Source: Aeromonadales bacterium (lineage in GTDB: Bacteria > Pseudomonadota > Gammaproteobacteria > Enterobacterales > GCA-002770795). Taken from it: 57,698 nucleotides of DNA. The notes beneath the pieces are model-generated. The model did not search any database, had not been told where the DNA came from, and saw only the letters and a program-made list of their open reading frames with translations. The stretch is taken from positions 1 through 57,698 of the forward strand of contig DRNA01000005.1 in NCBI GenBank assembly GCA_011322365.1, given 5' to 3'. Numbering within the stretch: position 1 is the stretch's first letter; every line of letters begins with the position of its first letter. Of the stretch, positions 1-57,698 are shown piece after piece. The translations under genes were made by a program, and so were the position numbers.

Positions 1-315
1 CGAACCAGGGGTGCCAGCGCTAGAAAAATTAATACCAGGAGTGTAATCAATCAAATTTTCGATTGAAGTCAGGCCTATTTGAGTAAAATCTTCAGGATCA
101 AGACTGGTTATGGCTAAACCAACATTCTGTAAACTTTCATCTCGTCGAGATGCGGTTACTACAATGGTATTTTCTTTGGAATATTTATCTTCTTTTTGTG
201 ATTTATCTTTAGTTTCTTCAGCCAGAACCGCCACATTTACTGAGCAGATACCCAATAAAATGGCGGCTGTAACGGGATTAAAGAAAAATTTATCTGGTCT
301 GTTATTTTTATACAT
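1..315 (-). CDS. TonB-dependent outer-membrane receptor, N-terminal fragment (gene runs off the window start)
   Basis: Absent from the ORF track because it is truncated. My reverse-complement translation from ATG 315..313 is open for all 105 codons: MYKNNRPDKFFFNPVTAAILLGICSVNVAVLAEE...ENTIVVTASRRDESLQNVGLAITSLDPEDF...DYTPGINFSSAGTPGS. This is a signal peptide followed by a plug-domain signature (IVVTASRR-ESLQNV). A purine-rich SD (AGAGGGGAAG on the minus strand) lies just upstream. Confidence 0.8.
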   Translation of the reverse strand, partial: MYKNNRPDKFFFNPVTAAILLGICSVNVAVLAEETKDKSQKEDKYSKENTIVVTASRRDESLQNVGLAITSLDPEDFTQIGLTSIENLIDYTPGINFSSAGTPGS

Positions 316-500
316 CGGACTTCCCCTCTTAAACTTTTGCCCTTAAAGAAAACCGCTAATCAACTATTTGACCTTGCGTCAGTTTTCTATATTGTGATAT
401 ATTTCATCTCAAGTCAAGCTCAAACTGATGTTTGCAGAGACAAATATTTTTTCTGTTAATGTTCACAATGAACCAATGCGATAACAACTGGATACGCTTT

Positions 501-2402
501 ATGAAATTTCAATTCAATAGAACAACCTTAATAAGCCTGTGTTTGAGTACACTCTGCATGTTATTAACCACTACGTCATGGGCCCTGAATGCTGATGATC
601 TCGGTAATACAAAAGTGGTTGAAGCTTATGTCGATGGTTTAGTCAAACCTTTAATGATTAAGGAGCATAGTCCATCCGGCGTTTTTGTACTGATGAAAGA
701 TGGTCAGATAATTTTGAGTAAAGGCTACGGCTGGCAGGATGTAGACAAAAGGATCCCGGTCAATGCAACTACAACTTTAATGCGACCAGGCTCTATCTCT
801 AAATTGTTCACCTGGATTGCTGTGATGCAATTAGTAGAAAAAAACAAACTGGATCTGGATGCTGATATCAACAAATACCTTAAAACATTTAAAATTAAAG
901 ATAGCTATCCGGGGCAACCAGTTACATTAAGAAATTGTTTAACCCACACTGCAGGTTTCGAAGAAAGTTTTCTTGGTCATTTGATCCTGAACAAAAATGA
1001 TCAAATTATTTCACTGGCCGCTGCATTAAAAAAATACCAGCCTGAACGTATTTATGCACCCGGCACTCAAGCTGCCTATTCGAATTATGCCACATCTTTA
1101 GCGGGTTTAGTTGTCGCGAATGTTTCTGGTATGAGTTATGAGGATTATATACAAAAAAACATCTTTGAACCTCTTGGAATGAGAAATTCCACATTTAAAG
1201 AACCCCTTCCTGACAATTTAAATCAGCATATGGCAATTGCCTACCAATATGCTAACGGTAGTTATATTGCGGAACCTTTTGAACTTATCACTAACTTTAC
1301 TCCAGCTGGCGCATTAACATCTACAGCAGAAGATATGCTCAAATTTGGGAGTGCACTTTTAAATGGCGGCTCGTTAAATGGTGTGCCAATCATTTCTACT
1401 GAAACACTGATGGAAATGAATAAAATTCAGTTTAATTATGATGACCGTTTAAATGGCCATGGATTAGGCTTTATTCATTATCCCTGGGGTAATACAGATA
1501 CTTTTGGACATGATGGTGCCACCAACGCATTTTTTTCACACCTGGGAGTTACGCCTTCGAAAAACATGGTGATATTTTCGAGTTTTACCGGCCCTGGCGG
1601 CTCAAAAATTAATCGTACATTATCAGAATCTATTTATGCTGAATTTATGCCTATAGCTCCTTTTTTCAATATTCCTCCAAAAGAGTTTAATAGCTATGCC
1701 AGCAAATATTCAGGTTCGTACATTCCAAGCCGTCATAATTTAAGTACTATTGAAAAGGTTTTTAGTTTACTCACACAGCAAAAAATATCCCCAGATGGCA
1801 AGGGTGGTCTGTTAATTGGAGATAACCGATATATTGAAATAGATAAGAACTTATTTCGGGAAGTTTCTACAGGCCAGTTAGCCGCGTTTAAAGAAAATAA
1901 ACAGGGCAAAATTATTGGCTATGCACTTAATGGTTTATCGATGTTTGCTTCCATAAAAATACAATCTTTGTTTTTACTAAAAGCCTTTAATTTTTTCTTT
2001 TTAGTATTATCAATAGTGGTATTTGTGTTTGTTTTTCTACGTTTTCTATATCAAAGACGTCTGATTAAAGATTTACCGACCAAAGAAAAAATAGCATTCC
2101 GAGCCGCATTAATCGCTTCTTTAAGTCATCTATGGGTGGTTTTATTTGGTTTAATCACCATGATGTCTGTAGGCTCTCAACTAGTGGAACATATCCCTAC
2201 GATGTTAAAATTCTGGTTAGTCTTCCCTATCATTGCATCTCTGGCTTCCATCTTTCTTTTATATCAGAATTTAGAGGTTTGGAAAGAAGCTTTATTCTCA
2301 ACGTTCTGGGCTCGTCTACGTTATACTTTTATCACATTTTGTGCGTTATTTATGTCCTGGTTTTATTTTTATTGGAATATCCTGGGTTTCCAGTATAATT
2401 AA
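501..2402 (+). CDS. Serine hydrolase of the beta-lactamase/PBP-like family with a C-terminal polytopic membrane domain
   Basis: The ORF track gives 432..2402 (TTG). ATG 501 gives a better signal peptide (MKFQFNRTTLISLCLSTLCMLLTTTSWA). SxxK (SISK), YxN (YSNY) and HxG (GHDG) motifs are present. The last ~150 aa contain about four hydrophobic helices. Confidence 0.8.
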   Translation: MKFQFNRTTLISLCLSTLCMLLTTTSWALNADDLGNTKVVEAYVDGLVKPLMIKEHSPSGVFVLMKDGQIILSKGYGWQDVDKRIPVNATTTLMRPGSISKLFTWIAVMQLVEKNKLDLDADINKYLKTFKIKDSYPGQPVTLRNCLTHTAGFEESFLGHLILNKNDQIISLAAALKKYQPERIYAPGTQAAYSNYATSLAGLVVANVSGMSYEDYIQKNIFEPLGMRNSTFKEPLPDNLNQHMAIAYQYANGSYIAEPFELITNFTPAGALTSTAEDMLKFGSALLNGGSLNGVPIISTETLMEMNKIQFNYDDRLNGHGLGFIHYPWGNTDTFGHDGATNAFFSHLGVTPSKNMVIFSSFTGPGGSKINRTLSESIYAEFMPIAPFFNIPPKEFNSYASKYSGSYIPSRHNLSTIEKVFSLLTQQKISPDGKGGLLIGDNRYIEIDKNLFREVSTGQLAAFKENKQGKIIGYALNGLSMFASIKIQSLFLLKAFNFFFLVLSIVVFVFVFLRFLYQRRLIKDLPTKEKIAFRAALIASLSHLWVVLFGLITMMSVGSQLVEHIPTMLKFWLVFPIIASLASIFLLYQNLEVWKEALFSTFWARLRYTFITFCALFMSWFYFYWNILGFQYN

Positions 2403-2413
2403 CCTCAACTGGA

Positions 2414-2445
2414 GATAAGAGAGTAGTATCAGGCACTCTCTTATC
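2414..2445 (+). terminator. Candidate intrinsic terminator hairpin after the serine hydrolase gene
   Basis: Perfect 11-bp stem GATAAGAGAGT/ACTCTCTTATC with a 10-nt loop, 12 nt after the stop. The trailing T-run is poor (..GATTTT 10 nt later). Confidence 0.4.
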
Positions 2446-2452
2446 CTACCTT

Positions 2453-2468
2453 AATGATTTTGGGTATA
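2453..2468. repeat. Solo 16-nt copy of the right terminal repeat of the 4717..4982 element
   Basis: AATGATTTTGGGTATA is identical to 4968..4983. Confidence 0.5.
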
Positions 2469-2483
2469 TAAAAATAATAAAAT

Positions 2484-4457
2484 ATGAAAATTGAGGAGGC
2501 AATTGATATTTTGTTAACGTTTAAATATTTCATTCATTCCCGAAAAATTAATAAAATTTTATTGCTACTTTTTCTGGGATTAAGTTTTCCCTGTATTGCA
2601 TCCGCCAACAAACTTACCATTCTCCATACCAACGATTCCCATTCACATCTGCTGGGTTTTGGCCCCAATGCAGACTATTCACCCAACACTCTGAATAATG
2701 ATCAAACCCGTGGTGGCGCCAGCCGTATAGCCAGTTTGATTAAGCAAAGAAAAAAGGCTCTTGGAGATGAGCACGTATTACTGTTAAATGGTGGCGATTA
2801 TTCCATGGGCACATTATTCAGTACGGTGCTCCCGAAAAATGGTCTTGAATTACAATTATTAAATGCACTTCATTACGATGCCATCACCTTTGGTAACCAT
2901 GAGTTTGATTTTCATCCAGATGGTCTGGCAAAAAGTATTAATTCCGCACTGAACCAGGCAAATCACCTACCGCCCATTATCATCAGTAATATGATTTTTG
3001 ATGCCAACGATCCCGATGATGATGCACTGGAAAAATTATGGCAGCAAAAAATTATACGCCCCTACATTGTTTTAAATCGCAGTGGTCTGAAAATTGGTAT
3101 TTTTGGTTTGATGGGCGAAAAAGCGGCGGACGTTTCTCCCAATGCCGCACCGGTGACTTTTGAAAAACCGGTTATTGCAGCTAAAAGAATGGTGGCCCTG
3201 CTCAGGGATAAAGAAAAAGTCGATCTGGTGATTGCCCTGTCTCATGGTGGAGTGATTAAAGATCCCTCAAGAAAAATTGGTTGGCATGGTGACGATATCG
3301 ATTTGATTGAACAGGTGCCGGGTCTTGATATCGTCGTTGGCGGCCATTCTCACACACCTCTTGAACAACCCATTATTGCCGACAACCGTATGACCGTTCA
3401 GGCAGGATCTAAATATCAATTCCTTGGTGAATTAACCGTGGGGGTCAGCGCTAAAAGCGTCCAACTTAAATCCTACCAGTTACACAAAATCGATGATAGT
3501 ATCCGGGGCGATGAAAATATAGATAGATTAATTACTGATTTTAAAGCCCGAGTCACCGAACAATTTTTACAACACCATCATTTTAGTTTTGATGAAATAC
3601 TGGCGGAGACGGACAAAGATCTAACCAAAGCTTATGACGATGATGTGCTGAGTAACCTGGTTGCCGAATCATTGTTAGCAATCACCCACTCTGATATTGC
3701 ACTATCAACCAACGGTGTTATCCGAGATCCTGTTATTAAGGGAAAACGGGGTTATCAATCCGTCGCTGATCTGTTTCGTGTGGTTCCTCTTGGTACTGGG
3801 GTGATCAATAATTCCCCCGGAAATGACGTGTTAAAAGTTTGGGTAACGGGTCGAGAAATTAAAAACCTCATGGAAGTGTTGCTATTGGGATACCAGATGC
3901 GAGGACAATCGTTTTTTCCCCGCCTGGCAGGATTTAAAGTAATTTATAATGGTAAACGTATCCCTTTCGATCAGGTGATGCAGATCCAGCTGGGTAACAG
4001 CAAAACTGGCTATCACAATATCGAAATATCTTCTGGCAACAAAAAACTTTACAGCCTGACCATCAACAGTTTTGTTGGTGCATTAACCGGATTAATTCAT
4101 AAACTCAGTCATGGATTACTGGATTTCAATCCTAAAGATAAGCAGGGAAATCAAATAACCGATTTAAAAAAAGTGGTTTTTGATGGTGATCCCGACCAGG
4201 CTGGGATCCAGCCAGTTAAGGAATGGCAACGATTTCTCAAAACCGTGGCTTCCCTGCCAGATAGCAACCAAAACGGTATAGCAGATTTACCCCGGAAAGC
4301 AGAAAAAAGATTGCTACGACAGGATAGTTATAATCCCGTCAAACTTTTTCAAAATGCCAGCTGGATAATGTATGTTACTGGTTTAATTGTGTTGTTTATT
4401 TTAAGCATTACCCTGCTGCTACTGAAAAAAATAGCAGGTAAATTCACTAACAGATAA
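2484..4457 (+). CDS. Bifunctional metallophosphatase / 5'-nucleotidase family protein (UshA-like) with a C-terminal membrane anchor
   Basis: Calcineurin-like phosphoesterase motifs in order: HTNDSHSH, GGDYSMG, GNHEFD, SHGG, GGHSH. N-terminal signal-like segment and a terminal hydrophobic helix (IMYVTGLIVLFILSITLLLL). The start could instead be TTG 2511, behind GAGGAGG. Confidence 0.8.
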   Translation: MKIEEAIDILLTFKYFIHSRKINKILLLLFLGLSFPCIASANKLTILHTNDSHSHLLGFGPNADYSPNTLNNDQTRGGASRIASLIKQRKKALGDEHVLLLNGGDYSMGTLFSTVLPKNGLELQLLNALHYDAITFGNHEFDFHPDGLAKSINSALNQANHLPPIIISNMIFDANDPDDDALEKLWQQKIIRPYIVLNRSGLKIGIFGLMGEKAADVSPNAAPVTFEKPVIAAKRMVALLRDKEKVDLVIALSHGGVIKDPSRKIGWHGDDIDLIEQVPGLDIVVGGHSHTPLEQPIIADNRMTVQAGSKYQFLGELTVGVSAKSVQLKSYQLHKIDDSIRGDENIDRLITDFKARVTEQFLQHHHFSFDEILAETDKDLTKAYDDDVLSNLVAESLLAITHSDIALSTNGVIRDPVIKGKRGYQSVADLFRVVPLGTGVINNSPGNDVLKVWVTGREIKNLMEVLLLGYQMRGQSFFPRLAGFKVIYNGKRIPFDQVMQIQLGNSKTGYHNIEISSGNKKLYSLTINSFVGALTGLIHKLSHGLLDFNPKDKQGNQITDLKKVVFDGDPDQAGIQPVKEWQRFLKTVASLPDSNQNGIADLPRKAEKRLLRQDSYNPVKLFQNASWIMYVTGLIVLFILSITLLLLKKIAGKFTNR

Positions 4458-4474
4458 ATAATGTACAGGAAATT

Positions 4475-5304
4475 GTGATGTCTTTTAATGCTTCTCAAAA
4501 AATAGATATACTCACCTTTTTAAAACAAAAACATGCTCTGCCGGTGTTAGTGTTTTTAACCCTGATCAATATCATTGCTCTTCAGATATTAAATACACCA
4601 CTGAAAACCGCAGCGGCACCTGCTGGTATTGTCTCATTTGAACTGGCCGGCCAACTCCAACAATCTCTCATTATCCTGGATTCATGGCAGGGAAAAATAG
4701 CCACTATTGCGGCTCCATACCCATAATCATTTAAGATGCAGGATTTCAGCAAGAGGAGAAGCGTACAGATTCAAGGCATAAAAGTGAAGTGTTAGCCATT
4801 CTAACTTGAACTTTTATAACGCGGAAGATGTGCGCTTATCCTCTTGCCCTATGGGAGCTCAAGCAGGAAGCCAGTGCTGCGTTGCAACTTTCACTAAGGG
4901 AATAACCATTAGCTTCAAGTTACGCCTTGCTCTGACATCCTGCTTGAACTCTGAAACCTGCATCTTGAATGATTTTGGGTATAATTCTTGGTGTTGATTA
5001 CCTCTTCATCATACTCTATGCCAGTACTATCAGCCTGAGTTGCCTCTTACTCGCAAGAAAAATATCCATGGTATTTCCCCATGCAGCCAATCTGGGGATA
5101 TTCATAGCAAAAATACAAATTATCGCTGCCCTGTGCGATGCCACAGAAAATTTCGCTTTAATTCAATTATTACTCGGCTCTGATCATCCTCACTGGCCAG
5201 TAATTGCCCTATGGATGGCGCTCATTAAATTTTCCCTTATCGGTATCGGCATCCTCTACATTATTATTACTTCCCTTACTCTGCTAATCACCTCTTCTAA
5301 ATAA
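4475..5304 (+). pseudogene. Small polytopic membrane protein gene interrupted by a 266-bp inverted-repeat element
   Basis: ORFs 4475..4726 and 4969..5304 are both hydrophobic and lie in different frames. Deleting exactly 4717..4982 joins them in frame (..SWQGKIATIAAP-ILGVDYLFIILY..) into a ~187-aa membrane protein. Family not identified. Confidence 0.55.
4717..4982. mobile_element. MITE-like non-autonomous element with ~33-bp imperfect terminal inverted repeats and no coding capacity
   Basis: Left end is ATACCCATAATCATTTAAGATGCAGGATTTCAG. The reverse complement of the right end is ATACCCAAAATCATTCAAGATGCAGGTTTCAG. Two internal 14-bp stems are present: CAAGAGGAGAAGCG/CGCTTATCCTCTTG and GAGCTCAAGCAGGA/TCCTGCTTGAACTC. 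It interrupts an ORF. Confidence 0.6.
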
Positions 5305-5350
5305 ATTCATATTGAATAAATAAGCTGAATAAATAAGCCATGCATGGCAT

Positions 5351-5367
5351 TGCACTATAATGGCGCA
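5351..5367 (+). promoter_or_regulatory. Candidate NtrC (NRI) binding site
   Basis: TGCACTATAATGGCGCA versus the remembered enterobacterial consensus TGCACC-N4-TGGTGCA (two mismatches). It lies ~105-120 bp upstream of the -24 element at 5473. Confidence 0.55.
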
Positions 5368-5393
5368 TATAAAGCGCTATGGCGATGATTTTA

Positions 5394-5410
5394 CGCTGCA
5401 TTATGGTGCG
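5394..5410 (+). promoter_or_regulatory. Weaker second NtrC-like site (good right half-site only)
   Basis: CGCTGCATTATGGTGCG. The right half TGGTGC matches; the left half is degenerate. Confidence 0.3.
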
Positions 5411-5471
5411 TTAATATACTTAAAATACAAACTTTTCATGTATCTCATTGATATATAAAATATTTTTATGT

Positions 5472-5487
5472 TGGCATTGATATTGCT
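5472..5487 (+). promoter_or_regulatory. Sigma-54 (-24/-12) promoter of the porin-glnK-amtB operon
   Basis: TGGCATTGATATTGCT has GG and GC at the canonical 10-nt spacing (TGGCAY-N5-TTGCW). It lies 94 nt upstream of ATG 5581. Confidence 0.7.
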
Positions 5488-5580
5488 AATTTGTTAGTAG
5501 CGAGCAACAAAATAAAAACCATTAATCAAGTATGCTGCCGCTAATGCTCAACAATAAAAAACTACAACTTAGGAGGATAA

Positions 5581-6306
5581 ATGTCTTTACTCATTAAAAA
5601 AATATACTGCTACCGCAGTTTGCCACTGGTTCTACTACTAATACTCGGTGAAATAGTGCCATTGGCTTATGCTGAAAATAATGCCACTAGCATCAGTGCA
5701 AATGTCACCCTGGCATCGGATTATGTCTGGCGGGGTTACTCTCAAACAGACGGAGATCCAGCTATTTCAGGTGGTTTTGATTATACAGACACTTCAGGAT
5801 TTTATGCCGGGATCTGGGGTTCAAATGTTGGGTTTGCAGCGGATACTGATCTGGAACTGGATGTTTATGCCGGGTTTTCAATGGCTCAGGATAATGGTGT
5901 GACATGGGATATTGGAATTCTCAGATACAATTATCCCGGTACATCTATAAGCGGTGATATTGACTGGAACGAATATCACATATCAGCTTCATACGGCATC
6001 GCTTCAGCTTCCATTAATTATACAAACAATGTTTATGGTACTGACACAACCGCCATTTACTACACCATTGCCCTCGAATATAACTTGCCTCATGAGTGGA
6101 CTCTCACCACAGGCATAAATTTATATGACTACGATGCCTCTCTGGTAACAGGAAGTGTAATTGATTATCACCTCGGCATCGCTAAAGAATTTGCAGGACT
6201 TGGTGTTGATATCAGTTATTACGATACCAACAGCACAGCTGCTAATTTTTATGGTACCAATATAGCTGATGGACGAGTAGTTTTGTCCCTGTCAAAAGAA
6301 TTTTAG
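5581..6306 (+). CDS. Gcw_chp/TorF-type putative outer-membrane porin
   Basis: Signal peptide ending LAYA-EN. The motif NVTLASDYVWRGYSQTDGDPAISGGFDY..GFYAGIWGSNV..LELDVYAGF matches my memory of this family. Alternating beta-strand pattern and C-terminal F. Confidence 0.75.
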   Translation: MSLLIKKIYCYRSLPLVLLLILGEIVPLAYAENNATSISANVTLASDYVWRGYSQTDGDPAISGGFDYTDTSGFYAGIWGSNVGFAADTDLELDVYAGFSMAQDNGVTWDIGILRYNYPGTSISGDIDWNEYHISASYGIASASINYTNNVYGTDTTAIYYTIALEYNLPHEWTLTTGINLYDYDASLVTGSVIDYHLGIAKEFAGLGVDISYYDTNSTAANFYGTNIADGRVVLSLSKEF

Positions 6307-6339
6307 TTCCACAACATTTATTGTTAAAGAGGATCAGTT

Positions 6340-6678
6340 ATGAAACAACTTATTGCAATTATTAAACCGTCAAAGCTTGATGATGTGCGTGAATCTCTGT
6401 CAGATATCGGTATAACCGGCATGACCGTTACCGAAGTAAAAGGCTTCGGTCGACAAAAGGGACACACCGAAATGTACCGAGGCGCAGAATACTCAGTGGA
6501 TTTTTTACCAAAAATAAAACTGGAAATTGCTTTACAGGAAAGCCTGGTCGAACAGGTTATTGAATCCATTATCGCAAAAGCAAATACCGGAAAAATAGGT
6601 GACGGTAAAATTTTTGTCTTTTCCCTCGATCAAGTCGTCAGAATTCGCACCGGCGAAACTGACATTGATGCACTTTAA
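6340..6678 (+). CDS. glnK: Nitrogen regulatory protein P-II
   Basis: 112 aa: [48 protein letters not shown] (T-loop with Tyr51). It sits immediately upstream of amtB. Confidence 0.95.
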
Positions 6679-6695
6679 TTAACAGGAGAAAAATA

Positions 6696-7988
6696 ATGGA
6701 GAATCAGATATTCCAACTCCAATACGCATTAGATACTTTTTATTTTCTGGTGATGGGCGCTTTAGTAATGTGGATGGCGGCCGGTTTTTCAATGCTCGAA
6801 GCCGGATTAGTCAGGACTAAAAACACCACAGAAATTCTCACCAAAAATATTGCCCTGTATGCTATCGCCTGTACCGCATACCTGATAGTGGGTTATGACA
6901 TCATGTATGACCAGGGTATGTTACTTTCTAACATTGCATTAGATGGTGCTGACAGTGCTAAAAATTTAGTTGACAGTGTACTGGCGGAATCCCAGAAAGC
7001 TTCGTTCAGCGGTGACGCTGTCTATGCAAATGCAGCCGATTTTTTCTTTCAGGTAGTTTTTGTAGCCACGGCCATGTCCATTGTTTCAGGTGCCGTTGCA
7101 GAAAGAATGAAACTCTGGGCCTTCCTGCTGTTTGCGGTAGTAATGACAGCGTATATCTATCCTCTTGAAGGGTCCTGGACCTGGGGAAGTCAGAGTGTGT
7201 TCGGGCTATTTAGCCTGGGGGATAAAGGAGCGGGGTTTGTGGATTTCGCCGGTTCTGGCATTGTTCATCTGGCAGGTGCCTCGGCAGCCCTAGCAGGCGT
7301 ACTTTTATTAGGTGCCAGGAAAGGAAAATATGATAAAAATGGTCAGGTGCATCCCATACCTGGTGCCAATATGCCCATGGCGACTCTGGGGACTTTTATA
7401 CTCTGGTTAGGCTGGTTTGGTTTTAATGGCGGCTCCGTGTTAAAACTGGGGGATATTGCCAGTGCAAATTCAGTGGCCATGGTTTTTCTCAATACTAATG
7501 CCGCTGCCGCTGGTGGATTAATTTCTGCATTAATTGTAGCCAAAATATTATTTGGAAAAGTCGATCTTTCAATGATATTAAATGGTGCGCTTGCCGGGCT
7601 CGTCGCCATAACTGCAAGTCCTGATACCCCTACCCCAATAGTAGCGACTTTAATTGGTTTTGTGGGTGGCATACTGGTAATATTTTCTATTATATTTTTT
7701 GATAAAATAAAAATTGATGATCCGGTTGGTGCTATCTCTGTACATGGTGTAGTCGGTTTATGGGGATTGCTTGCGGTGCCCATTACAAAAACAGATGCAA
7801 CTTTGAAAGGCCAGATCATCGGTGCTGCAACTATATTTTTCTGGGTATTTATCAGCAGTTTTATCGTCTGGTATATTATCAAAAAAATCATGGGGATCAG
7901 AGTATCAGAAGAAGAAGAATTTGCTGGAGTGGATATCAGTGAATGTGGCGTTGAAGCCTATCCAGAGTTCACCAAAAGTAGTGTTTAA
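6696..7988 (+). CDS. amtB: Ammonium transporter
   Basis: 430 aa and polytopic. Amt signatures are present (FAGSGIVHLAGA, GTFILWLGWFGFNGGS, ISVHGVVGLWG). Canonical glnK-amtB pairing with an 18-nt gap. Confidence 0.95.
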   Translation: MENQIFQLQYALDTFYFLVMGALVMWMAAGFSMLEAGLVRTKNTTEILTKNIALYAIACTAYLIVGYDIMYDQGMLLSNIALDGADSAKNLVDSVLAESQKASFSGDAVYANAADFFFQVVFVATAMSIVSGAVAERMKLWAFLLFAVVMTAYIYPLEGSWTWGSQSVFGLFSLGDKGAGFVDFAGSGIVHLAGASAALAGVLLLGARKGKYDKNGQVHPIPGANMPMATLGTFILWLGWFGFNGGSVLKLGDIASANSVAMVFLNTNAAAAGGLISALIVAKILFGKVDLSMILNGALAGLVAITASPDTPTPIVATLIGFVGGILVIFSIIFFDKIKIDDPVGAISVHGVVGLWGLLAVPITKTDATLKGQIIGAATIFFWVFISSFIVWYIIKKIMGIRVSEEEEFAGVDISECGVEAYPEFTKSSV

Positions 7989-8021
7989 TTGGTAAACAAT
8001 TAATATTTTTAGTAATTAAAT

Positions 8022-8054
8022 CTGCCTGCATGAAAAGGAAGTTTATGCAGGCAG
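8022..8054. terminator. Hairpin between the convergent amtB and gltD genes (possible bidirectional terminator)
   Basis: Perfect 10-bp stem CTGCCTGCAT/ATGCAGGCAG with a 13-nt loop. AT-rich flanks, with an A9 run on the plus strand at 8066..8074. Confidence 0.5.
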
Positions 8055-8085
8055 GTAGGAAATGTAAAAAAAAATTATTCCCATA

Positions 8086-9510
8086 TTAAACCTGCAGATA
8101 ATCTAAAATTTCCCGCGCTGCCTCACGGCCTTCTGCAATAGCCGTGACCACCAGATCAGCCCCCCTGACCATATCTCCCCCGGCAAAAACTCCTGAAATA
8201 TTTGTTTGTTGCGAATACGGTAAATGAGGCTGTGTCGATGGGCGTGTTTGTACTAAGCCATTATCCAGAGTACTAATATTATTTGATTGAAACCAGTCCG
8301 CAGGGCTGGCTTTAAAACCAAAGGCAATAATAACTGCATCGGCCTGCAGAAACACAGTTTTGCCGGGCTCGCCTGTGGTTGATTCTGTTGAGTTGAATTC
8401 CACACCAGACACTTTACCATTTTCGGAGAGGATTGCGGTGGGTTGTAAATTAAATACAAACTCAACACCTTCTTCTCTGGCATTTTGTACTTCCTGCCTT
8501 GAACCCGGCATATCGATTTCAGTACGGCGATAGACACAACGAACAGTTTCAGCCTGTTGTCGTATGGCCGAACGTACACAATCCATAGCGGTATCACCAC
8601 CGCCTAAAACAATGACTCGTTTATGTTGTAAATCGTAGTAGGGATAATTTTTCATAGCATAAGATTGCTGTTGATTTATATTGCCGATTAAATAATCCAA
8701 CGCTTTAATCACACCCTGGTTATCTCGTCCAGCCAATTCTCCTTCTACAGAGTTGTATGTTCCCATACCAAGAAAAACCGCATCATATTTTTCTTCAAGA
8801 TCTTCAAAAGAAACATCTGAACCCACATGTGTATTGAGTTTGAATTCCACGCCAATGTCTTCCAGAAAGTCGCGACGTTTTTGTATGATTTCCTTCTCAA
8901 GTTTAAATCCCGGAATACCAAAGGTGAGTAGCCCCCCAATTTGAGGGTACTGATCAAAAACAACTGCTTTTACACCGTTTCTGCAAAGTAGTTCAGCACA
9001 ACCCAGGCCTGCCGGGCCTGCTCCGATAATCGCCACTCGCTTACCTGTTTCTGGAATTGCTGAAAGATCAGGACGCCAGCCGTTTTCAAGGGACCTGTCT
9101 GCGATTGATTTCTCAATGGCTCCAATGGTCACGGCCCCAAAGCCGGTATTTAATGTACAGGCCTGCTCACATAATCGATCCTGAGGGCAGACCCTGCCAC
9201 AGATTTCAGGTAATGGATTGGTCTGGTGCATCAATGTCGCTGCATCTTCGAATCGATCGTTGGCACTCAGTTCCAGCCAGTTGGGAATATAATTGTGTAA
9301 GGGGCATTTCCATTCACAATAGGGGTTACCACAGTCCAGGCAGCGTCCTGCCTGTTGCTGTAAATTTTCATCGCCCACTTTTTCATAAATTTCAGTGAAC
9401 TTTATTTGCCGATCAGTAAGTATTTTTTTGGCAGCCTGTTGACGATCAATTTTTAGAAAAGTTAAAACATCTTTGGGATCGAATCGAACGGGTTCGCTCT
9501 CAGAACTCAT
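8086..9510 (-). CDS. gltD: Glutamate synthase (NADPH) small subunit
   Basis: 474 aa with Cys clusters CLDCGNPYCEWKC and CPQDRLCEQAC, and dinucleotide folds VAIIGAGPAGL and VIVLGGGDTAMDC. Its start overlaps the gltB stop (ATGA). Confidence 0.95.
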   Translation of the reverse strand: MSSESEPVRFDPKDVLTFLKIDRQQAAKKILTDRQIKFTEIYEKVGDENLQQQAGRCLDCGNPYCEWKCPLHNYIPNWLELSANDRFEDAATLMHQTNPLPEICGRVCPQDRLCEQACTLNTGFGAVTIGAIEKSIADRSLENGWRPDLSAIPETGKRVAIIGAGPAGLGCAELLCRNGVKAVVFDQYPQIGGLLTFGIPGFKLEKEIIQKRRDFLEDIGVEFKLNTHVGSDVSFEDLEEKYDAVFLGMGTYNSVEGELAGRDNQGVIKALDYLIGNINQQQSYAMKNYPYYDLQHKRVIVLGGGDTAMDCVRSAIRQQAETVRCVYRRTEIDMPGSRQEVQNAREEGVEFVFNLQPTAILSENGKVSGVEFNSTESTTGEPGKTVFLQADAVIIAFGFKASPADWFQSNNISTLDNGLVQTRPSTQPHLPYSQQTNISGVFAGGDMVRGADLVVTAIAEGREAAREILDYLQV

Positions 9511-12500
9511 CGGCCACCTCCATCAGAACCATCGAATTTTAAAACTCTATTCGCTGTTTCTGCTGATGAAAGCTGCTGACTATGAATTACATTCGTAATC
9601 AATGATTTGTTTGTCTCTGAACTCTCATCATGACTCCTGGGCAGAACCAGTTTAAAAGTGATGAGATGATTGTCTATATTATCCAGTATTTTCTGTGCCC
9701 ACCGACTTCCGGTTCGATTAACGTGCTCACTAATTAATTCTCGTAATAACTGTTCCTCCGAATCTGATTCTGTTTCAATAAGATTAAAGATATCAACATT
9801 ATCAGGATTTACATTTTTGCTGAGCAATTCAGATGTGTCCAGTACCATGGCCATACCACCGGTCATACCCGCGGCAAAATTTTCACCTACCGGCCCCAGT
9901 ACTACCACCACACCTCCGGTCATATACTCACAGCCATGATCACCAAGCCCCTCAACAACAGCTTTGGCACCGGAATTTCTCACCGCAAAACGCTCACCAG
10001 CCTGACCTGCTGCAAACAGGCTGCCGCCACTGGCACCATATAAGCAGGTATTACCAATAATCGCACCACGGCTCGGGATATATTGAATATTCTCCGGGGG
10101 AAAAATACTGATACAGCCACCCGACATACCCTTACCAACATAATCATTGGCATCACCCTGAAGATTTAACTCGATACCAGCATGATTCCAGACACCAAAA
10201 CTTTGTCCGGCGATACCGTTAAAATTTAATTCAAGGGGAAAACTTTTCTGTCCATTGCGTTTGGCAATAAAACCCGAGAGCAATCCACCTACGGAACGAT
10301 CATAATTTCTAATGCTGTAATACAGTGAGGGCTTATCAGCTGCTTCATCATCATTGCCGGCTAACAGGGCTTGCACATCGCTAAGAATCTTATGATTAAG
10401 TTCAGCCTTATCAAAAGGATTATTTTGGATGCCCATATAATGCGCGGCACCTTTTTGGGGCTTTTTAGCTGCCGACAAAATAGCTGTTAAATCCAGATGT
10501 TGTTGTTTTGCCGTATCACCGGGAAGTACTTCCAGTAAATCGGTTCGGCCAATTAATGCATTGATGCTACTGATACCCAGTTTAGCTAACCACTGCTGTG
10601 TCTCTGCTGCCACAAATTTAAAGTAGTGAATAACTTTTTCAGGCAAGCCACTGTAGTGAGCTTCACGCAATAACTTATTCTGCGTGGCAATACCGGTAGC
10701 ACAATTATTCAAATGACAGATACGTAGGTATTTACAACCCAGAGCCACCATCGGACCGGTGCCAAAACCAAAACTATCGGCACCCAGTATGGCGCCTTTG
10801 ATAACATCAAGCCCGGTTTTAAGACCACCATCAACCTGAAGACAAATACGATCACGTAAATTATTTTCTATTAAGGCCTGGTGCACTTCGGCAAGGCCAA
10901 TTTCCCAGGGTGTGCCAGCATACTTTACCGAAGTTAACGGACTGGCTCCTGTTCCACCATCATGGCCAGACAGGGTAATCATATCGGCATAGGCTTTGGC
11001 TACACCAGCGGCGATGGTTCCAACCCCCGGACCTGAAACCAGCTTGACTGAAATTAAAGCCGTTGGATTGACCTGTTTTAAATCAAATATCAGTTGGGCA
11101 ATATCTTCTATGGAATAAATATCGTGATGAGGTGGTGGCGAAATAAGGGTTACCCCAGGCGTGGCGTGGCGTAATCTGGCTATTTCCAGGGTGACCTTCT
11201 TACCGGGTAATTGTCCACCTTCACCCGGTTTTGCACCCTGGGCAATTTTAATCTGAAGCACTTCTGCATTCGCCAGATAATGTGCATTCACGCCAAATCG
11301 ACCCGAGGCTATCTGTTTAATTTTTGAATTGCGTAAACTATTAAAACGCTGAGGGTCTTCGCCGCCCTCCCCCGAATTTGAACGCCCGCCCAGAGTATTC
11401 ATGGCGATGGCTAAAGCCTCATGTGCTTCAGGACTCAATGCACCAATGGACATACCTGCTGAATCGAATCGACTAAGAATATCCGTTTGCGCTTCTATTT
11501 TGTCCAAAGCCAAGGGCTGCTCTGATAACTTCAGCTGCAATAAATCACGTATTGTTGAAATCGGTCGTTGGTTCACCGCCTTAGCAAAAAGCTGGTAGTC
11601 AGCAGTTTGACCAGAGTTTACTGCAGTTTGTAATAAACTCACTACATCAGGGTTATAACAATGGTATTCCCCGCCATAGACATATTTTAGCTGGCCACTT
11701 CGCAGCAGGTTAAAGCGGGGATTCCAGGCCTGAAAGTTTGCAACCAGATCATCCTGTTGCAGATCGTCAAATGTCGCACCACCAATTCTGGAAATCATAC
11801 CCTGGAAACATCTATCTACAACGGATTGGTGCAGGCCAATGATTTCAAACAAACGTGAACAACGATAACTGGCGATAGTAGCAATTCCCATTTTTGAGAG
11901 GATTTTCAGCAACCCCTTGTTCACAGCCTTAAAATAATTTGTTCGAGCCTGTATCAAATCAAAATCGAGCAGACCCTGAGTATGCTGATGATTAATTATC
12001 TGAATAGCCAGATAAGGGTAAATTGCAGTGGCACCAAGTCCTAACAATACAGCAAAATGGTGCGGATCCCGTGCTGTTGCGGTTTCAACAATGATATTCA
12101 CATCACAACGTAATCCTTCATTGACCAATCGAGAATTAAGTGCACCCATGGCCAAAGCCGCGTGAATAATCAATTGGTCTTTTACAATGTGGCGGTCGGT
12201 TAATTGTAAAATAACTACGCCCTGTTCTACTGCATCAACTGCTTTATCACAAAGTTCATTGATGGCGCTATCCAGCGCTTTATTTTTTTCATAATTCAGG
12301 GACAGTTCTGCAAATTTATAATCATTTTGATCCAGAGTTTTAATCTGTTTTAATTTAGCATAGTTTAAAATGGGACTGGAAATAATAGCCCGTGATGCCA
12401 GCCCATTAGTTTCCTGAAAAACGTTATGTTCCCGACCAAAACAGGTTTCCAGAGACATTACTGATTTTTCACGCAAAGAATCTATAGGGGGATTGGTAAC

Positions 12501-14039
12501 CTGAGCAAACTGCTGGCGGAAATAATCATAAAGGCTACGTCGTTGATGAGAAAGCACTGCCACAGGGGTGTCATCACCCATGGAGCTGGTAGTCTCCTGG
12601 GCATTATTTGCCATTACCAGAATGACCTGTTCTGCTTCTTCAATGGATAGATTAAATAGTTTCTGGTACAGAGGTAACTGTTCGATTCGAGTATCAATAT
12701 AGTTTTGCGCACCTTTCTTTTCGAGTTTAATATCTGAACGCAGGCTGATGGTATTCTCTCGAAGCCACTCAAGATAGGGATGACGATTCTTTAACATGTC
12801 ATCAATTTTATGTGTGCGCCAGATTTCTCCAGTTTCAGTATTCGCCGCCAGCATTTCACCGGGTCCGACCCGATCTTTTTCGATAACATCAGCTTCATCA
12901 TAATCCCAGACACCAATTTCTGAAGCCACGGTCAAGATACGGTCTTTGGTAATAACATAACGAGCTGGACGTAAACCGTTTCTATCCAGTGTGCAGGCAA
13001 CCTTCACACCATTGGTCATTACAATTCCCGCAGGTCCATCCCAGGGTTCCATATGCATGGAGTTAAATTCATAAAATGCACTAAGATCCGGGTCCATATT
13101 TTTGCGTTTTGCCCAGGCGGGAGGCACCAGCAAACGAAGCGCTCTGAAAATATCCATACCTCCGGCCAGCAGCACTTCCAGCATATTATCCAGCGAAGAT
13201 GAATCCGATCCATTTTCATTGACCACATGACTCATATTGGACAAATCCGCTATCAAAGGCGTATATAATTTTTGTTTCCTCGCCTTCGCCCAGACACGAT
13301 TACCTGAGATAGTGTTTATTTCACCGTTATGAGCCAGAAATCGAAAGGGCTGAGCATACTTCCATAGAGGAGCAGTATTAGTAGAAAAACGCTGGTGAAA
13401 TAAACAGATGGCGCTTTTCATTTCAGCATCGAGTAAATCCGGATAAAATTTTGCCAGATTTTCCGGCATAACCAGACCTTTATAAACGATAGTCAGACAG
13501 GAAAGTGAGACAACATAATAGTGTTCATCTTTTATTCTGTCGGCGGCTCTCCGACGTGCCATAAACAGACGTCTTTCCAGATCCTGAGTTTTCCAGCCCG
13601 CCGGTGCCTTAACAAAAACCTGCTCTATGCGGGGTAAAGATTCCAGAGCCACATCACCACAAACACTGGTGTCAACGGGTACTTCTCGCCAACCGGCAAT
13701 AGAAAGGGTTTCTTTCACCAGTTCCTGTTCAAGAATTTCTTTTGCCCGTTGTGCCTTTGATTCATCGGTATTTAAAAATATCTGTCCAACCGCAAAAAGC
13801 GTATCCAGACTAAAGTTCAGCTCCGTGGCAATTCTGTTAAAAAATACCGTATCAATCTGGATAGTTAATCCGCAGCCATCACCGGTTTTACCATCAACGT
13901 TTATGGCACCACGATGGGTCATACGAGACAGCGCTGTGATTGCCGTTTCAATTAGACTGTGTTGTTGCACACCATCAAGCTGAGCGATAAGACCAAAGCC
14001 ACAACTATCTTTTGCCTGTGATGATTGATATAAACCCAT
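9507..14039 (-). CDS. gltB: Glutamate synthase large subunit
   Basis: 1510 aa. N-terminal Ntn amidotransferase Cys (KDSCGFGLIA), an FMN/3Fe-4S central region and a C-terminal GXGXG beta-helix region. Confidence 0.97.
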   Translation of the reverse strand: MGLYQSSQAKDSCGFGLIAQLDGVQQHSLIETAITALSRMTHRGAINVDGKTGDGCGLTIQIDTVFFNRIATELNFSLDTLFAVGQIFLNTDESKAQRAKEILEQELVKETLSIAGWREVPVDTSVCGDVALESLPRIEQVFVKAPAGWKTQDLERRLFMARRRAADRIKDEHYYVVSLSCLTIVYKGLVMPENLAKFYPDLLDAEMKSAICLFHQRFSTNTAPLWKYAQPFRFLAHNGEINTISGNRVWAKARKQKLYTPLIADLSNMSHVVNENGSDSSSLDNMLEVLLAGGMDIFRALRLLVPPAWAKRKNMDPDLSAFYEFNSMHMEPWDGPAGIVMTNGVKVACTLDRNGLRPARYVITKDRILTVASEIGVWDYDEADVIEKDRVGPGEMLAANTETGEIWRTHKIDDMLKNRHPYLEWLRENTISLRSDIKLEKKGAQNYIDTRIEQLPLYQKLFNLSIEEAEQVILVMANNAQETTSSMGDDTPVAVLSHQRRSLYDYFRQQFAQVTNPPIDSLREKSVMSLETCFGREHNVFQETNGLASRAIISSPILNYAKLKQIKTLDQNDYKFAELSLNYEKNKALDSAINELCDKAVDAVEQGVVILQLTDRHIVKDQLIIHAALAMGALNSRLVNEGLRCDVNIIVETATARDPHHFAVLLGLGATAIYPYLAIQIINHQHTQGLLDFDLIQARTNYFKAVNKGLLKILSKMGIATIASYRCSRLFEIIGLHQSVVDRCFQGMISRIGGATFDDLQQDDLVANFQAWNPRFNLLRSGQLKYVYGGEYHCYNPDVVSLLQTAVNSGQTADYQLFAKAVNQRPISTIRDLLQLKLSEQPLALDKIEAQTDILSRFDSAGMSIGALSPEAHEALAIAMNTLGGRSNSGEGGEDPQRFNSLRNSKIKQIASGRFGVNAHYLANAEVLQIKIAQGAKPGEGGQLPGKKVTLEIARLRHATPGVTLISPPPHHDIYSIEDIAQLIFDLKQVNPTALISVKLVSGPGVGTIAAGVAKAYADMITLSGHDGGTGASPLTSVKYAGTPWEIGLAEVHQALIENNLRDRICLQVDGGLKTGLDVIKGAILGADSFGFGTGPMVALGCKYLRICHLNNCATGIATQNKLLREAHYSGLPEKVIHYFKFVAAETQQWLAKLGISSINALIGRTDLLEVLPGDTAKQQHLDLTAILSAAKKPQKGAAHYMGIQNNPFDKAELNHKILSDVQALLAGNDDEAADKPSLYYSIRNYDRSVGGLLSGFIAKRNGQKSFPLELNFNGIAGQSFGVWNHAGIELNLQGDANDYVGKGMSGGCISIFPPENIQYIPSRGAIIGNTCLYGASGGSLFAAGQAGERFAVRNSGAKAVVEGLGDHGCEYMTGGVVVVLGPVGENFAAGMTGGMAMVLDTSELLSKNVNPDNVDIFNLIETESDSEEQLLRELISEHVNRTGSRWAQKILDNIDNHLITFKLVLPRSHDESSETNKSLITNVIHSQQLSSAETANRVLKFDGSDGGGR

Positions 14040-14087
14040 GATTTTGATTAACCTTTCAACCTCTGATTTCAGTTAGCAAACTTATTA

Positions 14088-15221
14088 TTAGCCGACTAAA
14101 GCTAACAGTACGCCAGCAGCTACAGCAGAACCGATGACACCGGCAACATTGGGCCCCATGGCGTGCATCAATAAATAATTATGGGGATTGGCTTCCAATC
14201 CAACTTTATTAACCACTCTGGCGGCCATTGGCACGGCTGAAACACCCGCTGCACCAATTAAAGGATTAATTTTCCCACCGCTGAGTTTCGACATTAGCTT
14301 AGCCATCAATACACCACTGGCTGTACCGATTGAAAAAGCAATTGCCCCAAGTAATAATATGCCGATAGTTTCCCAGTTTAAAAATTTTTCTGCTGAAAGT
14401 TTTGAACCTACACCCAATCCCAGAAATATGGTTGTGATATTAATCAGAGAATTCTGTGTCGTATCAGAAAGCCGGTTAACCACGCCACTTTCTTTCATCA
14501 GATTTCCAAAACAAAGCATGCCGATCAATGGTGCTGCTGAAGGCAGTAATAAAATACATAATGTCATCACCAGTAAAGGGAAAATGATTTTTTCTTTCTG
14601 AGTCACATGCCGTAGCTGTGTCATTTTTATTTTGCGTTCCGCATCGGTTGTTAACAATTTCATAATGGGTGGTTGGATAATCGGCACCAGTGCCATATAG
14701 GAATAGGCAGCAACGGCAATTGCACCCAGTAATTCAGGTGAGAGACGGCTCGCCAGAAAAATGGCTGTGGGACCATCGGCTCCACCAATAATGGCTATTG
14801 CAGAAGCATCCTGTAAACTCCAGTTTATCTCAGGGAAAGCATTCAGGGCAATAGCACCAATTAAGGTAGCAAAAATGCCAAACTGCGCCGCTGCTCCCAG
14901 AATAAGCGTCCACGGATTGGCTATCAATGCACCAAAATCCGTCATAGCACCAACACCCATAAAAATCACTAGTGGGAAAACCCCGGTATCAATCCCAACT
15001 TTATAAATGTAATAAAGGATACCGCCCTGTGCTGAAATGCCAGCAACAGGAATATTACTTAAAATGGCACCGAAACCAATCGGTAACAGCAACAACGGTT
15101 CATATTTTTTAACAATGGCAAGATACAATAAAAGAGAACCCACCAGAATCATGATAAGGTGCGGTATATCAAAATTTGCCAGTCCGGTACTGAGCCAGAG
15201 CTTACTTAAACCTTCAATCAT
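14088..15221 (-). CDS. oadB: Na+-translocating oxaloacetate decarboxylase beta subunit
   Basis: 377-aa polytopic protein matching the OadB/GcdB family (remembered). Gene order oadG-oadA-oadB. Confidence 0.88.
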
Positions 15222-15260
15222 AAGTATTCACTTTTATGTGTTATTCTCAAATTATTTAAT

Positions 15261-17072
15261 TTAATCCAATGCAATTAATGTTTCATTCAACTTGACCGCA
15301 TCACCTTCGTTGACAAATATCTGAGTCACTATACCATTGTGGGTAGAACTAATTTCGGTTTCCATTTTCATAGCTTCAAGCAATAAAACAGGCTGACCTT
15401 TTTCAACTTTGTCACCAACCGCTATTAACAACTTAAAAACATTTCCCGCAAGTGGTGCCAGAATGGCATTTGAAACGGCTACTGAACCAACAGTTTTCTC
15501 AGTAAATTTAGCAGTATCAGAATTATTAACATGCCCTGGCCGGTTTGTAATATCAACCACTTCACCGGCTGCAGAAACACTCACCTGATAACGCTTTCCG
15601 TTGACCACAACATCATAATTTTCACAATTTGAGCGGTTATCTTTTTGCTGCAAAATTTCCTGTTTTTTCATGGCGGTATCATTTAATTGTGGCCTGGCTT
15701 CAAATTTTGATGAATCGCCACGATTGGCAATAAACTTAATACCAACTTGAGGGAACAACGCATAAATAAGAACGTCTTCAATCAGCCTGTCAGATAAGGT
15801 TAAATTTTCTTTTTCAGCGATTTGTTGTAGTTCCAGAGTCAGAGATTCTATCTCGGGTTGTAACAAATCCGCCGGGCGACAGCTAATCGGTTGCTCTTTA
15901 TCAAGTACCTTTTGTTGTAAAGCGAGATCAACATCTGCGGGTGTTCTACCATATTCGCCTTTCAAAACGCCTGCTGTTTCTTTACTAATGGTTTTATATC
16001 GCTCACCGGTCATCACATTGAGAACCGCCTGAGTACCCACAATTTGTGAGGTTGGTGTCACCAGAGGAATATAGCCCAGATCTTTTCTCACTTTAGGGAT
16101 TTCTTTGAGCACCTCATCAAATTTATCTTCAGCACCCTGTTCTTTTAACTGACTTTCCATATTTGTCAACATACCACCGGGTACCTGTGACACCAGAATT
16201 CTGGAATCAACACCTTTTAAACTACCTTCCCATTGCGCATATTTTTTTCTTACTTCCCTGAAGTAGGCTGAAATATCTTCCAGCGCATTTAGATCCAGTC
16301 CAGTGTCACGTGGTTGATCTTTAAAAATTGATACCAACGTTTCAGTTGCTGAATGACCGTAGGTCATACTCATTGAAGAGATACTGGTATCAACCGTATC
16401 AATACCAGCTTCTACAGCCTTCAATAAAGTTGCCGTACTCAGTCCGGTTGTGGCATGGGCGTGTAAGGCAAGAGGAACATTGACTGTTTCTTTTAAGCGA
16501 GTGACAAGTTCCTCTGCAACGTAGGGCTTTAATAATCCTGCCATATCCTTAATACAGATAGAATTCACACCCATATCTTCAAGCTGCCTGGCTTTATCCA
16601 GCCAAAGTGCAATATCGTGTACCGGGCTCACCGTATAGGAGAGTGTTCCCTGAGCATGTTTACCAGCCTGGATAGTTGCCTTAACAGCCGTTTGCAGATT
16701 TCGCATATCATTCATGGCATCAAATATGCGGAACACGTCCATACCATTTTCAGCCGCTCTTTCTACAAAAGCAGTAACAACATCATCGGCATAATGACGA
16801 TATCCCAGAATATTTTGTGCTCTGAAAAGCATTTGTTGACGAGTATTCGGCATGGCAGCTTTGAGTTGGCGCAAGCGTTCCCAGGGGTCTTCGCCCAGAA
16901 ACCGAATGCAGGAATCAAAGGTAGCACCACCCCAGGTTTCGATAGACCAGTAACCAATTGCATCCAGCTTACTGGCAATGGGCAGCATATCTTCAATACG
17001 TAACCTTGTGGCGAACAGGGACTGGTGCGCATCACGCAAAACCAGTTCTGTTATTGCTAATTTATTGGACAT
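15261..17072 (-). CDS. oadA: Oxaloacetate decarboxylase alpha subunit (carboxyltransferase plus biotin carrier)
   Basis: 603 aa. N-terminal HMGL-like carboxyltransferase (LRDAHQSL) and a C-terminal biotinyl domain with EAMKMETEI. Confidence 0.9.
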   Translation of the reverse strand: MSNKLAITELVLRDAHQSLFATRLRIEDMLPIASKLDAIGYWSIETWGGATFDSCIRFLGEDPWERLRQLKAAMPNTRQQMLFRAQNILGYRHYADDVVTAFVERAAENGMDVFRIFDAMNDMRNLQTAVKATIQAGKHAQGTLSYTVSPVHDIALWLDKARQLEDMGVNSICIKDMAGLLKPYVAEELVTRLKETVNVPLALHAHATTGLSTATLLKAVEAGIDTVDTSISSMSMTYGHSATETLVSIFKDQPRDTGLDLNALEDISAYFREVRKKYAQWEGSLKGVDSRILVSQVPGGMLTNMESQLKEQGAEDKFDEVLKEIPKVRKDLGYIPLVTPTSQIVGTQAVLNVMTGERYKTISKETAGVLKGEYGRTPADVDLALQQKVLDKEQPISCRPADLLQPEIESLTLELQQIAEKENLTLSDRLIEDVLIYALFPQVGIKFIANRGDSSKFEARPQLNDTAMKKQEILQQKDNRSNCENYDVVVNGKRYQVSVSAAGEVVDITNRPGHVNNSDTAKFTEKTVGSVAVSNAILAPLAGNVFKLLIAVGDKVEKGQPVLLLEAMKMETEISSTHNGIVTQIFVNEGDAVKLNETLIALD

Positions 17073-17084
17073 ACCCTTACCTGT

Positions 17085-17327
17085 TTATTTTTGATTTTTT
17101 TGTTGATAGCAATGAATAGCACTACTGATAACAGCCACTAATTCATCATCTTTGTGCTTATTTTGCAATTCATTTTTTGCTAATGGCTGAGTCAAAGAAT
17201 TATTAATGTCTGCGTCACGTCGCTGCAGAAAATTACTCATTACAAATGTGAGAAAAATCAGAAAAAGTAAAAAAACAAAAACCATTCCCATCCCGAAAAC
17301 CATTAATTGCAAACCTGCTAATATCAT
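17085..17327 (-). CDS. oadG: Oxaloacetate decarboxylase gamma subunit
   Basis: 80 aa with a single N-terminal TM helix (LQLMVFGMGMVFVFLLFLIFL). Positioned directly upstream of oadA. Confidence 0.75.
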   Translation of the reverse strand: MILAGLQLMVFGMGMVFVFLLFLIFLTFVMSNFLQRRDADINNSLTQPLAKNELQNKHKDDELVAVISSAIHCYQQKNQK

Positions 17328-17416
17328 TTTAAAGTATCCTTTTATATTAATTAAGTACTGTCAAACTCGAAACTGGAGACATACTAATAAGGTGATAATT
17401 AATTGTTATGATTTTC

Positions 17417-17571
17417 TCATAGGTAGGTACTTAAAGAAAAATAGCCTGTCATCTCGACCGTAGTGGAGAGATCTTGCTCTGCTAATACTGTTGTCAATGA
17501 AAGATTCCTCCATTACAGTCGGAATGACACCCCTTTTACAGTTATATTTTTCCTTAAGTACCTACCTATGA
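17417..17571. repeat. ~155-bp long imperfect palindrome (MITE-like or REP-like hairpin element)
   Basis: Terminal arms TCATAGGTAGGTACTTAAAGAAAAATA / TATTTTTCCTTAAGTACCTACCTATGA. Inner arms also pair (GTCATCTCGACCGTAGTGGAG / CTCCATTACAGTCGGAATGAC and GGAGAGATCTT / AAGATTCCTCC). No ORF. Confidence 0.6.
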
Positions 17572-17731
17572 TGATTTTTTAAAAGCTGGAAATGCAAAGA
17601 TTTTAAAGCTTCATTAAAAAAGTACTTAAGTCAGTGCAAAAAAACAAACAGAAAGTCATTGTAGACGTCTAGACATCTAAAGTCAAATTAATCTCAGTAA
17701 TAATTAGACAGCCGTTCCAACAAAAAAATTA

Positions 17732-18553
17732 TTATTCAGAAAAAAAATTATTTAATAAAAGATTAAATCTATCGCCATGTTCAATTTGTGTCCAATGTCC
17801 ACATTTTCCAAAAAGGTGTAATTGTGAATTTTGTATCAGATGAAAAAGTTTTTCTGAAGTGTCTACCGGTATGACCTTATCTTCTCTTCCGTGGAAGATG
17901 AGGGCTTCATGAGGGATTTTCTGAATATCTTCTTCTGTTGAACACATTGCTTCGATCCAGCGTTGCCGAGGAGCCGGAAACATGCTCGAAAATGATTCCT
18001 GAAAACCGGGTTGAATACTGGCTTTGTAACGTAATTCTGCGAGCTCATCGTTAACCAGACTTCGATCATAGGCGAAGAGATCGAGTAATGTTTTCATATT
18101 TTCAATTGAAGGCGTATATCCCCAGACCTTATCCAGTCCTTCAGTCAGTTCAAAATGCACACCTACGCTACCCATTAAAACCAGTTTATCAATACGTTGT
18201 GGATGTGCGATAGCCAGTGCAAGTGCCAGGGCTCCTCCAAAGGAATTACCCACTATATGAGCTTTTTCTATCTCCAGTGCATTCATTAAATCGATTACAT
18301 GTTGCACCCAGTTCTGCATATTGTAAGTAGCATCTGCTAATCTCTGGGTATAACCAAAGCCCATCATATCCGGCGCAATTACCCTGAAGTTTTTGGCCAG
18401 TTGAGGAATAACCAGGCGCCAATTTGCCCAGGCTGTGACGCCCGGACCAGAACCATGGATAAGAAATACGTTTTCACCATGTCCCTGATCGTGATAATTA
18501 GTCTTAAATTGTCCGGTTTGAATAGTTTGGCCAATTTCTGGATTTTTATTCAT
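17732..18553 (-). CDS. dmpD: 2-hydroxymuconic semialdehyde hydrolase (alpha/beta hydrolase, meta-cleavage product hydrolase)
   Basis: 273 aa with HGSGPGV, the nucleophile elbow GNSFGG and a C-terminal GHW catalytic His region. Resembles XylF/DmpD/TodF. Confidence 0.85.
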   Translation of the reverse strand: MNKNPEIGQTIQTGQFKTNYHDQGHGENVFLIHGSGPGVTAWANWRLVIPQLAKNFRVIAPDMMGFGYTQRLADATYNMQNWVQHVIDLMNALEIEKAHIVGNSFGGALALALAIAHPQRIDKLVLMGSVGVHFELTEGLDKVWGYTPSIENMKTLLDLFAYDRSLVNDELAELRYKASIQPGFQESFSSMFPAPRQRWIEAMCSTEEDIQKIPHEALIFHGREDKVIPVDTSEKLFHLIQNSQLHLFGKCGHWTQIEHGDRFNLLLNNFFSE

Positions 18554-18609
18554 GTATTACTCTCAAATTTGCCTCAAATAATTAATATAGATTTTTCATT
18601 GATATAAAA

Positions 18610-19626
18610 TTAGAAAAAACGATCAAAATGGATCTGTTCAAAAGGGACTTTATAATCGATCATCAATAAACGTTGTACGGCTGCTGTCATTGGTGGAGGA
18701 CCACAAAAATAAAACTCAAAGTCAGGAATGCTTGAACCCAGAATTTTTTCTACATATTCATGCACAAAACAACATTCTCCATCCCATCCCTGCTCAGCAG
18801 AAAGTTCAACGTCAGAAGTGACATTATGACAGCTTAACTGTTCACCATTAGCATCCATTTCAGATACAAGCTGAGGCGTACAAATATCAGCTGGGGCTCT
18901 ACCGCCATAAAACATGATAATTTTTTTATTTTTGTATTGTCCATTGGTAGTCATAGCTCTGGCAATTGACATCATCGGAGACAAACCCGACCCCCCACCG
19001 ATACAGACTACATCACGTTCAATTTCGGGCCTTAAATAGGATAAACCGTAAGGACCATCCAGTTTGATGCTATCACCCTGTTTTAATTTATTAAATAAAA
19101 AGTCACTCCCAGAACCACCGGGCATTTTTTTTATGATAAAGGTCCAGTCTCCCATTTCATTGCTATTATTTGACATTGAATAGGCTCGATCACCCGCTAC
19201 TCCAGGTAATGTCAGCATAGCAAACTGCCCAGGCATAAACCTGGCAGGAAAATTGTCCTTAAAATGAAACTCAGACATGTCAGCAGTTAATTTACGCTGT
19301 CCTACATAAGTTACTGATCTACGTTGAGGAATATAATCCGGTGTATCAGAATGATCTTCACCAAAAGCAATTTCACAATCTGTTACAGGTTTACATTGAC
19401 AGGCAAGTCGCTTACCTTTTCGAATATCTCTTGGGGATAATCCAGGCGGTGCATCCCAGGTAGACAATACTTTTCCTTCAATTAAATCAAATTTGCAACT
19501 ACCGCAACCACCAGAATTACATTCATAGGGAATTTTTATTCCTGAACGTATAGCTGCTCTTAAAATAGTATCCTGCTCATCACAATCAAATTGATTTTCT
19601 GAATTTTTAATTTTAATAATTGACAT
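18610..19626 (-). CDS. tmoF: Monooxygenase NADH:ferredoxin oxidoreductase (plant-type 2Fe-2S plus FNR-like domains)
   Basis: 338 aa with CNSGGCGSCKFD..C, RAYSMS (FAD) and GGGSGLSP (NAD). It is the last gene of the tmoABCDEF order. Confidence 0.85.
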   Translation of the reverse strand: MSIIKIKNSENQFDCDEQDTILRAAIRSGIKIPYECNSGGCGSCKFDLIEGKVLSTWDAPPGLSPRDIRKGKRLACQCKPVTDCEIAFGEDHSDTPDYIPQRRSVTYVGQRKLTADMSEFHFKDNFPARFMPGQFAMLTLPGVAGDRAYSMSNNSNEMGDWTFIIKKMPGGSGSDFLFNKLKQGDSIKLDGPYGLSYLRPEIERDVVCIGGGSGLSPMMSIARAMTTNGQYKNKKIIMFYGGRAPADICTPQLVSEMDANGEQLSCHNVTSDVELSAEQGWDGECCFVHEYVEKILGSSIPDFEFYFCGPPPMTAAVQRLLMIDYKVPFEQIHFDRFF

Positions 19627-19752
19627 TATTTTAAAACCTTCTTAAAAACCATTTTAAGAGCATTAAAGACAATGATAAGAAACATTATAAAACACTACAC
19701 TTCATAGCATTTTCAGGAGCTGTGTAACTAGCTCCTGAAAAAATGATATAAA

Positions 19753-20757
19753 CTACGAATTAAGCCCAATATTTGTCAATAGCCCATGAGTAACTGATTT
19801 GGCTTCAGCTGCTGCATCAGGGATATCAGGTAAGGCTTCACAATAGGTATCGATAGCGGCATCAGCCAGGGGCAGCCATTTATCGATCCAACCTTGTAAT
19901 ACAGCTTGATTACCTTCAGTGTCCAGAGCCATTTTAACAAGTGCAGCTGACCAGCGGCGATGACGTTCTGCATCACGCATTTGGGCTTGAGTCAATAAAC
20001 CCAACAAGGTGTCGTTATTATTTCGAGCAGCATTTCCTAATTGAACAAGTACCGCTTCTTCAATCGCAGGCTTGGCAATTAGATTAATGGCAACAAACGC
20101 CTCAGCCCAATCCCAGGCAATCAGAGCTTTTTCCATCAGTTCACGGAAACCTTGCCAGGCAACATCATTTTCCCAAATTTCTCGTTCATTTTCACCAAAA
20201 CCGTGGGCTGGATAGGCATTTGCCAGTTCACGTGTACGATAAGCCGTATGAGAAAGCCAGCGTAAGCTATCTGCCGTTTGATAGGTAGCACAATTAGTGA
20301 TAGTACTGGCCGGAGCCATTTGATGAATATAAGATGATCCAAGTTGCAATGTATGAAATAAATAACGCGTAGGAGCATATAATTTTGCCAGAAGCAAAAC
20401 CCATTCCTCACTCAACATTTGATCATGGCCTCTATCACTGAATTGATCGAACAAACCTGTTACATAAGTTTCCTGACCATCCTGCTGTAAGTTATAAGTA
20501 CGATAAATCAATTGATCAGGGTCACGAAAAGCATCCCAGTCTTCACATTTTAACGGGCTCTCATTGCGATACTTTCGATACCACTTTGCCATTGGAATAT
20601 TAGGATCTAATTCCCAGGGATTGTCCGGGTTGTCCATATGATAATGTAAATTTGTTGATACAATTTCATATTCACTGGGTCTTCGACGGTTGCCCGCAAG
20701 ATGAGACCAGGTTTTAAGTGGTTTCAGTACTTCTGGAGCTTCTGTTTGATCTGACAT
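19753..20757 (-). CDS. tmoE: Toluene/benzene monooxygenase hydroxylase beta subunit
   Basis: 334 aa. Position and length match TmoE/TouE; ferritin-like helices lack the full diiron ligands. Confidence 0.85.
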   Translation of the reverse strand: MSDQTEAPEVLKPLKTWSHLAGNRRRPSEYEIVSTNLHYHMDNPDNPWELDPNIPMAKWYRKYRNESPLKCEDWDAFRDPDQLIYRTYNLQQDGQETYVTGLFDQFSDRGHDQMLSEEWVLLLAKLYAPTRYLFHTLQLGSSYIHQMAPASTITNCATYQTADSLRWLSHTAYRTRELANAYPAHGFGENEREIWENDVAWQGFRELMEKALIAWDWAEAFVAINLIAKPAIEEAVLVQLGNAARNNNDTLLGLLTQAQMRDAERHRRWSAALVKMALDTEGNQAVLQGWIDKWLPLADAAIDTYCEALPDIPDAAAEAKSVTHGLLTNIGLNS

Positions 20758-20809
20758 TTTTTTATCCTCAATTTTTTTAGATTCTTTAAGTACGAATCAA
20801 AGAACTTAT

Positions 20810-21121
20810 TTAAAGTTGTATATCGTTATAAAATCTGACTTTCTCAGAATCTGTCTGGATCTGACCTGCAAACGAACTCAGGTTAATTTCTATCTCCTGC
20901 ATTCTAAAAGGGCGACCCAAACATTCTTCCATTGATTCCCGTGTCAAAATTAATTCATCATCAGCCGCTATTCTCAAATAAGCTATCCTGTCATCTACAA
21001 AAATTTCTTTTCCAGGATTATCCATTTCAGCAGCTTCAACTGTTGCCTGAGCAACATCACCAGCTCGCATTACGGGTCCCACACGATTATTATTAATCGC
21101 ATCTCCTGCGTTTGTAGTCAT
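20810..21121 (-). CDS. tmoD: Monooxygenase effector (coupling) protein, MmoB/DmpM family
   Basis: 103 aa. [53 protein letters not shown] is nearly collinear with my memory of P. mendocina TmoD. Confidence 0.88.
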
Positions 21122-21202
21122 CTTTTTTACCTCTATAATTTAAGAGTCCTATACATTAAATATTTTGTTCTTATAACGATTGAACTCTAACAAATATTAA
21201 AA

Positions 21203-21541
21203 TCAACTATGGGACTTACAGGGTTCAATTCCTACAACATCCACATAAATATCATCACCTTCTATTTTTACAGGATACTCAGCTATCTGACAGTCTGAAG
21301 GGTTTATCCCCTTTCCCGTATTAGAATCAAACTGCCATAAATGTGCTTTACAGGTGAGAACTTTGCCGTCAAATTCTCCTTCAACAAGTTCAATTTCCTG
21401 ATGAGGGCACATCGCTTGAAAAGCTTTAATGCCACCACCTTCTAAACCTAATATCAAAACTTCGACTCCATTACTGGTTTCGAATGCATCCATGTCACCT
21501 TCCCACACATCATCGAGAGTACAAATTTTTTCAAAAGCCAT
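21203..21541 (-). CDS. tmoC: Rieske-type [2Fe-2S] ferredoxin of the monooxygenase
   Basis: 112 aa with Rieske ligands CPHQ...[19 protein letters not shown] resembles TmoC. Confidence 0.9.
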
Positions 21542-21554
21542 AGCTAATTTACCC

Positions 21555-21815
21555 TCAGCTATCCATAAAAAGAATGTCGAGGGTTTCTGTCGGGCGAATA
21601 CCCGAATCAGCTACGGTCATATCACGTGGGAAAAGTTCACCCTTTTCATGATGTCTGACCCTGAGTACTTTATCAGGCTGTGGACGCACACGACGGTTAA
21701 GAGAATGATGAGCACATTTTTCAGCAACCTGATCCATTGTATCCTCAGTATCAACAGGTACCAGCTGGATAACAAAATCTCTCTCAAAATTGGAATGTAT
21801 CGGAAATAATGCCAT
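21555..21815 (-). CDS. tmoB: Toluene monooxygenase hydroxylase gamma subunit
   Basis: 86 aa. [48 protein letters not shown] matches remembered TmoB. Confidence 0.85.
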
Positions 21816-21851
21816 ATTTTTTTACCTCAAATAATTTTGTTAATATCTGCC

Positions 21852-23351
21852 CTATGCGGCATTTTCGGTTTTAGTGCTATATGCTTTAACCCATTCATAA
21901 TTATGAGCATCATCACCCATTTCACCGGGAGAGAGCCCCATATAAGCCAATCCACCCATTAAATCAGGAGGCTGAATCTCACCAGCAAGGAAACGATCAA
22001 TAAAATTCATGTGCCCTTTATAACGTTCTGGATCAATCTGGAAACACCAGCGATCAGGCTCAGAACCGAAGTGGTAGAGACGACCTTCATACTCAAGTGG
22101 ATAATCTTTCACATTCCAGTCATTACCTGGCGTACCCACAATAGGAACATTGGACATGTTACAAATGGTCGGCAGGGTTTCAGGACCAGTTAACTCAGGC
22201 TTACCATTTTGTAAATTATCGACAATGACATCCCAGCACTGTCCCCATGTATCATTCCAGCCAGGGTATTTTTCTTCTAACCATTCACGCTCATCAGGTG
22301 TTACTCCTGCTGCTGGATTCCACCATACTGTTGGACGCCAGTACCATACACCTAAATGCATACCGTGATGAGTTTCATCCAGTGCACGCATAAATTCATC
22401 CCAGTACCAGGGTTTATCCAGGCCTAAATCCAGTAACTGGCGTTCAAACTGGGCCACAATCCACTCCAGCATAAATTCTTTAAAGGATTGTTTACGAGCT
22501 TTTAAAGGTGTGTAGTAATCCATGATTGGTCCAGTCAAAACTGAAAACAGTTTCCAGGCTCGCCAGATAGCAGCATCCACTAATGTTTGAGCTTCTTCTT
22601 TTTTCCCATTGGCAAGTAGAATTTTAAGCGATGGGCCACCTTGTTGAGCATGACGAGATTCATCAGTCTGGATACTGGAGATTAAACTTGCAAATGTATG
22701 ATCACCAGCTTCAGCAGCATCTGCCGCAAGACCAAGGAATTGCATGTTGGTGAAACCTGTCTCAAATGCAAACGTCAGCATAATAGATACCGCTACCGCA
22801 TCACGAGTCATCATTGCATCATCAAAAAAACTTCGTGCAGCTATAGCTCCCCATTCATTGGTATGGAGGGCTTTATGGGCCCAATCCCACTGTCGGCTTC
22901 GTTTGACATTGGCGTGAGGAAAATATAGCTGGATCTGCCCATGACGATTTTCATCCATCATACCGAATACCGCCATATTTCTATTTCCAGGTGCCTTGGC
23001 AAAACGTGCCATACGTGCCTCACCAGTACTGGCAGCATACTCCGCCAGGGCTATTGCACCATAATGCGCAATCATGGTACTTACCCAACCGGGATCCGCT
23101 CTATCGACAAAAGAATCACGTTCCAGAGCAGCCTTTACAGAATAGGCGCCTGAATCTTTTTCACGTTGAATATTGACATACTCAGAGTAAACGACTTTAT
23201 AAGGCTCATCATATTCTTCCCAGGCTTCTGCGGGTATGCCACGGTGACCGCTCATCTCATCAGGAAAAAGCTCCTCTTCCGAAACATATTTTGTAGTCCA
23301 GTTAGTAGTACGCGTTAAGTCATACCATTCTTCTCTTTTTAACATTGCCAT
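21852..23351 (-). CDS. tmoA: Toluene/benzene monooxygenase hydroxylase alpha subunit (soluble diiron monooxygenase, four-component group)
   Basis: 499 aa. Two E...ExxH diiron motifs are visible (MMDENRHGQ and QTDESRHAQ). Confidence 0.92.
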   Translation of the reverse strand: MAMLKREEWYDLTRTTNWTTKYVSEEELFPDEMSGHRGIPAEAWEEYDEPYKVVYSEYVNIQREKDSGAYSVKAALERDSFVDRADPGWVSTMIAHYGAIALAEYAASTGEARMARFAKAPGNRNMAVFGMMDENRHGQIQLYFPHANVKRSRQWDWAHKALHTNEWGAIAARSFFDDAMMTRDAVAVSIMLTFAFETGFTNMQFLGLAADAAEAGDHTFASLISSIQTDESRHAQQGGPSLKILLANGKKEEAQTLVDAAIWRAWKLFSVLTGPIMDYYTPLKARKQSFKEFMLEWIVAQFERQLLDLGLDKPWYWDEFMRALDETHHGMHLGVWYWRPTVWWNPAAGVTPDEREWLEEKYPGWNDTWGQCWDVIVDNLQNGKPELTGPETLPTICNMSNVPIVGTPGNDWNVKDYPLEYEGRLYHFGSEPDRWCFQIDPERYKGHMNFIDRFLAGEIQPPDLMGGLAYMGLSPGEMGDDAHNYEWVKAYSTKTENAA

Positions 23352-23383
23352 AACTTTATCCTCTAGTTTACTTACTTTAAATT

Positions 23384-23815
23384 TTATTCATTTTGTTGCA
23401 GAATTGCTTTTATACCCGCCTCAGCACATTCAACATCCTGTTCTGCTGAACCACCTGATACACCAATCGCACCAATTAGCTGATCATTGACTCTTATAGG
23501 TAACCCACCACCAAAAACAACCAGTCTATCTCTACCCGGCATCCCGGTTTTTAACATCTCATCTTCCTCAAAAATATCCTTCCATTGTGAAGTTGGGAAA
23601 CCAAAACTTGCCGAGGTGAAGGCTTTATCTTTTGCAATCTCAATGGAGTGAATAAAAGCCCCTGGCATTCGCAAAAATGCCATGGGGAGCCCTGCAGAAT
23701 CCACAACTTCAACATTAATTAAAATATCCAGTTGCCTGGCTTTCTCTACAGCGGCCTCAACTGCAATATGAGCAGCTTCGGCCGTAATGGATTGTTGATT
23801 TATAATAACATTCAC
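23384..23815 (-). CDS. GlcG/HbpS-like (DUF336, haem-binding/degrading type) protein
   Basis: 143 aa with a GTG start. VVDSAG.P.AF.RM.GA...S..IA..KA.T...F and a GG.P....G..IGAIGVSGG signature. Confidence 0.7.
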   Translation of the reverse strand: MNVIINQQSITAEAAHIAVEAAVEKARQLDILINVEVVDSAGLPMAFLRMPGAFIHSIEIAKDKAFTSASFGFPTSQWKDIFEEDEMLKTGMPGRDRLVVFGGGLPIRVNDQLIGAIGVSGGSAEQDVECAEAGIKAILQQNE

Positions 23816-23824
23816 AGAGATAAC

Positions 23825-24769
23825 CTAGGTATACACCGTAGTGAATGATTCAACCAGTTCTCTGGTATGATAGAAAATACCGGCACCCAGTTCATCTTCA
23901 GTCCAGGTAGTCACCGGTCTATCGGGCTGTGCCAGATAACCCAGTCCGCCAAAGGTTTCATTACGATTGCCCGAGGGATCAAAGAAATAAATCGTATAAC
24001 CTCGGGTAATACCATGTCGCTGAGGAGTGACATCAATTTTCACACGATTTTTAGACATAACATCAGCTGCTTTTAATACATCTTCCCAACTGTCAAGGAA
24101 AAAGGCCGCATGATGTAATCCTGGAACTGGCCCTCCTACAAAAGCAATATCGTGGGGCGTATTACTGCAACTTAACCAGGTCGCTAACTGAAAAGCCCCT
24201 TCCGGTCCAACAACAACCTGTTCTACCAGGTAGAAACCCAGTACGTTAATCATGAAATCCGTGGATTCCTTGACCTTGTTAACCTGTTCTTCAGGATTAA
24301 ATTCACACATTAAGAGCGCATGATCAAGCCAATGGACCCCGGCACCTTTAAGTCCATCCGGCCAGGGATCAGGATTTATACTACCTACCGAAGTTCCTAC
24401 CAATTCTTTTTCAGCATAAAGATACATTTCATGTTCGCTGGGTAGTTTAAATTTAAGTGCCCGACCCACACATTCCAGAGTACCAGCTGGAACTTCTTCT
24501 ACCTCAATTCCGTAATCGGCAATACTTTGCTTGTAAGTATCAAGGTCGGCATCTGATTTAACCTTATAAGCTATATGATTCATACCAGCTTTATCTGCCT
24601 TGCTCAGTATTACTGAATATTTATCCCATTCATCCCAGCCTTTTAAATAAACATTGCCCGATGCATCTTCATGGGTTTTGATCATGCCATTAACATTGAC
24701 ATAATGGTTAACTGCTTCCTCCATATCCAGCACTCGGATATTAATATGACCTATACGCAACACGCTCAT
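23825..24769 (-). CDS. dmpB: Catechol 2,3-dioxygenase (extradiol, type I)
   Basis: 314 aa with two VOC modules. [16 protein letters not shown].., HIAYKV, HDIAF and [25 protein letters not shown] resemble XylE/DmpB. Confidence 0.93.
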
Positions 24770-24811
24770 TTTATATTTCCTCTTTTTATTAAAAATTTCA
24801 AAAATCCTGTC

Positions 24812-25159
24812 TTATATTATTCCGTATTTTTTTATTACTGGTGGTTTAAGAACATTTTTAGACATCTTACCAATAACTTTTAAGCAAACATCGCTTGATG
24901 GCATTGTTCTACACGCCAATATTTTTCTCTGTTCAAAATCTGTTTTACTCACATGCTCACTACTCATACTTTTTGTTTCAACTTCACCTTCAATAATCTG
25001 AATTTTGCACACACCACAACCACCGCCATGACATCCCGAAGGAATACCACGCTTACCCATGGCAGCCATGGCGGACAGGATGGTTTGTCCTTCTTTGCAA
25101 TAAAAAGATTCACCTGTTTCTTCAATAACAACCTCATAACGATTTAACGACGTATACAT
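24812..25159 (-). CDS. dmpQ: XylT/DmpQ-type plant ferredoxin (reactivates catechol 2,3-dioxygenase)
   Basis: 115 aa with CHGGGCGVCK...C. It sits immediately upstream of the dioxygenase gene, as in xyl/dmp operons. Confidence 0.85.
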   Translation of the reverse strand: MYTSLNRYEVVIEETGESFYCKEGQTILSAMAAMGKRGIPSGCHGGGCGVCKIQIIEGEVETKSMSSEHVSKTDFEQRKILACRTMPSSDVCLKVIGKMSKNVLKPPVIKKYGII

Positions 25160-25164
25160 AAATT

Positions 25165-26229
25165 TTATATGGTTTTAAATAATGGACTTTTTGGCTTTTC
25201 ATTAGCACTGGCTTTGGTATAGAAATTTTCCATATACATATCCCGTTCAAAAAGACGACCTTTCATCAATGTGGTGATGCAGGCATCTATCATCGGGGGA
25301 GGTCCACACATATAAGCTTTATGGCCCGAAAATTTTCCTGCAAAATGAGCATCAAGTGCTTCATGAACATATCCCCGGGCACCCGACCAGTCTGAACCTT
25401 CCGGTTCATCTGAAACAACTGGAACATAAGTGAAATTTTTATGCTCCTCAGCCAGCTCCTTAAACATATCACTATAATAAAGTTCGGCCTGATTTCTTGC
25501 CCCATAAATAAATGTAATTTCTCTTTGTTCATCCTGTTCAAACAGATCCAGAATCATAGATTTTGGACTGGATAAACCCGACCCTCCCGCCAGAAAAATC
25601 ATCGGCTCGGGGTTGGATTTTCTTACGAAAAATCGCCCATAGGGTCCATTGAATTTGATTTCATCACCCACCTTGAGTTGTTCATGAATCCATTGAGTAC
25701 CTTTTCCACCTTCGATAAGGCAGATATTTAATTCAATCAGGTTACTTTCAGAAGGTGGACTGGCAATGGAAAATGCCCGAGGCTCTTCTTCCATTCCAGG
25801 TAATAATAAATTGACATAGTGACCAGCCTGAAATTTTATCTCACCATTGGCAATCGCAAGAAATACAGATTTAATGCGAGGCGTTAAGGTTTCAATTTTT
25901 GTTACAGTGCCAATAAAATCCTGAACTTTGTAGTTTACTGCATCCGGTTCTTCTTCAATATCCGCTTCTATGGTTAAATCACTTAGAGGTGTTGCGCAGC
26001 AGGCCAGGCATTTACCTTCATCGCGTTCCATATCCATTAAAGCAAAGGGTGAAGCATCACCCTGTTCAATATCACCATCAACCACATCTACCTTGCAGGT
26101 TGCACAAAGACCATGACCACAGGCATGAGGAAGATAAACCCCAGCCCTTAAAGCTGCATCCAGCAAAGTTTGTCCTTCTTCAACTTCAATAACATCCCCG
26201 CTGGGTTCAATTGTCACTTCATAAGACAT
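25165..26229 (-). CDS. dmpP: Phenol hydroxylase reductase component P5
   Basis: 354 aa with CGHGLCATCKVD..C 2Fe-2S, RAFSIAS (FAD) and GGSGLSSP (NAD). Confidence 0.9.
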   Translation of the reverse strand: MSYEVTIEPSGDVIEVEEGQTLLDAALRAGVYLPHACGHGLCATCKVDVVDGDIEQGDASPFALMDMERDEGKCLACCATPLSDLTIEADIEEEPDAVNYKVQDFIGTVTKIETLTPRIKSVFLAIANGEIKFQAGHYVNLLLPGMEEEPRAFSIASPPSESNLIELNICLIEGGKGTQWIHEQLKVGDEIKFNGPYGRFFVRKSNPEPMIFLAGGSGLSSPKSMILDLFEQDEQREITFIYGARNQAELYYSDMFKELAEEHKNFTYVPVVSDEPEGSDWSGARGYVHEALDAHFAGKFSGHKAYMCGPPPMIDACITTLMKGRLFERDMYMENFYTKASANEKPKSPLFKTI

Positions 26230-26237
26230 TTTACCTC

Positions 26238-26597
26238 CTAGCTCCCAGAGCCTCCAATACCATTGAGACCAGGGGTCACAAATCGAATGACTGATTTATG
26301 GCCAATGCCATTATCTTTCAAACTGGCTTCCAGTTTCGGTGAAAAGGGTTCATTATCAAGTTGCCATTCCACGCTAGCCCAGTCAATTGATGACCATTCC
26401 GGGTGTGCACCAAAAGCAGCAGGCATCACCTCGTTCTGGAATGCACCAAAAGGCATATCAGGAGGTAAGGGAAATGCCATTGGGCTACTTATCATCAAGT
26501 GATGATCCCATCCAATAATAACCATCTGGTTACCATGAAAATTTTCAACGTTGTCTTTAACAAGAGCGGGGTATTCGCCAATTGATTTAACAGACAT
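26238..26597 (-). CDS. dmpO: Phenol hydroxylase gamma subunit P4
   Basis: 119 aa. Position and size are canonical, between P3 and P5. Confidence 0.8.
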   Translation of the reverse strand: MSVKSIGEYPALVKDNVENFHGNQMVIIGWDHHLMISSPMAFPLPPDMPFGAFQNEVMPAAFGAHPEWSSIDWASVEWQLDNEPFSPKLEASLKDNGIGHKSVIRFVTPGLNGIGGSGS

Positions 26598-26667
26598 ATA
26601 ATATTCTCCTAAAATATCAAAACCTAAATGAATATGTTTTTTTCATATATAATGCTATTTAGTTATT

Positions 26668-28191
26668 TTAACTGGCTTTGGATGTAGATGATTCTTCGTC
26701 ATCCAGCCCCTTCCACTCTTTCCAACGCTTCTCATCAGGAGAACCTACATAATCCATATTGTCAGCTCCTAGCTCAAAGCCATACCATTTAAGTACATTT
26801 TCCAAACCTTCTCCTCCACAGTTACCCTGAAATATTTGTTGTGGTGGTAACCAAGCCTGAACATATTTTTCAGGTTCATTCTCGAAAATGGTTTTACAGG
26901 GATCAGAACAGAAATGATATTTCTCACCTTCATATTCAGTAGTGCGATAGGCTATCTGTGTCATATCATCGACTTCAGTGAAACCCATCGGGATCTGGCA
27001 GGTTTGACAGATACAGGGTAATGTCTGACTGTAATAACGTTCACCTTTTGCTTCCTGTTCTTTCCAGTGTTCGAAACGTGGACGATAATATTTATCAAAT
27101 GTATCGGGATATTTTTCTGATAGCCAGGCCATTTTCTTTTCATCTGGCATCCAGGTATGGATTGCAGCTGCAGCAGTATGATTGTATAAAATACCCCAAA
27201 TCTGATGACTTAAATGCTCCTTTTCCACAGAACAGATATTGGCGTAGTCAGGCATTTTGATGCCATAACGTTCAAGATCTTTAAATAATGCGCCACCGTT
27301 TTCTTCGAAATAAATCTCCCAGGCCTCTTTCCAGGACATTGGGCTTTCTGGCAACATGTAGTCCATCATGGCTGATACCAGACTTAAAACCTTATAACCA
27401 CGCCACAACCACTTGTCGATCCATTTTTGAACGATGGGGACATTATCTTCATCCTGTTCCAACATAAATTTAATTGCTTCAAGACCTAATGTCATATGTC
27501 TAGCTTCATCAGATTGTGCTGAGAAACCGAATGTAACTGTTGATAGATCACCGTTATAAGCTGCACCTGACATAAAGGGTACAAATAATAAATTGGTTAA
27601 GACATATTCAAACGAAAAACCAACTGCTACCATAAATTCAAATGGGCCAGCACTGTTTGCATCATCAAAAAATGACTTGGGAACAGAGAGATACCAGACA
27701 CGGTCATGCCATTTACTGAAATCATGCAAACCATCAAAGAACTTATTATAATGACTGATAGTATGAACCTGTGTCTGGATATGACGTAATTCATCCAGTG
27801 ATTGCATCTGACAGGCAACTCTTGCTCCCTCGCCAGTAAAGTGACGTCCCTGACGAGCAAAGCCACGGTGGGCCTGGTACTCCAGCGGCGATACACCCTG
27901 AATAAATAATTTAAGAGCATTTACATATCTTGCATCAGTAATGTTTAAATGCCCATTATTCTGGGAAAATGCATCCATTATCGCATAGAGCTTCTTTTCT
28001 TTTTCACCCTGATATTTCCAATAGGAATCCATTGTCATACGAAAAGGATCTTCCCAGGCTTCCCAATCATGAATTTTAATACCTTCATATTTGTCATAGG
28101 GAAAAACTTTTTCCATCGGTTGGTAACTTGTTTCCCATCCTAAACGGGTCATCAATTTATACCGTTCTCGCATATTTAATTTTTTAGCCAT
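26668..28191 (-). CDS. dmpN: Phenol hydroxylase alpha (diiron) subunit P3
   Basis: 507 aa with diiron motifs SLDELRHIQ and QSDEARHMT. C-terminal Cys-rich YHS-like tail (CQTCQIP..FCSDPC). Confidence 0.93.
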   Translation of the reverse strand: MAKKLNMRERYKLMTRLGWETSYQPMEKVFPYDKYEGIKIHDWEAWEDPFRMTMDSYWKYQGEKEKKLYAIMDAFSQNNGHLNITDARYVNALKLFIQGVSPLEYQAHRGFARQGRHFTGEGARVACQMQSLDELRHIQTQVHTISHYNKFFDGLHDFSKWHDRVWYLSVPKSFFDDANSAGPFEFMVAVGFSFEYVLTNLLFVPFMSGAAYNGDLSTVTFGFSAQSDEARHMTLGLEAIKFMLEQDEDNVPIVQKWIDKWLWRGYKVLSLVSAMMDYMLPESPMSWKEAWEIYFEENGGALFKDLERYGIKMPDYANICSVEKEHLSHQIWGILYNHTAAAAIHTWMPDEKKMAWLSEKYPDTFDKYYRPRFEHWKEQEAKGERYYSQTLPCICQTCQIPMGFTEVDDMTQIAYRTTEYEGEKYHFCSDPCKTIFENEPEKYVQAWLPPQQIFQGNCGGEGLENVLKWYGFELGADNMDYVGSPDEKRWKEWKGLDDEESSTSKAS

Positions 28192-28234
28192 GTGTCAAAT
28201 CCTCGTTACAGTTTGTAATTGTTTATCTATAGAG

Positions 28235-28504
28235 TTAATCGTTCCAATAAATAGTAAAGTGATCTTCATCATCATCAACATGTCCACCAAAGGAAATCAT
28301 CACTAATTGAATATCCTGAGGATCCCATTCAGCCCCGATCAATTCGCTCACTGTTTCTCTTTTAACCACTAATTTTCCTTCTGCAGAAATACGAACCATA
28401 GCAGGCTGACGATCAACCACTGCGTCTGGATTATCCTGAATAATTGCTTCAATAATAGGACGAGCTTCATCATTGTCCTGTAAAGCCAGAAATACTGTAC
28501 TCAT
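28235..28504 (-). CDS. dmpM: Phenol hydroxylase regulatory protein P2 (MmoB/DmpM family)
   Basis: 89 aa, canonical position. Confidence 0.85.
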   Translation of the reverse strand: MSTVFLALQDNDEARPIIEAIIQDNPDAVVDRQPAMVRISAEGKLVVKRETVSELIGAEWDPQDIQLVMISFGGHVDDDEDHFTIYWND

Positions 28505-28521
28505 TTGTTATTCCCCTGTTA

Positions 28522-29514
28522 TTAACTAATACCATTTTTTTGGGCACGTGAAATTAAAGAATTTTTCACCTCTTGCCATGCTTCGGAGCCATTTTCAATA
28601 GATGCTATAGCTAAGGGTTCAAGTGCCTTTTCTGCTCTTTCAAGCCACTTTGTGAACCATTTAGAAACCAGTATCTTATTTGCTTCGGATTCAGAAGTAG
28701 CCACTGCTATCTGCTTATTAACCCAACGTGAGGATTCGGCAAACCAGTCTACTGTAAATTCGGTCAACATTGTGTAAGCTGTAGCACCTTTAGCATTCAT
28801 CTGTTCTTCAAATTTCTGGAAAAATAATGGGTAAACCAGGCCATCCATAACAAAATTCTGCAAAACAAATAGTTCAAACCAGTCCTCAATAACAAAACTG
28901 TCTTCGACTAAGTTGCGTAATTCCTGCCAGATAGGTTTATTTAACCAGTCGTCCTTTGCATTATCGATAGAAGCCGTATCATTTTCTGAAAGTACCAGAC
29001 CAATACGTGTAATATATTGAGCATTACCTAAATGATCAGCTGCATAAAAACTTGCAGCGGAAGTAAGTGCTGTCCCGTAACCCATGGCGCAGATCTGATA
29101 ATTATTCATATTTCCGCCCCATTCATAATGGCGAAGAGGAATAATAAAGTCCTGAATTTTCTTTTTTGCGTCCTCAGGAATTGTTGCTAACAAAGATCGT
29201 TTTTCAACAAATTTAAAATTATTTTCGGTAGAATCCTGTTGTTTTGCTCGAGTAATAACATAATTACCATAATAAAATTGGCGTGGATCAAGAAACTTAT
29301 ACCAGTCACTCATCACCAACTCTGTACGTGTGGCATCATATAATTCTTTATCTGGCTGCCACGTTGGACGATAGTGAAAATTTTCAGTTGCCTGCAGATC
29401 ATAAACAGCCTCCTGGTATCGACTGGCCTGTTTTCCTTCTCCTATCCGTTTAGCAACATGAGTATATGTTTGCCTGACTGGTTTTATTATCTTTGCTTTA
29501 ATATCAATATGCAT
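28522..29514 (-). CDS. dmpL: Phenol hydroxylase beta subunit P1
   Basis: 330 aa, canonical position and size. Confidence 0.88.
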   Translation of the reverse strand: MHIDIKAKIIKPVRQTYTHVAKRIGEGKQASRYQEAVYDLQATENFHYRPTWQPDKELYDATRTELVMSDWYKFLDPRQFYYGNYVITRAKQQDSTENNFKFVEKRSLLATIPEDAKKKIQDFIIPLRHYEWGGNMNNYQICAMGYGTALTSAASFYAADHLGNAQYITRIGLVLSENDTASIDNAKDDWLNKPIWQELRNLVEDSFVIEDWFELFVLQNFVMDGLVYPLFFQKFEEQMNAKGATAYTMLTEFTVDWFAESSRWVNKQIAVATSESEANKILVSKWFTKWLERAEKALEPLAIASIENGSEAWQEVKNSLISRAQKNGIS

Positions 29515-29579
29515 TATTACTTATCCTCTTTCTGTAAAATTTTTAAGTGAACAAATTTTTTCAAAATAAAACTAAAAAA

Positions 29580-29864
29580 TTATTTTTTAATGCCAGGTTT
29601 ACCATAGCGCCACTTCAACTTATCAAAATCAACCTGAGCTGCCTCTTCTGAGGTCATGTTAATAATATTGTTGTTTGCACAAAAATCCTGATACGCTTCA
29701 AATGGCAGGGCTAACTCAACATAAATTTCTGGCTCACCGATCGCAAAATCAAATTCTATTATTTTATTATGACGTATGCCGGTAATACGAACATAGCGTT
29801 TATTGACATCAAACTTATTGCTGTTATTTTTATCTTCTGATTCTAAATTTGATATTGTGCTCAT
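29580..29864 (-). CDS. dmpK: Phenol hydroxylase assembly protein P0
   Basis: 94 aa. YVRITG...IIEFDFAIGEPEIYVELALPFEAYQDFC resembles DmpK. Confidence 0.8.
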   Translation of the reverse strand: MSTISNLESEDKNNSNKFDVNKRYVRITGIRHNKIIEFDFAIGEPEIYVELALPFEAYQDFCANNNIINMTSEEAAQVDFDKLKWRYGKPGIKK

Positions 29865-29883
29865 ATTTATTTTCTCGACCTGT

Positions 29884-30945
29884 TTAAGGTCTTATTAATA
29901 CCTTCATTGCATCGTCTGATTTATCAAAAAACATTCTATAGGCTTTATCAATATCAACCAGATCGAAATTATGGGTAAAATATTCTTCAGGATTTAAGAC
30001 ATTGCGTTCCATTAAACGTAAACCTTCCCACATAAACGGTTGTACATTAGCAAAACCATTCATGTGTAAGGTAATATCGCGTAAGAAGACATCTGCAAGG
30101 ACCAGATTAAATTCCTGATCACAAAAGACACCAATGGCAGCTATTGTTCCACCGGGACGAATAATATCCAACGCCATTTGTAAGGTTTCGGGATAACCAA
30201 CTACTTCAATAACTTTATCAAAACCCCGCCCATTACAATACGATAATGCCTGCTCCTTACAATCCGTATCATTGGCATTGATTGTTATTGCGCCCTTTTT
30301 AGCAGCCACATCCAGCCGATGTGCAACTTTGTCTATGGCAACAACAATTCCAGCAGCTGAGTTAATAGCAATATCCAGTGCCATCAGGCCCGTCGGGCCA
30401 CATCCAATTAAAGCGACATTTTCACCGGGTTTTATATCTGCCAGTTTGTTGGCTATTATGGCGGACGGTAAATTACAGGAAAGGGTAAGAGCCGCCGCAT
30501 CGGAAATTGCATCAGGGATTATCATGGCATGAGCATCAGCATGAGGTAAAATCAATGCTTCAGAGTGTGTACCATTGAGATCTCCAAATGGGATGCCAAA
30601 TCCATAAACAGCCTTTTGAGTGGTTTCACAATGTGCAGTTTGACCAACTTCACACATGTAACATTCACCACAGGAGCAGGAATAAGCCATTGATATTCTA
30701 TCACCGGGTTTAAACTTACTTACTCTCTTACCAGTTTCTCTTACAATACCGATTAATTCATGCCCTGTCTGTGAACGGCCTTTTTCCATAATGGGATCCA
30801 TCGCCCCTCTATAGAGATGTAAATCAGAACCACAAATAGAAGTTGCTGAGACTTCAACTAGAACCTCATGATCAGCTTTTAACTCAGGTTCATCCACATC
30901 AATTGTTTTTATATTTTCTTCACCAAAATAAACAGCGGCTTTCAT
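29884..30945 (-). CDS. Zinc-dependent alcohol dehydrogenase (MDR superfamily; resembles the glutathione-independent formaldehyde/aryl-alcohol dehydrogenase subgroup)
   Basis: 353 aa. Catalytic-Zn ligands (ICGSDLH, GHELIG), structural-Zn C-x2-C-x2-C-x7-C (CSCGECYMCEVGQTAHC) and NAD fold LIGCGPTG. Confidence 0.85.
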   Translation of the reverse strand: MKAAVYFGEENIKTIDVDEPELKADHEVLVEVSATSICGSDLHLYRGAMDPIMEKGRSQTGHELIGIVRETGKRVSKFKPGDRISMAYSCSCGECYMCEVGQTAHCETTQKAVYGFGIPFGDLNGTHSEALILPHADAHAMIIPDAISDAAALTLSCNLPSAIIANKLADIKPGENVALIGCGPTGLMALDIAINSAAGIVVAIDKVAHRLDVAAKKGAITINANDTDCKEQALSYCNGRGFDKVIEVVGYPETLQMALDIIRPGGTIAAIGVFCDQEFNLVLADVFLRDITLHMNGFANVQPFMWEGLRLMERNVLNPEEYFTHNFDLVDIDKAYRMFFDKSDDAMKVLIRP

Positions 30946-31113
30946 ATAACATCTCCTATTCTTATAATTGTGGCTTTTATTTTTATAGAGACTAAATCAG
31001 CTTACATAAGTGATTTTTCAATTATTTAATGAGTTAACGTATTTTTCTTTTCTAACCTTTCCGTAAGCCTCACCAGATTTTATATAATTGTACTTTAACT
31101 ATATAAGCTATCT

Positions 31114-31129
31114 AGCACTTTCTATGCCA
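31114..31129 (-). promoter_or_regulatory. Sigma-54 (-24/-12) promoter upstream of the ADH-dmpKLMNOP... string
   Basis: Minus strand reads TGGCATAGAAAGTGCT, with GG and GC at the exact canonical spacing. It lies 169 nt upstream of ATG 30945 in a 309-bp intergenic gap. Confidence 0.6.
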
Positions 31130-31183
31130 AAAGAATTAACCGTAATCTTAAGGCTCCAGACTAGCTCCACACGATAAAATTTG

Positions 31184-31197
31184 TTCAAATGACAAAA
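31184..31197. promoter_or_regulatory. Candidate enhancer (UAS) motif shared with the 39.9-kb promoter region
   Basis: TTCAAATGACAAAA is identical to 39959..39972. It is embedded in the dyad TTGTTCAAATGACAA and followed 20 bp later by TTGTTATTTCATCAA. Confidence 0.35.
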
Positions 31198-31254
31198 CAG
31201 TTGTTATTTCATCAATATTCTTCGCGAGTATTTAATTATTTATAATTGAAAACA

Positions 31255-32745
31255 TTACTGATAATCTCTTAATTGATCTATATCAAATTGTTCATCTGTC
31301 ACGTTTTCGGAACGGTTATCCCATTGAGGTGTCATAAAGAAATAATTTACTCTATGGTTAATTGCGTTATAAATAGTAATATGACGCCATTGAGAATCAC
31401 CGTCAAATGGGCGCCAGGCTCGACTATCATCCCATATTCTAAAAATATTGTCCCTCTGATCGGTCGTCCTCTCATACTGTGAATAATAGGTTTCCATATC
31501 AATATATAGAGTACGTTTCTTGTACTGATAACTACCACTTTTATCGATAATTTCTAATATCCAGACTGGCCTCAATTCAAGTTCCAACTCATCCCATTTG
31601 CACTTATCATTATTAAATTTACCGGAATTGTAAATATATCCAACTTCTGGTGAAGCCAGAATTAATTTCTCGCCAACAAGTTTGTATTCGAACTGAGAAC
31701 GATTCGTTTTTACCCAGTAACTGCGCCAGTCATCCCAGGTAACTTCTAATCCGGCCCACATGGGATCCTGTGCGTCTGCTCCTGAAAGTGTTCTTGTCCT
31801 TCTCATTGCTGGTAGGAAAACTTTGAAATCATCATGTTTTTTTCCATTTGCATATCGTTGTCTTATTCCAGCAAAGCCTCGTACATCATAGGGTTGATAA
31901 GCGTACACTGCCCCCCCTTCTACAAGCTCTTCCTTATCATCTACATCCCTCTCATCTCCAATCTGGGTTCTTCCATGATATTTTTGCCACCAGATAGCTG
32001 ATTTATATTTATAGTCAATATTTCCTTCCTGGCTACAGGATAAAGTTATCACAGGATCAAGAGCCAAAGTTTCAGTACCCACACCATAAGCTACAAATGA
32101 CCACATTAACTCAAGTCCATTTTCTGGTTTTATGTAGGGAATGGCAGCAGCGGTTTCAGAATTTAATAACATCGCTGTTCCATCAGGGTTTCTGAGGGTA
32201 TCTTCACTATCTGTATACGGTACTTTTTTATTATTAATCAGATTTCTAGTTGCAGCCAGAACACCTTTATTCTGATAGTAAGTATTTGTTGGTATAATAG
32301 ATGCCTGTTTTACAAACCCTTTTCCGGAAAGAATAGAATCGTATATTTCTTTTGGTAAATACTCTTTCAGCCAGGGCATACTATTAATATTGCTGGATGA
32401 TATGTGTAATCCCGGTTTCAATTGCCCAGGTAATTTGTATCTGGCAATTATATCGTAAGCATCATACCCCCTTAGATTCCGCCAGGCAGTTGCCAGTTTA
32501 ATTGCCTCTGGGTTTTCTAAGGCTTTAAGCCATCTCCTATGGTTTATATTTTGTGTACTCTGGCTAAACTTTTTCCAGTTATGCAGAAGTTTATTGCTTA
32601 CTTCAGCGCTATCAACATTGTTAACCATATAGAAAGCAAAAGATAAGCTTAAAACAAATCTTCCTGAGAAAGAAAAAGGAGCCCTGTAAAAAAGGCTCCC
32701 TTTGTTTGTTTGAGTTTCGTTACAACTCTTCTTAGTGACTAACAT
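31255..32745 (-). CDS. DUF1329-family (LolA-like) periplasmic/outer-membrane-associated protein, divergent subtype, copy 2 of a tandem pair
   Basis: 496 aa and collinear with the 32763..34190 paralogue: LKPGL.I...N......WLK.YLP.EIY, PT.TYY, DDFKVF.P..RRTR.L.G.DAQDP, W.DWR.YW.KT....FEYKLVGE..ILASPEVGYIY and the C-terminus F(D/I)(V/D)DQLRDYQ. Confidence 0.7.
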   Translation of the reverse strand: MLVTKKSCNETQTNKGSLFYRAPFSFSGRFVLSLSFAFYMVNNVDSAEVSNKLLHNWKKFSQSTQNINHRRWLKALENPEAIKLATAWRNLRGYDAYDIIARYKLPGQLKPGLHISSSNINSMPWLKEYLPKEIYDSILSGKGFVKQASIIPTNTYYQNKGVLAATRNLINNKKVPYTDSEDTLRNPDGTAMLLNSETAAAIPYIKPENGLELMWSFVAYGVGTETLALDPVITLSCSQEGNIDYKYKSAIWWQKYHGRTQIGDERDVDDKEELVEGGAVYAYQPYDVRGFAGIRQRYANGKKHDDFKVFLPAMRRTRTLSGADAQDPMWAGLEVTWDDWRSYWVKTNRSQFEYKLVGEKLILASPEVGYIYNSGKFNNDKCKWDELELELRPVWILEIIDKSGSYQYKKRTLYIDMETYYSQYERTTDQRDNIFRIWDDSRAWRPFDGDSQWRHITIYNAINHRVNYFFMTPQWDNRSENVTDEQFDIDQLRDYQ

Positions 32746-32762
32746 TACAGAATATCGAAAAA

Positions 32763-34190
32763 CTATTGATAATCGCGTAATTGGTCAACATCAAACATTT
32801 CATCAGTAATACGATCACCTCTATCATCCCAGTTAGGAGTCATAAACAAAGTTGACATTCGTTTTAAAATATAATTATTTACCATAACCGAACGCCACTG
32901 AGCATCACCTTCTGTTGGCCGCCATGCTCTACTATCTTCCCAGTTTCTGAAAGGATTTCCTCGAGGGTCCCAGGTCATGTGGTATTGCATATAGAAAAAT
33001 TCTTTATCTACCCAGGTTCTCCTTTTGGAGTACATGTATTTACCAGTTTTATCAATGATATCCAAAATCCAGACAGGTCTAAGTTCCATTTCCATAGATT
33101 TATAGTTACACTGATCTTTAGTGAGTACCGAAGAATCATAAATATAACCAACTTCGGGCGAAGCTAAAATAAAGGTTTCGCCTACAAGTTTATATTCAAA
33201 CTTATCAACATCGGTTTTCCCCCAATAGGCTCGCCAGTCATCCCATGTCAGCTCCTGACCGGATGCTATAGGATCCTGTGCATCGGAACCCGTTAATACA
33301 CGTGTACGACGTAAACTCGGAATGAACACTTTAAAATCATCATCTTTTCCAGCTTCTGGATAACGTTGTCTTACACCAGCCAGTCCTCTGATATCATAAG
33401 GCTCTTTAAAAAATACTGAACCACCCTCAATATAATCCTCTTTTCCTTCAACATCTCCAAATGGAGCAACATTCTGTCTATTGTGATAATGCCACCACCA
33501 TAAATCAGCTTTAAACTCACTATCTATTTTACTATCCTCTGTACATGCTCTCATGTGTATGGGTTCAAAATCCAGGGTGTCAGTATCTACAGAGTGAGCG
33601 ACATAGTCCCAGTTTAATTCCAGACCATTTTTTGGATGAAGAAAAGGAATTGATGTGGCACCAGGACCTGACATCAAGGCATATTTTCCATCAGGATAGA
33701 CAAGTTCACCTTTTTTATTAATTTGAAGTTTTATATTTTTGTCTTTTAACTCCTGCGTTCCTTTAAGATAACCTTTATGCATGTAATAAGTGTTAGTGGG
33801 CACTATGGTTATTTTCTCAATATGACTCCACTTCGAAGTAAGATGATTATATATTTCATTAGGTAAATAATCCTTTAACCATTTGTATTTATTCATGTTG
33901 TCTTTGGTAATAACCAAACCTGGCTTTAACTCAGCCGGAAGTTTCACTTTATCTAACAGATCATACGCATCATACCCTCTTAGATCCTTCCACTTTTTAG
34001 CAAGTGCTATGGCCTCAGGTTTAGAAATTTCAGCAACCCATTTTTTATAGTTAGGGTTATCAGATTTAGCAGCAAAAGCTTTCCATGCTTCAAGTGCTCT
34101 ATTTGTATCAGCAGCAGATACCTGATGTGTCAATGAGACAGCAAGTAAACTGAATACTCCTATGATAATTCTATGTTTCATAATGTTCAC
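32763..34190 (-). CDS. DUF1329-family (LolA-like) protein, divergent subtype, copy 1 of a tandem pair
   Basis: 475 aa with a clean signal peptide (..LTHQVSA-AD). Same architecture as above. Confidence 0.75.
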   Translation of the reverse strand: MNIMKHRIIIGVFSLLAVSLTHQVSAADTNRALEAWKAFAAKSDNPNYKKWVAEISKPEAIALAKKWKDLRGYDAYDLLDKVKLPAELKPGLVITKDNMNKYKWLKDYLPNEIYNHLTSKWSHIEKITIVPTNTYYMHKGYLKGTQELKDKNIKLQINKKGELVYPDGKYALMSGPGATSIPFLHPKNGLELNWDYVAHSVDTDTLDFEPIHMRACTEDSKIDSEFKADLWWWHYHNRQNVAPFGDVEGKEDYIEGGSVFFKEPYDIRGLAGVRQRYPEAGKDDDFKVFIPSLRRTRVLTGSDAQDPIASGQELTWDDWRAYWGKTDVDKFEYKLVGETFILASPEVGYIYDSSVLTKDQCNYKSMEMELRPVWILDIIDKTGKYMYSKRRTWVDKEFFYMQYHMTWDPRGNPFRNWEDSRAWRPTEGDAQWRSVMVNNYILKRMSTLFMTPNWDDRGDRITDEMFDVDQLRDYQ

Positions 34191-34211
34191 CTATTTTAGT
34201 TATCCTAAATA

Positions 34212-36167
34212 TTAATATTGGTATGTGACAGATAATTCGATAAAATCTTTATCATTGAATAATCCGATGGGAGCAACTTCCTTACGCCCTTTAAAATACT
34301 GGTATTCAAGACGTGGACGCCAGTGCTTTCCAAAATAATTAAAATCAATCCTTTGTCGATACGAAGTACCATTCGCATCCACATTTCTTATATATAACCC
34401 CTCTAAAACTAGACGTTGCGCATCGATAGGAGCACTCCACAAGAAAGTCACATAATTTTGATTGGAGTAAACTTCAGAAAGACCATAAGGAGCCTGAGCC
34501 ATTAAATGGTCGGCATTTTTAGTATGAATATTAAACCACTGAAAACTGGTAAAAATAGATTTTTGTTGACTATCCCAACCGGGTACCCATAAAGGATAAT
34601 CAAAGCCCAACATAATTGAAGTTACATCTCTTTTGGTTACCGCATCCGCAGGAGTCACAAAATTGGCAACAGCTCCCAACTCAGATTGACCAGGTACAAA
34701 AGGATTTCTCACCAGACTCCGATTAAAAGGTTTATCAAACTCATAAGATATTTCGGTGCGAAATGATGGTGAGGTATTTTTCGGTCCAAATGACATCAGA
34801 TCGCCCATATCACGAGTAAAACTGAGACCGATCACCTTTTGACGCATAGTATAATCGAGCTGCATATTGACCGTTACTGAACATTCGACCCCTGTTCCAC
34901 CAGGATCATTAACAGGATCATTACAGGCACCAGCCGTAAGGGCAGTTAAAGGGCTCGTAGTTAACGGGCCGGTTCCAGCTGCTCCACGCAGAAAAGGTAA
35001 ATAGCCGGAGGGGTTTCCAGGCGTGGCAACTATAGCGCCAGGGTCGGTTAAATCAGGAGCCCAGAGAGCAGCAAGAAGGGTTTGATGATCAACATCAACA
35101 TTAGCCGCAGATGCTGATGGATCATTAACCCCTGAACCTACATGTACCGTTGCTCCCTGCATCCTGGCAATTGGCAAGTCCTGGCGACCATAAAAGGCAT
35201 TAAGAGTCATAGTTCCACCTAGAGTTTCAAATTTCAATCTGGCTGAAACTTCAGGGTCTTTGAAAGAAAAATCACTGGTTTCGTTATCAATAAGTTTTGC
35301 TCCAAAAGCAACGGCACCTAAACCAGATTGATGTGGAAGACCAACGTCAACGATATCGGGCCATGGCAAACCGAAAAGTCCTCCATCTGAGCGATCAGAG
35401 GGCGTTGGATTATTTACAATTATTCTGCTGTGCCGTATCTCTGGCACAATATTAAGTTCTAGTACCGGACGATGAATACCTATAGCTTCAAAAGGTTTGG
35501 CTATACCCATCTTACTGAAATTAAAATCTGTGGAAATCATCCATGCAGGCAGACGGATCTCATCGGAGTCCTTAAAAACAAAACGTTCGCGCAGATCCTG
35601 AGCATGTAAAATATCTAGTAATCTTAATCCATCAGATTGTCCCCAACCTCGTTGAAATTTACCAATTTTTGCCGTAAATCTACGTTTTGGATCTCTATAT
35701 TTAAATGATAACTCCCGAATTATATCGTCGTTAAAATTGGAAAGAAGATCCATCTGATTATTGGGTGCACAAAACTGACGATTTGCCAAATCACAGACAC
35801 TGGTACCATGTTGAAAACTTCCACTAGGGAATGGAGGCCCTGCATGTAGATTTTTTAATCCACCTTTTTGATCAATATAATCAGGATCATTGGCCGTTCC
35901 TCTCAACCAGAAGTTACCGATAAATGTCATATTTCTATTCGCTCGATAACCCATTTTAATTTCACCGAGAAAGTTTGACGGGCCTTCAGTACTGGAACCG
36001 GCACCTTCGAGATCCGTCAATACAGAAACCCCTGCTTTTAAACGACCGTCCACAGTTAATCCTTTAACGCCCGTATCGATAGCTAGAGACATATCACTTA
36101 CTAAAAAGCAAATTAATGCAGTAAGACCTATTTTATAAATTTTCATTTTTTCCTCCGCGTGTTTCAT
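34212..36167 (-). CDS. DUF1302-family outer-membrane beta-barrel protein
   Basis: 651 aa with a signal peptide (the start may be M8, MKIYKIGLTALICFLV..). Alternating beta-strand pattern and an aromatic C-terminus (..SVTYQY). Paralogue of 48693..50657, in the same position relative to the RND and DUF1329 genes. Confidence 0.7.
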   Translation of the reverse strand: MKHAEEKMKIYKIGLTALICFLVSDMSLAIDTGVKGLTVDGRLKAGVSVLTDLEGAGSSTEGPSNFLGEIKMGYRANRNMTFIGNFWLRGTANDPDYIDQKGGLKNLHAGPPFPSGSFQHGTSVCDLANRQFCAPNNQMDLLSNFNDDIIRELSFKYRDPKRRFTAKIGKFQRGWGQSDGLRLLDILHAQDLRERFVFKDSDEIRLPAWMISTDFNFSKMGIAKPFEAIGIHRPVLELNIVPEIRHSRIIVNNPTPSDRSDGGLFGLPWPDIVDVGLPHQSGLGAVAFGAKLIDNETSDFSFKDPEVSARLKFETLGGTMTLNAFYGRQDLPIARMQGATVHVGSGVNDPSASAANVDVDHQTLLAALWAPDLTDPGAIVATPGNPSGYLPFLRGAAGTGPLTTSPLTALTAGACNDPVNDPGGTGVECSVTVNMQLDYTMRQKVIGLSFTRDMGDLMSFGPKNTSPSFRTEISYEFDKPFNRSLVRNPFVPGQSELGAVANFVTPADAVTKRDVTSIMLGFDYPLWVPGWDSQQKSIFTSFQWFNIHTKNADHLMAQAPYGLSEVYSNQNYVTFLWSAPIDAQRLVLEGLYIRNVDANGTSYRQRIDFNYFGKHWRPRLEYQYFKGRKEVAPIGLFNDKDFIELSVTYQY

Positions 36168-36185
36168 TATATTTTTACTCTTTTA

Positions 36186-38531
36186 TTACACTTTAATTTC
36201 ATTGTTATTTTCTGTTTTTGGAAATAGTGACCTAGGATTAAAAATGGATAAAGCTGCTGGAACAAATAATAAGGAGCCCAGCATATTCATGAATAAAACA
36301 ACACCGAGTAACAATCCCATTTCTGACTGAAACCTTAAAGGAGACATGAAAGCCCAGGGCAATAATGGCCCAATCATGGTAACCGCCGTTATAAAGATGG
36401 CATTACCTGCCGAAAGAAATGCATGATGAATAGCTTCCACCATATTACCCCCAGCTTTGGCTAATTCTTCCTTAATTCTATCGACCATATAAATACCATA
36501 ATCGACACCCAAACCCACACCTAATGCAGATAGTGGTAAAGTACTAACATTTAAACCAACACCTTTCCAGGCCATAAAGGCGTAGGTCAAAGCATTGGCA
36601 GTTGCCAAACTAAACAGGAGTATTAAACCAACCACCAGAGAACGATAGTAAATACCAATACTAACGGCAATGACCAAAACAATTGCTATCATGATCTTTA
36701 AATTAGATTCTGCAATTTCATGGTTTAAAGCTTCGGTTAAACCCACCTGACCTCCACTAAATAAGAAGTCTGCATCACTAACCAGTTCATTTTTATGGCT
36801 AAAGAATTCTTTCAGAGTTTTAGTTAGATTCCGTATAGTTGGTACGCTATGATCTTCGAGAAAAAAAGTAACGTTACCAATTTCCCATTCTTTATTAGTA
36901 AACGCAGCGAAGTCACCAGGTTCACCTCGAGATCTATACATATAAATATCAAAACCTATTTCTTCTTTGGTATCCGGTAAAATTTCATAAGAAGGATCAC
37001 CTTCATACAATACTGAATTAACCAGTTTAATAACCGGAACCAGACTTTGTGCAGGTCTTACTTCTAACATGTGTTCGTACATATATCGGTCAAGAGCTTC
37101 TGTTTGATGATAAACTTTAGGATCAAGCATCGTTTGCTTATTCCCTTCAATATAGACCTGCATCATATCCGTTCCCAGGAATGAGAAACGTGTATTTATA
37201 GACTCTGAATCGGAATTAAATCTTGAATCCTGCCATAAAATTGCACTCCCTTTAGTATCACCTATTGTTAAATTTGTTGCATAATATAAACCGACAGAAA
37301 ATAAAATAAGAGATACTATAACCATTATATATTTGTGATCTTCCATATTAATAACTGCAGACCAGATTTTATTTAATATGATTGATCCTGTTTTGTGTCT
37401 TCTTGGAGGTTTAAGCAAACAAAGAACTGAAGCAGCCAGAATTAATGCAGGAGCAATGGATAACAACCATAAACTGGAGATAATAGCCAAACCTTTTATG
37501 CTTGGAATTGCTACTAATCCTAAAACAGCAAAACCCGCAGCATCAGTAATAATAGCAGCGGTGCTCGGAATAAGTATTTTGCCTAAACCTTGAGAAGAAC
37601 ATCCTCTTAAATTTTTGATACTTTTATCTTGCTCACTGAAATTATCCAGTACACGGGTTGTCAACTGCACGCCATGAGAAAGTACAATGGCAAAAATAAA
37701 GCCTGGTAACAATACCAACAAAGGATCCAGGTTGTAACCCATCGCGCCCATAACGCCAAGACCCCATATGGTTGCTATGGTTGCTGTAAACATTGGAATG
37801 AAAACACCAATCCATGTTCTAAAATAAAGATATAGAATTAACGCGACTATGAATAAAGAAACTAGCATTATGGGTAAAACAGAAGAGAGTGATTTATATA
37901 TATATCCTAATAAAATAGGTCGACCAACAGCATGAATTGTGATTCCACTATCATTACTTTCATATTTTTTCTGTATATCCGTAACAAAATTCAATACTTT
38001 TTCAAAATCTGCTTCATCTTTAAAATCAGCAATGATCATTGCTGATGATTCATCATCTGAAACAAGAAAGCCCCTGTACTGATTATTGACTGAACGTCTG
38101 AACTTTTGCATTTCAGCTTCATTTGCTGGAATATTCGGCCATAAAATAGCATCAACTTCAACTTTGCCTCCTCCTCCAGAAATAGCTTTGGTTTTACGAA
38201 GTATAAGGGATTGGCTTAAATGTCTTTTTGTATCAGGATTATAAAAAACATCTTCAGCTATCTTCTTATAAGTTTTCAGAAAATCTTCAGAATAGATAGT
38301 TCCCCTTTGGTTTTTTACTTCTATCAGAGTAGTATTTGCTCCACCAAACTGTGCTCCAAAGCGCTTGAATAGCTCAACATTATTAGCGCCTTCAGGTAGC
38401 ATTTCCTCCAACACAACATTCAGAGACAGGCCTTTGTACGCGTAATAGCCCGGAATTAATGTAATTAATAATAAAATAGTGACTAACCAGCCGGCATGAC
38501 GGAAAATTAAACTTGTAATAGCCTTATTCAT
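36186..38531 (-). CDS. RND-superfamily permease of the COG1033/MMPL (HpnN-like) type
   Basis: The ORF track extends to 38546. I prefer ATG 38531, which gives the same ATGA stop/start overlap with the upstream BNR gene as in the paralogous module (53088..53091). Two 6-TM bundles with two large periplasmic loops. No membrane-fusion or TolC gene is adjacent. Confidence 0.85.
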   Translation of the reverse strand: MNKAITSLIFRHAGWLVTILLLITLIPGYYAYKGLSLNVVLEEMLPEGANNVELFKRFGAQFGGANTTLIEVKNQRGTIYSEDFLKTYKKIAEDVFYNPDTKRHLSQSLILRKTKAISGGGGKVEVDAILWPNIPANEAEMQKFRRSVNNQYRGFLVSDDESSAMIIADFKDEADFEKVLNFVTDIQKKYESNDSGITIHAVGRPILLGYIYKSLSSVLPIMLVSLFIVALILYLYFRTWIGVFIPMFTATIATIWGLGVMGAMGYNLDPLLVLLPGFIFAIVLSHGVQLTTRVLDNFSEQDKSIKNLRGCSSQGLGKILIPSTAAIITDAAGFAVLGLVAIPSIKGLAIISSLWLLSIAPALILAASVLCLLKPPRRHKTGSIILNKIWSAVINMEDHKYIMVIVSLILFSVGLYYATNLTIGDTKGSAILWQDSRFNSDSESINTRFSFLGTDMMQVYIEGNKQTMLDPKVYHQTEALDRYMYEHMLEVRPAQSLVPVIKLVNSVLYEGDPSYEILPDTKEEIGFDIYMYRSRGEPGDFAAFTNKEWEIGNVTFFLEDHSVPTIRNLTKTLKEFFSHKNELVSDADFLFSGGQVGLTEALNHEIAESNLKIMIAIVLVIAVSIGIYYRSLVVGLILLFSLATANALTYAFMAWKGVGLNVSTLPLSALGVGLGVDYGIYMVDRIKEELAKAGGNMVEAIHHAFLSAGNAIFITAVTMIGPLLPWAFMSPLRFQSEMGLLLGVVLFMNMLGSLLFVPAALSIFNPRSLFPKTENNNEIKV

Positions 38532-39706
38532 TTTTGTGTATCCCATCGACTTGAAATGAGTTTAATATTTGTAGAAGCGCCTAATTGTTCTACTTGCTTG
38601 AAGGTCATTTGCGAGACATTTCCTTTAACAACAAGCCCTCTTATTCCAACTGCCCAAAAAGTACCATCTGGTGTAATTGAAACACCTCCTAACCATGAAA
38701 AATCAAGAGAAAAACCATCAGACTTTTTGATGGCTGAAATCTTATTATTCTTAATTTTTACTATAACCGAACGCCCGACAGCCAAAGCTGTTCCATCTTT
38801 TCCAACTGTAATATCAAAAAGATGTTCAGAGGTATTACCTGGGTATTTTGAAAGCACGTATTCTATTGCTGGTCTATATGTCAAACCTTTTTCAGGGGGG
38901 ATATACTTCCTATGTTTTCGTTTTGCCTTTGCTCTAGCCTTGGCTTCTTTTTTCTTATTTTTTATTTTTACGCTTTCGTCAATTGCCAATCTTTCGTCTT
39001 CAGTTGCTACGGTTAAACCAACTATTGTTCCCTCTAAACCAACAACGTAAATAGAATCATTATTACCATCAACTGATAAATAGGTGATTTTGTTGTCTAC
39101 AGGTGTTACCACCCAATGTTGCCCTCCATCTTCGGTATGTGCAATTACACCAAATTCTCCCACAGTGATAGCTGTATTTTTGTTTATGATATAAATACCA
39201 TGTAAGCGTGGAGTATCTCTTCCAGTGAAGCCTGTTAAAACTTGTTTCGTCCAATGTTTTCCACCATCTTCTGTCTTCCAGATATTCGCTTCATGACCAA
39301 CAACCCAGCCAATATTCTTGTCTATAAAGGCCACATCCCTCAAATATATATTATCTACATGGTGTTGAATGGCCCAATGACTACCACCATCAGTCGTATG
39401 AAAAATATCTCCTCTATGGCCGACAGCCCAGCCATTATCTTCATCGACAAAAGAAACTTTACGAATAAGTTCATTTTTCCCGATATAATTTGCCTGCCAG
39501 TTTTTGCCTCCATCATGTGTTGTTAGTACAGTACCTCCATAGCCAGCAATAACACCAAATTCATTGTTTACAAAGTCCACAGCAAATAGATTATCAGGCC
39601 AGAGCCTCTTCACTTTTTGGCTTTCATTGGCTAGTAAGTTAATACCATTGATTGTAATAAGAACATAAAATACGGTTTTAACAAACTGCTTCATAGAATT
39701 ATTCAA
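38528..39706 (-). CDS. BNR/Ycf48-like beta-propeller protein (secreted)
   Basis: 392 aa with a TTG start 5 nt after GAGGGG. Repeated D-G-G-x-x-W motifs (THDGGKNW, TTDGGSHW, TEDGGKHW, TEDGGQHW). N-terminal signal-like helix. Confidence 0.8.
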   Translation of the reverse strand: MNNSMKQFVKTVFYVLITINGINLLANESQKVKRLWPDNLFAVDFVNNEFGVIAGYGGTVLTTHDGGKNWQANYIGKNELIRKVSFVDEDNGWAVGHRGDIFHTTDGGSHWAIQHHVDNIYLRDVAFIDKNIGWVVGHEANIWKTEDGGKHWTKQVLTGFTGRDTPRLHGIYIINKNTAITVGEFGVIAHTEDGGQHWVVTPVDNKITYLSVDGNNDSIYVVGLEGTIVGLTVATEDERLAIDESVKIKNKKKEAKARAKAKRKHRKYIPPEKGLTYRPAIEYVLSKYPGNTSEHLFDITVGKDGTALAVGRSVIVKIKNNKISAIKKSDGFSLDFSWLGGVSITPDGTFWAVGIRGLVVKGNVSQMTFKQVEQLGASTNIKLISSRWDTQK

Positions 39707-39814
39707 AAGAACCCCTCAACAAAACTTTCTTATAAATTATTATTATCATCAGTTACAAAATTAATCTTAATTCTGCTCACTGGTATTTAAAATCATTCTC
39801 ATCCACATTAATAA

Positions 39815-39830
39815 AGCAATAATTAAGCCA
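39815..39830 (-). promoter_or_regulatory. Sigma-54 (-24/-12) promoter upstream of the BNR-RND-DUF1302-DUF1329 module
   Basis: Minus strand reads TGGCTTAATTATTGCT, with GG and GC at canonical spacing and a perfect -12 TTGCT. It lies 109 nt upstream of start 39706. Confidence 0.6.
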
Positions 39831-39859
39831 ACTACGCGCCATGCCAACAAACTCTTTGA

Positions 39860-39872
39860 TATCAAATAGTTA
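39860..39872. promoter_or_regulatory. Candidate IHF site between the enhancer motif and the -24/-12 promoter
   Basis: TATCAAATAGTTA fits WATCAANNNNTTR exactly. It lies 30-42 bp upstream of the -24 element. Confidence 0.35.
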
Positions 39873-39958
39873 CAGCTTTCTTTTCAAGTGATTCTTACAG
39901 AGGGGGTTTTTATTATTGTATGTAATATCGTGATATGGCAGAAAATAATAGATTGTTT

Positions 39959-39972
39959 TTCAAATGACAAAA
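39959..39972. promoter_or_regulatory. Candidate enhancer (UAS) motif shared with the 31.2-kb promoter region
   Basis: TTCAAATGACAAAA is identical to 31184..31197. It lies ~130-140 bp upstream of the -24 element, a typical distance for XylR/DmpR-type activators. Confidence 0.35.
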
Positions 39973-40111
39973 TCATAGAATTTGCATATAAATTTAAACT
40001 AAATTTTAGAGTATTAGTTTATTTTTTTAACGGAAAAATAGAAGACATTCAACTTTTATTGAATTGTCGATAGTAAAAATAAAAGGAATTTATTTTTTGC
40101 TGGATAAATTT

Positions 40112-41812
40112 TTATAATGTCAAATCATGCTTCTTTAAACGATACCTGAACTGAGCATCACCCATTTTAACCATTCTTGCTGCTGCTGATACATTTCCCT
40201 TTGCTAAAAGTAAAGCTTCCTTTAGAAAATTCTTTTCTAGTTCTTCATATGCTATACCTTCTTTTATCAATTTTGAAATTGGCTTTTCAACTTCATCTTC
40301 TATTGCAGCGAGGACTCCTGAATCATTTAATCGAGATTCTGCATTAACTTTTTCTGGTTGTAATTGTCCCATTAAATGTTCTGTGCCTATATATTGATTA
40401 TTTTTAGTTAACAAAACACCTCGTTCAATAACATTTTCTAATTCACGGATATTGCCAGGCCAACTATAATTACCAAACCATTTCATTGCCAGATCAGTTA
40501 CTCCAAGAACTTTTTTACTGTATTTGATATTATTTCGTTTAATAAATTTTTGTATTAAACCGCTCAGATCTTCCAAACGTTCTCTTAAGGGGGGAATGGT
40601 TACTGGAAATACATTTAAGCGATAATATAAATCTGCTCGAAATTCTCCCTGCTTTACTTTTTCTGCCAGGTCTTCATTTGTCGCGACGATAATACGAACA
40701 TCAACTTTTCTGGTTTTAACATCGCCAACTCGATCAAATTCACCAGTCTGCAACACTCTTAATAATTTTGACTGAGCTCTTGCTGAAAGCTCACTTAATT
40801 CATCTAAAAATAATGTGCCTCCATCAGCCCTTTCAAAACGGCCAGCTCTAGATTTTTCTGCACCCGTAAAAGCTCCTTTTTCAACACCAAATAATTCAGC
40901 TTCAATCAGATCCTCCGGTAATGCAGCACAGTTTACCGCTACAAATGGTTTATCAACCCGATTAGAAATTTTGTGTAATACCTGACTAAACACTTCTTTG
41001 CCAACACCGGTCTCACCTAACATCATTACAGTGACGTTACATTCGGAAGCCGTTTTGATTAATTTAAGTGCTTCCTTCATACTATTAGAATCACCAATTA
41101 TTTCTTCTGGCTGAACTTGTTCATTTAAATGAGATCGTAACTCACTGACTTCATCTTTTAATGTATATAGTATTTCTGCAATGGGTTTATTTGAATGAAA
41201 AAAAGAATTTTTTTGTTCCGCCTCACTCCATTCATCCAAGGGCTTACCCACTATTTTGCAGTGTTTATCTCCTTTTCCAATGCATTCAACTTCTTTATAT
41301 AAAATTGGTTTCCCCATGAACTCACTTGTGTAGCCACTAGCATAGCCAAGTAGTTGCCAACAAACCGGGCTTTCTGATTTTCCTAGAATACGTAAATGCT
41401 CAGCAGCTTCAAATGAATTAGTCCAGATAAACACTCCCGAAAAGTCGCCATTATCAACATCAATCTCTAAGGTTTCAGGCGTAACCGAGACGATGCCTTC
41501 CAAAGCATGTAATTGAGGACCAACAATGAAAGTATCCAGAACACTGCTTTCCGGCCTTAATTGTTTTGCGAGGATTACATCTTTTTGTGCAGAGGAATAA
41601 CCCATTCTCATGAGTACACCCTTAGCATACTCTTCTCCAAAAGAAGATATAAGCTCACTACGCATCGAACCGAAAGCGGTTGCGTGGAGTAAAATCATCC
41701 GTTGTTGACCTAACCAGATATACCCTGACTCTTCATCAAATCGGATCAATCCCTTAAGATCCTGATTATCATGAACAATGGTTTGATCATTGAGAATTAC
41801 TTTTTCTGTCAA
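40112..41812 (-). CDS. Sigma-54-dependent transcriptional activator of the XylR/DmpR (aromatic-sensing NtrC) family
   Basis: 566 aa with a TTG start. N-terminal XylR_N/V4R-type sensor (IWLGQQRMILLHATAFGSMRSEL; V4R Cys pair CIGKGDKHC). AAA+ core with GETGVGKE, GAFTGA and RADLYYRL. C-terminal Fis-type HTH. Confidence 0.92.
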   Translation of the reverse strand: MTEKVILNDQTIVHDNQDLKGLIRFDEESGYIWLGQQRMILLHATAFGSMRSELISSFGEEYAKGVLMRMGYSSAQKDVILAKQLRPESSVLDTFIVGPQLHALEGIVSVTPETLEIDVDNGDFSGVFIWTNSFEAAEHLRILGKSESPVCWQLLGYASGYTSEFMGKPILYKEVECIGKGDKHCKIVGKPLDEWSEAEQKNSFFHSNKPIAEILYTLKDEVSELRSHLNEQVQPEEIIGDSNSMKEALKLIKTASECNVTVMMLGETGVGKEVFSQVLHKISNRVDKPFVAVNCAALPEDLIEAELFGVEKGAFTGAEKSRAGRFERADGGTLFLDELSELSARAQSKLLRVLQTGEFDRVGDVKTRKVDVRIIVATNEDLAEKVKQGEFRADLYYRLNVFPVTIPPLRERLEDLSGLIQKFIKRNNIKYSKKVLGVTDLAMKWFGNYSWPGNIRELENVIERGVLLTKNNQYIGTEHLMGQLQPEKVNAESRLNDSGVLAAIEDEVEKPISKLIKEGIAYEELEKNFLKEALLLAKGNVSAAARMVKMGDAQFRYRLKKHDLTL

Positions 41813-41849
41813 AAGATTAACCCTAAATAATAGTTTTTATAACACAATC

Positions 41850-41886
41850 AACAAGAAAACTTTAGGCAAACTAATGTTTTCTTGTT
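41850..41886. other. Hairpin between dmpI and the activator gene
   Basis: Perfect 11-bp stem AACAAGAAAAC/GTTTTCTTGTT with a 15-nt loop. No U-tract on the minus-strand transcript, so not a canonical terminator. Confidence 0.3.
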
Positions 41887-41945
41887 TAAAGTATACACCC
41901 ATATAACCATCCAGGTTGAAGGTTTTATAGATGAATTTCTACTGA

Positions 41946-42155
41946 TTATAACGAACCTTTATTTTTTAAGTCCATATCTGCCTTACTTATACCACCTACT
42001 GCCCAGTGCTCAGCTGGCACTTCATTGATTACTACTCTCACTTGTTCAGGTTTAACAGATAATGTTTCTACTGCAACAGCAGTCACTTTTTTAAAAAATT
42101 CTTTTTTCTGTTTTTCAGTTCTACCTTTAATGATAGTAGTTTGAATTAATGGCAT
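41946..42155 (-). CDS. dmpI: 4-oxalocrotonate tautomerase
   Basis: The ORF track extends to 42218 and overlaps dmpH. ATG 42155 (behind GGGGA) gives MPLIQTTIIKGRT.. with the catalytic Pro1, 69 aa. Confidence 0.85.
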   Translation of the reverse strand: MPLIQTTIIKGRTEKQKKEFFKKVTAVAVETLSVKPEQVRVVINEVPAEHWAVGGISKADMDLKNKGSL

Positions 42156-42169
42156 TTCTTTATGTCCCC

Positions 42170-42961
42170 TTAAACAAAATTCATACTGATTGACCCCAGA
42201 TCCTGATAACGTACACAAACATTATCCCCGGGCTTAACCGCCACTGCAGCTGTGATTCCACCGGTCATAATGAAGGTCCCGGCCGGAATTTCTTCATTTC
42301 GTTCTGCCAGCATATTGGCTAACATGGCAACGCTTGCCGCTGGATGACCCAGCACCGAAGCTCCAGCACCTGTGGCAACTATCTCTCCATTAATCTCCAT
42401 TACAACACCCAGTGTTTTTAAATCCAGATTTTCAATCCTTTTTACGTTCCCACCGGTAACAAATCGAGATGATGAGGCATTATCGGCAACGACGCTTTTT
42501 AAATCAAAACGAAAATTTTCATATCTTGAATCAATAATTTCCACTGCTGGCAAAACAGAACTAATGGCATCCAGCACATGGGCTACGGTACAACCCGGTC
42601 CACGTAAAACTTTATTGGTTATAACCGCAATTTCTGCCTCAACTTTAGGATGGATCAATTCATCTGTTTTAACGCTTCCACCATCCGGTACACTAAAATA
42701 ATCAGCCAAAAATGCATATATGGGTGTATCAACACCCATCTGAGACATTTTGGCATAAGAAGTCAGGCCCATTTTAAGTCCAACAATCCGGGTGCCTCTT
42801 TCTTCTTTTCTACGGCGAATTTCCCACTGAATATCATAAGCGTCCTCCCAATCCATGTCTGGATAATCATCTGTGATTTTTTTAACATCAAAAGCCTGTA
42901 GCTCTGCATTTTCCAGATGTTCAGCTAATTCAGCAATAACTTCTTTGCTTAAGGTACTCAT
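42170..42961 (-). CDS. dmpH: 4-oxalocrotonate decarboxylase
   Basis: 263 aa, near-collinear with remembered DmpH (AEHLENAELQA.D..K.T.DYP.M...DAY.IQWEIRRRKEERG..IVGLKMGLTS..KM.QMGV.TPIY.FLADYFSVPDGG). Located between the aldolase and tautomerase genes. Confidence 0.9.
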   Translation of the reverse strand: MSTLSKEVIAELAEHLENAELQAFDVKKITDDYPDMDWEDAYDIQWEIRRRKEERGTRIVGLKMGLTSYAKMSQMGVDTPIYAFLADYFSVPDGGSVKTDELIHPKVEAEIAVITNKVLRGPGCTVAHVLDAISSVLPAVEIIDSRYENFRFDLKSVVADNASSSRFVTGGNVKRIENLDLKTLGVVMEINGEIVATGAGASVLGHPAASVAMLANMLAERNEEIPAGTFIMTGGITAAVAVKPGDNVCVRYQDLGSISMNFV

Positions 42962-42964
42962 GTA

Positions 42965-43978
42965 TTATGCTCCTGCTCTTATCATTTCTAATGCTACATC
43001 TTCTATCATATCTTCCTGTCCGCCCACAGTTTTTCTGCGGCCAAGTTCAAGTAGGATTTCCCTGGAGGGGATGCCATGTTTTTTCTCTGCACGCTTTGCA
43101 TGAAGCAAAAATGAAGAATAAACACCGGCATAACCCAGGGTTAATGCATCTCGGCTTACACGGGGTAATTTATCACCCATAATGGGTGTTGCAACATCTT
43201 CTGCCGCATCCATTAAGGCATTCAGATCAACATTAGTCTGAATGCCTTTCATATCGCAAACTGCAGCAAAAACTTCCAGCGGTGTATTTCCAGCTCCTGC
43301 ACCAAAACCGGCAACTGAACCATCAATTCTATCAGCGCCAGCTTCCACGGCAGCGATAGAGTTAGCAACACCCAGACCCAGATTATGGTGGCCGTGAAAA
43401 CCCAGTTCCAGATCAGGAAAGGCATCTCGCATCATGGAGATTTTTCGAGTAACTTCTTCCGGTAACATATGACCGGCCGAATCGGTAACATAGAGACAAT
43501 TGGCACCGTACCCAGCCATGTATCGAGCCTGTTCTACGATTTTTTCTGCTGATAACATATGGCTCATCATGAGAAAGCCAACCGTATCAAACCCCCGGTC
43601 AGCTGCATAGCTAATATGTTGTTCTGAAACATCAGCTTCGCTACAGTGGGTTGCAACACGAACCGTTTTCACTCCAACATCTTCCACCATTTTCAGATCA
43701 TCCACAGTACCAATGCCAGGAATAAGCAAAATAGAAACGCTGGCGTGTTTAAGTGATGGGATTACAGCCTGCAGATATTCTTTGTCAGAATGTAGGGCGA
43801 AACCATAATTAACCGAGTCACCCGCCAGGCCGTCACCATGGGTCACTTCAATTAAGGGCACCTTTGCCCTGTCTAATGCCTGGGACAAATCTTTCATGTT
43901 TTCTAATGTAAATTGATGAGCAATGGAATGCATTCCATCACGTAACGACATATCATGAATTTTAATAACTTTACTCAT
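42965..43978 (-). CDS. dmpG: 4-hydroxy-2-oxovalerate aldolase
   Basis: 337 aa with [10 protein letters not shown] and the [13 protein letters not shown] metal/active-site motifs. Confidence 0.93.
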
Positions 43979-43984
43979 TATTAC

Positions 43985-44884
43985 CTACCCCTCTGACGTA
44001 TCTTTTAACATTTGCTCAGCGAACATCTCCGCTGTTTTGGCAGCGGCGGCGGTCATAATATCCAGGTTACCGGCATAATCGGGTAGATAATCACCTTTTC
44101 CCCTGACCTCCAGAAATATAGAAACCCGCTTACCGTCGAAAACCGGCCCTTCTTTAATTCGGTAACCTGGTACATAACTCTGCACTGCTTTTTCCATATC
44201 TAATACCGAACGTGTTATCGCTTCCTCATCAGGGATATCTTTTGTCAAACAATGGATGGTATCTCTCATCATCAGTGGGGGCTCTGCCGGATTTAGAATG
44301 ATAATAGCTTTTCCTCTTTCCGCGCCACCGACCTTTTCTATGGCTCCCGAGGTGGTTACGGTAAATTCATCAATATTCTTTCGCGTCCCCGGGCCTGCTG
44401 ATTTTGATGAAATTGTCGCAATGATTTCACCATAATTGACAGGCTGAATGCGACTGACCGCATAGACCATTGGAATAGTCGCCTGTCCACCACAGGTCAC
44501 CATATTAACATTATCTTCACCTTTACCCAGATGAGATTGCAGATTAACTGGCGGCACACAAAATGGTCCTATGGCAGCAGGGGTCAGATCAATCACTTTA
44601 ACACCCTGTGCTACCAGCTTTCTTGAAGTCTCAGGATGGACATAAGCTGAGGTTGCGTCAAATGCAATACGAATATCATCTTCTGCTATATGGGGAAGGA
44701 GTCCATCTACACCTTCATGAGTAATTCTTAAACCTTTATCCTTTGCTCTTTTAAGTCCTTCTGATTCGGGATCGATACCTACCATCCAGGCAGGTTCCAG
44801 TACATCACTTCTGAGTAATTTATATAATAAATCAGTACCGATATTGCCTGGACCAATTAATGCACAACGTATTTTCATCTTCAT
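43985..44884 (-). CDS. dmpF: Acetaldehyde dehydrogenase (acylating)
   Basis: 299 aa with [12 protein letters not shown] and the catalytic Cys in [13 protein letters not shown]. The start may be the ATG two codons in. Confidence 0.93.
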
Positions 44885-44900
44885 TTATCCTGTTACACAA

Positions 44901-45695
44901 CTATTTAAAACGGACACTGGTACGGCCTATACCACCAATACTGACCGACATATAATCACCTGGTTCTACTGGCTGCAAAGGAACCAGTGAACCCGAAAGA
45001 ATAACTTCTCCCGCCTTCAGAGATACTCCAAATTTTCCTAACGTATTGGCTAACCAGACCACGCAACTCACCGGAGATGAATCCAGAGCAGCAGCACCAG
45101 CACCGGTAGAAATAACACGGCCATTGAGTTCAACTACCATGCCACAAGTCGATAAATCCAGTGAATTTGGATCAACAGCCTGCTGACCCAGTAAAAAATA
45201 ACCACAGGACGCATTATCCGCTACAGTATCCTGAATTTTTATTTTCCAGTCTTTTACTCGCGAATCAACAATTTCAAAACAGGGCACGATGAAATCAGTT
45301 GCCCTTAATACATCACTAACGGTTACTCCTGGTCCGCACAAATCTTTTTTTAGAATAAAAGCAATTTCGCCTTCTGCTTTCGGTTGAATCATTTTATCGG
45401 TAAGCGAAAGAACTTCACTTTCATCCACAACCATGGCATCGGTAAGATATCCAAAGTCAGGTTGATGCACACCCAGCATATTTTGAACCGCTTTACTGGT
45501 GACTCCAATTTTTTTTCCTATCACTTTCTCACCATCTATCTCAATTCGTTTTTGTAATAACTGAGATGAAATAGCATAGGCGTCCTCAATGGTTATATCG
45601 GGTTCACGATCAGTCAGGGGAGCAATCATTTTCTGCTGACGTAATGCTTGATACAGTTCTTCGGCAAAACCTGTAATTTTCTCATCATCTAACAT
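44901..45695 (-). CDS. dmpE: 2-oxopent-4-enoate (2-hydroxypentadienoate) hydratase
   Basis: 264 aa. The long block VIGKKIGVTSKAVQNMLGVHQPDFGYLTD...IQPKAEGEIAFILKKDL.GPGVT matches remembered DmpE. Confidence 0.9.
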   Translation of the reverse strand: MLDDEKITGFAEELYQALRQQKMIAPLTDREPDITIEDAYAISSQLLQKRIEIDGEKVIGKKIGVTSKAVQNMLGVHQPDFGYLTDAMVVDESEVLSLTDKMIQPKAEGEIAFILKKDLCGPGVTVSDVLRATDFIVPCFEIVDSRVKDWKIKIQDTVADNASCGYFLLGQQAVDPNSLDLSTCGMVVELNGRVISTGAGAAALDSSPVSCVVWLANTLGKFGVSLKAGEVILSGSLVPLQPVEPGDYMSVSIGGIGRTSVRFK

Positions 45696-45725
45696 TATTT
45701 TTCCTCATATATTCTTTGAAAACGC

Positions 45726-47192
45726 TCACAACTTAACACAGATATTTTTCAATTCGGTATAAAATTCTAACGAGTGTACACCACCTTCACGGCCAATACC
45801 CGATTGTTTAGAGCCTCCAAATGAAGTTCTCAGATCACGAAGAAACCAGGAATTTACCCAGACAATTCCGGCTTCTATCTGACCGGCTACCCTATGTGCT
45901 CTTGAGGTGTTTTCTGTCCATACTGAAGCGGCCAGTCCATACTGGGTATCATTTGCCATTTCAATGGCCTGCTCTTCCGTATCAAAAGGCTGTATGTGAC
46001 AACAGGGGCCAAAAATTTCTTCTTTTACCACCGCTGCTGTTTCCGGCAAACCGGTCCAGATAGTTGGAGAAACCCATGCACCCTCTGCCAGTTCGGAAGG
46101 CATTTCAGGTACATCACCTCCTAAAACCACCGTGGCACCTTCTTCCACGGCACGCTCATAGTACGAGAGTACTTTGGCTTTATGTTCCTGACTGATAAGT
46201 GGCCCCATGCTGGTGCATTCATCATCCCATGCGCCCAATTGCAGATTTTGAGCTGAATCTTTCAGGCCTGCCACAAATTTATCAAAAATGGATCTTTCTA
46301 CATACACCCTTTCTGTACCCAGACAAACCTGGCCACAGTTAGCAAAAGCTGAACGTGTCGTACCTTCGATGGCTTTTTCCAGATCACAATCGGCAAAAAT
46401 TATAGCTGGATTCTTTCCTCCCAGCTCGAAAGATACCTGGCATATTTCATCAGCACTGGCTTTAATAATAGCCGCTCCTGTTCGGGTTTCGCCAGTAAAG
46501 GTTATACCATCAACATCAGCATGTTGGGTTAAAAACTCCCCCGCAGAATCAGGACCAAATCCATGAATTACATTGAAGACCCCAGGAGGCACACCTACTT
46601 CATTCATTACTTCTCCAAGTAAAGTGGTCGTTCTGGGTGTTTCCTCTGAAGGTTTCACCACTACCGTATTACCACATGCCAATGCGGGACCCACTTTCCA
46701 GGTCATCAATAATAGCGGCAAATTCCAGGGGCTAATGACGGCGATAACACCCTTCGGCGATCGGACAGCATAATTTAAAGCGCCCTTACCGTCAGGAGTA
46801 TCCAACATAAAACTTTCATTTGGCACCGATTTATACGCATCTGCAAACACCTTGAAATTAGCCGCACCTCTCGGTATATCAATGTGAGAAGCCAGTGATT
46901 TCGGCTTTCCGGTATCAAGACATTCAGCTTGCAGAAATTCATCAAACCGTGCATTAATACCATCAGCAATTTTATGCAGCATTGCCATTCTTTCCGCTAA
47001 ACTCAGTTTCCCCCAGGGTCCTTTTAAAGCCGCTTTAGCCGCTTTAACTGCAGCATCAACTTCCTCTTGACCAGCCTCACAAACTTCTCCAATTTGTTTA
47101 TTATTCGCGGGATTAATATTAGGAAATCTTTTTTGGGATGATGATTCTACAAATTCACCATTAATGAAATTTTTAATTAGTTGCATAGTCAA
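45726..47192 (-). CDS. dmpC: 2-hydroxymuconic semialdehyde dehydrogenase (NAD+)
   Basis: 488 aa. ALDH superfamily with the catalytic-Cys motif FANCGQVCLGTERVYV and the Glu motif FELGGKNP. Confidence 0.9.
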   Translation of the reverse strand: MTMQLIKNFINGEFVESSSQKRFPNINPANNKQIGEVCEAGQEEVDAAVKAAKAALKGPWGKLSLAERMAMLHKIADGINARFDEFLQAECLDTGKPKSLASHIDIPRGAANFKVFADAYKSVPNESFMLDTPDGKGALNYAVRSPKGVIAVISPWNLPLLLMTWKVGPALACGNTVVVKPSEETPRTTTLLGEVMNEVGVPPGVFNVIHGFGPDSAGEFLTQHADVDGITFTGETRTGAAIIKASADEICQVSFELGGKNPAIIFADCDLEKAIEGTTRSAFANCGQVCLGTERVYVERSIFDKFVAGLKDSAQNLQLGAWDDECTSMGPLISQEHKAKVLSYYERAVEEGATVVLGGDVPEMPSELAEGAWVSPTIWTGLPETAAVVKEEIFGPCCHIQPFDTEEQAIEMANDTQYGLAASVWTENTSRAHRVAGQIEAGIVWVNSWFLRDLRTSFGGSKQSGIGREGGVHSLEFYTELKNICVKL

Positions 47193-47268
47193 AATACCTT
47201 TTAAAATAATAGCCTTTTCAAATTCTTTTCAAAGATACTATCTATTTCTAGAGTCCGAGCTTTAAAAT

Positions 47269-47306
47269 TATCAGCTGATCGGCTCAATATCACCGACCAG
47301 CTGATA
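47269..47306 (-). terminator. Hairpin between the DUF1329 gene and dmpC (attenuator or partial terminator candidate)
   Basis: 14-bp stem TATCAGCTGATCGG/CCGACCAGCTGATA (one mismatch) with a 10-nt loop. On the minus-strand RNA it is followed by AAUUUUAAAG. Confidence 0.4.
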
Positions 47307-47349
47307 GTCCTCCCCAGGCTTAATCTGAGTTTATAGGAGTCTAATCCCG

Positions 47350-48675
47350 TTATTTACCCTGTACGCGCATATACTGCACTTTGAACATTTTGGGTGGGTT
47401 CAATTCAGGATCTACAATGCCTTTAAACTGTCCCGTTGTGCAGTGCATTGCCTGTACATCCATCATGCCAAAGCTATCATCAATAGAAACACCTGAACCC
47501 TTATTTATAGGTAAATGATGCTCAGGGTTAGCCTGTCCAATCATCCAGGATTTCCAGTATTTTCCCGCTCGGTCATAAATTATAGTACGAGGTAAAGTAA
47601 ATGTTTGAGCATCTACATAGTGAATCCGTTTGCTGATTGGATGGTTTTTATCCACTGGAGAAGACTGTAGGATATACACTTTACGTAACTGATAGCTGAC
47701 ATTAGGAAAACATTTTCCTTTGCCGTGAAAATCTACAAATTTATAGCCATCACTTTCTTTATATTCATCCGTAAGCTGTTGCTCATCATGATTATAAAAT
47801 GGCAGTAACATGTACTTTGTTCCCAGATACTTCCAGTTCATATCTGAAATTCTACCATTGTAACCCTCAAAATCTTCAATCATCAGATCAGAACCCAGAA
47901 ATGAATCAGTCACCTGTCCTGTGGCTAAACGACGTACACGCCGCTGAAATCCAAGATACAACCAGGCATTATCTCTTTTTAAATCATTTTGATAGCGATG
48001 AATGAGTAGCTGAGTATTTTTCACATCAAAAGGTTTTTGCACATGAACATAAATCGAACGAAACAGTTTTCCAGGATTCGGTGTAATCTCAGGCTTAGGA
48101 TCATGATTAACCCGATGTGCCCAGTTCAAAAAATGAAAATCAAACTTTATTTCCCTTTCTACTTTCGCAGTATTCATATTTCGATAACGCCAGTAAAAAG
48201 GTGAAATAGCGGCACTATCACCCCAGTTATATCCATACTGGAAATTCCAGGCCAGTTTTTCACCTGCTCGGGGATCATTGAGATCAGGTTCTTCAGGGAA
48301 AGGGCGTCCGGCCACATAACCTTCTAGTTGACCTTTTTGAGCACCTAACTTCACTTTACCCACGGCATCCTTTGTAGCTTGAATATAACCATTGTTTAAA
48401 ATGAAATCAGTGGTCTCACCTACTGTTATTTCGACCCAGCCATCTTTAACATGCTGCAGCATTTCCGGATCCAGTACGTCTTTAGCCAGATCGGCATTAT
48501 CCTTGTTTATCACCAGTCCAGGTTTAATATTCTCGGCTGATGGGAAACCCGTTTTATAAGGGTAAAAAGATTTTTCAACATCTTCAAGCGTTGAAGCATT
48601 GACACTTATACTCAACATACAGAAAGTGACCGTATGCAGTATTTTATTTAAATTTTTCATGTTAGATATCCTCAA
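47350..48675 (-). CDS. DUF1329-family (LolA-like) protein
   Basis: 441 aa with a signal peptide. IKPGLVINKDNADLAKDVLDPEM, GSDLMIEDFEGYNGRISDMNWKYLGTKYMLLPF and YVDAQTF...IYDRAGKYWKSW match my memory of DUF1329. Clear paralogue of 56037..57314. Confidence 0.8.
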   Translation of the reverse strand: MRISNMKNLNKILHTVTFCMLSISVNASTLEDVEKSFYPYKTGFPSAENIKPGLVINKDNADLAKDVLDPEMLQHVKDGWVEITVGETTDFILNNGYIQATKDAVGKVKLGAQKGQLEGYVAGRPFPEEPDLNDPRAGEKLAWNFQYGYNWGDSAAISPFYWRYRNMNTAKVEREIKFDFHFLNWAHRVNHDPKPEITPNPGKLFRSIYVHVQKPFDVKNTQLLIHRYQNDLKRDNAWLYLGFQRRVRRLATGQVTDSFLGSDLMIEDFEGYNGRISDMNWKYLGTKYMLLPFYNHDEQQLTDEYKESDGYKFVDFHGKGKCFPNVSYQLRKVYILQSSPVDKNHPISKRIHYVDAQTFTLPRTIIYDRAGKYWKSWMIGQANPEHHLPINKGSGVSIDDSFGMMDVQAMHCTTGQFKGIVDPELNPPKMFKVQYMRVQGK

Positions 48676-48692
48676 AATAAGAACTATTTAAT

Positions 48693-50657
48693 TTAATCAA
48701 AACGGTAGCGTACGGTTAATTGAATTTCATTTTCATTATTGGCCATACCTAATGGTCCTGCACGGAATCGTCCTAAAGGTTCAAAACCACCCAGTCCCGC
48801 ATCGAATGAATCGGGTAAACCATCACCATCATTATCCGTATGAATTGGAGTAGCAGTAAATGGTGTAAACGGATTACAGGTTCTACAGTCACTGAACTTC
48901 TTAGCACCGTCACCAAATTTTATATTGGCAACCAGAGAAAAACGCCAGTTGTCACTCATCAGAAAATCAACTGATGGAGCAACAACACCTGAATGTGCTC
49001 TCCAGTCATAAGCCGAGAGAATTTGAGGACTTAAACGGTCATTCATCCACCAGCCTTTTATTAACAAGGTAGAAATATGATCGACTTTCCAATCCGGCAT
49101 ACCTACTATTCCCAGAGGTGCATTTTGTGTTTCATGATCAAGCAGACGTTGTTCAAAGGTCTGAAATGAAATCAGAAAGGCTTTATTTTTATTAATCGCT
49201 CTGATAAACAAATTATGATCAATACCAATAACCCAGCGAATAACATCAGATTTTGAAAAAAGCCGTGGCTTTAAGGTATTGGCAAATTCTTCACCACTAG
49301 TATAGGCAGCCTCTACCCTGAAAGCTGTTTTCAACGTATCTGAATAAAAATCAAGAGAACCGCCAAACAATGTGATCTGCGGGAAATCAATATCAAAAGA
49401 TATCAGATAAGGAAAAACCGTATCGGTTTGGCCCGTGAATGAATTAGTCGAGGGAATTCCACCTCTTAAGGAAGGAAGTTGAGAACGATACCTTAATGCA
49501 TTCAGAGAGAAACCAACATCCTTATAAACGCCTTCAACTTTAATACCAAATTGAGAGTTAGCCAATGACCATTTGGGCATATTGGCCTGTCGAATACCGA
49601 TCTGATGAGGTCCAAAATCAGTGGCTATTGTACCATTAGCAAAATTGGAAACCGTACAGCCATTATCCCAACAGTTTTTCATGCCTCTGAAAAATGATCC
49701 CGCGTCCAGGATCTGATTGGGTGTACCACCCTGTCCCAGATTATTGGGTCGGAACTTATCAAATACCCATACCATCTGAAAATTGATATCATCGAAAGTA
49801 TCATTGGCACCAAACTGCCACTCAGCCGCTGCTGACCACAGGGGAATACGAATATCTTCCAGTTCATCATAAATGTTGTTTCTGGAAAAATCGACCGGAT
49901 TAATCACATCCAGCACCCTGAACAAATCGGTCCGGCCCCACACAATCTGTTGTTTACCTAAACGTAAATTAAATGCGGTGCCACTATCTAAATCTTTATT
50001 GGCATCAAAATAGGCCTCACGAATAAAATCCAGACGATTGTTAAATTCGGGAAATCTGAGATTGTTTTCCGATTGATTCATGTAACCGGCAATACAGCCT
50101 CTGGAATCAACATTACAGGGACGAACAGGCACGCCGAAGGATACACCTCCATCTACAGCATGAAGGTTCTGACCTAAAACTTCCAGGCCTTCATTGGGAT
50201 TATTGGCGACGTCAAAACCCAGAACATTTCCCGGAGGTAACGGTGCACCAAAGTAAGGAGATGCTGGATTTGAAGAGCCAAGCCCCAAACCATGTGAAAC
50301 CGGTCCAGCAACCTGATCGTCAATTAAAATGGCACCACCTGCTTTTGAGCCAAATTCATCATCATTGAGATCATAGACAGCATCATAGGTTCCACGTAGT
50401 GTGGCATTAAACGTAACATTGGAAAAAAATCCGGTATTACCCATCTGTTTTAGAAATTCAAACTGAACAGTATTTCGTACTTTTGAAAGCCCTCTATGCT
50501 CACGCGTATTCGTGGCATTTTCGATAAAGCCATCGACCTCTAAAGTATCATCTGCTGCAAATGCCGGAACGGTACCTGCGATCATTGCAAATAAAACCAA
50601 ATAAAACGATTTATTGGCCACTGGAAGTTTACTCCAGCGAGTTAATGTTATTTTCAT
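48693..50657 (-). CDS. DUF1302-family outer-membrane beta-barrel protein
   Basis: 654 aa with a signal peptide ending AFA-AD. Beta-strand periodicity. Paralogue of 34212..36167. Confidence 0.75.
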   Translation of the reverse strand: MKITLTRWSKLPVANKSFYLVLFAMIAGTVPAFAADDTLEVDGFIENATNTREHRGLSKVRNTVQFEFLKQMGNTGFFSNVTFNATLRGTYDAVYDLNDDEFGSKAGGAILIDDQVAGPVSHGLGLGSSNPASPYFGAPLPPGNVLGFDVANNPNEGLEVLGQNLHAVDGGVSFGVPVRPCNVDSRGCIAGYMNQSENNLRFPEFNNRLDFIREAYFDANKDLDSGTAFNLRLGKQQIVWGRTDLFRVLDVINPVDFSRNNIYDELEDIRIPLWSAAAEWQFGANDTFDDINFQMVWVFDKFRPNNLGQGGTPNQILDAGSFFRGMKNCWDNGCTVSNFANGTIATDFGPHQIGIRQANMPKWSLANSQFGIKVEGVYKDVGFSLNALRYRSQLPSLRGGIPSTNSFTGQTDTVFPYLISFDIDFPQITLFGGSLDFYSDTLKTAFRVEAAYTSGEEFANTLKPRLFSKSDVIRWVIGIDHNLFIRAINKNKAFLISFQTFEQRLLDHETQNAPLGIVGMPDWKVDHISTLLIKGWWMNDRLSPQILSAYDWRAHSGVVAPSVDFLMSDNWRFSLVANIKFGDGAKKFSDCRTCNPFTPFTATPIHTDNDGDGLPDSFDAGLGGFEPLGRFRAGPLGMANNENEIQLTVRYRFD

Positions 50658-50736
50658 TATATCCCCCTCTTTAATAAGTAGTTTTAAACTACGATCATTG
50701 ATTAGAGTCCTGCAACCCCATCAAATTTATTGACAT

Positions 50737-53091
50737 CTAACCCGCTCTAACCGAGATAATAAACTTCGGTTTAAATGTCATAATCCAGGCTGGTACTAAG
50801 AACATGGCGGCTAAAGCATTTAGTACCAGCATTACAATCAGTAACAAGGCTGCATCGGCCTGAAACCGCATTGTAGAAATAAAGACCCACATCACCACTC
50901 CAGCAATTAAGGCTAATGCAGTAAAACCAATCGCTACGCCAGTAGTTCCAATCGCTTCCCTAATCGCGTCCTGTAAACTAGCTGATTTCAGATACTCTTC
51001 ACGAATACGATCCATAATATAAATGGAATAATCGATACCAACCCCAATACCGACAGCGATAATGGGTACTGTATTTACGTTGATTCCAATGCCTGTAATA
51101 CCCATGTAGGCATAGGTTAATGTGGTGGCAAAAGACATCGCCAATAACATCAACCAGCCAGCGTGAAAAGACCAGTAAAAAACAGTCACAAAAACCAGAA
51201 TAAGTAAAAATACCAAAGGAATAACTACGATATTGGTGTTGTATGCAGCTTCATTAATGGCAGCAGTGACACCAATAACCCCTCCCGCAAGCTCAAGTGA
51301 AAAACCATCAATTTGAGCCATACTGGAATTGGCCCATTCTTTCACCATATGTATCGCCCGGCGAATAGTCTCCCCTTTGTGATCTTTATAGTAAAAAACC
51401 ATATTGGCATTCTGCTCATCCGGATCGAGGAACTCTTTGAGTGCACCAGGAATAGGGCTGGACATCATATAGGTGAACATTAAACCACCGGCTTCAAACT
51501 TATCTTTGGGATAAGCTAACCAGCGTGGATCGGTATTATGGATAATACGATTAACCTGTGTGACCAGATCAGGAAGCCCTTTGCTACCACCCATTTCAGG
51601 ATCCAGCATCATATAATTCTGAAAATCCGCAAGTGCTCTAATCACTTTGGGTTCTTTCAATCCGGCTTTTTCATCGGTGTGAGCAATAATGTAAAGTTCT
51701 TCAGAGCCGGGAAATAAACCATTGATAGCTTTTGAAGATACATTGTAATCATGGGTAGGATAAAGCAGAGGGGAACCCGGTTCAGACTGCCCCACCTGTA
51801 CCCAGGAACTAAAATAACCACCCACGACATAAAGTAAAACGACCGATATTAAGGTAAATCTGGCACCCTTTCGAGTACATGCAACCCGGGATATTTTTTC
51901 AAATATAATATGTAAAAATGTATGCCGTTGCTGGATTTGACGGGTTTCGGGCAATATTTCCAGTAACACCGGTACAAATATGAGAACAGTAATAATCACA
52001 CTACCGGCCCACAAAGAAGAATAGACCGCCAATTTATCGTTGATTGGAACCGAACCCAATGAGATAAGCAATAAACCAATGGCATCGGAAATTACACCCA
52101 GTGAACCCGGCCTGAAAAGTCCTTCGAAAGTATTTCGCGCGGCAGTTTGTTTATTATGATCAATACGATGTTCATGATAAAAACGTTCAACCAGCTGGAT
52201 ACCATGAGACATTGCTCTTGCTGAAATCAAAAAGGGAACAACCATCATCAACGGGTCAAGGTTATAACCCAGTAAAGCTAATATACCCAGTCCCCAGACA
52301 GTGGTAAGTACGATACCAATTAAAGGGAGTAACACACCATAAAAACGTCTGAAATAAAGTACCAGCAATACCAGTAAAACCAGCACGGTATAAAGAAAAA
52401 TCTGCAGTATTTCACCCACATAGCTGGTCACCCAACCAATAAGCACCGGTTTACCCGTTGCATAGATTTCCACATCATCAGTTGCTTCTTTAAGTCGAAT
52501 TTTTTCTAATTCACTGAATATAGTTGAATAATCAAGCTCGCCTTCATTGAGAGTGCCACGGACCAGCGCTGCGGTCAGATCAGGAGAAACCAGTAAGCCA
52601 TACACTCTGGGATTTGCCACAACCTCATTTTGCATAACTTTTAATTCTTCATCACTGTAACCCCCTTTTTTCAGAGGGTCATAATGAGGTGCAGATTTCA
52701 TGGTGCCAAATTCATTGAGCCATATCTTACGAGTATTTCGATGGGTTAAACTACTGACCAGGTTATGGTTGATGCCGGTCATAGAATCTATCGACTGAGT
52801 AATTCTATAAATTCGATTTAAGGTATCATTGGTAAAAATAGTGCCGGTTTTAACTTTAATCGCAACCACTACATTATTCGCACCACCAAAGGTTTCACTG
52901 ATTTTATTATGCGTCTGTATATAGGGATGTTGTTGGGGTAATAAATCAGAAAACTCTGATGCCATACGTACCGCAGGAAGCTGGAAAGCAAAAAACACCG
53001 TTATCGCAAGAATAATAGCTGCAGTTATTCGAGGGTAGGCAAAAACGATTCTATCAATCTTTTTCAGCTGGGAAATAATGTTAAACATCAT
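50737..53091 (-). CDS. RND-superfamily permease of the COG1033/MMPL (HpnN-like) type
   Basis: 784 aa with the same 2 x 6 TM plus two periplasmic loop architecture as 36186..38531. ATGA overlap with the upstream BNR gene. Confidence 0.85.
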   Translation of the reverse strand: MMFNIISQLKKIDRIVFAYPRITAAIILAITVFFAFQLPAVRMASEFSDLLPQQHPYIQTHNKISETFGGANNVVVAIKVKTGTIFTNDTLNRIYRITQSIDSMTGINHNLVSSLTHRNTRKIWLNEFGTMKSAPHYDPLKKGGYSDEELKVMQNEVVANPRVYGLLVSPDLTAALVRGTLNEGELDYSTIFSELEKIRLKEATDDVEIYATGKPVLIGWVTSYVGEILQIFLYTVLVLLVLLVLYFRRFYGVLLPLIGIVLTTVWGLGILALLGYNLDPLMMVVPFLISARAMSHGIQLVERFYHEHRIDHNKQTAARNTFEGLFRPGSLGVISDAIGLLLISLGSVPINDKLAVYSSLWAGSVIITVLIFVPVLLEILPETRQIQQRHTFLHIIFEKISRVACTRKGARFTLISVVLLYVVGGYFSSWVQVGQSEPGSPLLYPTHDYNVSSKAINGLFPGSEELYIIAHTDEKAGLKEPKVIRALADFQNYMMLDPEMGGSKGLPDLVTQVNRIIHNTDPRWLAYPKDKFEAGGLMFTYMMSSPIPGALKEFLDPDEQNANMVFYYKDHKGETIRRAIHMVKEWANSSMAQIDGFSLELAGGVIGVTAAINEAAYNTNIVVIPLVFLLILVFVTVFYWSFHAGWLMLLAMSFATTLTYAYMGITGIGINVNTVPIIAVGIGVGIDYSIYIMDRIREEYLKSASLQDAIREAIGTTGVAIGFTALALIAGVVMWVFISTMRFQADAALLLIVMLVLNALAAMFLVPAWIMTFKPKFIISVRAG

Positions 53092-54077
53092 TTTTCTCCT
53101 TCCGCTAAAGAAGACCGGAAAAGCACACCACTCCCCCCGGCAAGAATAGCAAAGTCTTTATTGAACATAGAGGCTCTAAGATAGGAGCGAGTTTTGTTCT
53201 GATAAAAAAATGGTTCCCAATGAATAGAGCTATCTGAATCCGTCAACGTCCGAGTTAAAACGGTTCCCAGCGCTCCTACTGCAAACAATCTCTGTCCATT
53301 TTTAGATAATCCATACAGCGGGACGGGTGTGCCAGTTTCTTCCACTGACCAGGATTGACCCGCGTTTTCAGTATACAAAATTTTGCCACCAAGTCCGGCA
53401 ACCCAACCGGTATTCATATCAGTAAACAATGCGCTGATAGGATAAAACTCATTTGGCATAGTTGTTACCATCTGCCAGTTTTTTCCGCCATCGGTAGTAC
53501 TGAGTAAATTGCCAAATTCGCCTGTAGCCACACCATGGTCTGCATCAAAAAAAGTGATATACGATAAAATCATGTCTTCGTCCAGAGATTGACTTGACCA
53601 GGAAACACCTTTGTCAGCACTCGATAAGAAGGTACTAAAACTTCCCACAACCCAAAGCTTGCTATCAGGGGCACAGGTGATTGCCTGAGGCGTTTCCGCT
53701 GTTTCTATTTTGTGAGATTGCCAGCTTTTACCATTATCGTCAGAAACCCAGACATCGCCTTCAACCGAGAGAGTAACCAGCGAATTATCGGGACAGGCAG
53801 AAATATCAATTAAAGTGGGTTGCCCCTTTAGCTGTTGTCGTGTCCAGTTTTTGCCAGCATCGAATGAAACCAGTACCACCCCAAAAGAACCCACAACCGC
53901 TATCACTTTGCCATTCGTGCTGGTCGCCTGCAGGCGATCAGTGCGATGCAGCGCTTTAGCTTTTTCAGAAACCACAGAATCCAGCTTTAAGGGTGCTTCA
54001 CAGGCCTGTAGAAGCAAAAATGCCAGACCATAAACAAGATACTTGAAGCATTTAATTTTTTGCAAGGCACCCTCCAC
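53088..54077 (-). CDS. BNR/Ycf48-like beta-propeller protein, possible lipoprotein
   Basis: 329 aa with a GTG start. Repeats FDAGKNW, DDNGKSW, ADKGVSW, TTDGGKNW, TENAGQSW. The N-terminus ..LAFLLLQAC-EAP is lipobox-like. Confidence 0.8.
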   Translation of the reverse strand: MEGALQKIKCFKYLVYGLAFLLLQACEAPLKLDSVVSEKAKALHRTDRLQATSTNGKVIAVVGSFGVVLVSFDAGKNWTRQQLKGQPTLIDISACPDNSLVTLSVEGDVWVSDDNGKSWQSHKIETAETPQAITCAPDSKLWVVGSFSTFLSSADKGVSWSSQSLDEDMILSYITFFDADHGVATGEFGNLLSTTDGGKNWQMVTTMPNEFYPISALFTDMNTGWVAGLGGKILYTENAGQSWSVEETGTPVPLYGLSKNGQRLFAVGALGTVLTRTLTDSDSSIHWEPFFYQNKTRSYLRASMFNKDFAILAGGSGVLFRSSLAEGEK

Positions 54078-54153
54078 AATACGAAGTCTTCATACTCAAA
54101 TAACACCAAATTTGATGTTATTTTTTTATTATTTACTGTACCCTAACATCATA

Positions 54154-54165
54154 AATATCGATATT
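54154..54165. promoter_or_regulatory. Perfect 12-bp palindrome in the GntR/BNR divergent intergenic region (operator candidate)
   Basis: AATATCGATATT, with a partial repeat TCGATATT 12 bp downstream (54177..54184). Confidence 0.25.
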
Positions 54166-54317
54166 CAACACTTTGTCGATATTTTTTATTAAATATATAT
54201 TTTGCAATTTTATTGATATTTATGCATTATAAAAACAACAGAGAACAAATTATTGAGATTAAGAAAGAGAATTTTGTTATATTTAACAGATAGATAAAAA
54301 TTTACGGACTATTAATA

Positions 54318-55010
54318 ATGCCAAATAACATTGCCTCAACAATAGGAAATTCCGCTAAAACCCTGGCAGATGAGGTTTATCAAAAAATAAGAGATGACAT
54401 TGTTCATGGTCATTTAACCGCTGGGGATAAATTAAAAATAGAGCCTTTAAAAAAACGTTACAGTGTAGGAGCCTCCCCATTAAGAGAAGCTTTAAATAGA
54501 CTCTCTTCTGATGGCTTTGTCTTTTCTAAAGGGCAACAGGGCTTTAATGTATCTGAAATGTCACTGGCGGATCTGGAAGATGTTACCAATGTCAGGATTC
54601 TCATTGAAAATGATGCCTTAACCCAAAGCATACTGCACGGCGATGACCATTGGGAATCAAATGTTGTGGCTGCTTTCCATAGTTTATCCAAAATTGAAAA
54701 CTCAGAAAACAAAAGTGAGCCTTTTTTACTGGAACAACGTAATTATACCTTTCACAATTCGCTGTTATCCGCCTGTAACTCTAAACGAATCAACCAATTT
54801 TATAAGACGCTTTATGATCAACACAAACGTTATCGGAACCTCGCAAGGGGCGCTAAAATTGAAGGTCGTAATCTGCATGAAGAACATAAGGCACTCTACC
54901 ATGCGGCTTTAAACAGAGATATAAAATTAGCCACAGAAGCCAATGAATTCCATATTCGTAAAACGGCTGAAGTTGTTATGCTGATAAAAAAAGAAGAATG
55001 GCAAAACTAA
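54318..55010 (+). CDS. GntR-family transcriptional regulator (FadR/FCD subfamily)
   Basis: 230 aa. Winged HTH (L..G.KL..EPLKKRYSVGASPLREALNRLSSDGFV) plus a helical C-terminal FCD-like domain. It is the only plus-strand gene in the catabolic region. Confidence 0.88.
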   Translation: MPNNIASTIGNSAKTLADEVYQKIRDDIVHGHLTAGDKLKIEPLKKRYSVGASPLREALNRLSSDGFVFSKGQQGFNVSEMSLADLEDVTNVRILIENDALTQSILHGDDHWESNVVAAFHSLSKIENSENKSEPFLLEQRNYTFHNSLLSACNSKRINQFYKTLYDQHKRYRNLARGAKIEGRNLHEEHKALYHAALNRDIKLATEANEFHIRKTAEVVMLIKKEEWQN

Positions 55011-55023
55011 ATAACACAAATCT

Positions 55024-56022
55024 CTAAGCCGGGATATCCACAGATTTTTTCTTAAGCCTTGATTCTATTTTTTGTTGAATTAAGGCATAAACCAACGAAG
55101 TCACAGGGACTTCCTGTTGAATTTTATGAGCACGTTGTATCACCACGCCGGGTATCGCATCAATTTCCAGAGTACGCTGTTTCTCCCAGTCAACCAGCAT
55201 AGAGGTTTTTATAGGATCAAAATGACAAATAAGCTGATACATTTCCTCAATATCATTTTCTGTTAAAGTAATACCATCGGCCTGAGCTGCAACGGCTGTT
55301 TCCTGCATCATTTTATAAACAAATACACCTAACGATTTATGATTAGAAAGTTCAAAAGTATCCATACCTGTGAGTACCGATAAGGGATTAACCCCATTGT
55401 TTATAGCTAATTTTCGCCATAGTTCATACTGAATATTTTCCACTACTACCGTAGGAATACCCGCTTCATTCATTATCTGTACCCACTGGGGCAAAAGCGT
55501 CTTAAAACGGTTATCCACACCGGAATCCTCATTGGGCCAAACACCCATTTTTATTTCAGCAACACCTTTTGCTTCAATGACTCCCGGGCGAATGATATGC
55601 CCACCAATACGAATAGCCAAACCGCCAATAATGATATCTTTTCCCAGCAACCCAGATAAAATCACTTCATTATCGACGCCATTTTGTAATGAAATAACCG
55701 CAGTTTTACTCTTCGATGCCTTGAACCACTCACTCAATGTTTCTGCAATAGATTGCGTTGAAGTGGCTTTTGTGGTCAGAAAAATAAAATCAAAATCAGA
55801 CGGTTTTTCATCGGTAATAATTTCATCAAAAGAACAGGCATTCACCGCACCCGAGAAAGAACATTCAGCATGCTCCATAACCAGGCCTTTGTTTTGAATA
55901 GCCTCTAGATGAGCACCTCTGGCCACAAAGTGGACATCGTGCCCCTGTTGCAATAAACGGATACCATAATAACAACCGATACCACCCGCACCAACCACCA
56001 GAATGCGTAATTTTCTAGACAT
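55024..56022 (-). CDS. Ketopantoate reductase (PanE/ApbA) family NAD(P)H oxidoreductase
   Basis: 332 aa with an N-terminal Rossmann ILVVGAGGIGCYYG. Length and C-terminal helical domain are typical of ApbA/PanE. True substrate unknown. Confidence 0.8.
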   Translation of the reverse strand: MSRKLRILVVGAGGIGCYYGIRLLQQGHDVHFVARGAHLEAIQNKGLVMEHAECSFSGAVNACSFDEIITDEKPSDFDFIFLTTKATSTQSIAETLSEWFKASKSKTAVISLQNGVDNEVILSGLLGKDIIIGGLAIRIGGHIIRPGVIEAKGVAEIKMGVWPNEDSGVDNRFKTLLPQWVQIMNEAGIPTVVVENIQYELWRKLAINNGVNPLSVLTGMDTFELSNHKSLGVFVYKMMQETAVAAQADGITLTENDIEEMYQLICHFDPIKTSMLVDWEKQRTLEIDAIPGVVIQRAHKIQQEVPVTSLVYALIQQKIESRLKKKSVDIPA

Positions 56023-56036
56023 AAAATAGCACTTGA

Positions 56037-57314
56037 TTAGCGCCCTCTTGTTCTTAAAGATTGTACGGTAAAATCTTTTTGTTTCAAATTTTTAACATTT
56101 ATCCGGGTTTTCATTTTCAAAGTTGTACAGTGCTCTGCCTGCACATCCACCATCGAAACCAGGGAAGGAATCGCAACTCCACTACCTTTGTTCTGAGACA
56201 AATGATAATCAGGATGGGCAAAACCGGCAATACCCAGTCGCCAGATTTTTCCTGAACGATCATAATATCGGCCAGAAACTGGTATAAATGTTTCTGCATC
56301 CACATAAAAAATTCGCTTCGACAAAGGATGTTGTTCCCATTTAGGTATCGCTTCCAGTGTATAAACCTTCCTTAGCTGCCAGGGTATATTGGGGAAGCAT
56401 TTACCCTGTCCATGAAAAGTACCAAAGCGGAACCCGGAAGAATCGGCAACATCCCCCAGCGGGATCTGATCATATCTGAAAAAAGGCACCAGTAACTCTC
56501 TCGTTCCCAGAAATTTCCAGTGCATATCTTTGATGCGGCCGTTATAACCCAGGAAATCTTCAATCATGATATCACTTCCCAGAAAAGCATCAGTAGATTG
56601 CCCGGTGGGCAAACGCCTAACTCTTCTGTGGATGGATAAATAAAGCCAGGTTCGTTCACGAGCGCTATCATCTTCCAGCCGATGCACCAATAACTGCGTA
56701 TTTTTCAAATCGAAAGGTTTTTTTGCCAACAGATAAATAGCATTGAATATATCTGCCGGGTTATCAGCCAGTTCAGGCACTGGCTCCAGTAAGACTCGAT
56801 GTTTATAACGAAGGGTTTTGCCAACAAAAGATAACGTTCTTTCAATTTTGCCAGTTTTCATATTGCGGTAATCCCAGATAAAAGGATCGACCACAGAACT
56901 ATCGCCTCCATAGCTGTAACGCATATTCCAGGCCAGCTTTAAACCAGCTGATTTATCTGCCATTGAAGGTTCAGCACTAAAAGGCAAACCTTCCCTGTAA
57001 TTTTCAATCTGTCCGGTTTCAGCATTAAGCGATGCCAGCCCCTTATATTTTCTGGTTAAAGCCTGAAATACTTTATTAGCAGGAATAGAAAAAGTCTTAC
57101 CCACCTTAATGCTGAGGTATTGTTTTTTAATCAATTGAGAGATTGGCTCATCAATAAAATCTGTATATTTAGCTACATTTTGGGATGTTATCAACAAACC
57201 AGGTTCAGGGCGTTCTGCAGCATTTAATAACAATGGCATGAAAAGAGATCCGGTAATTATAGCAATTTTTAGCATCTTTAAATCAGTCAGATAGATAATC
57301 AGAATATTTATCAT
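56037..57314 (-). CDS. DUF1329-family (LolA-like) protein, orphan copy
   Basis: 425 aa, collinear with 47350..48675 (e.g. GSDIMIEDFLGYNGRIKDMHWKFLGTRELLVPF; YVDAETF..YYDRSGKIWR). The start is probably M14 (57275), giving the signal peptide MLKIAIITGSLFMPLLLNA. Confidence 0.8.
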   Translation of the reverse strand: MINILIIYLTDLKMLKIAIITGSLFMPLLLNAAERPEPGLLITSQNVAKYTDFIDEPISQLIKKQYLSIKVGKTFSIPANKVFQALTRKYKGLASLNAETGQIENYREGLPFSAEPSMADKSAGLKLAWNMRYSYGGDSSVVDPFIWDYRNMKTGKIERTLSFVGKTLRYKHRVLLEPVPELADNPADIFNAIYLLAKKPFDLKNTQLLVHRLEDDSARERTWLYLSIHRRVRRLPTGQSTDAFLGSDIMIEDFLGYNGRIKDMHWKFLGTRELLVPFFRYDQIPLGDVADSSGFRFGTFHGQGKCFPNIPWQLRKVYTLEAIPKWEQHPLSKRIFYVDAETFIPVSGRYYDRSGKIWRLGIAGFAHPDYHLSQNKGSGVAIPSLVSMVDVQAEHCTTLKMKTRINVKNLKQKDFTVQSLRTRGR

Positions 57315-57698
57315 ACCGATAAAACCTGATAAATAAAATCAATGATAACCTCCTTATTAAAAAATACCTGATTACTTACGGCAGATTCCAGCTCTAAATT
57401 CTGAATAGTTGTCAGTTAATATCCACAAAGCTCACCAATTTATCACTGATAATGGGCAATATACCCGTGGTTAGTCAATACTATGGTTTAACAAATCGAT
57501 ATCGGAGAATAAAGATAAAATTGAGCAATATACCCGTTCCTGACGAATCCCCACGAAAATAAGCATTAAAAATCATTTAGGGGATCGACCTTCACGGCTA
57601 AATGTGATCAAATTAACTTTGCCAAAAACAACTTATTCACAATGAGCCATGAAGATCACAAATATAATACAGAATGATATCGCCGCTGCCTACCCTGA

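Follow-up and report, generated by a model that had tools for sequence, protein, structure and literature searches.

A probable IS630-type MITE with a co-varying two-hairpin interior interrupts a membrane-protein gene in an Aeromonadales bacterium

Bacterial MITEs are usually conserved in their ends only. Among other small mobile elements, IStrons combine a group I intron with an IS200/IS605 element, and their insertion into a gene can be harmless because of their removal from the RNA. Elements of the IS200/IS605 and REP types possess neither terminal inverted repeats nor a target duplication; they carry subterminal hairpins, and their target is a tetra- or pentanucleotide of fixed sequence located on one side.

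[quoted passage not shown] For the Correia elements the review identifies no parent transposase (PMC2229807). The folded transcript of ERIC, an element of 127 bp, was reported to affect mRNA stability in an orientation-dependent manner (bioRxiv 10.1101/2024.01.18.576219; PMC2229807). In a survey of bacterial MITEs 97-98% of the clusters were genus-specific (10.1101/2024.01.18.576219).

The window analyzed here is the whole stretch of 57,698 nucleotides of contig DRNA01000005.1 from an Aeromonadales bacterium (assembly GCA_011322365.1; host genome, G000). Two ORFs of the ORF list, 4475-4726 and 4969-5304, flank and enter an inverted-repeat element at 4717-4982. The features of the locus are the following, in window positions:

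4475..4717, plus strand: 5' part of a gene for an uncharacterised membrane protein of ~186 aa; residues 1-81 align with the N-terminal part of uninterrupted homologues of 172-208 aa.
4716..4717, no strand: target-site duplication on the left, which reads CA at present; probably TA originally, as T is found here in 33/36 genome copies and in 57/60 copies elsewhere.
4717..4749, no strand: left terminal inverted repeat, composed of ATACCC, a variable 10-nt spacer, AAGATGCA and GGATTTCAG; the bipartite end is also present on IS630-family elements.
4718..4981, no strand: MITE proper, subfamily A, from genome copies of 95-97% identity; ends from an alignment of 16 copies and an empty site in a sister species (G001).
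4749..4847, plus strand: hairpin 1, type b; internal-loop motifs CAAGGC (4772-4777) and AACGC (4818-4822); match to the covariance model R1 at 4745-4850 with 83.2 bits.
4847..4855, no strand: central mini-hairpin or junction linker CCCTATGGG; CCC-NNN-GGG kept in every lineage inspected.
4855..4951, minus strand: hairpin 2, type a; plus-strand motifs GCGTT (4879-4883) and GCCTTG (4924-4929); minus-strand match to R1 at 4851-4955 with 92.4 bits.
4952..4982, no strand: right terminal inverted repeat, from the inverted-repeat arms and conserved pairing.
4982..4983, no strand: right copy of the target-site duplication, TA, from the window sequence, the G001 empty site and flank counts.
4984..5304, plus strand: 3' part of the membrane-protein gene, from the ORF list and the homologue alignment; its ORF now begins within the right repeat, at ATG 4969.

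The terminal arms (4717-4745 and 4954-4982) comprise 29 nt each and are 90% complementary. Their pairing reaches ~33 nt, in agreement with the imperfect terminal inverted repeats of ~33 bp described in an earlier note on this DNA. The two internal stems of that description were found as well, as hairpins with arms of 23-24 nt instead of 14 bp (4749-4772/4824-4847 and 4855-4877/4929-4951). The predicted three-way junction has a folding energy of -124.8 kcal/mol, compared with -70 ± 5 kcal/mol for shuffled sequences (z of about -11 on both strands), and none of 200 shuffles of the 266-nt element folded as well. The three-way-junction-like fold suggested earlier was thereby confirmed. The element proper, TACCC...GGGTA, comprises 264 nt (4718-4981). 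It carries no transposase gene: the longest stop-free stretch of 55 members ranged from 36 to 82 aa (median 61), and a 63-aa ORF of the list (4806-4997) extends past the element end. Base for base the same insertion was found in an independently assembled hydrothermal-vent metagenome contig, which excludes an assembly artefact.

To judge from their homologues, the two ORFs are the halves of one gene. A search with the fused 187-aa protein yielded 45 relatives of 163-208 aa with a coverage of up to 95%. In the alignment with uninterrupted proteins, of 180-190 aa, the junction lies, without a gap, between the invariant residues A79 and G84. Thus, the earlier claim that exact removal of 4717..4982 (266 nt) fuses the ORFs in frame was borne out. 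At the junction Pro81 (CCA) occupies a column that contains Leu in 7/10 and Phe in 3/10 homologues. The upstream ORF ends at a TAA (4724-4726) that is supplied by the element. Since the left repeat gives this stop codon and the right repeat an ATG, two ORFs are called. Both are open and have start codons, as would be expected if they were naturally separate genes with the element merely lying between them. We attach practically no probability to this explanation, because single proteins cover nearly the whole fusion with conserved blocks on both sides of a gapless junction, and because the stop of the first ORF and the start of the second both lie within the element. Two natural orthologous genes, which the earlier note had considered as an objection to its own reading, are contradicted by these single-protein homologues.

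No second copy of the membrane-protein gene was detected in the host genome, and no orthologue in the nearest genomes searched; consequently, this locus is without a true empty site. The hexamer TATAAT, which had been proposed to face the downstream ORF, is indeed present at 4980-4985. A full sigma-70-like promoter was not confirmed: there is no -35 element at usable spacing, the promoter scan predicts none, and the downstream ORF begins at an ATG (4969) located 5' of the hexamer. Most likely, the gene was inactivated by the insertion.

According to the earlier note no direct repeat compatible with the reading frame flanks the element, and a stop codon would remain after a TA duplication. The first statement was not confirmed, and the second is wrong: a TA duplication fully agrees with restoration of the frame. 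The 264-nt element is flanked by CA (4716-4717) on the left and by TA (4982-4983) on the right. Removal of 4718-4983 (264 + 2 = 266 nt) gives GCT CCA ATT CTT GGT, which is in frame and free of stop codons, and the deletion of 4717-4982 yields the identical product. Over 96 bounded copies of the family, T was found at position -1 in 90, A at position +1 in 92 and both in 86. Thus, the element proper sits between two TA dinucleotides. The target is apparently T-W-[TA]-T-A.

The joined flanks of 35 host-genome copies were used as queries against G001, a sister species with ~80-85% nucleotide identity. Three alignments crossed the junction and represent three empty sites. The cleanest reads GGCAA[TA]AACC in G001 and GGCAAT/ATACCC...GGGTAT/AAACC in the host genome. 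The single TA of the empty site indicates a presence/absence polymorphism with a 2-bp duplication. A duplication of 4 bp (TATA) or of 3 bp is excluded by this site together with the reading frame of the window. As the homologues contain Leu or Phe where the window copy encodes Pro, the ancestral codon was probably CTA (Leu), which would restore a perfect TA. Because the left copy now reads CA, the duplication of the window copy itself is one that we infer, and a single T-to-C change in the left TA would account for its apparent absence. The membrane-protein gene is most likely a recent casualty of an ordinary TA-duplicating MITE.

The copy number, empty sites and a parent IS, for which BLASTN had been proposed earlier, could all be addressed: there were 79 BLAST matches to the 266-nt element in its own genome, the three empty sites in G001 and the IS630-family remnant on contig C227 that is described below. 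Full copies in the host genome show 95-97% identity, and a second subfamily shows 85-88%. A paired-end search yielded ~37 bounded copies. All full copies run from ATACCC to GGGTAT (16 copies aligned). Four or more subfamilies have a length of 263-266 nt, and longer forms of 310-398 nt bear extra hairpin modules. Outside the host genome the pattern ATACCC-N10-AAGATGCA-N2-3-TTTCAG was detected at more than 113 loci, in Colwellia, Thalassotalea, Catenovulum, Shewanella, Parashewanella, Photobacterium, Psychromonas, Motilimonas, Kangiella, Aliikangiella and Methylophaga. Among the pattern loci of these genera the class of 260-269 nt is again the commonest.

Several variants of the family were observed. 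Mini forms of 34-57 nt, which consist of the fused ends only, occur in the host genome at C19:8302, C126:1307-1343, C336:8923-8959, C486:4514-4547, C441:7771 and C423:797-851. One form of 37 nt is common to three of the host-genome loci, with its junction at a 4-nt GATT microhomology between the repeats, and the C486 mini copy is missing from the sister species G001. The class of ~310 nt carries an optional third hairpin of 47 nt (GCCTA-stem-TAGGTAAGG.GCGTGAGC...GGAAGCTT), whose insertion point is precisely the GCGTT^GC internal loop; this module has a co-varying stem and was seen repeatedly, in several genera. Members of this class are found in the host genome at C232:15220-15532, C45:6-315 and C141:43-352, and at the loci L047, L067, L080, L081, L097, L116 and L125. 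For 12 of 97 bounded copies the abutting flank itself reads ATACCC... or ...GGGTAT (e.g., in the host genome, C144:9133, C187:25631, C411:546 and C437:7749; elsewhere, L068, L096 and L082). Such flanks may be partial or solo ends beside full copies, resulting from insertion into the TA by an older copy or from a preference for end-like targets.

Two loci contain genes between copies. In the Gammaproteobacteria bacterium NORP105 (L080:247-2377) two copies of 309-311 nt with the same orientation and identical left flanks bracket a unit of two genes encoding proteins of 120 and 158 aa, which by eye resemble an antitoxin-toxin pair; possibly this is a composite, or else a segment that was duplicated. 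In Colwellia sp. RE-S-Sl-9 (L096:5470-6340) a cluster of genes that are tRNA-like by eye, one and then four near-identical copies, lies between two MITE copies and adjoins an IS630 element that has a frameshift and TATACCA ends.

The conservation of the fold was investigated with 55 non-identical elements, 16 from the host genome and 39 from other genera, against the reference three-way junction. Standard pairs were found in 89% of 5,606 cells, compared with 35-44% for slid partners, and both sides had changed in 75 of 103 pairs. The unpaired motifs of the element, whose positions do not change, are:

CAAGGC, at about position 55 of the element
AACGC, at about position 101
CCC-NNN-GGG, at the element centre
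GCGTT, at about position 162
GCCTTG, at about position 206

The two hairpins of each element lie on opposite strands and differ in type: one belongs to type b (CAGCAAG...TTAGTCATTCTAA), the other to type a (CAGAGY...AATGGTTATTCCCTT). The hairpins comprise ~105 nt each and have invariant CAAGGC and AACG-CAG internal loops and an apex of the type AATGGTTATTCC or TTAGTCATTCTAA. In an alignment of 50 hairpins with less than 85% identity, compensatory changes were present in 26 of the 27 consensus pairs, and 91.7% of the cells were paired, compared with 53% after shuffling and 35-43% with slid partners. The covariation score of 0.993 was reached by none of 500 shuffles. The covariation analysis suggested earlier thus gave a clear positive result, and the idea of a fold beyond a plain hairpin was upheld by this strong conservation of the internal structure. 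On the inward strand read from the nearer end, the ratio of G.T wobbles to A.C mismatches was 152:75 for hairpin 1 and, reversed, 80:111 for hairpin 2. The ratios give a modest indication that selection acts on one strand of each hairpin. Selection of the interior for single-strand folding, be it as RNA, as single-stranded DNA or as a cruciform, is well supported.

The distribution of the hairpin was followed with R1, a covariance model of this structure. It gave 72 hits in the host genome, among them a single-hairpin element and an element on contig C286 that has the core with a different terminal repeat (TATAGGGCACCTCTATTAATTG). A tandem array at C402:26143-26552 (144-553 of L178) contains at least three units on one strand, with a period of 142 nt and without terminal repeats, which means that the core also exists outside MITEs. 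Elements of Colwellia and Shewanella with ATACCA-type ends bear the same core; these ends match another IS630 copy. At E ≤ 1e-5, with E-values that are rough and find support in bit scores of 60-100 and in eight distant hits inspected by eye, R1 matched in 111 of 400 genomes sampled evenly across the Gammaproteobacteria, corresponding to 96 of 321 genera. High-GC examples showed, by eye, the same loops and junction, TA flanks and terminal repeats starting with GTGTCCTG, GTGTGGTG or GTGTAGTG. A phylum-level sample contained hits in other classes too, one with the terminal repeat TAGTACTCCGCCAA and one of the ATACCC type. Altogether, MITEs with five or more different terminal repeats were found to contain the core. 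At L195:1370-1632, from another class of the phylum, hairpin 1 of an ATACCC-type element is flipped (antisense) relative to the terminal repeat.

No matching family was obtained from Rfam 15: scanned with E-values of up to 10, the region in the window gave nothing but chance miRNA and snoRNA hits, and no hit at gathering score was obtained in 15 loci that carry family members. Integron attC sites, IHF sites and SRP RNA were discarded, as their motif order does not fit by eye; the Rfam SRP model is unmatched. BLASTN of the element found no match in E. coli genomes, plasmids or phages, literature searches found no published description of the element family or its core, and a MITE paper on Thiomargarita proved unrelated. 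The two-hairpin interior belongs to a structural cassette that is very widespread, co-varies, has apparently escaped description and is common to MITEs with different ends.

A candidate parent was found in the host genome. At position 14596 of contig C227 an end begins with TATACCCGTGATCAATGAAGATGCTTGATTT (reads TATACCCGTGATCAATGAAGATGC) and is followed by a truncated ORF of 206 aa with the domains HTH_33, HTH_29 and the start of DDE_3; this ORF matches the IS630 family transposase model NF033545 of NCBIfam with 96.7 bits. The MITE and the remnant have one end in common, TATACCC-N10-AAGATGC. C227 and the loci L157, L158 and L159 all start with TATACCCGTGAT..AAG(A/G)TG, located 5' of IS630-family transposase ORFs. 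The C227-type left end is also carried by relatives in G015 and G034, which belong to two other families of the order, and one relative was bounded as an element of ~1.1 kb. The 10-nt spacers of both ends are non-complementary in the parent, and always complementary in the MITEs. The ends of another IS630 copy, on contig C218 of the host genome (CTAAATAGCTGATCC...), are unrelated, and this copy was rejected as the parent. The only cognate transposase gene of the host genome is truncated, and a close relative of it was found in just one of 10 other MITE-bearing genomes searched; the identity of the mobiliser is therefore not certain. The shared ends point to the C227-type IS630 transposase clade as the probable mobiliser.

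From sequence alone, a TA duplication and an insertion between T and A that duplicates nothing are indistinguishable. A non-duplicating mechanism, in which, e.g., a hairpin-recognising single-strand transposase or recombinase inserts the element between T and A, would make the likeness to IS630 ends incidental. The hairpin-rich build and the strand-favoured wobbles recall single-strand elements, and the cognate transposase is missing from most MITE-bearing genomes. We nevertheless consider this mechanism improbable, because the bipartite end motif of ~25 nt matches IS630-family elements at four independent loci, because families that share the core and have other terminal repeats also lie between TA...TA, and because IS200/IS605-type elements are without long terminal inverted repeats. 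With its many copies, the T...A flanks in 86 of 96, the empty sites in G001 and a terminal repeat shared with an IS630-family transposase gene, the element is very probably a non-autonomous MITE of the IS630/Tc1-mariner type that broke the membrane-protein gene, its duplication present and decayed. Of the alternatives named in the earlier note, the MITE with a decayed duplication was thus the one retained.

The course of events for such a MITE may be pictured as follows. An IS630-family transposase acting in trans would recognise the bipartite ends TACCC ... AAGATGC. The 264-nt element would be cut out and pasted into a TA, which would be duplicated; the landing site would be the TA of a CTA (Leu) codon in the gene for the membrane protein of ~186 aa. 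The left repeat would then supply the stop codon and the right repeat the ATG, resulting in the calling of two ORFs. A later T-to-C change in the left TA would have hidden the duplication; that the insertion came first is presumed.

The other alternative of the earlier note was a structured RNA insert, similar to an intron or ribozyme, that is removed from the mRNA so that the membrane protein is still made. It had been put forward solely because a duplication seemed to be lacking. The high degree of structure of the element and its conserved unpaired motifs, the exact restoration of the frame on its removal and the location of 9 of the ~37 host-genome copies inside ORFs could be read in favor of such an insert. 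However, a precise TA-duplicating insertion restores the frame automatically. The Rfam scan that had been proposed gave no intron, ribozyme or other relevant family: no model of a group I or group II intron or of a ribozyme matches at E up to 10, and no Rfam family was found in 15 other loci. Only 2 of 60 copies in other genomes lie in ORFs, as expected if insertion into genes is harmful. Moreover, neither orientation relative to genes is preferred among the copies, the parent is a DNA transposase, and the empty sites exist at the DNA level. The alternative is left without support, and we judge RNA removal to be highly improbable. The ORF-interrupting copies, e.g., C208:6194-6456, C43:1439-1702 and C277:2536-2799, amount to about a quarter of the copies in the host genome and to 3% elsewhere. 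Their frequency, in an assembly of 497 contigs, suggests a recent burst of the MITE or relaxed selection in this vent bacterium, not tolerance through RNA removal.

The copies were also examined with respect to neighbouring genes. The intergenic contexts of the copies were 28 tandem, 15 convergent and 17 divergent, and the two orientations in co-directional contexts occurred at 10:9. These mixed contexts and orientations give no sign of a strand-specific role in host transcripts, and an RNA role tied to host genes was rejected, there being neither an enrichment at gene 3' ends nor an orientation bias. The symmetric design would make orientation irrelevant. Our best guess is that the core serves the spread of the element itself or its harmlessness, e.g., by joining the ends, by binding a host factor or by acting in read-through transcripts independently of orientation. 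It is possible, at somewhat less than even chances, that the interior of ~200 nt is an uncatalogued structured module which acts as RNA or single-stranded DNA, travels as cargo in IS630-type MITEs and interacts with one specific partner, e.g., a host protein, a nuclease or a polymerase. This module could handle read-through transcripts independently of orientation, or promote excision or synapsis. A role of this kind would account for the better conservation of the interior compared with the ends.

The pattern observed here is opposite to that of the usual bacterial MITE: the ends vary, and it is the folded interior that has been preserved, with covariation of the textbook kind, in many families and in at least two classes. 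Such a signature has earlier flagged functional structured RNAs associated with mobile elements. The core thus offers a simple test system for the use of a passenger structure to a transposon or its host. For the locus itself the outcome is a correction: the insert "without duplication" is an ordinary TA-duplicating MITE with a mutated left TA.

Compared with the described systems, the element resembles RUP in being non-coding and multi-copy, with IS630-like terminal repeats and insertion at TA; RUP is mobilised in trans. By its description, RUP is a simple stem-loop of 107 bp in one genus of Firmicutes, whereas the present element is a three-way junction of 264 nt. Unlike that of RUP, its interior shows covariation and is conserved between classes and between elements with different terminal repeats. 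With the Correia or NEMIS elements of Neisseria (PMC2229807) it shares TA termini and target duplication; the transcripts of Correia elements fold into long hairpins, and their size variants, which differ by an internal block of ~50 bp, are comparable to the optional 47-nt module found here. The Correia elements are set apart by their description as genus-restricted elements of 107/155 bp with an IHF site (PMC2229807), and, unlike the present element, they have no paired internal hairpins with invariant loops. ERIC (IRU) is, like the present element, an IS630-group MITE of Gammaproteobacteria with TA termini (MITEEc1_IS630, bioRxiv 10.1101/2024.01.18.576219; PMC2229807). In 5,426 genomes of E. 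coli (20,395 records) BLASTN found no match to the present element; consequently, it is not ERIC. An identity with IS200/IS605-type or REP elements was rejected on account of the long terminal inverted repeats and the symmetric TA flanks. In contrast to IStrons, the element matches no intron model and combines terminal inverted repeats and a TA duplication with an IS630 parent.

Follow-up and report, generated by a model that had tools for sequence, protein, structure and literature searches.

Our analysis revealed a five-gene operon on the minus strand (39706-31255), encoding four protein families according to the ORF list and Pfam, which, judged from its promoter motifs, is probably switched on together with the enzymes degrading benzene, toluene, and phenol. 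The chances are about even that it constitutes a sigma-54/XylR-type controlled, four-component envelope system of the PhnJKLM/AmeABCD type which moves hydrophobic cargo, with the outward direction being favored. The operon is located in a window of 57.7 kb, the whole stretch of DNA analyzed here, from an uncultured marine gammaproteobacterial MAG. Both the gene set and its association with hydrocarbon degradation have been in the literature since 2012; the cassette is thus a further case of a system that is known but as yet poorly understood. The relevant features are:

40112..41812, minus strand: XylR/DmpR-type sigma-54 activator, 566 aa (Pfam; comparison with pWW0 XylR)
39959..39972, minus strand: 14-mer TTTTGTCATTTGAA, candidate activator-binding (UAS) element
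39850..39872, no strand assigned: 22-bp palindrome AACTCTTTGAT/ATCAAATAGTT overlapping an IHF-consensus match at 39860-39872 (sequence search)
39815..39830, minus strand: -24/-12 sigma-54 element TGGCTTAATTATTGCT (strict pattern match)
38528..39706, minus strand: Ycf48-like BNR beta-propeller, 392 aa (Pfam PSII_BNR, PDB match, repeats)
36186..38546, minus strand: HAE3/MMPL-type RND permease, 786 aa (Pfam, NCBIfam)
34212..36167, minus strand: divergent predicted DUF1302 outer-membrane beta-barrel, 651 aa (Pfam, hhalign, AlphaFold2, Foldseek)
32763..34190, minus strand: DUF1329/LolA-like periplasmic protein A1, 475 aa (Pfam, PDB match, signal peptide)
31255..32745, minus strand: DUF1329/LolA-like paralogue A2, 496 aa (Pfam, identity to A1)
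31114..31129, minus strand: second sigma-54-like element TGGCATAGAAAGTGCT, before the alcohol dehydrogenase and phenol hydroxylase genes
25165..30945, minus strand: Zn-alcohol dehydrogenase (29884-30945), then phenol hydroxylase P0-P5 (Pfam)
47350..54077, minus strand: module B with BNR lipoprotein, RND, DUF1302, and DUF1329 (Pfam)
57314-56037: orphan DUF1329 gene

The five genes are tightly packed, with one overlap of 19 nt followed by gaps of 18, 21, and 17 nt. Their co-directional arrangement had been described in a preceding sequence-only reading, whose family assignments (BNR, MMPL/RND, DUF1302, and twice DUF1329) were all supported by Pfam profile HMMs. The first product was placed in PSII_BNR/Ycf48 (84.5 bits) and matches the Ycf48 structure PDB 2xbg (E 5e-18). 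A Sec signal peptide and four exact DGGxxW repeats agree with the secreted propeller expected from that reading. The second product, expected to be an RND/MMPL permease with about 12 transmembrane segments, has ~12 hydrophobic segments, two periplasmic loops of ~180 aa each, and Pfam matches to MMPL (97.8 bits) and ACR_tran. Its best NCBIfam match is the HAE3 model TIGR00921, which covers the full length at 159 bits but does not reach the cut-off of 352. Other NCBIfam models scored 27.6 (HpnN, cut-off 1100), 24.3 (MmpL3, cut-off 1400), and 17.7 (BstA, cut-off 1400). The segment G-V-D682-Y683 aligns with the Asp-Tyr motif in TM4/TM10 of MmpL3, and the Asp/Tyr relay residues D274, D682, and Y683 are invariant across 14 homologues.

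The third product corresponds in size to the ~650-aa outer-membrane barrel of the sequence-only reading. Its Pfam match to DUF1302 (43.9 bits, gathering score 23.2) covers the C-terminal part only. It was aligned by hhalign to the canonical DUF1302 protein of the window (probability 94.9%, E 4e-8), with which it shares the motif GKxQxxWGxxDxxRxLD. AlphaFold2 modeled the protein as a beta-barrel (pLDDT 78.6, pTM 0.76) with general porins as best PDB matches in Foldseek. A signal peptide is present, and the C-terminus reads ...VTYQY. The prediction of a divergent DUF1302-type outer-membrane beta-barrel holds on the basis of these alignments and this model. A1 matches DUF1329 (79.9 bits) and LolA_like (46.4 bits) in Pfam as well as PDB 9tp6, an 'outer membrane lipoprotein-sorting protein' (E 3.6e-8), and has a signal peptide. 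A2 (DUF1329, 66 bits) shares 49% identity with A1 and 55-58% with its orthologues in three related loci (L002, L007, and L008). As noted before, membrane-fusion and TolC partners are absent: Pfam detected no HlyD/MFP or TolC/OEP families among window ORFs of at least 150 aa.

The sigma-54 promoter architecture proposed earlier was also recovered. The 3'-end of the -24/-12 element is situated 109 nt upstream of the TTG start of the propeller gene. It is one of only two matches to the strict pattern TGGC-N7-TTGCW in the window, where ~1.25 are expected by chance. The 14-mer, correctly recognized as being shared with the phenol hydroxylase promoter, has exactly two window copies (39959-39972 and 31184-31197), both on the minus strand and one in each promoter region. 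The copy at 39959-39972 would lie ~160 nt upstream of the putative start site. Its distance to the -24 element is unequal, about -161 at the module promoter versus about -87 at the second promoter, and no upstream motif common to the related loci was found. The palindrome and the previously noted IHF match are located between 14-mer and -24 element, as in Pu/Po-type promoters; the IHF match alone is weak evidence because the window contains 9 such matches versus 6 expected.

The activator contains the Pfam domains XylR_N, V4R, Sigma54_activat, AAA_lid_14, and HTH_8 and shares 47% identity over 552 aa with pWW0 XylR (E 4e-160). It is the sole sigma-54 activator in the window, and the module lies downstream of its gene. 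The operon would be read from the sigma-54 promoter, most likely activated by this regulator encoded just upstream, and therefore the module would be made in the presence of benzene-, toluene-, or phenol-type effectors. In parallel, the second sigma-54 promoter most likely drives the alcohol dehydrogenase, phenol hydroxylase, catechol 2,3-dioxygenase, and toluene monooxygenase genes. In the earlier reading, the phenol hydroxylase operon followed the module directly. The two do adjoin, but the alcohol dehydrogenase gene lies in between and is the operon head. Together with the phenol hydroxylase genes, it forms a probably co-regulated catabolic neighbor outside the module.

The proposed links to -24/-12 promoters and aromatic monooxygenases were also found in part of a set of 34 related loci in other genomes, of which the 29 with at least 15 kb of sequence were used for linkage counts. 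In 11-13 of the 34 loci, the propeller gene is preceded at a distance of 90-150 nt by a -24/-12 element, compared with a background of 0.02 per 200 nt. Of the 29 loci, 12 harbor a diiron monooxygenase no more than 10 kb away and 11 a nearby XylR-type activator, and 17 are linked to monooxygenases, XylR-type activators, or meta-pathway genes. It is conceivable that the juxtaposition is incidental, i.e. that a general envelope function resides in a catabolic island and the -24/-12 match is fortuitous or served by another activator. This would be in line with the chance frequency of the pattern, the unenriched IHF consensus, and the lack of aromatic genes within 10 kb in ~40% of the related loci. 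We regard it as very improbable. The element is found in the correct intergenic region, strand, and distance and reappears in no fewer than 7 independent lineages, ~20x above background. In the window, the 14-mer is shared solely with the phenol hydroxylase promoter, and the monooxygenase linkage is far higher than the ~1-2% that we estimate for a random genomic position.

The sequence-only reading implied that the cassette was novel, which does not hold in view of the literature; its three suggested functions (uptake, export, and envelope remodeling) are alternatives already in print. PhnJKLM from the phn island of Delftia sp. Cs1-4, reported in 2012, comprises the same four families within a cluster for the catabolism of the aromatic compound phenanthrene. 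Each of the four genes is induced on phenanthrene, and the set was noted to be widespread next to oxidoreductase genes, including in marine Gammaproteobacteria (PMC3318190). It differs in gene order, in its partner, a ring-hydroxylating dioxygenase instead of the diiron monooxygenases found here, and in that sigma-54 control is undescribed for phn. AmeABCD from Castellaniella defragrans 65Phen (2018) likewise combines DUF1302, LolA-like DUF1329, COG4447 Ycf48-like, and HAE3 RND (~787 aa) proteins in a hydrocarbon catabolic island, without an MFP or TolC partner. Its deletion caused poor growth on hydrocarbon monoterpenes, lower limonene tolerance, and more Nile Red accumulation (PMC6394551). 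AmeABCD is induced by its hydrocarbon substrate, and the present module would resemble it in this respect. Ame has the order DUF1302-DUF1329-BNR-RND with one DUF1329, in contrast to BNR-RND-DUF1302-DUF1329-DUF1329 here. Its betaproteobacterial host grows on monoterpenes under anaerobic conditions, whereas the context here is aerobic benzene/toluene/phenol degradation, and the A-type proteins of our module have diverged strongly, as the low DUF1302 score illustrates.

In Betaproteobacteria, COG4447/COG1033/PF07044/DUF1302 sets were predicted in 2019 to belong to AphR (XylR/DmpR), AphS (GntR), and AphT regulons, sharing control by a XylR/DmpR activator or GntR repressor with phenol/toluene genes and sometimes being co-transcribed with phenol hydroxylase genes (PMC6449761). 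Our marine gammaproteobacterial window shows both patterns, although regulation is predicted in both cases. Module A adjoins a XylR-type gene. Module B (54077-47350), a second, canonical module in the window, is followed by meta-pathway genes and oriented divergently to the gene of a GntR regulator (54318-55010). Module B scores 153.6 bits for DUF1302 and 233.9 bits for DUF1329. The two RND proteins share only 28% identity, i.e. the modules are deeply divergent. The four families also group together by co-fitness in RB-TnSeq experiments (bioRxiv 072470; 2020.07.04.188060), the genes being PP_0765/PP_0766 and PP_2018/PP_2019 in P. putida and Sama_1588-1591 in Shewanella amazonensis. AlphaFold-Multimer shuttle models from 2024 and 2026 predict DUF1329-DUF1302 and DUF1329-BNR-RND complexes (PMC10866462, PMC13499233). 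In contrast to our operon, the Pseudomonas genes are split over two loci, and these sets have a LuxR-type regulator and phenotypes on fatty esters rather than aromatics.

In our preferred reading, a proton-driven HAE3/MMPL-type RND permease would reside in the inner membrane with the Ycf48-like propeller on its periplasmic face, two soluble LolA-like DUF1329 proteins would act as carriers, and the porin-like DUF1302 barrel would be placed in the outer membrane. The carriers may hand hydrophobic cargo between the RND-propeller complex and the barrel, so that it would never cross the aqueous periplasm unshielded. Aromatic hydrocarbons or phenolic products would be taken from the inner membrane, making the module a tolerance device. 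We slightly favor this outward direction over uptake. The tripartite HAE1 solvent pumps SepABC and TtgDEF are RND-driven, encoded beside aromatic catabolic genes, and solvent-induced, and the module may work alike. However, it stands outside this group since it has no membrane-fusion protein or TolC-like channel and a permease of ~780 aa of the MMPL/HAE3 type instead of an HAE1 permease of ~1,050 aa. With HpnN, MmpL3, BstABC, and NPC1/NPC2 the module has in common a small RND permease whose two extracytoplasmic domains are of modest size, a presumably very hydrophobic cargo, soluble or outer-membrane partners, and the conserved Asp-Tyr motif, but the partners belong to other families. The ameABCD deletion phenotype, the PhnJKLM induction, the Aph regulon predictions, and the AlphaFold-Multimer complexes are consistent with our preferred reading. 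Outward cargo movement by lipid transporters and linkage of solvent pumps to tod genes provide further hints: the RND lipid transporter MmpL3 moves its cargo away from the inner membrane, and ttgDEF is linked to the tod genes. The same direction applies to the RND lipid transporter HpnN, as described in PMC6394551, and sepABC adjoins the tod island in P. putida F1 (PMC3056050).

The same machine might instead operate in the opposite direction and take up aromatic hydrocarbons of poor solubility with high affinity, which we consider possible but doubtful. The DUF1302 barrel would then admit the substrate, DUF1329 would ferry it, and the RND-propeller pair would unload it into the inner membrane on the proton gradient. 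NPC2 handing cholesterol to the RND-family protein NPC1 is an analogous case, but we know of no bacterial RND transporter working inward. A porin-like outer-membrane part without a TolC tunnel and a soluble periplasmic carrier in place of a membrane-fusion protein would suit uptake. Tblastn with one FadL-family query, an insensitive search, found a FadL/XylN-type channel neither in the window nor in the vicinity of the A-type modules, and therefore the DUF1302 barrel could be the entry route. On the other hand, small aromatics cross membranes passively, thus an energized importer is not obviously needed. The P. putida genes PP_0765/0766 and PP_2018/2019 are required on Tween 20 and butyl stearate and dispensable on laurate and myristate, and the phenanthrene induction of PhnJKLM points in the same direction. 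A Delftia DUF1329 mutant reportedly grew poorly on phenanthrene (as cited in PMC13101534). Both mutant phenotypes, in P. putida and in Delftia, fit uptake better than efflux. Carriers of the A-type lineage are mostly marine hydrocarbon specialists, e.g. Cycloclasticus, which seem to gain more from scavenging than from efflux; some Cycloclasticus loci possess additional DUF1302-DUF1329 pairs. Against uptake, limonene tolerance was lost in the ameABCD deletion mutant even on acetate, in addition to the increased Nile Red accumulation (PMC6394551).

Another proposed cargo is an endogenous envelope lipid or other hydrophobic cell-wall component, moved to the outer membrane or vesicles so that the envelope is hardened or remodeled under solvents. 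Price et al. proposed cell-wall component export from pleiotropic co-fitness in Shewanella and Pseudomonas, and the outer-membrane vesicles ('nanopods') that Delftia forms on phenanthrene contained both DUF1302 and DUF1329 proteins. The nearest characterized RND relatives MmpL3, HpnN, and BstA carry lipids, with all scores far below the family cut-offs. We consider a lipid cargo unlikely: it fits poorly with a dedicated aromatic-sensing activator and with repeated placement in operons for the catabolism of quite dissimilar hydrophobic compounds, and one housekeeping lipid hardly explains two deeply divergent modules in a single catabolic island. Moreover, no lipid-biosynthesis genes linked to the module were found by Pfam among the window ORFs.

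The gene models in the public contig (L001) differ slightly from ours. There, the propeller comprises 388 aa with ATG 39694 as start, versus 392 aa from the TTG start used here, and the RND protein comprises 781 aa versus 786 aa.

The genes of module A, five open reading frames on the minus strand (39706-31255) of the window, and the regulator gene preceding them are as follows.

Activator gene and module A genes, with coordinates, strand and supporting matches
41812-40112, minus strand: XylR/DmpR-type sigma-54 activator with Pfam XylR_N/V4R sensor, AAA+ and HTH domains; 47% identity to XylR of pWW0
Intergenic region from the activator gene to the propeller gene: 405 bp
39706-38528, minus strand: Ycf48-like BNR propeller; PSII_BNR 84.5 bits, PDB 2xbg at E 5e-18
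38546-36186, minus strand: MMPL/HAE3-type RND permease of 786 aa; Pfam MMPL 97.8 bits
36167-34212, minus strand: DUF1302 protein; Pfam 43.9 bits against a gathering score of 23.2
34190-32763, minus strand: DUF1329/LolA-like protein A1; Pfam DUF1329 79.9 bits and a LolA_like match
32745-31255, minus strand: DUF1329/LolA-like protein A2; Pfam DUF1329 66 bits and a LolA_like match

The family assignments previously made from the sequence alone were borne out by Pfam for all components. The tight packing of five co-directional genes was also confirmed, since all are adjacent with a 19-nt overlap or gaps of 17-21 nt. The public call of the RND gene is 781 aa, starting 5 codons downstream of our 786-aa ORF. 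Sec-type signal peptides were found in the propeller, the barrel and DUF1329_A1. A2 shares 49% identity with A1; an AlphaFold2 model of A1 built on four aligned sequences was too poor for use (pLDDT 35.5), and one solved structure, 9tp6, matched DUF1329. As the sequence-only reading had noted, the set has no membrane-fusion or TolC-like partner: Pfam detected neither HlyD-family membrane-fusion nor TolC/OEP families among window ORFs of at least 150 aa. A classical tripartite RND pump (AcrAB-TolC/TtgABC type) was rejected on the lack of adaptor and TolC and on the permease length of 786 aa versus about 1,050 aa in HAE1 proteins. The score against the NCBIfam RND_permease_1 model was 26.3 bits at a cut-off of 1250.

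The best NCBIfam match of the permease was TIGR00921 (HAE3), aligned over the full length with 159 bits, which is below the cut-off of 352. Its hydropathy profile comprises about 12 hydrophobic segments and two periplasmic loops of about 180 aa each. Residues D274, D682 and Y683 are invariant in RND homologues down to 28% identity, and G-V-D682-Y683 aligns with the Asp-Tyr motif of TM4 and TM10 of MmpL3; hence the permease looks like an active, proton-coupled transporter. Lipid exporters of the HpnN, MmpL3 and BstA types were rejected as its identity, with NCBIfam scores of 27.6, 24.3 and 17.7 against equivalog cut-offs of 1100, 1400 and 1400, respectively.

DUF1302 is the weakest family call of module A, because the 43.9 bits cover the C-terminal part only. 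A profile of 31 homologues of this barrel matched the canonical DUF1302 protein of the window with an hhalign probability of 94.9%, and the motif GKxQxxWGxxDxxRxLD is common to both DUF1302 proteins of the window. The AlphaFold2 model is a beta-barrel (pLDDT 78.6, pTM 0.76), and the C-terminus reads ...VTYQY. Best Foldseek matches in the PDB were general porins of 16-18 strands (MOMP, OmpF, OccAB1, OprB), at TM-scores of only 0.3-0.55; FadL was not among the top 50. Likewise, a single tblastn query with the FadL-family protein XylN of pWW0 retrieved no relative, neither in the window nor around the A-type modules, that is, the related loci resembling module A. A FadL/TodX/XylN hydrocarbon channel was therefore rejected as the identity of the barrel.

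By gene set and protein families, module A is classed as a tetrapartite HAE3-RND cassette of the PhnJKLM/AmeABCD type. The name PhnJKLM was given by Hickey et al. to the set of Delftia sp. Cs1-4, where all four proteins rise on phenanthrene; they found the cluster beside oxidoreductase genes in many Alpha-, Beta- and Gammaproteobacteria, some of them marine (PMC3318190). DUF1302 and DUF1329 proteins are contained in Delftia outer-membrane vesicles (PMC3110197). In Castellaniella, deletion of ameABCD resulted in poor growth on hydrocarbon monoterpenes, lower limonene tolerance and more Nile Red, and Puentes-Cala and Harder proposed a "tetrapartite" HAE3 exporter (PMC6394551). The order BNR-RND-DUF1302-DUF1329 of module A differs from both the ame and the phn gene orders; the set annotated on plasmid 2 of Aromatoleum EbN1 has the order of module A. 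The same set is annotated in the phenol hydroxylase cluster of Zoogloea oleivorans and is highly expressed by an anaerobic benzene degrader (PMC13101534). Thompson et al. reported that P. putida needs its homologues to grow on Tween 20 and butyl stearate. In AlphaFold-Multimer models from Foldy and ECLIPSE, DUF1329 binds to the DUF1302 barrel or, alternatively, to the BNR-RND pair (PMC10866462, PMC13499233). According to Price et al., the four genes are co-fit in several bacteria, with export of cell wall components as the proposed function, and DUF1329 genes are listed in aromatic and steroid clusters (bioRxiv 072470). For module A, we consider export of envelope lipids to be an improbable role. 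AupA/AupB were rejected as relatives, since AupA is FadL-like and their paper mentions no DUF1302 or DUF1329. By its published description, PahS/PahP of Cycloclasticus, a TonB-dependent receptor and a substrate-binding protein, offered no link to module A.

Suvorova and Gelfand predicted the four families to be members of the AphR (XylR/DmpR), AphS (GntR) and AphT regulons; the cassette is co-transcribed with phenol hydroxylase genes in part of the genomes, and a role in solvent stress was suggested (PMC6449761). In our window the strict sigma-54 pattern TGGC-N7-TTGCW (type criterion GG-N10-GC) occurs twice, once before a Gcw_chp/amtB pair and once as TGGCTTAATTATTGCT at 39830-39815 on the minus strand. 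The 3'-end of the latter is 109 nt from the start codon, so that the -24/-12 element claimed at this distance upstream of module A was recovered. The claim that the window encodes a single sigma-54 activator, of the XylR/DmpR type, also held, both by Pfam and by the identity to XylR of pWW0. An IHF-consensus match is indeed present (39860-39872), inside a 22-bp palindrome, but the window shows no enrichment of this consensus by itself. The 14-mer TTTTGTCATTTGAA, which had been described as common to the promoters of module A and phenol hydroxylase, has exactly two copies in the window, at 39959-39972 and 31184-31197. The second copy is located in the 309-bp gap after DUF1329_A2, together with a second sigma-54-like element, TGGCATAGAAAGTGCT, at 31129-31114. 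The 14-mer lies at about -161 in the module A promoter and at about -87 in the phenol hydroxylase promoter. An inverted-repeat search revealed no clear palindrome pair at the 14-mer, and the upstream sequences of 12 related loci, aligned by their -24 elements, had no motif in common with it. TTGNNCAAAT, which we take to be a XylR-like half-site, matched in the window only in the phenol hydroxylase promoter (31179-31190) and is not enriched in the window. A 12-bp near-palindrome at these positions, ATTTGAACAAAT, overlaps the 3'-end of the 14-mer and resembles TTGANCAAAT, presumably a XylR half-site; the module A copy of this region reads ATTTGAAAAACAAT, and its spacing therefore differs from that of the phenol hydroxylase copy. 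A scan for intrinsic terminators gave no hit behind either the activator gene or DUF1329_A2.

The first gene behind the second sigma-54-like element encodes a Zn-dependent alcohol dehydrogenase (Zn-ADH, 30945-29884) and no phenol hydroxylase subunit. Module A thus adjoins the phenol hydroxylase operon as had been stated, but Zn-ADH heads this operon. The co-directional run 30945-17732 continues with the six phenol hydroxylase genes (subunits P0-P5) and the genes for a ferredoxin and catechol 2,3-dioxygenase, then with a small unassigned ORF, all six genes of a toluene/benzene monooxygenase and a semialdehyde hydrolase gene, and is presumably co-transcribed from Zn-ADH to the hydrolase. Together, 17732-30945 and 41946-47192 provide a full route from benzene/toluene to acetyl-CoA on one contig.

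The window is itself an entire contig (57,698 bp) of a metagenome-assembled genome. Its genes recur, at 98-100% amino acid identity, on a contig of an ENA metagenome. RND and DUF1302 homologues of 45-79% identity were found in marine Gammaproteobacteria, among them Cycloclasticus (with cultured species), Porticoccaceae, Halioglobus/Seongchinamella and Neptuniibacter, and in some Alphaproteobacteria; the betaproteobacterial relatives in the genome scan had RND proteins of 30-33% identity. A scan of species-representative genomes supplied 77 loci onto which the window proteins were mapped, and the order BNR-RND-DUF1302-DUF1329 is kept in 42 of them, the A-type loci. A gene-neighborhood survey, as suggested by the sequence-only reading, supported the linkage to aromatic degradation. 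For 29 A-type loci, 15 kb of sequence or more was available; of these, 17 carried at least one aromatic-pathway gene, 12 a diiron monooxygenase within 10 kb and 11 a XylR-type activator. Of 34 non-redundant A-type loci, 11-13, representing at least 7 lineages, had a -24/-12 element (score of at least 9 of 11) at 90-150 nt ahead of the propeller gene, at a background of 0.02 per 200 nt in the same DNA. None of the B-type loci, which resemble the second module of the window, had such an element there. Since these elements and monooxygenases recur across A-type loci and B-type loci are without the element, sigma-54 control and monooxygenase linkage are, as judged from these comparisons, properties of the A-type lineage and no accident of one contig. 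Promoter architecture and comparative linkage support the co-induction of module A with the aromatic monooxygenases; coincidence is a very remote explanation.

Several A-type loci showed further features. In Cycloclasticus and relatives (L002/L014, L007, L008, L010-L012, L015, L017 and L022), a gene for a 326-aa MDR-type (quinone-oxidoreductase-like) dehydrogenase lies on the opposite strand, some 300-1300 bp ahead of the propeller gene. These proteins are 58-84% identical among themselves and only 23% identical to the alcohol dehydrogenase of the window; this divergent gene echoes the 2012 remark that phnJKLM sets adjoin oxidoreductase genes. In two Cycloclasticus MAG loci (L010, L012), at about 12.5-20 kb, the DUF1302-DUF1329 pair occurs twice in succession behind a single BNR-RND pair, and L017 has two DUF1329 genes. 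By gene content, the outer-membrane and carrier parts are amplified in these PAH specialists. In Candidatus Seongchinamella marina IMCC8485 (L041, NZ_SHNP01000008.1), phenol hydroxylase and a XylR-type activator accompany an A-type module behind TGGCACCACATTTGCA, with RND and DUF1302 proteins 71% and 67% identical to those of module A. This strain is a possible experimental model.

The window contains a second set of the same families and an additional DUF1329 gene.

Module B and orphan DUF1329 gene, with coordinates and supporting matches
54077-47350: module B, comprising BNR lipoprotein, RND, DUF1302 and DUF1329; Pfam DUF1302 153.6 bits, DUF1329 233.9 bits
57314-56037: orphan DUF1329 (C); 46% identical to the module B copy

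These Pfam scores are much above those of module A. A GntR/FCD regulator gene (54318-55010) is divergent from module B, meta-cleavage lower-pathway genes follow directly downstream, and no sigma-54 element was found in the 240-bp upstream region. Because the two RND proteins are only 28% and the other components 21-25% identical, modules A and B are ancient paralogues and no recent duplication. Orphan DUF1329 is followed by a PanE/ApbA-type reductase gene (56022-55024), and the 384 bp upstream of it, up to the contig end, are non-coding. A2 with Zn-ADH and C with the PanE-like gene form pairs, so each module lineage has a second DUF1329 paralogue and an oxidoreductase gene. Module B and the semialdehyde dehydrogenase gene are separated by 157 bp that contain a 13-bp inverted repeat, ATCAGCTGGTCGG-N10-CCGATCAGCTGAT, at about 47273-47305 on the minus strand. 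This repeat may act in attenuation or as the site of a regulator; it was passed over by the terminator scan because its loop exceeds 8 nt.

The encoded proteins would constitute a proton-driven RND permease of the inner membrane and its propeller partner in the periplasm, completed by soluble LolA-like carriers and a porin-like outer-membrane barrel to a shielded envelope route for very hydrophobic cargo. Gene content, folds and conserved relay residues support the parts; cargo and direction we infer. To our knowledge, characterized bacterial RND systems work outward. Together with the tolerance phenotype of the ame deletion this favors efflux and tolerance, towards which we lean with nearly even confidence. 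Uptake of hydrophobic aromatics appears rather unlikely in comparison. It draws on the growth phenotypes in P. putida and Delftia, the concentration of the A-type lineage in marine hydrocarbon specialists, the carrier-plus-porin architecture and the lack of a FadL-type channel in the window and the A-type neighborhoods by the XylN search. If true, it would change the view of how hydrocarbons enter Gram-negative cells and of what RND proteins can do. Somewhat more doubtful is an energized RND importer of poorly soluble aromatic hydrocarbons with specialized DUF1329 paralogues and with modules A and B differing in cargo or direction. In this joint reading, cargo would pass from the DUF1302 barrel via the LolA-like carriers to the inner membrane, similar to NPC2/NPC1, and one DUF1329 protein would serve the outer-membrane side, the other the inner-membrane side. 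This would be the first inward-working bacterial RND system. Cultured relatives suited to the question of efflux versus uptake are Cycloclasticus species, such as C. zancles and C. pugetii, and Candidatus Seongchinamella marina IMCC8485.

The interpretation of the sequence-only reading, an aromatic-co-induced envelope module, is reasonable, but its hypotheses are already contained in published work. Module A comes from a divergent marine lineage and is marked by another gene order, a duplicated carrier and sigma-54 control throughout the lineage. It confirms and extends published comparative genomics and opens no new category. The four-protein set is widespread in hydrocarbon- or lipid-degrading Proteobacteria and repeatedly induced on hydrophobic substrates, and there is now evidence for its sigma-54/XylR-type control in a large marine gammaproteobacterial lineage as well. 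The locus is a clean and compact case, with a complete island from benzene/toluene to central metabolism, two ancient paralogous modules and two regulator types.

The other strict -24/-12 match of the window, TGGCATTGATATTGCT at 5472-5487 on the plus strand, lies about 95 nt before the gene of the Gcw_chp outer-membrane protein (5581-6306); next comes an ammonium transporter gene (6696-7988). The element probably represents a nitrogen-regulated sigma-54 promoter.

Follow-up and report, generated by a model that had tools for sequence, protein, structure and literature searches.

A second AmeABCD-type envelope transport cassette beside an AphS/BphS-type GntR regulator and the lower meta-cleavage genes of a marine gammaproteobacterium

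Introduction

AmeABCD from Castellaniella defragrans 65Phen is a four-component envelope system consisting of a DUF1302 protein, a LolA-like DUF1329 protein, a Ycf48-like protein of COG4447 and an HAE3-like RND protein of COG1033 (PMC6394551). Deletion of ameABCD decreased monoterpene tolerance and increased Nile Red accumulation (PMC6394551). The same four families are encoded by Shewanella amazonensis Sama_1588-1591 and by Pseudomonas putida KT2440 PP_0765/PP_0766 plus PP_2018/PP_2019, where they were linked by RB-TnSeq cofitness; cofitness among the four genes has been recorded for Shewanella, Kangiella and Pseudomonas (10.1101/072470), and P. putida depends on the homologous genes when Tween 20 or fatty esters are the growth substrate (10.1101/2020.07.04.188060). 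The large and widespread DUF1302 and DUF1329 families have no assigned biochemical function and recur in islands for hydrocarbon and aromatic degradation. No DUF1302 structure has been solved (PMC13499233), and the β-barrel fold of these proteins is taken from the literature (PMC13499233, PMC6394551).

In Betaproteobacteria a four-gene cassette (COG4447, COG1033, PF07044 and DUF1302) was predicted in the AphS/AphR/AphT regulons of Dechloromonas, Burkholderia sp. 383 and Methylibium (PMC6449761). AphS/BphS are GntR/FCD regulators associated with multiple ATATCGATAT-type palindromes (Suvorova & Gelfand 2019, PMC6449761), for which the published consensus is AwATATCGATATwT. They adjoin phenol/biphenyl meta-pathway genes and coexist with an XylR/DmpR-type (AphR-like) activator. 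Here we analyse a locus in which these elements occur together. The window, which is the whole stretch of 57,698 nucleotides studied, contains two diverged copies of the cassette, hereafter modules 1 and 2. Loci of relatives carry L numbers.

Results

The segment 47350-54077 (minus strand) is a complete second AmeABCD-type four-component envelope transport cassette, module 2. The initial annotation had described it as a second complete copy of the envelope module, and its four open reading frames all lie on the minus strand with a strong Pfam match each.

53088..54065, minus strand: BNR, a Ycf48-like BNR β-propeller lipoprotein (AmeC-like, COG4447); Pfam BNR/PSII_BNR, E = 1.7e-26 (open reading frame 53088-54077)
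50737..53091, minus strand: RND, an HAE3/MMPL-type inner-membrane transporter (AmeD-like, COG1033); Pfam MMPL, E = 6.5e-25
48693..50657, minus strand: DUF1302, an AmeA-like predicted outer-membrane β-barrel; PF06980, E = 1.3e-44
47350..48660, minus strand: DUF1329, an AmeB-like periplasmic LolA-fold protein; PF07044 DUF1329/LolA_like, E = 4.5e-69 (open reading frame 47350-48675)

The four genes are contiguous and co-oriented, with a 4-nt overlap between the BNR stop and the RND start and gaps of 79 and 32 nt thereafter. The BNR protein matched Ycf48 structures in the PDB (best E = 3.9e-20). Its start is most likely the TTG at 54065, instead of 54077, because this codon has a GGAGG Shine-Dalgarno sequence and gives a protein with the M-Q-K N-terminus of the orthologue in L004 and a lipobox, LLQAC. 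The RND protein displays ∼12 hydrophobic segments and two large loops (34-227 and 432-620), and matched MmpL3 in the PDB at ∼1e-13. Its top NCBIfam model was TIGR00921 HAE3 (1.9e-41), although the score of 142 bits is below the curated cut-off of 352 bits, as is the case for the RND protein of module 1. The DUF1302 protein has an N-terminal signal peptide ending AFA-AD. An AlphaFold2 model of the DUF1329 protein (pLDDT 86.9) matched LolA3, 4Z48 and 3BK5 in Foldseek with a probability of 1.00 and target-normalised TM scores of 0.80-0.83. The DUF1329 start is ATG 48660, which agrees with the 436-aa database protein P0001; an exact-sequence look-up of the open reading frame from its TTG start returned no match, as the database protein begins five codons downstream.

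The same gene order recurs in module 1, as previously noted, on the same strand and 7.6 kb from module 2. The view that module 2 has one DUF1329 gene where module 1 has two holds for the contiguous module only, as a third DUF1329 paralogue lies just past the GntR gene that faces module 2.

31255-39706, minus strand: module 1, comprising BNR 38528-39706, RND 36186-38546, DUF1302 34212-36167 and two DUF1329 genes, 32763-34190 and 31255-32745 (Pfam)
56037-57314, minus strand: third DUF1329 paralogue (Pfam DUF1329, 1e-69)
55024-56022, minus strand: 2-dehydropantoate-reductase-like gene (Pfam ApbA)

The third DUF1329 protein is 46% identical to that of module 2. The satellite operon (55024..57314, minus strand) is convergent with the GntR gene, and L004, L008, L010, L015 and L055 preserve the link between this DUF1329 gene and the GntR gene.

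The shared gene order, shared strand and 7.6-kb separation might suggest a recent duplication within the genome that left redundant copies. The identity values rule this out, leaving it next to no probability, in agreement with the initial annotation. Identity between the modules is 27% for BNR, 29% for RND, 25-30% for DUF1302 (local alignments only) and 24% and 21% for DUF1329. Across genera, RND proteins are 27-28% identical between types but 72-84% identical within a type. Each module has its own orthologues, 70-84% identical, in Cycloclasticus-like bacteria and other genera, and the closest relative, L004, contains module 2 and lacks module 1. The modules are evidently two old lineages of the same cassette, because the copies share only 21-29% identity and each has its own 70-84% orthologues.

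A divergent gene upstream of module 2 encodes a protein with GntR and FCD domains, in accord with its earlier designation as FadR-type.

54318..55010, plus strand: GntR/FCD regulator, candidate AphS/BphS-type repressor (Pfam GntR PF00392, 4e-18; FCD PF07729, 2e-14)
54173-54182, no strand assigned: predicted operator O1, ATATCGACAA, exact ATATCGAYAW match
54155-54164, no strand assigned: predicted operator O2, ATATCGATAT, exact ATATCGAYAW match
54207-54222, no strand assigned: weaker third operator-like site (PWM)
54140..54168, minus strand: predicted sigma-70-type promoter of module 2, with -35 TTGAAT (54168..54163), a 17-nt spacer with O2 and a TG-extended -10 TAGGGT (54145..54140)
54173..54201, plus strand: predicted promoter of the GntR gene, with -35 TTGTCG overlapping O1, 17 nt and -10 TATATT (9/12 matches in a consensus scan)

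Over 90% of its length, the regulator shares 43% identity with BphS (so named in PMC6449761), a GntR protein encoded at the head of the bph operon on pPNAP01 of Polaromonas naphthalenivorans CJ2. A scan of genome contigs with the GntR protein returned solely a 26%-identical Desulfobacterales match; orthologues were found by an alignment-based metagenome scan. In about 35 metagenomic loci, orthologues with at least 44% identity are divergent from meta-pathway operons, which in about 30 loci are of the type (C23O)-(HbpS)-dmpC-E-F-G-H-I, and in most relatives the GntR gene is divergent from dmpC itself. This gene order indicates that the GntR protein primarily regulates the lower meta-pathway operon, a point missed in the initial annotation. 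The ancestral target of the repressor would be the lower meta-cleavage operon, and in the lineage of the window the cassette sits between the putative operon promoter and dmpC-I.

O1 and O2 are the sole exact ATATCGAYAW matches within the 57.7-kb window, are separated by 18 bp (centre to centre) and agree with the published AphS/BphS consensus. Their PWM scores are 14.7 and 17.9, values that are partly circular as the PWM core derives from sites picked by the core pattern. The operator pair, with a spacing of 18-19 bp, recurs upstream of CJ2 bphS and in eight further intergenic sequences, all distinct, that adjoin a GntR gene. The PWM scan revealed no AphS-type site upstream of the third DUF1329 gene, the ADH gene or the XylR-type gene. 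Regulator orthologues retain the dual operator whether the module precedes, follows or stands apart from dmpC-H. The module lies between GntR and dmpC in the window, L004, L008, L010 and L015; it lies beyond dmpH, the operators being confined to GntR/dmpC, in L013 (where the genes of this arrangement overlap as ATGA), L020, L021, L036, L037 and L073; and in L006 it has its own dual operator. The Cycloclasticus loci L001-L003 contain neither regulator nor operators. The module-2 lineage thus appears to be wired to the AphS/BphS-type lower-pathway repressor in all arrangements examined except Cycloclasticus L001-L003, and apparently not to the XylR-type activator of module 1, which senses substrates.

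O1 and O2 overlap back-to-back sigma-70-like promoters at 54140-54201. The layout of the module-2 promoter, TTGAwT-17-TAGkGT, is conserved in L004, L008 and L010, although this promoter is predicted from conservation only and its -10, TAGGGT, is a weak match; a generic promoter/terminator scan showed no enrichment over shuffles. The -10 of the GntR promoter, TATATT, is conserved in L004, and the GntR protein may be autoregulatory, because the -35 of its predicted promoter overlaps O1. The repressor would bind the two palindromes, with O2 in the -35/spacer region of the module-2 promoter and O1 on its own -35, keeping both promoters shut until a pathway metabolite releases it. By analogy with BphS, this metabolite would be a ring-fission product.

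The regulatory features of module 1 are of a different kind.

40112-41812, minus strand: XylR/DmpR-type activator gene (Pfam XylR_N/V4R, sigma-54 AAA+ and HTH_8 domains)
39972..39956, minus strand: palindromic UAS-like element, TTTTGTCATTTGAAAAA, ∼140 bp upstream of the -24/-12
39830..39815, minus strand: -24/-12 promoter, TGGCTTAATTATTGCT, TGGC-N8-TTGC, with two mismatches to the sigma-54 pattern

Both elements lie downstream of the XylR-type gene. Across the whole window the sigma-54 pattern was found 30 times against 31 expected by chance, and only positionally sensible matches were used. A second copy of the UAS precedes ADH-dmpK, and the element is homologous to the UAS palindrome of L004 Pdmp, TTTGTCATATGACAAA; the promoter is likewise homologous to L004 Pdmp. 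In L086 a 79%-identical module-1-type RND gene again follows an XylR-type gene. Module 1 would therefore be driven, alongside the phenol hydroxylase genes, by a sigma-54 promoter with an XylR/DmpR-type enhancer. Upstream of module 2, no -24/-12 match (as had been stated before) and no UAS match was found in 54078-54317, and direct reading revealed no GG-N10-GC. The proposal that the modules follow two regulatory logics is thus borne out: AphS/BphS-type operators at a sigma-70-like promoter for module 2, and an XylR/DmpR-type UAS with a -24/-12 for module 1.

Module 2 is followed on the same strand by the lower meta-cleavage genes.

45726-47186, minus strand: dmpC (Pfam Aldedh)
44901-45695, minus strand: dmpE (Pfam FAA_hydrolase)
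43985-44884, minus strand: dmpF (Pfam AcetDehyd-dimer)
42965-43978, minus strand: dmpG (Pfam HMGL-like/DmpG_comm)
42170-42961, minus strand: dmpH (Pfam FAA_hydrolase)
41946-42155, minus strand: dmpI, a 4-OT-like open reading frame beginning MPLIQ
47306..47269, minus strand (element 47264..47306): terminator-like or attenuator hairpin, with a 15-bp stem and an 8-nt loop, then A-UUUU

The genes and the hairpin were correctly described earlier, while the intervening gap is 163 bp instead of 157 bp because dmpC starts at ATG 47186. The hairpin has a free energy of -26 kcal/mol (z = -6.05), and none of 200 shuffles folds as well. In L004 a homologous hairpin retains the core GGUCGG/CCGAUC, with the outer stem swapped for different, still complementary bases. 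L015, L092 and L093 contain non-homologous hairpins with U-tracts at the same place, those of L092 and L093 being canonical terminators. No repeated (REP-like) copy of the hairpin arms was found elsewhere in the window. The whole window contains no Rfam families or tRNAs, so the hairpin and the 5′-UTR palindrome are not known RNA elements.

Two readings of this junction merit consideration. In the one that we favour, dmpC-I would be expressed at least partly through read-through of a leaky hairpin terminator. Alternatively, module 2 and dmpC-I are separate units, the hairpin is an efficient terminator and a dmpC-I promoter outside GntR control lies within the final ∼80 bp before dmpC, a reading that we regard as quite possible, if somewhat short of an even chance. 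In its favour, each of the five homologous junctions examined (the window, L004, L015, L092 and L093) bears, past the DUF1329 stop, a terminator-like hairpin with a U-rich tail, and AphS-type operators after the hairpin, two strong ones in L015 and one in L093, imply an internal regulated promoter in those relatives, so that at least some relatives would as a rule transcribe the two units separately. However, the gap in the window (47193-47349 and up to dmpC) contains no AphS-type site even at a PWM score of 3, and no -24/-12 or UAS match. The hairpin tail, A-UUUU-AAAG, has only four U after an A, against the five or more in a row expected of a rho-independent terminator, and the terminator scan made no call there. 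A promoter-like match, TTGAAA-18-TATTTT (47232..47203), was rejected as a dmpC promoter; transcripts from it would have a leader of ∼10 nt and lack the AAGG ribosome-binding site. Furthermore, relatives without an intervening cassette have operators directly before dmpC, against which an unregulated lower pathway in the window would be odd.

Discussion

The locus as a whole is probably best explained by an AmeABCD-type cassette that shares an AphS/BphS-type regulon with dmpC-I, with module 1 as a different, old lineage driven by sigma-54. In the cassette, an HAE3/MMPL-like RND pump of the inner membrane, driven by protons, would work with a Ycf48-like lipoprotein, a periplasmic DUF1329 carrier of the LolA fold and an outer-membrane DUF1302 protein. 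Both modules most likely serve to extract hydrophobic aromatics from the periplasm or inner membrane and move them outward, a role to which we give roughly even chances and which would match toxic substrate levels to catabolic capacity. As to the functional specialisation suggested in the initial annotation, the sequence gives no sign of different substrates, and opposite transport directions for two proton antiporters of the same RND family are unlikely.

Characterized members of the RND, MMPL and HAE3 groups, MmpL3 and HpnN among them, work as exporters, and small aromatics (phenol, toluene) cross membranes unaided. Both points argue against a cassette that takes up or delivers hydrophobic growth substrates, from outer-membrane barrel to LolA-like carrier to inner membrane, and is not an efflux or tolerance pump, as does the increased Nile Red accumulation and toxicity upon ameABCD deletion (PMC6394551). 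We regard uptake as unlikely, although it is consistent with the requirement for PP_0765/6 and PP_2018/9 in P. putida on Tween 20 and butyl stearate (10.1101/2020.07.04.188060), with the poor growth of an ameB transposon mutant on monoterpenes (PMC6394551), with a substrate transport system proposed by others from AlphaFold co-folding (PMC10866462) and with the consistent embedding of the cassette in catabolic clusters. The Tween 20 and fatty ester phenotype of P. putida speaks against the favoured reading, as uptake or envelope biogenesis would explain it no less well than efflux does. Export of an envelope lipid or other cell-wall component, adapting the outer membrane to solvent stress with aromatics as signal and not cargo, is a less probable reading. 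It draws on the pleiotropic phenotypes, for which Price et al. proposed ‘export of a cell wall component' (10.1101/072470), on the lipid-moving activity of the nearest characterized RND relatives, MmpL3 and HpnN, and on the presence of DUF1302 and DUF1329 in Delftia outer-membrane nanopods (as cited in 10.1101/072470), but a housekeeping role would not call for two or three diverged copies tied to catabolic operons and pathway-specific regulators. It is more doubtful still that the two lineages serve different cargo classes, module 1 the parent hydrophobic aromatics and module 2, with the third DUF1329 protein, a pathway product (catechols, quinones or ring-fission semialdehydes), or that one lineage is a true import conduit; were either the case, DUF1302/DUF1329 proteins would form a metabolite-gated, two-stage envelope transport system.

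The window and its relatives indicate that one cassette lineage is a stable member of an AphS/BphS-type regulon in marine aromatic degraders, with the second under sigma-54/XylR in the same island. Concrete, testable inducers and operator sequences follow from the regulon assignment, and Cycloclasticus, which is culturable and contains both lineages, is a suitable knock-out system.

The locus is no new kind of system: reports from 2018-2019 had already covered the cassette, repressor and operator as well as their association (PMC6394551, PMC6449761). It shares with AmeABCD the placement of a cassette within a catabolic island for hydrophobic substrates, a likeness at the level of protein families. 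The gene order is C-D-A-B in the window compared with A-B-C-D, the substrate context is phenol/toluene meta-cleavage compared with monoterpenes, and the window has two diverged cassettes and an extra DUF1329 gene in one island. The locus differs from the betaproteobacterial AphS systems in its host, a marine gammaproteobacterial MAG, in a GntR gene that is alone and divergent instead of being part of an aphRS operon, in an identity of only 43% to CJ2 BphS, and in a repressor placed before the lower pathway and cassette, whereas AphS fronts phenol hydroxylase. The Pseudomonas genes form two split loci under a LuxR-type regulator, with Tween 20 and fatty ester phenotypes and no link to aromatic meta-cleavage. 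The order BNR-RND-DUF1302-DUF1329(-DUF1329) is found in Cycloclasticus pugetii (L001/L087), on the P. veronii T1 IncP plasmid and on Aromatoleum aromaticum EbN1 plasmid 2, the last encoding the nearest annotated betaproteobacterial RND homologue seen (36% identity). Cycloclasticus has orthologues of both window types (70-72% identity) in copies that flank ring-hydroxylating dioxygenase genes, and the P. veronii plasmid copy (58%) adjoins dmpK-P and a sigma-54 regulator; unlike the window, these three records have no adjacent GntR gene. Module 2 with its GntR gene is thus a solid, largely ordinary example of an arrangement known in other aromatic degraders.

Organization of the aromatic-catabolism island

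The window, a complete contig of 57,698 bp (G+C ~40%), carries an aromatic-catabolism island that extends from ~17.7 kb to its right end and is encoded almost entirely on the minus strand.

Features of the island
57314..56037, minus: DUF1329 gene, third paralogue (DUF1329_3)
56022..55024, minus: 2-dehydropantoate-reductase-like gene
54318-55010, plus: GntR/FCD gene
54077..47350, minus: module 2
47186..41946, minus: dmpC-E-F-G-H-I
41812..40112, minus: XylR/DmpR-type sigma-54 activator gene
39706..31255, minus: module 1
30945..29884, minus: zinc alcohol dehydrogenase gene (ADH)
~29856..23384, minus: dmpK-L-M-N-O-P, ferredoxin, catechol 2,3-dioxygenase (C23O) and HbpS-like genes
23351..18610, minus: tmo-like (tmoA-F-like) four-component monooxygenase genes
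18553..17732, minus: alpha/beta hydrolase gene, HMS-hydrolase-like

The phenol hydroxylase dmpKLMNOP is complete within 17732-29856, and housekeeping genes (oxaloacetate decarboxylase, glutamate synthase, amtB/glnK) begin below ~17 kb.

Module 2 encodes a complete envelope cassette

Module 2 encodes PSII_BNR/Ycf48-like, MMPL-type RND, DUF1302 and DUF1329/LolA-like proteins (Pfam E-values 1.7e-26 to 4.5e-69), confirming that this second envelope module is complete; module 1 displays the identical order with two DUF1329 genes. Translational starts were refined to TTG 54065 for BNR (GGAGG ribosome-binding site, lipobox LLQAC and an N-terminus, M-Q-K, like that of the orthologue in L004, the closest relative with a long sequence, 83% DUF1329 identity), ATG 48660 for DUF1329 and ATG 47186 for dmpC. 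The BNR, DUF1302 and DUF1329 proteins carry N-terminal signal peptides. In the RND protein (RND2), ~12 hydrophobic segments were recognised along with two large loops; among NCBIfam models HAE3 fits it best, at a score under the curated cut-off, and its relatives in the PDB are MmpL3. The BNR protein matches Ycf48 structures, while the AlphaFold2 model of DUF1329 (pLDDT 86.9) has a target-normalised TM of 0.80-0.83 to LolA-superfamily structures.

The initial annotation assigned module 2 one DUF1329 gene instead of two, which holds for the module itself but overlooks DUF1329_3 (56037-57314). As this paralogue shares 46% identity with the module-2 protein (the tandem pair of module 1 share 49%) and also adjoins the GntR gene in five relatives (L004, L008, L010, L015 and L055), module 2 too may work with a pair of DUF1329 proteins, the second being encoded on the far side of the regulator gene. 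DUF1329_3 and the 2-dehydropantoate-reductase-like gene (55024-57314, minus) converge on the GntR gene, and in L004 the gene before DUF1329_3 encodes a TonB-dependent receptor. A near-operator, CCGATATCGATTTG, at ~57490-57505 fails the matrix (PWM) for AphS/BphS-type sites.

A GntR regulator and a predicted dual operator accompany the cassette

The window GntR protein was aligned with two orthologues, and a metagenome scan yielded 78 loci, which were annotated by tblastn with the window proteins. Orthologues of at least 44% identity are almost always encoded divergently from a lower meta-pathway operon, (C23O)-(HbpS)-dmpC-E-F-G-H-I, relative to which the cassette occupies several positions.

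Cassette arrangements among homologous loci
(a) between the GntR gene and dmpC: window, L004, L008, L010, L015
(b) downstream of dmpH: L013, L020, L021, L036, L037, L073
(c) upstream, A-B-C-D order, convergent with the GntR gene: L006
(d) no GntR gene nearby: Cycloclasticus L001

In L013 the ORF coordinates give 4-nt overlaps at dmpG/dmpH, dmpH/BNR (ATGA) and BNR/RND.

Paired sites, TATCGAYA-N10-TRTCGATAtttt with 18-19 bp spacing, are shared by the window and eight further distinct GntR-adjacent intergenic sequences; the background frequency of the operator core is 0.13 per kb. Exact ATATCGAYAW is found in the window only at 54155-54164 (O2) and 54173-54182 (O1). The AphS/BphS operator has been published as AwATATCGATATwT or AAATmTCGAkATTT, present in multiple sites (PMC6449761), and the window pair is predicted to be this operator. 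In all arrangements that include the regulator, the cassette lies directly behind the operator or distally in the operon behind it, as seen from L006, where three copies of the dual operator precede C23O, the cassette and HbpS-dmpC, respectively, and from the type-(b) loci, where it occurs only at the GntR/dmpC divergon. This placement supports membership of the cassette in the predicted regulon. The DUF1302 gene of the operator-preceded cassette in L006 (7877-9873, from a 3.3-Mb genome) is split by gene calling into three pieces (161, 384 and 106 aa); it may be frameshifted, a pseudogene or misassembled.

On the module strand the window, L004, L008 and L010 retain the same layout, consisting of O1, a -35 TTGAwT, O2 within the 17-nt spacer and a TG-extended -10 TAGkGT.

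Predicted promoters between module 2 and the GntR gene
54168..54163 (-35) and 54145..54140 (-10), minus: module-2 promoter, from the conserved layout
TTGTCG-17-TATATT with its -35 inside O1, plus: putative GntR promoter

In this classical layout the predicted GntR repressor would occlude two back-to-back promoters, including its own. The BphS repressor of KKS102 is released by HOPDA, a ring-fission product. The predicted BNR 5′ leader contains, between the -10 and the ribosome-binding site, a near-perfect 20-bp palindrome, TAACATCAAATTTGGTGTTA (54101-54120); at the equivalent position L004 has a different inverted repeat, TTATGAT-N12-ATCATAA.

The two modules are diverged and predicted to be differently controlled

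Pattern searching upstream of module 2 returned no match to a -24/-12 element, as originally reported. At module 1 a predicted -24/-12 promoter, TGGCTTAATTATTGCT (39830..39815), lies ~125 bp upstream of the BNR1 start, and the UAS-like TTTTGTCATTTGAAAAA is located ~140 bp further upstream. The same 14-mer as in this UAS, together with TGGCATAGAAAGTGCT, precedes ADH-dmpK. Both sets of elements resemble the phenol-hydroxylase promoter of L004 (TTTGTCATATGACAAA and TGGCATAGATAGTGCA) as well as GCTTGATCATTTGATCATGC, the published motif of AphR, a XylR/DmpR-like activator (PMC6449761). Furthermore, at L086 a module-1-type RND gene (79% identical product) is again found behind a XylR-type gene. The proposal that the two modules obey two regulatory logics is thus backed by cis-elements and synteny; overall, the initial finding stands, with an accurate description and an interpretation of the regulation that is largely correct. 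The stretch from the XylR-type gene to the module-1 UAS contains one moderate AphS/BphS-type site, GAATTGTCGATAGTAA (PWM 10.8, 40061-40076), which could signify dual AphS and XylR control of module 1, as described in Betaproteobacteria, or be a chance match; seven sites in the 57.7 kb score at least 10.

Pairwise identities between the modules are 27% for BNR, 29% for RND (743 residues), 25-30% in local patches for DUF1302, and 24% and 21% for DUF1329, bearing out the view that they are clearly diverged. In an eight-sequence alignment type-2 RNDs are 72-84% identical to RND2, while all type-1 RNDs display 27-28% identity to it. Orthologues of the module-2 DUF1329 are 65-89% identical in many marine gammaproteobacteria (70% in Cycloclasticus pugetii), and the module-1 RND has ~70% identical Cycloclasticus orthologues. 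Both module types occur in Cycloclasticus (L001, L087), each inside PAH-dioxygenase or phenol clusters. A recent duplication was rejected, the within-type versus between-type identities indicating two old lineages.

L004 has module 2 in the matching position and lacks both module 1 and the ADH gene, its XylR-type gene being followed directly by dmpK; close relatives therefore differ by an insertion or deletion of module 1 together with ADH. When window 29884-39706 is compared with L004 16674-18940, the UAS and sigma-54 promoter appear twice in the window (39815-39972 and 31114-31197), as if the promoter had been duplicated together with the insertion. A conjugative catabolic IncP plasmid of Pseudomonas veronii T1 (L090, NZ_CP142043, 271837-274783) carries sigma-54 regulator, YCF48-related and RND genes, in that order, beside dmpK-P. 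Its RND is 58% identical to RND2, in a match that falls in two pieces with no listed gene; either a pseudogene or a gene spanning the origin of the record could explain this.

A stem-loop separates module 2 from dmpC

The hairpin noted between DUF1329 and dmpC was found at 47306..47269 and has a 15-bp stem, an 8-nt loop and a free energy of -26 kcal/mol; none of 200 shuffled sequences folds as well. Five homologous junctions were compared.

Hairpins and downstream AphS-type sites at the junctions
Window: 15-bp stem, 8-nt loop, tail A-UUUU; no site, even at PWM score 3
L004: hairpin homologous to that of the window; one weak site
L015: unrelated, more canonical terminator; two strong sites
L092: unrelated, more canonical terminator; no sites
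L093: unrelated, more canonical terminator; one site

All five have a stable hairpin and U-rich tail right behind the DUF1329 stop, and those of the window and L004 share the core GGUCGG/CCGAUC with outer stem bases that differ yet remain complementary. On these grounds a predicted 3′-end or attenuating stem-loop is a conserved feature of the cassette. Judging by the downstream sites, dmpC is clearly served by a separate, predicted AphS-controlled promoter in some relatives. In the window, the gap showed no match to the -24/-12 pattern and no recognisable regulated promoter after the hairpin, in agreement with the earlier reading. Since, in addition, the tail is only A-UUUU, we lean slightly towards partial read-through into dmpC, the point at which the model is weakest. 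A direct repeat, TTTGAAAAG-N2-TTTGAAAAG (11-bp period, 47214-47233), follows the hairpin ahead of the dmpC start; it was not seen in L004 and may be a binding site or promoter element.

Possible function of the cassette

While the components and predicted regulatory sites are evident in the window, we infer the direction of transport and the cargo. The cassette would take hydrophobic aromatics out of the inner membrane or periplasm in a proton-driven process and hand them, through the LolA-fold carrier, to the outer-membrane DUF1302 protein, a reading to which we give an even chance. It is favoured because characterised RND, MMPL and HAE3 proteins are exporters, and because the regulators of the cassette would sense substrates or pathway flux. 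Loss of AmeABCD, a known four-protein envelope cassette, by deletion reduces tolerance of monoterpenes and increases the accumulation of Nile Red, a phenotype that also points to efflux (PMC6394551). An uptake route, suggested by the requirement of Pseudomonas putida for the cassette genes during growth on Tween 20 and fatty esters (10.1101/2020.07.04.188060), is considered unlikely. Slightly less probable still is export of an envelope component, an idea drawn from the study in which the four genes were cofit in Shewanella, Kangiella and Pseudomonas (10.1101/072470). AlphaFold co-folding has suggested DUF1302-DUF1329 and DUF1329-BNR-RND complexes (PMC10866462; PMC13499233).

Comparison with known systems

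Module 2 comprises the same four protein families as AmeABCD of Castellaniella defragrans, where AmeA is DUF1302, AmeB DUF1329/LolA-like, AmeC COG4447/Ycf48-like and AmeD an HAE3 RND (PMC6394551). The window GntR shares its family and dual operator with the protein named BphS (PMC6449761) in Polaromonas naphthalenivorans CJ2, whose gene heads the bph operon on pPNAP01; the proteins are 43% identical, and bphS is closely preceded by the same dual site at 19-bp spacing. The regulatory division of cassettes seen here was already predicted in Betaproteobacteria, with AphS control in Dechloromonas, AphR control in Burkholderia sp. 383 and AphT control in Methylibium, where the cassette is co-transcribed with aph genes (PMC6449761). 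Cassette, repressor family and operator have therefore each been described before, as has their association. What the present comparison adds to these systems is the extension of the cassette-repressor association to marine gammaproteobacteria, the variable position of the cassette relative to dmpC-H under one conserved operator, and the co-occurrence within a single island of an orphan DUF1329 and two lineages under different regulators.
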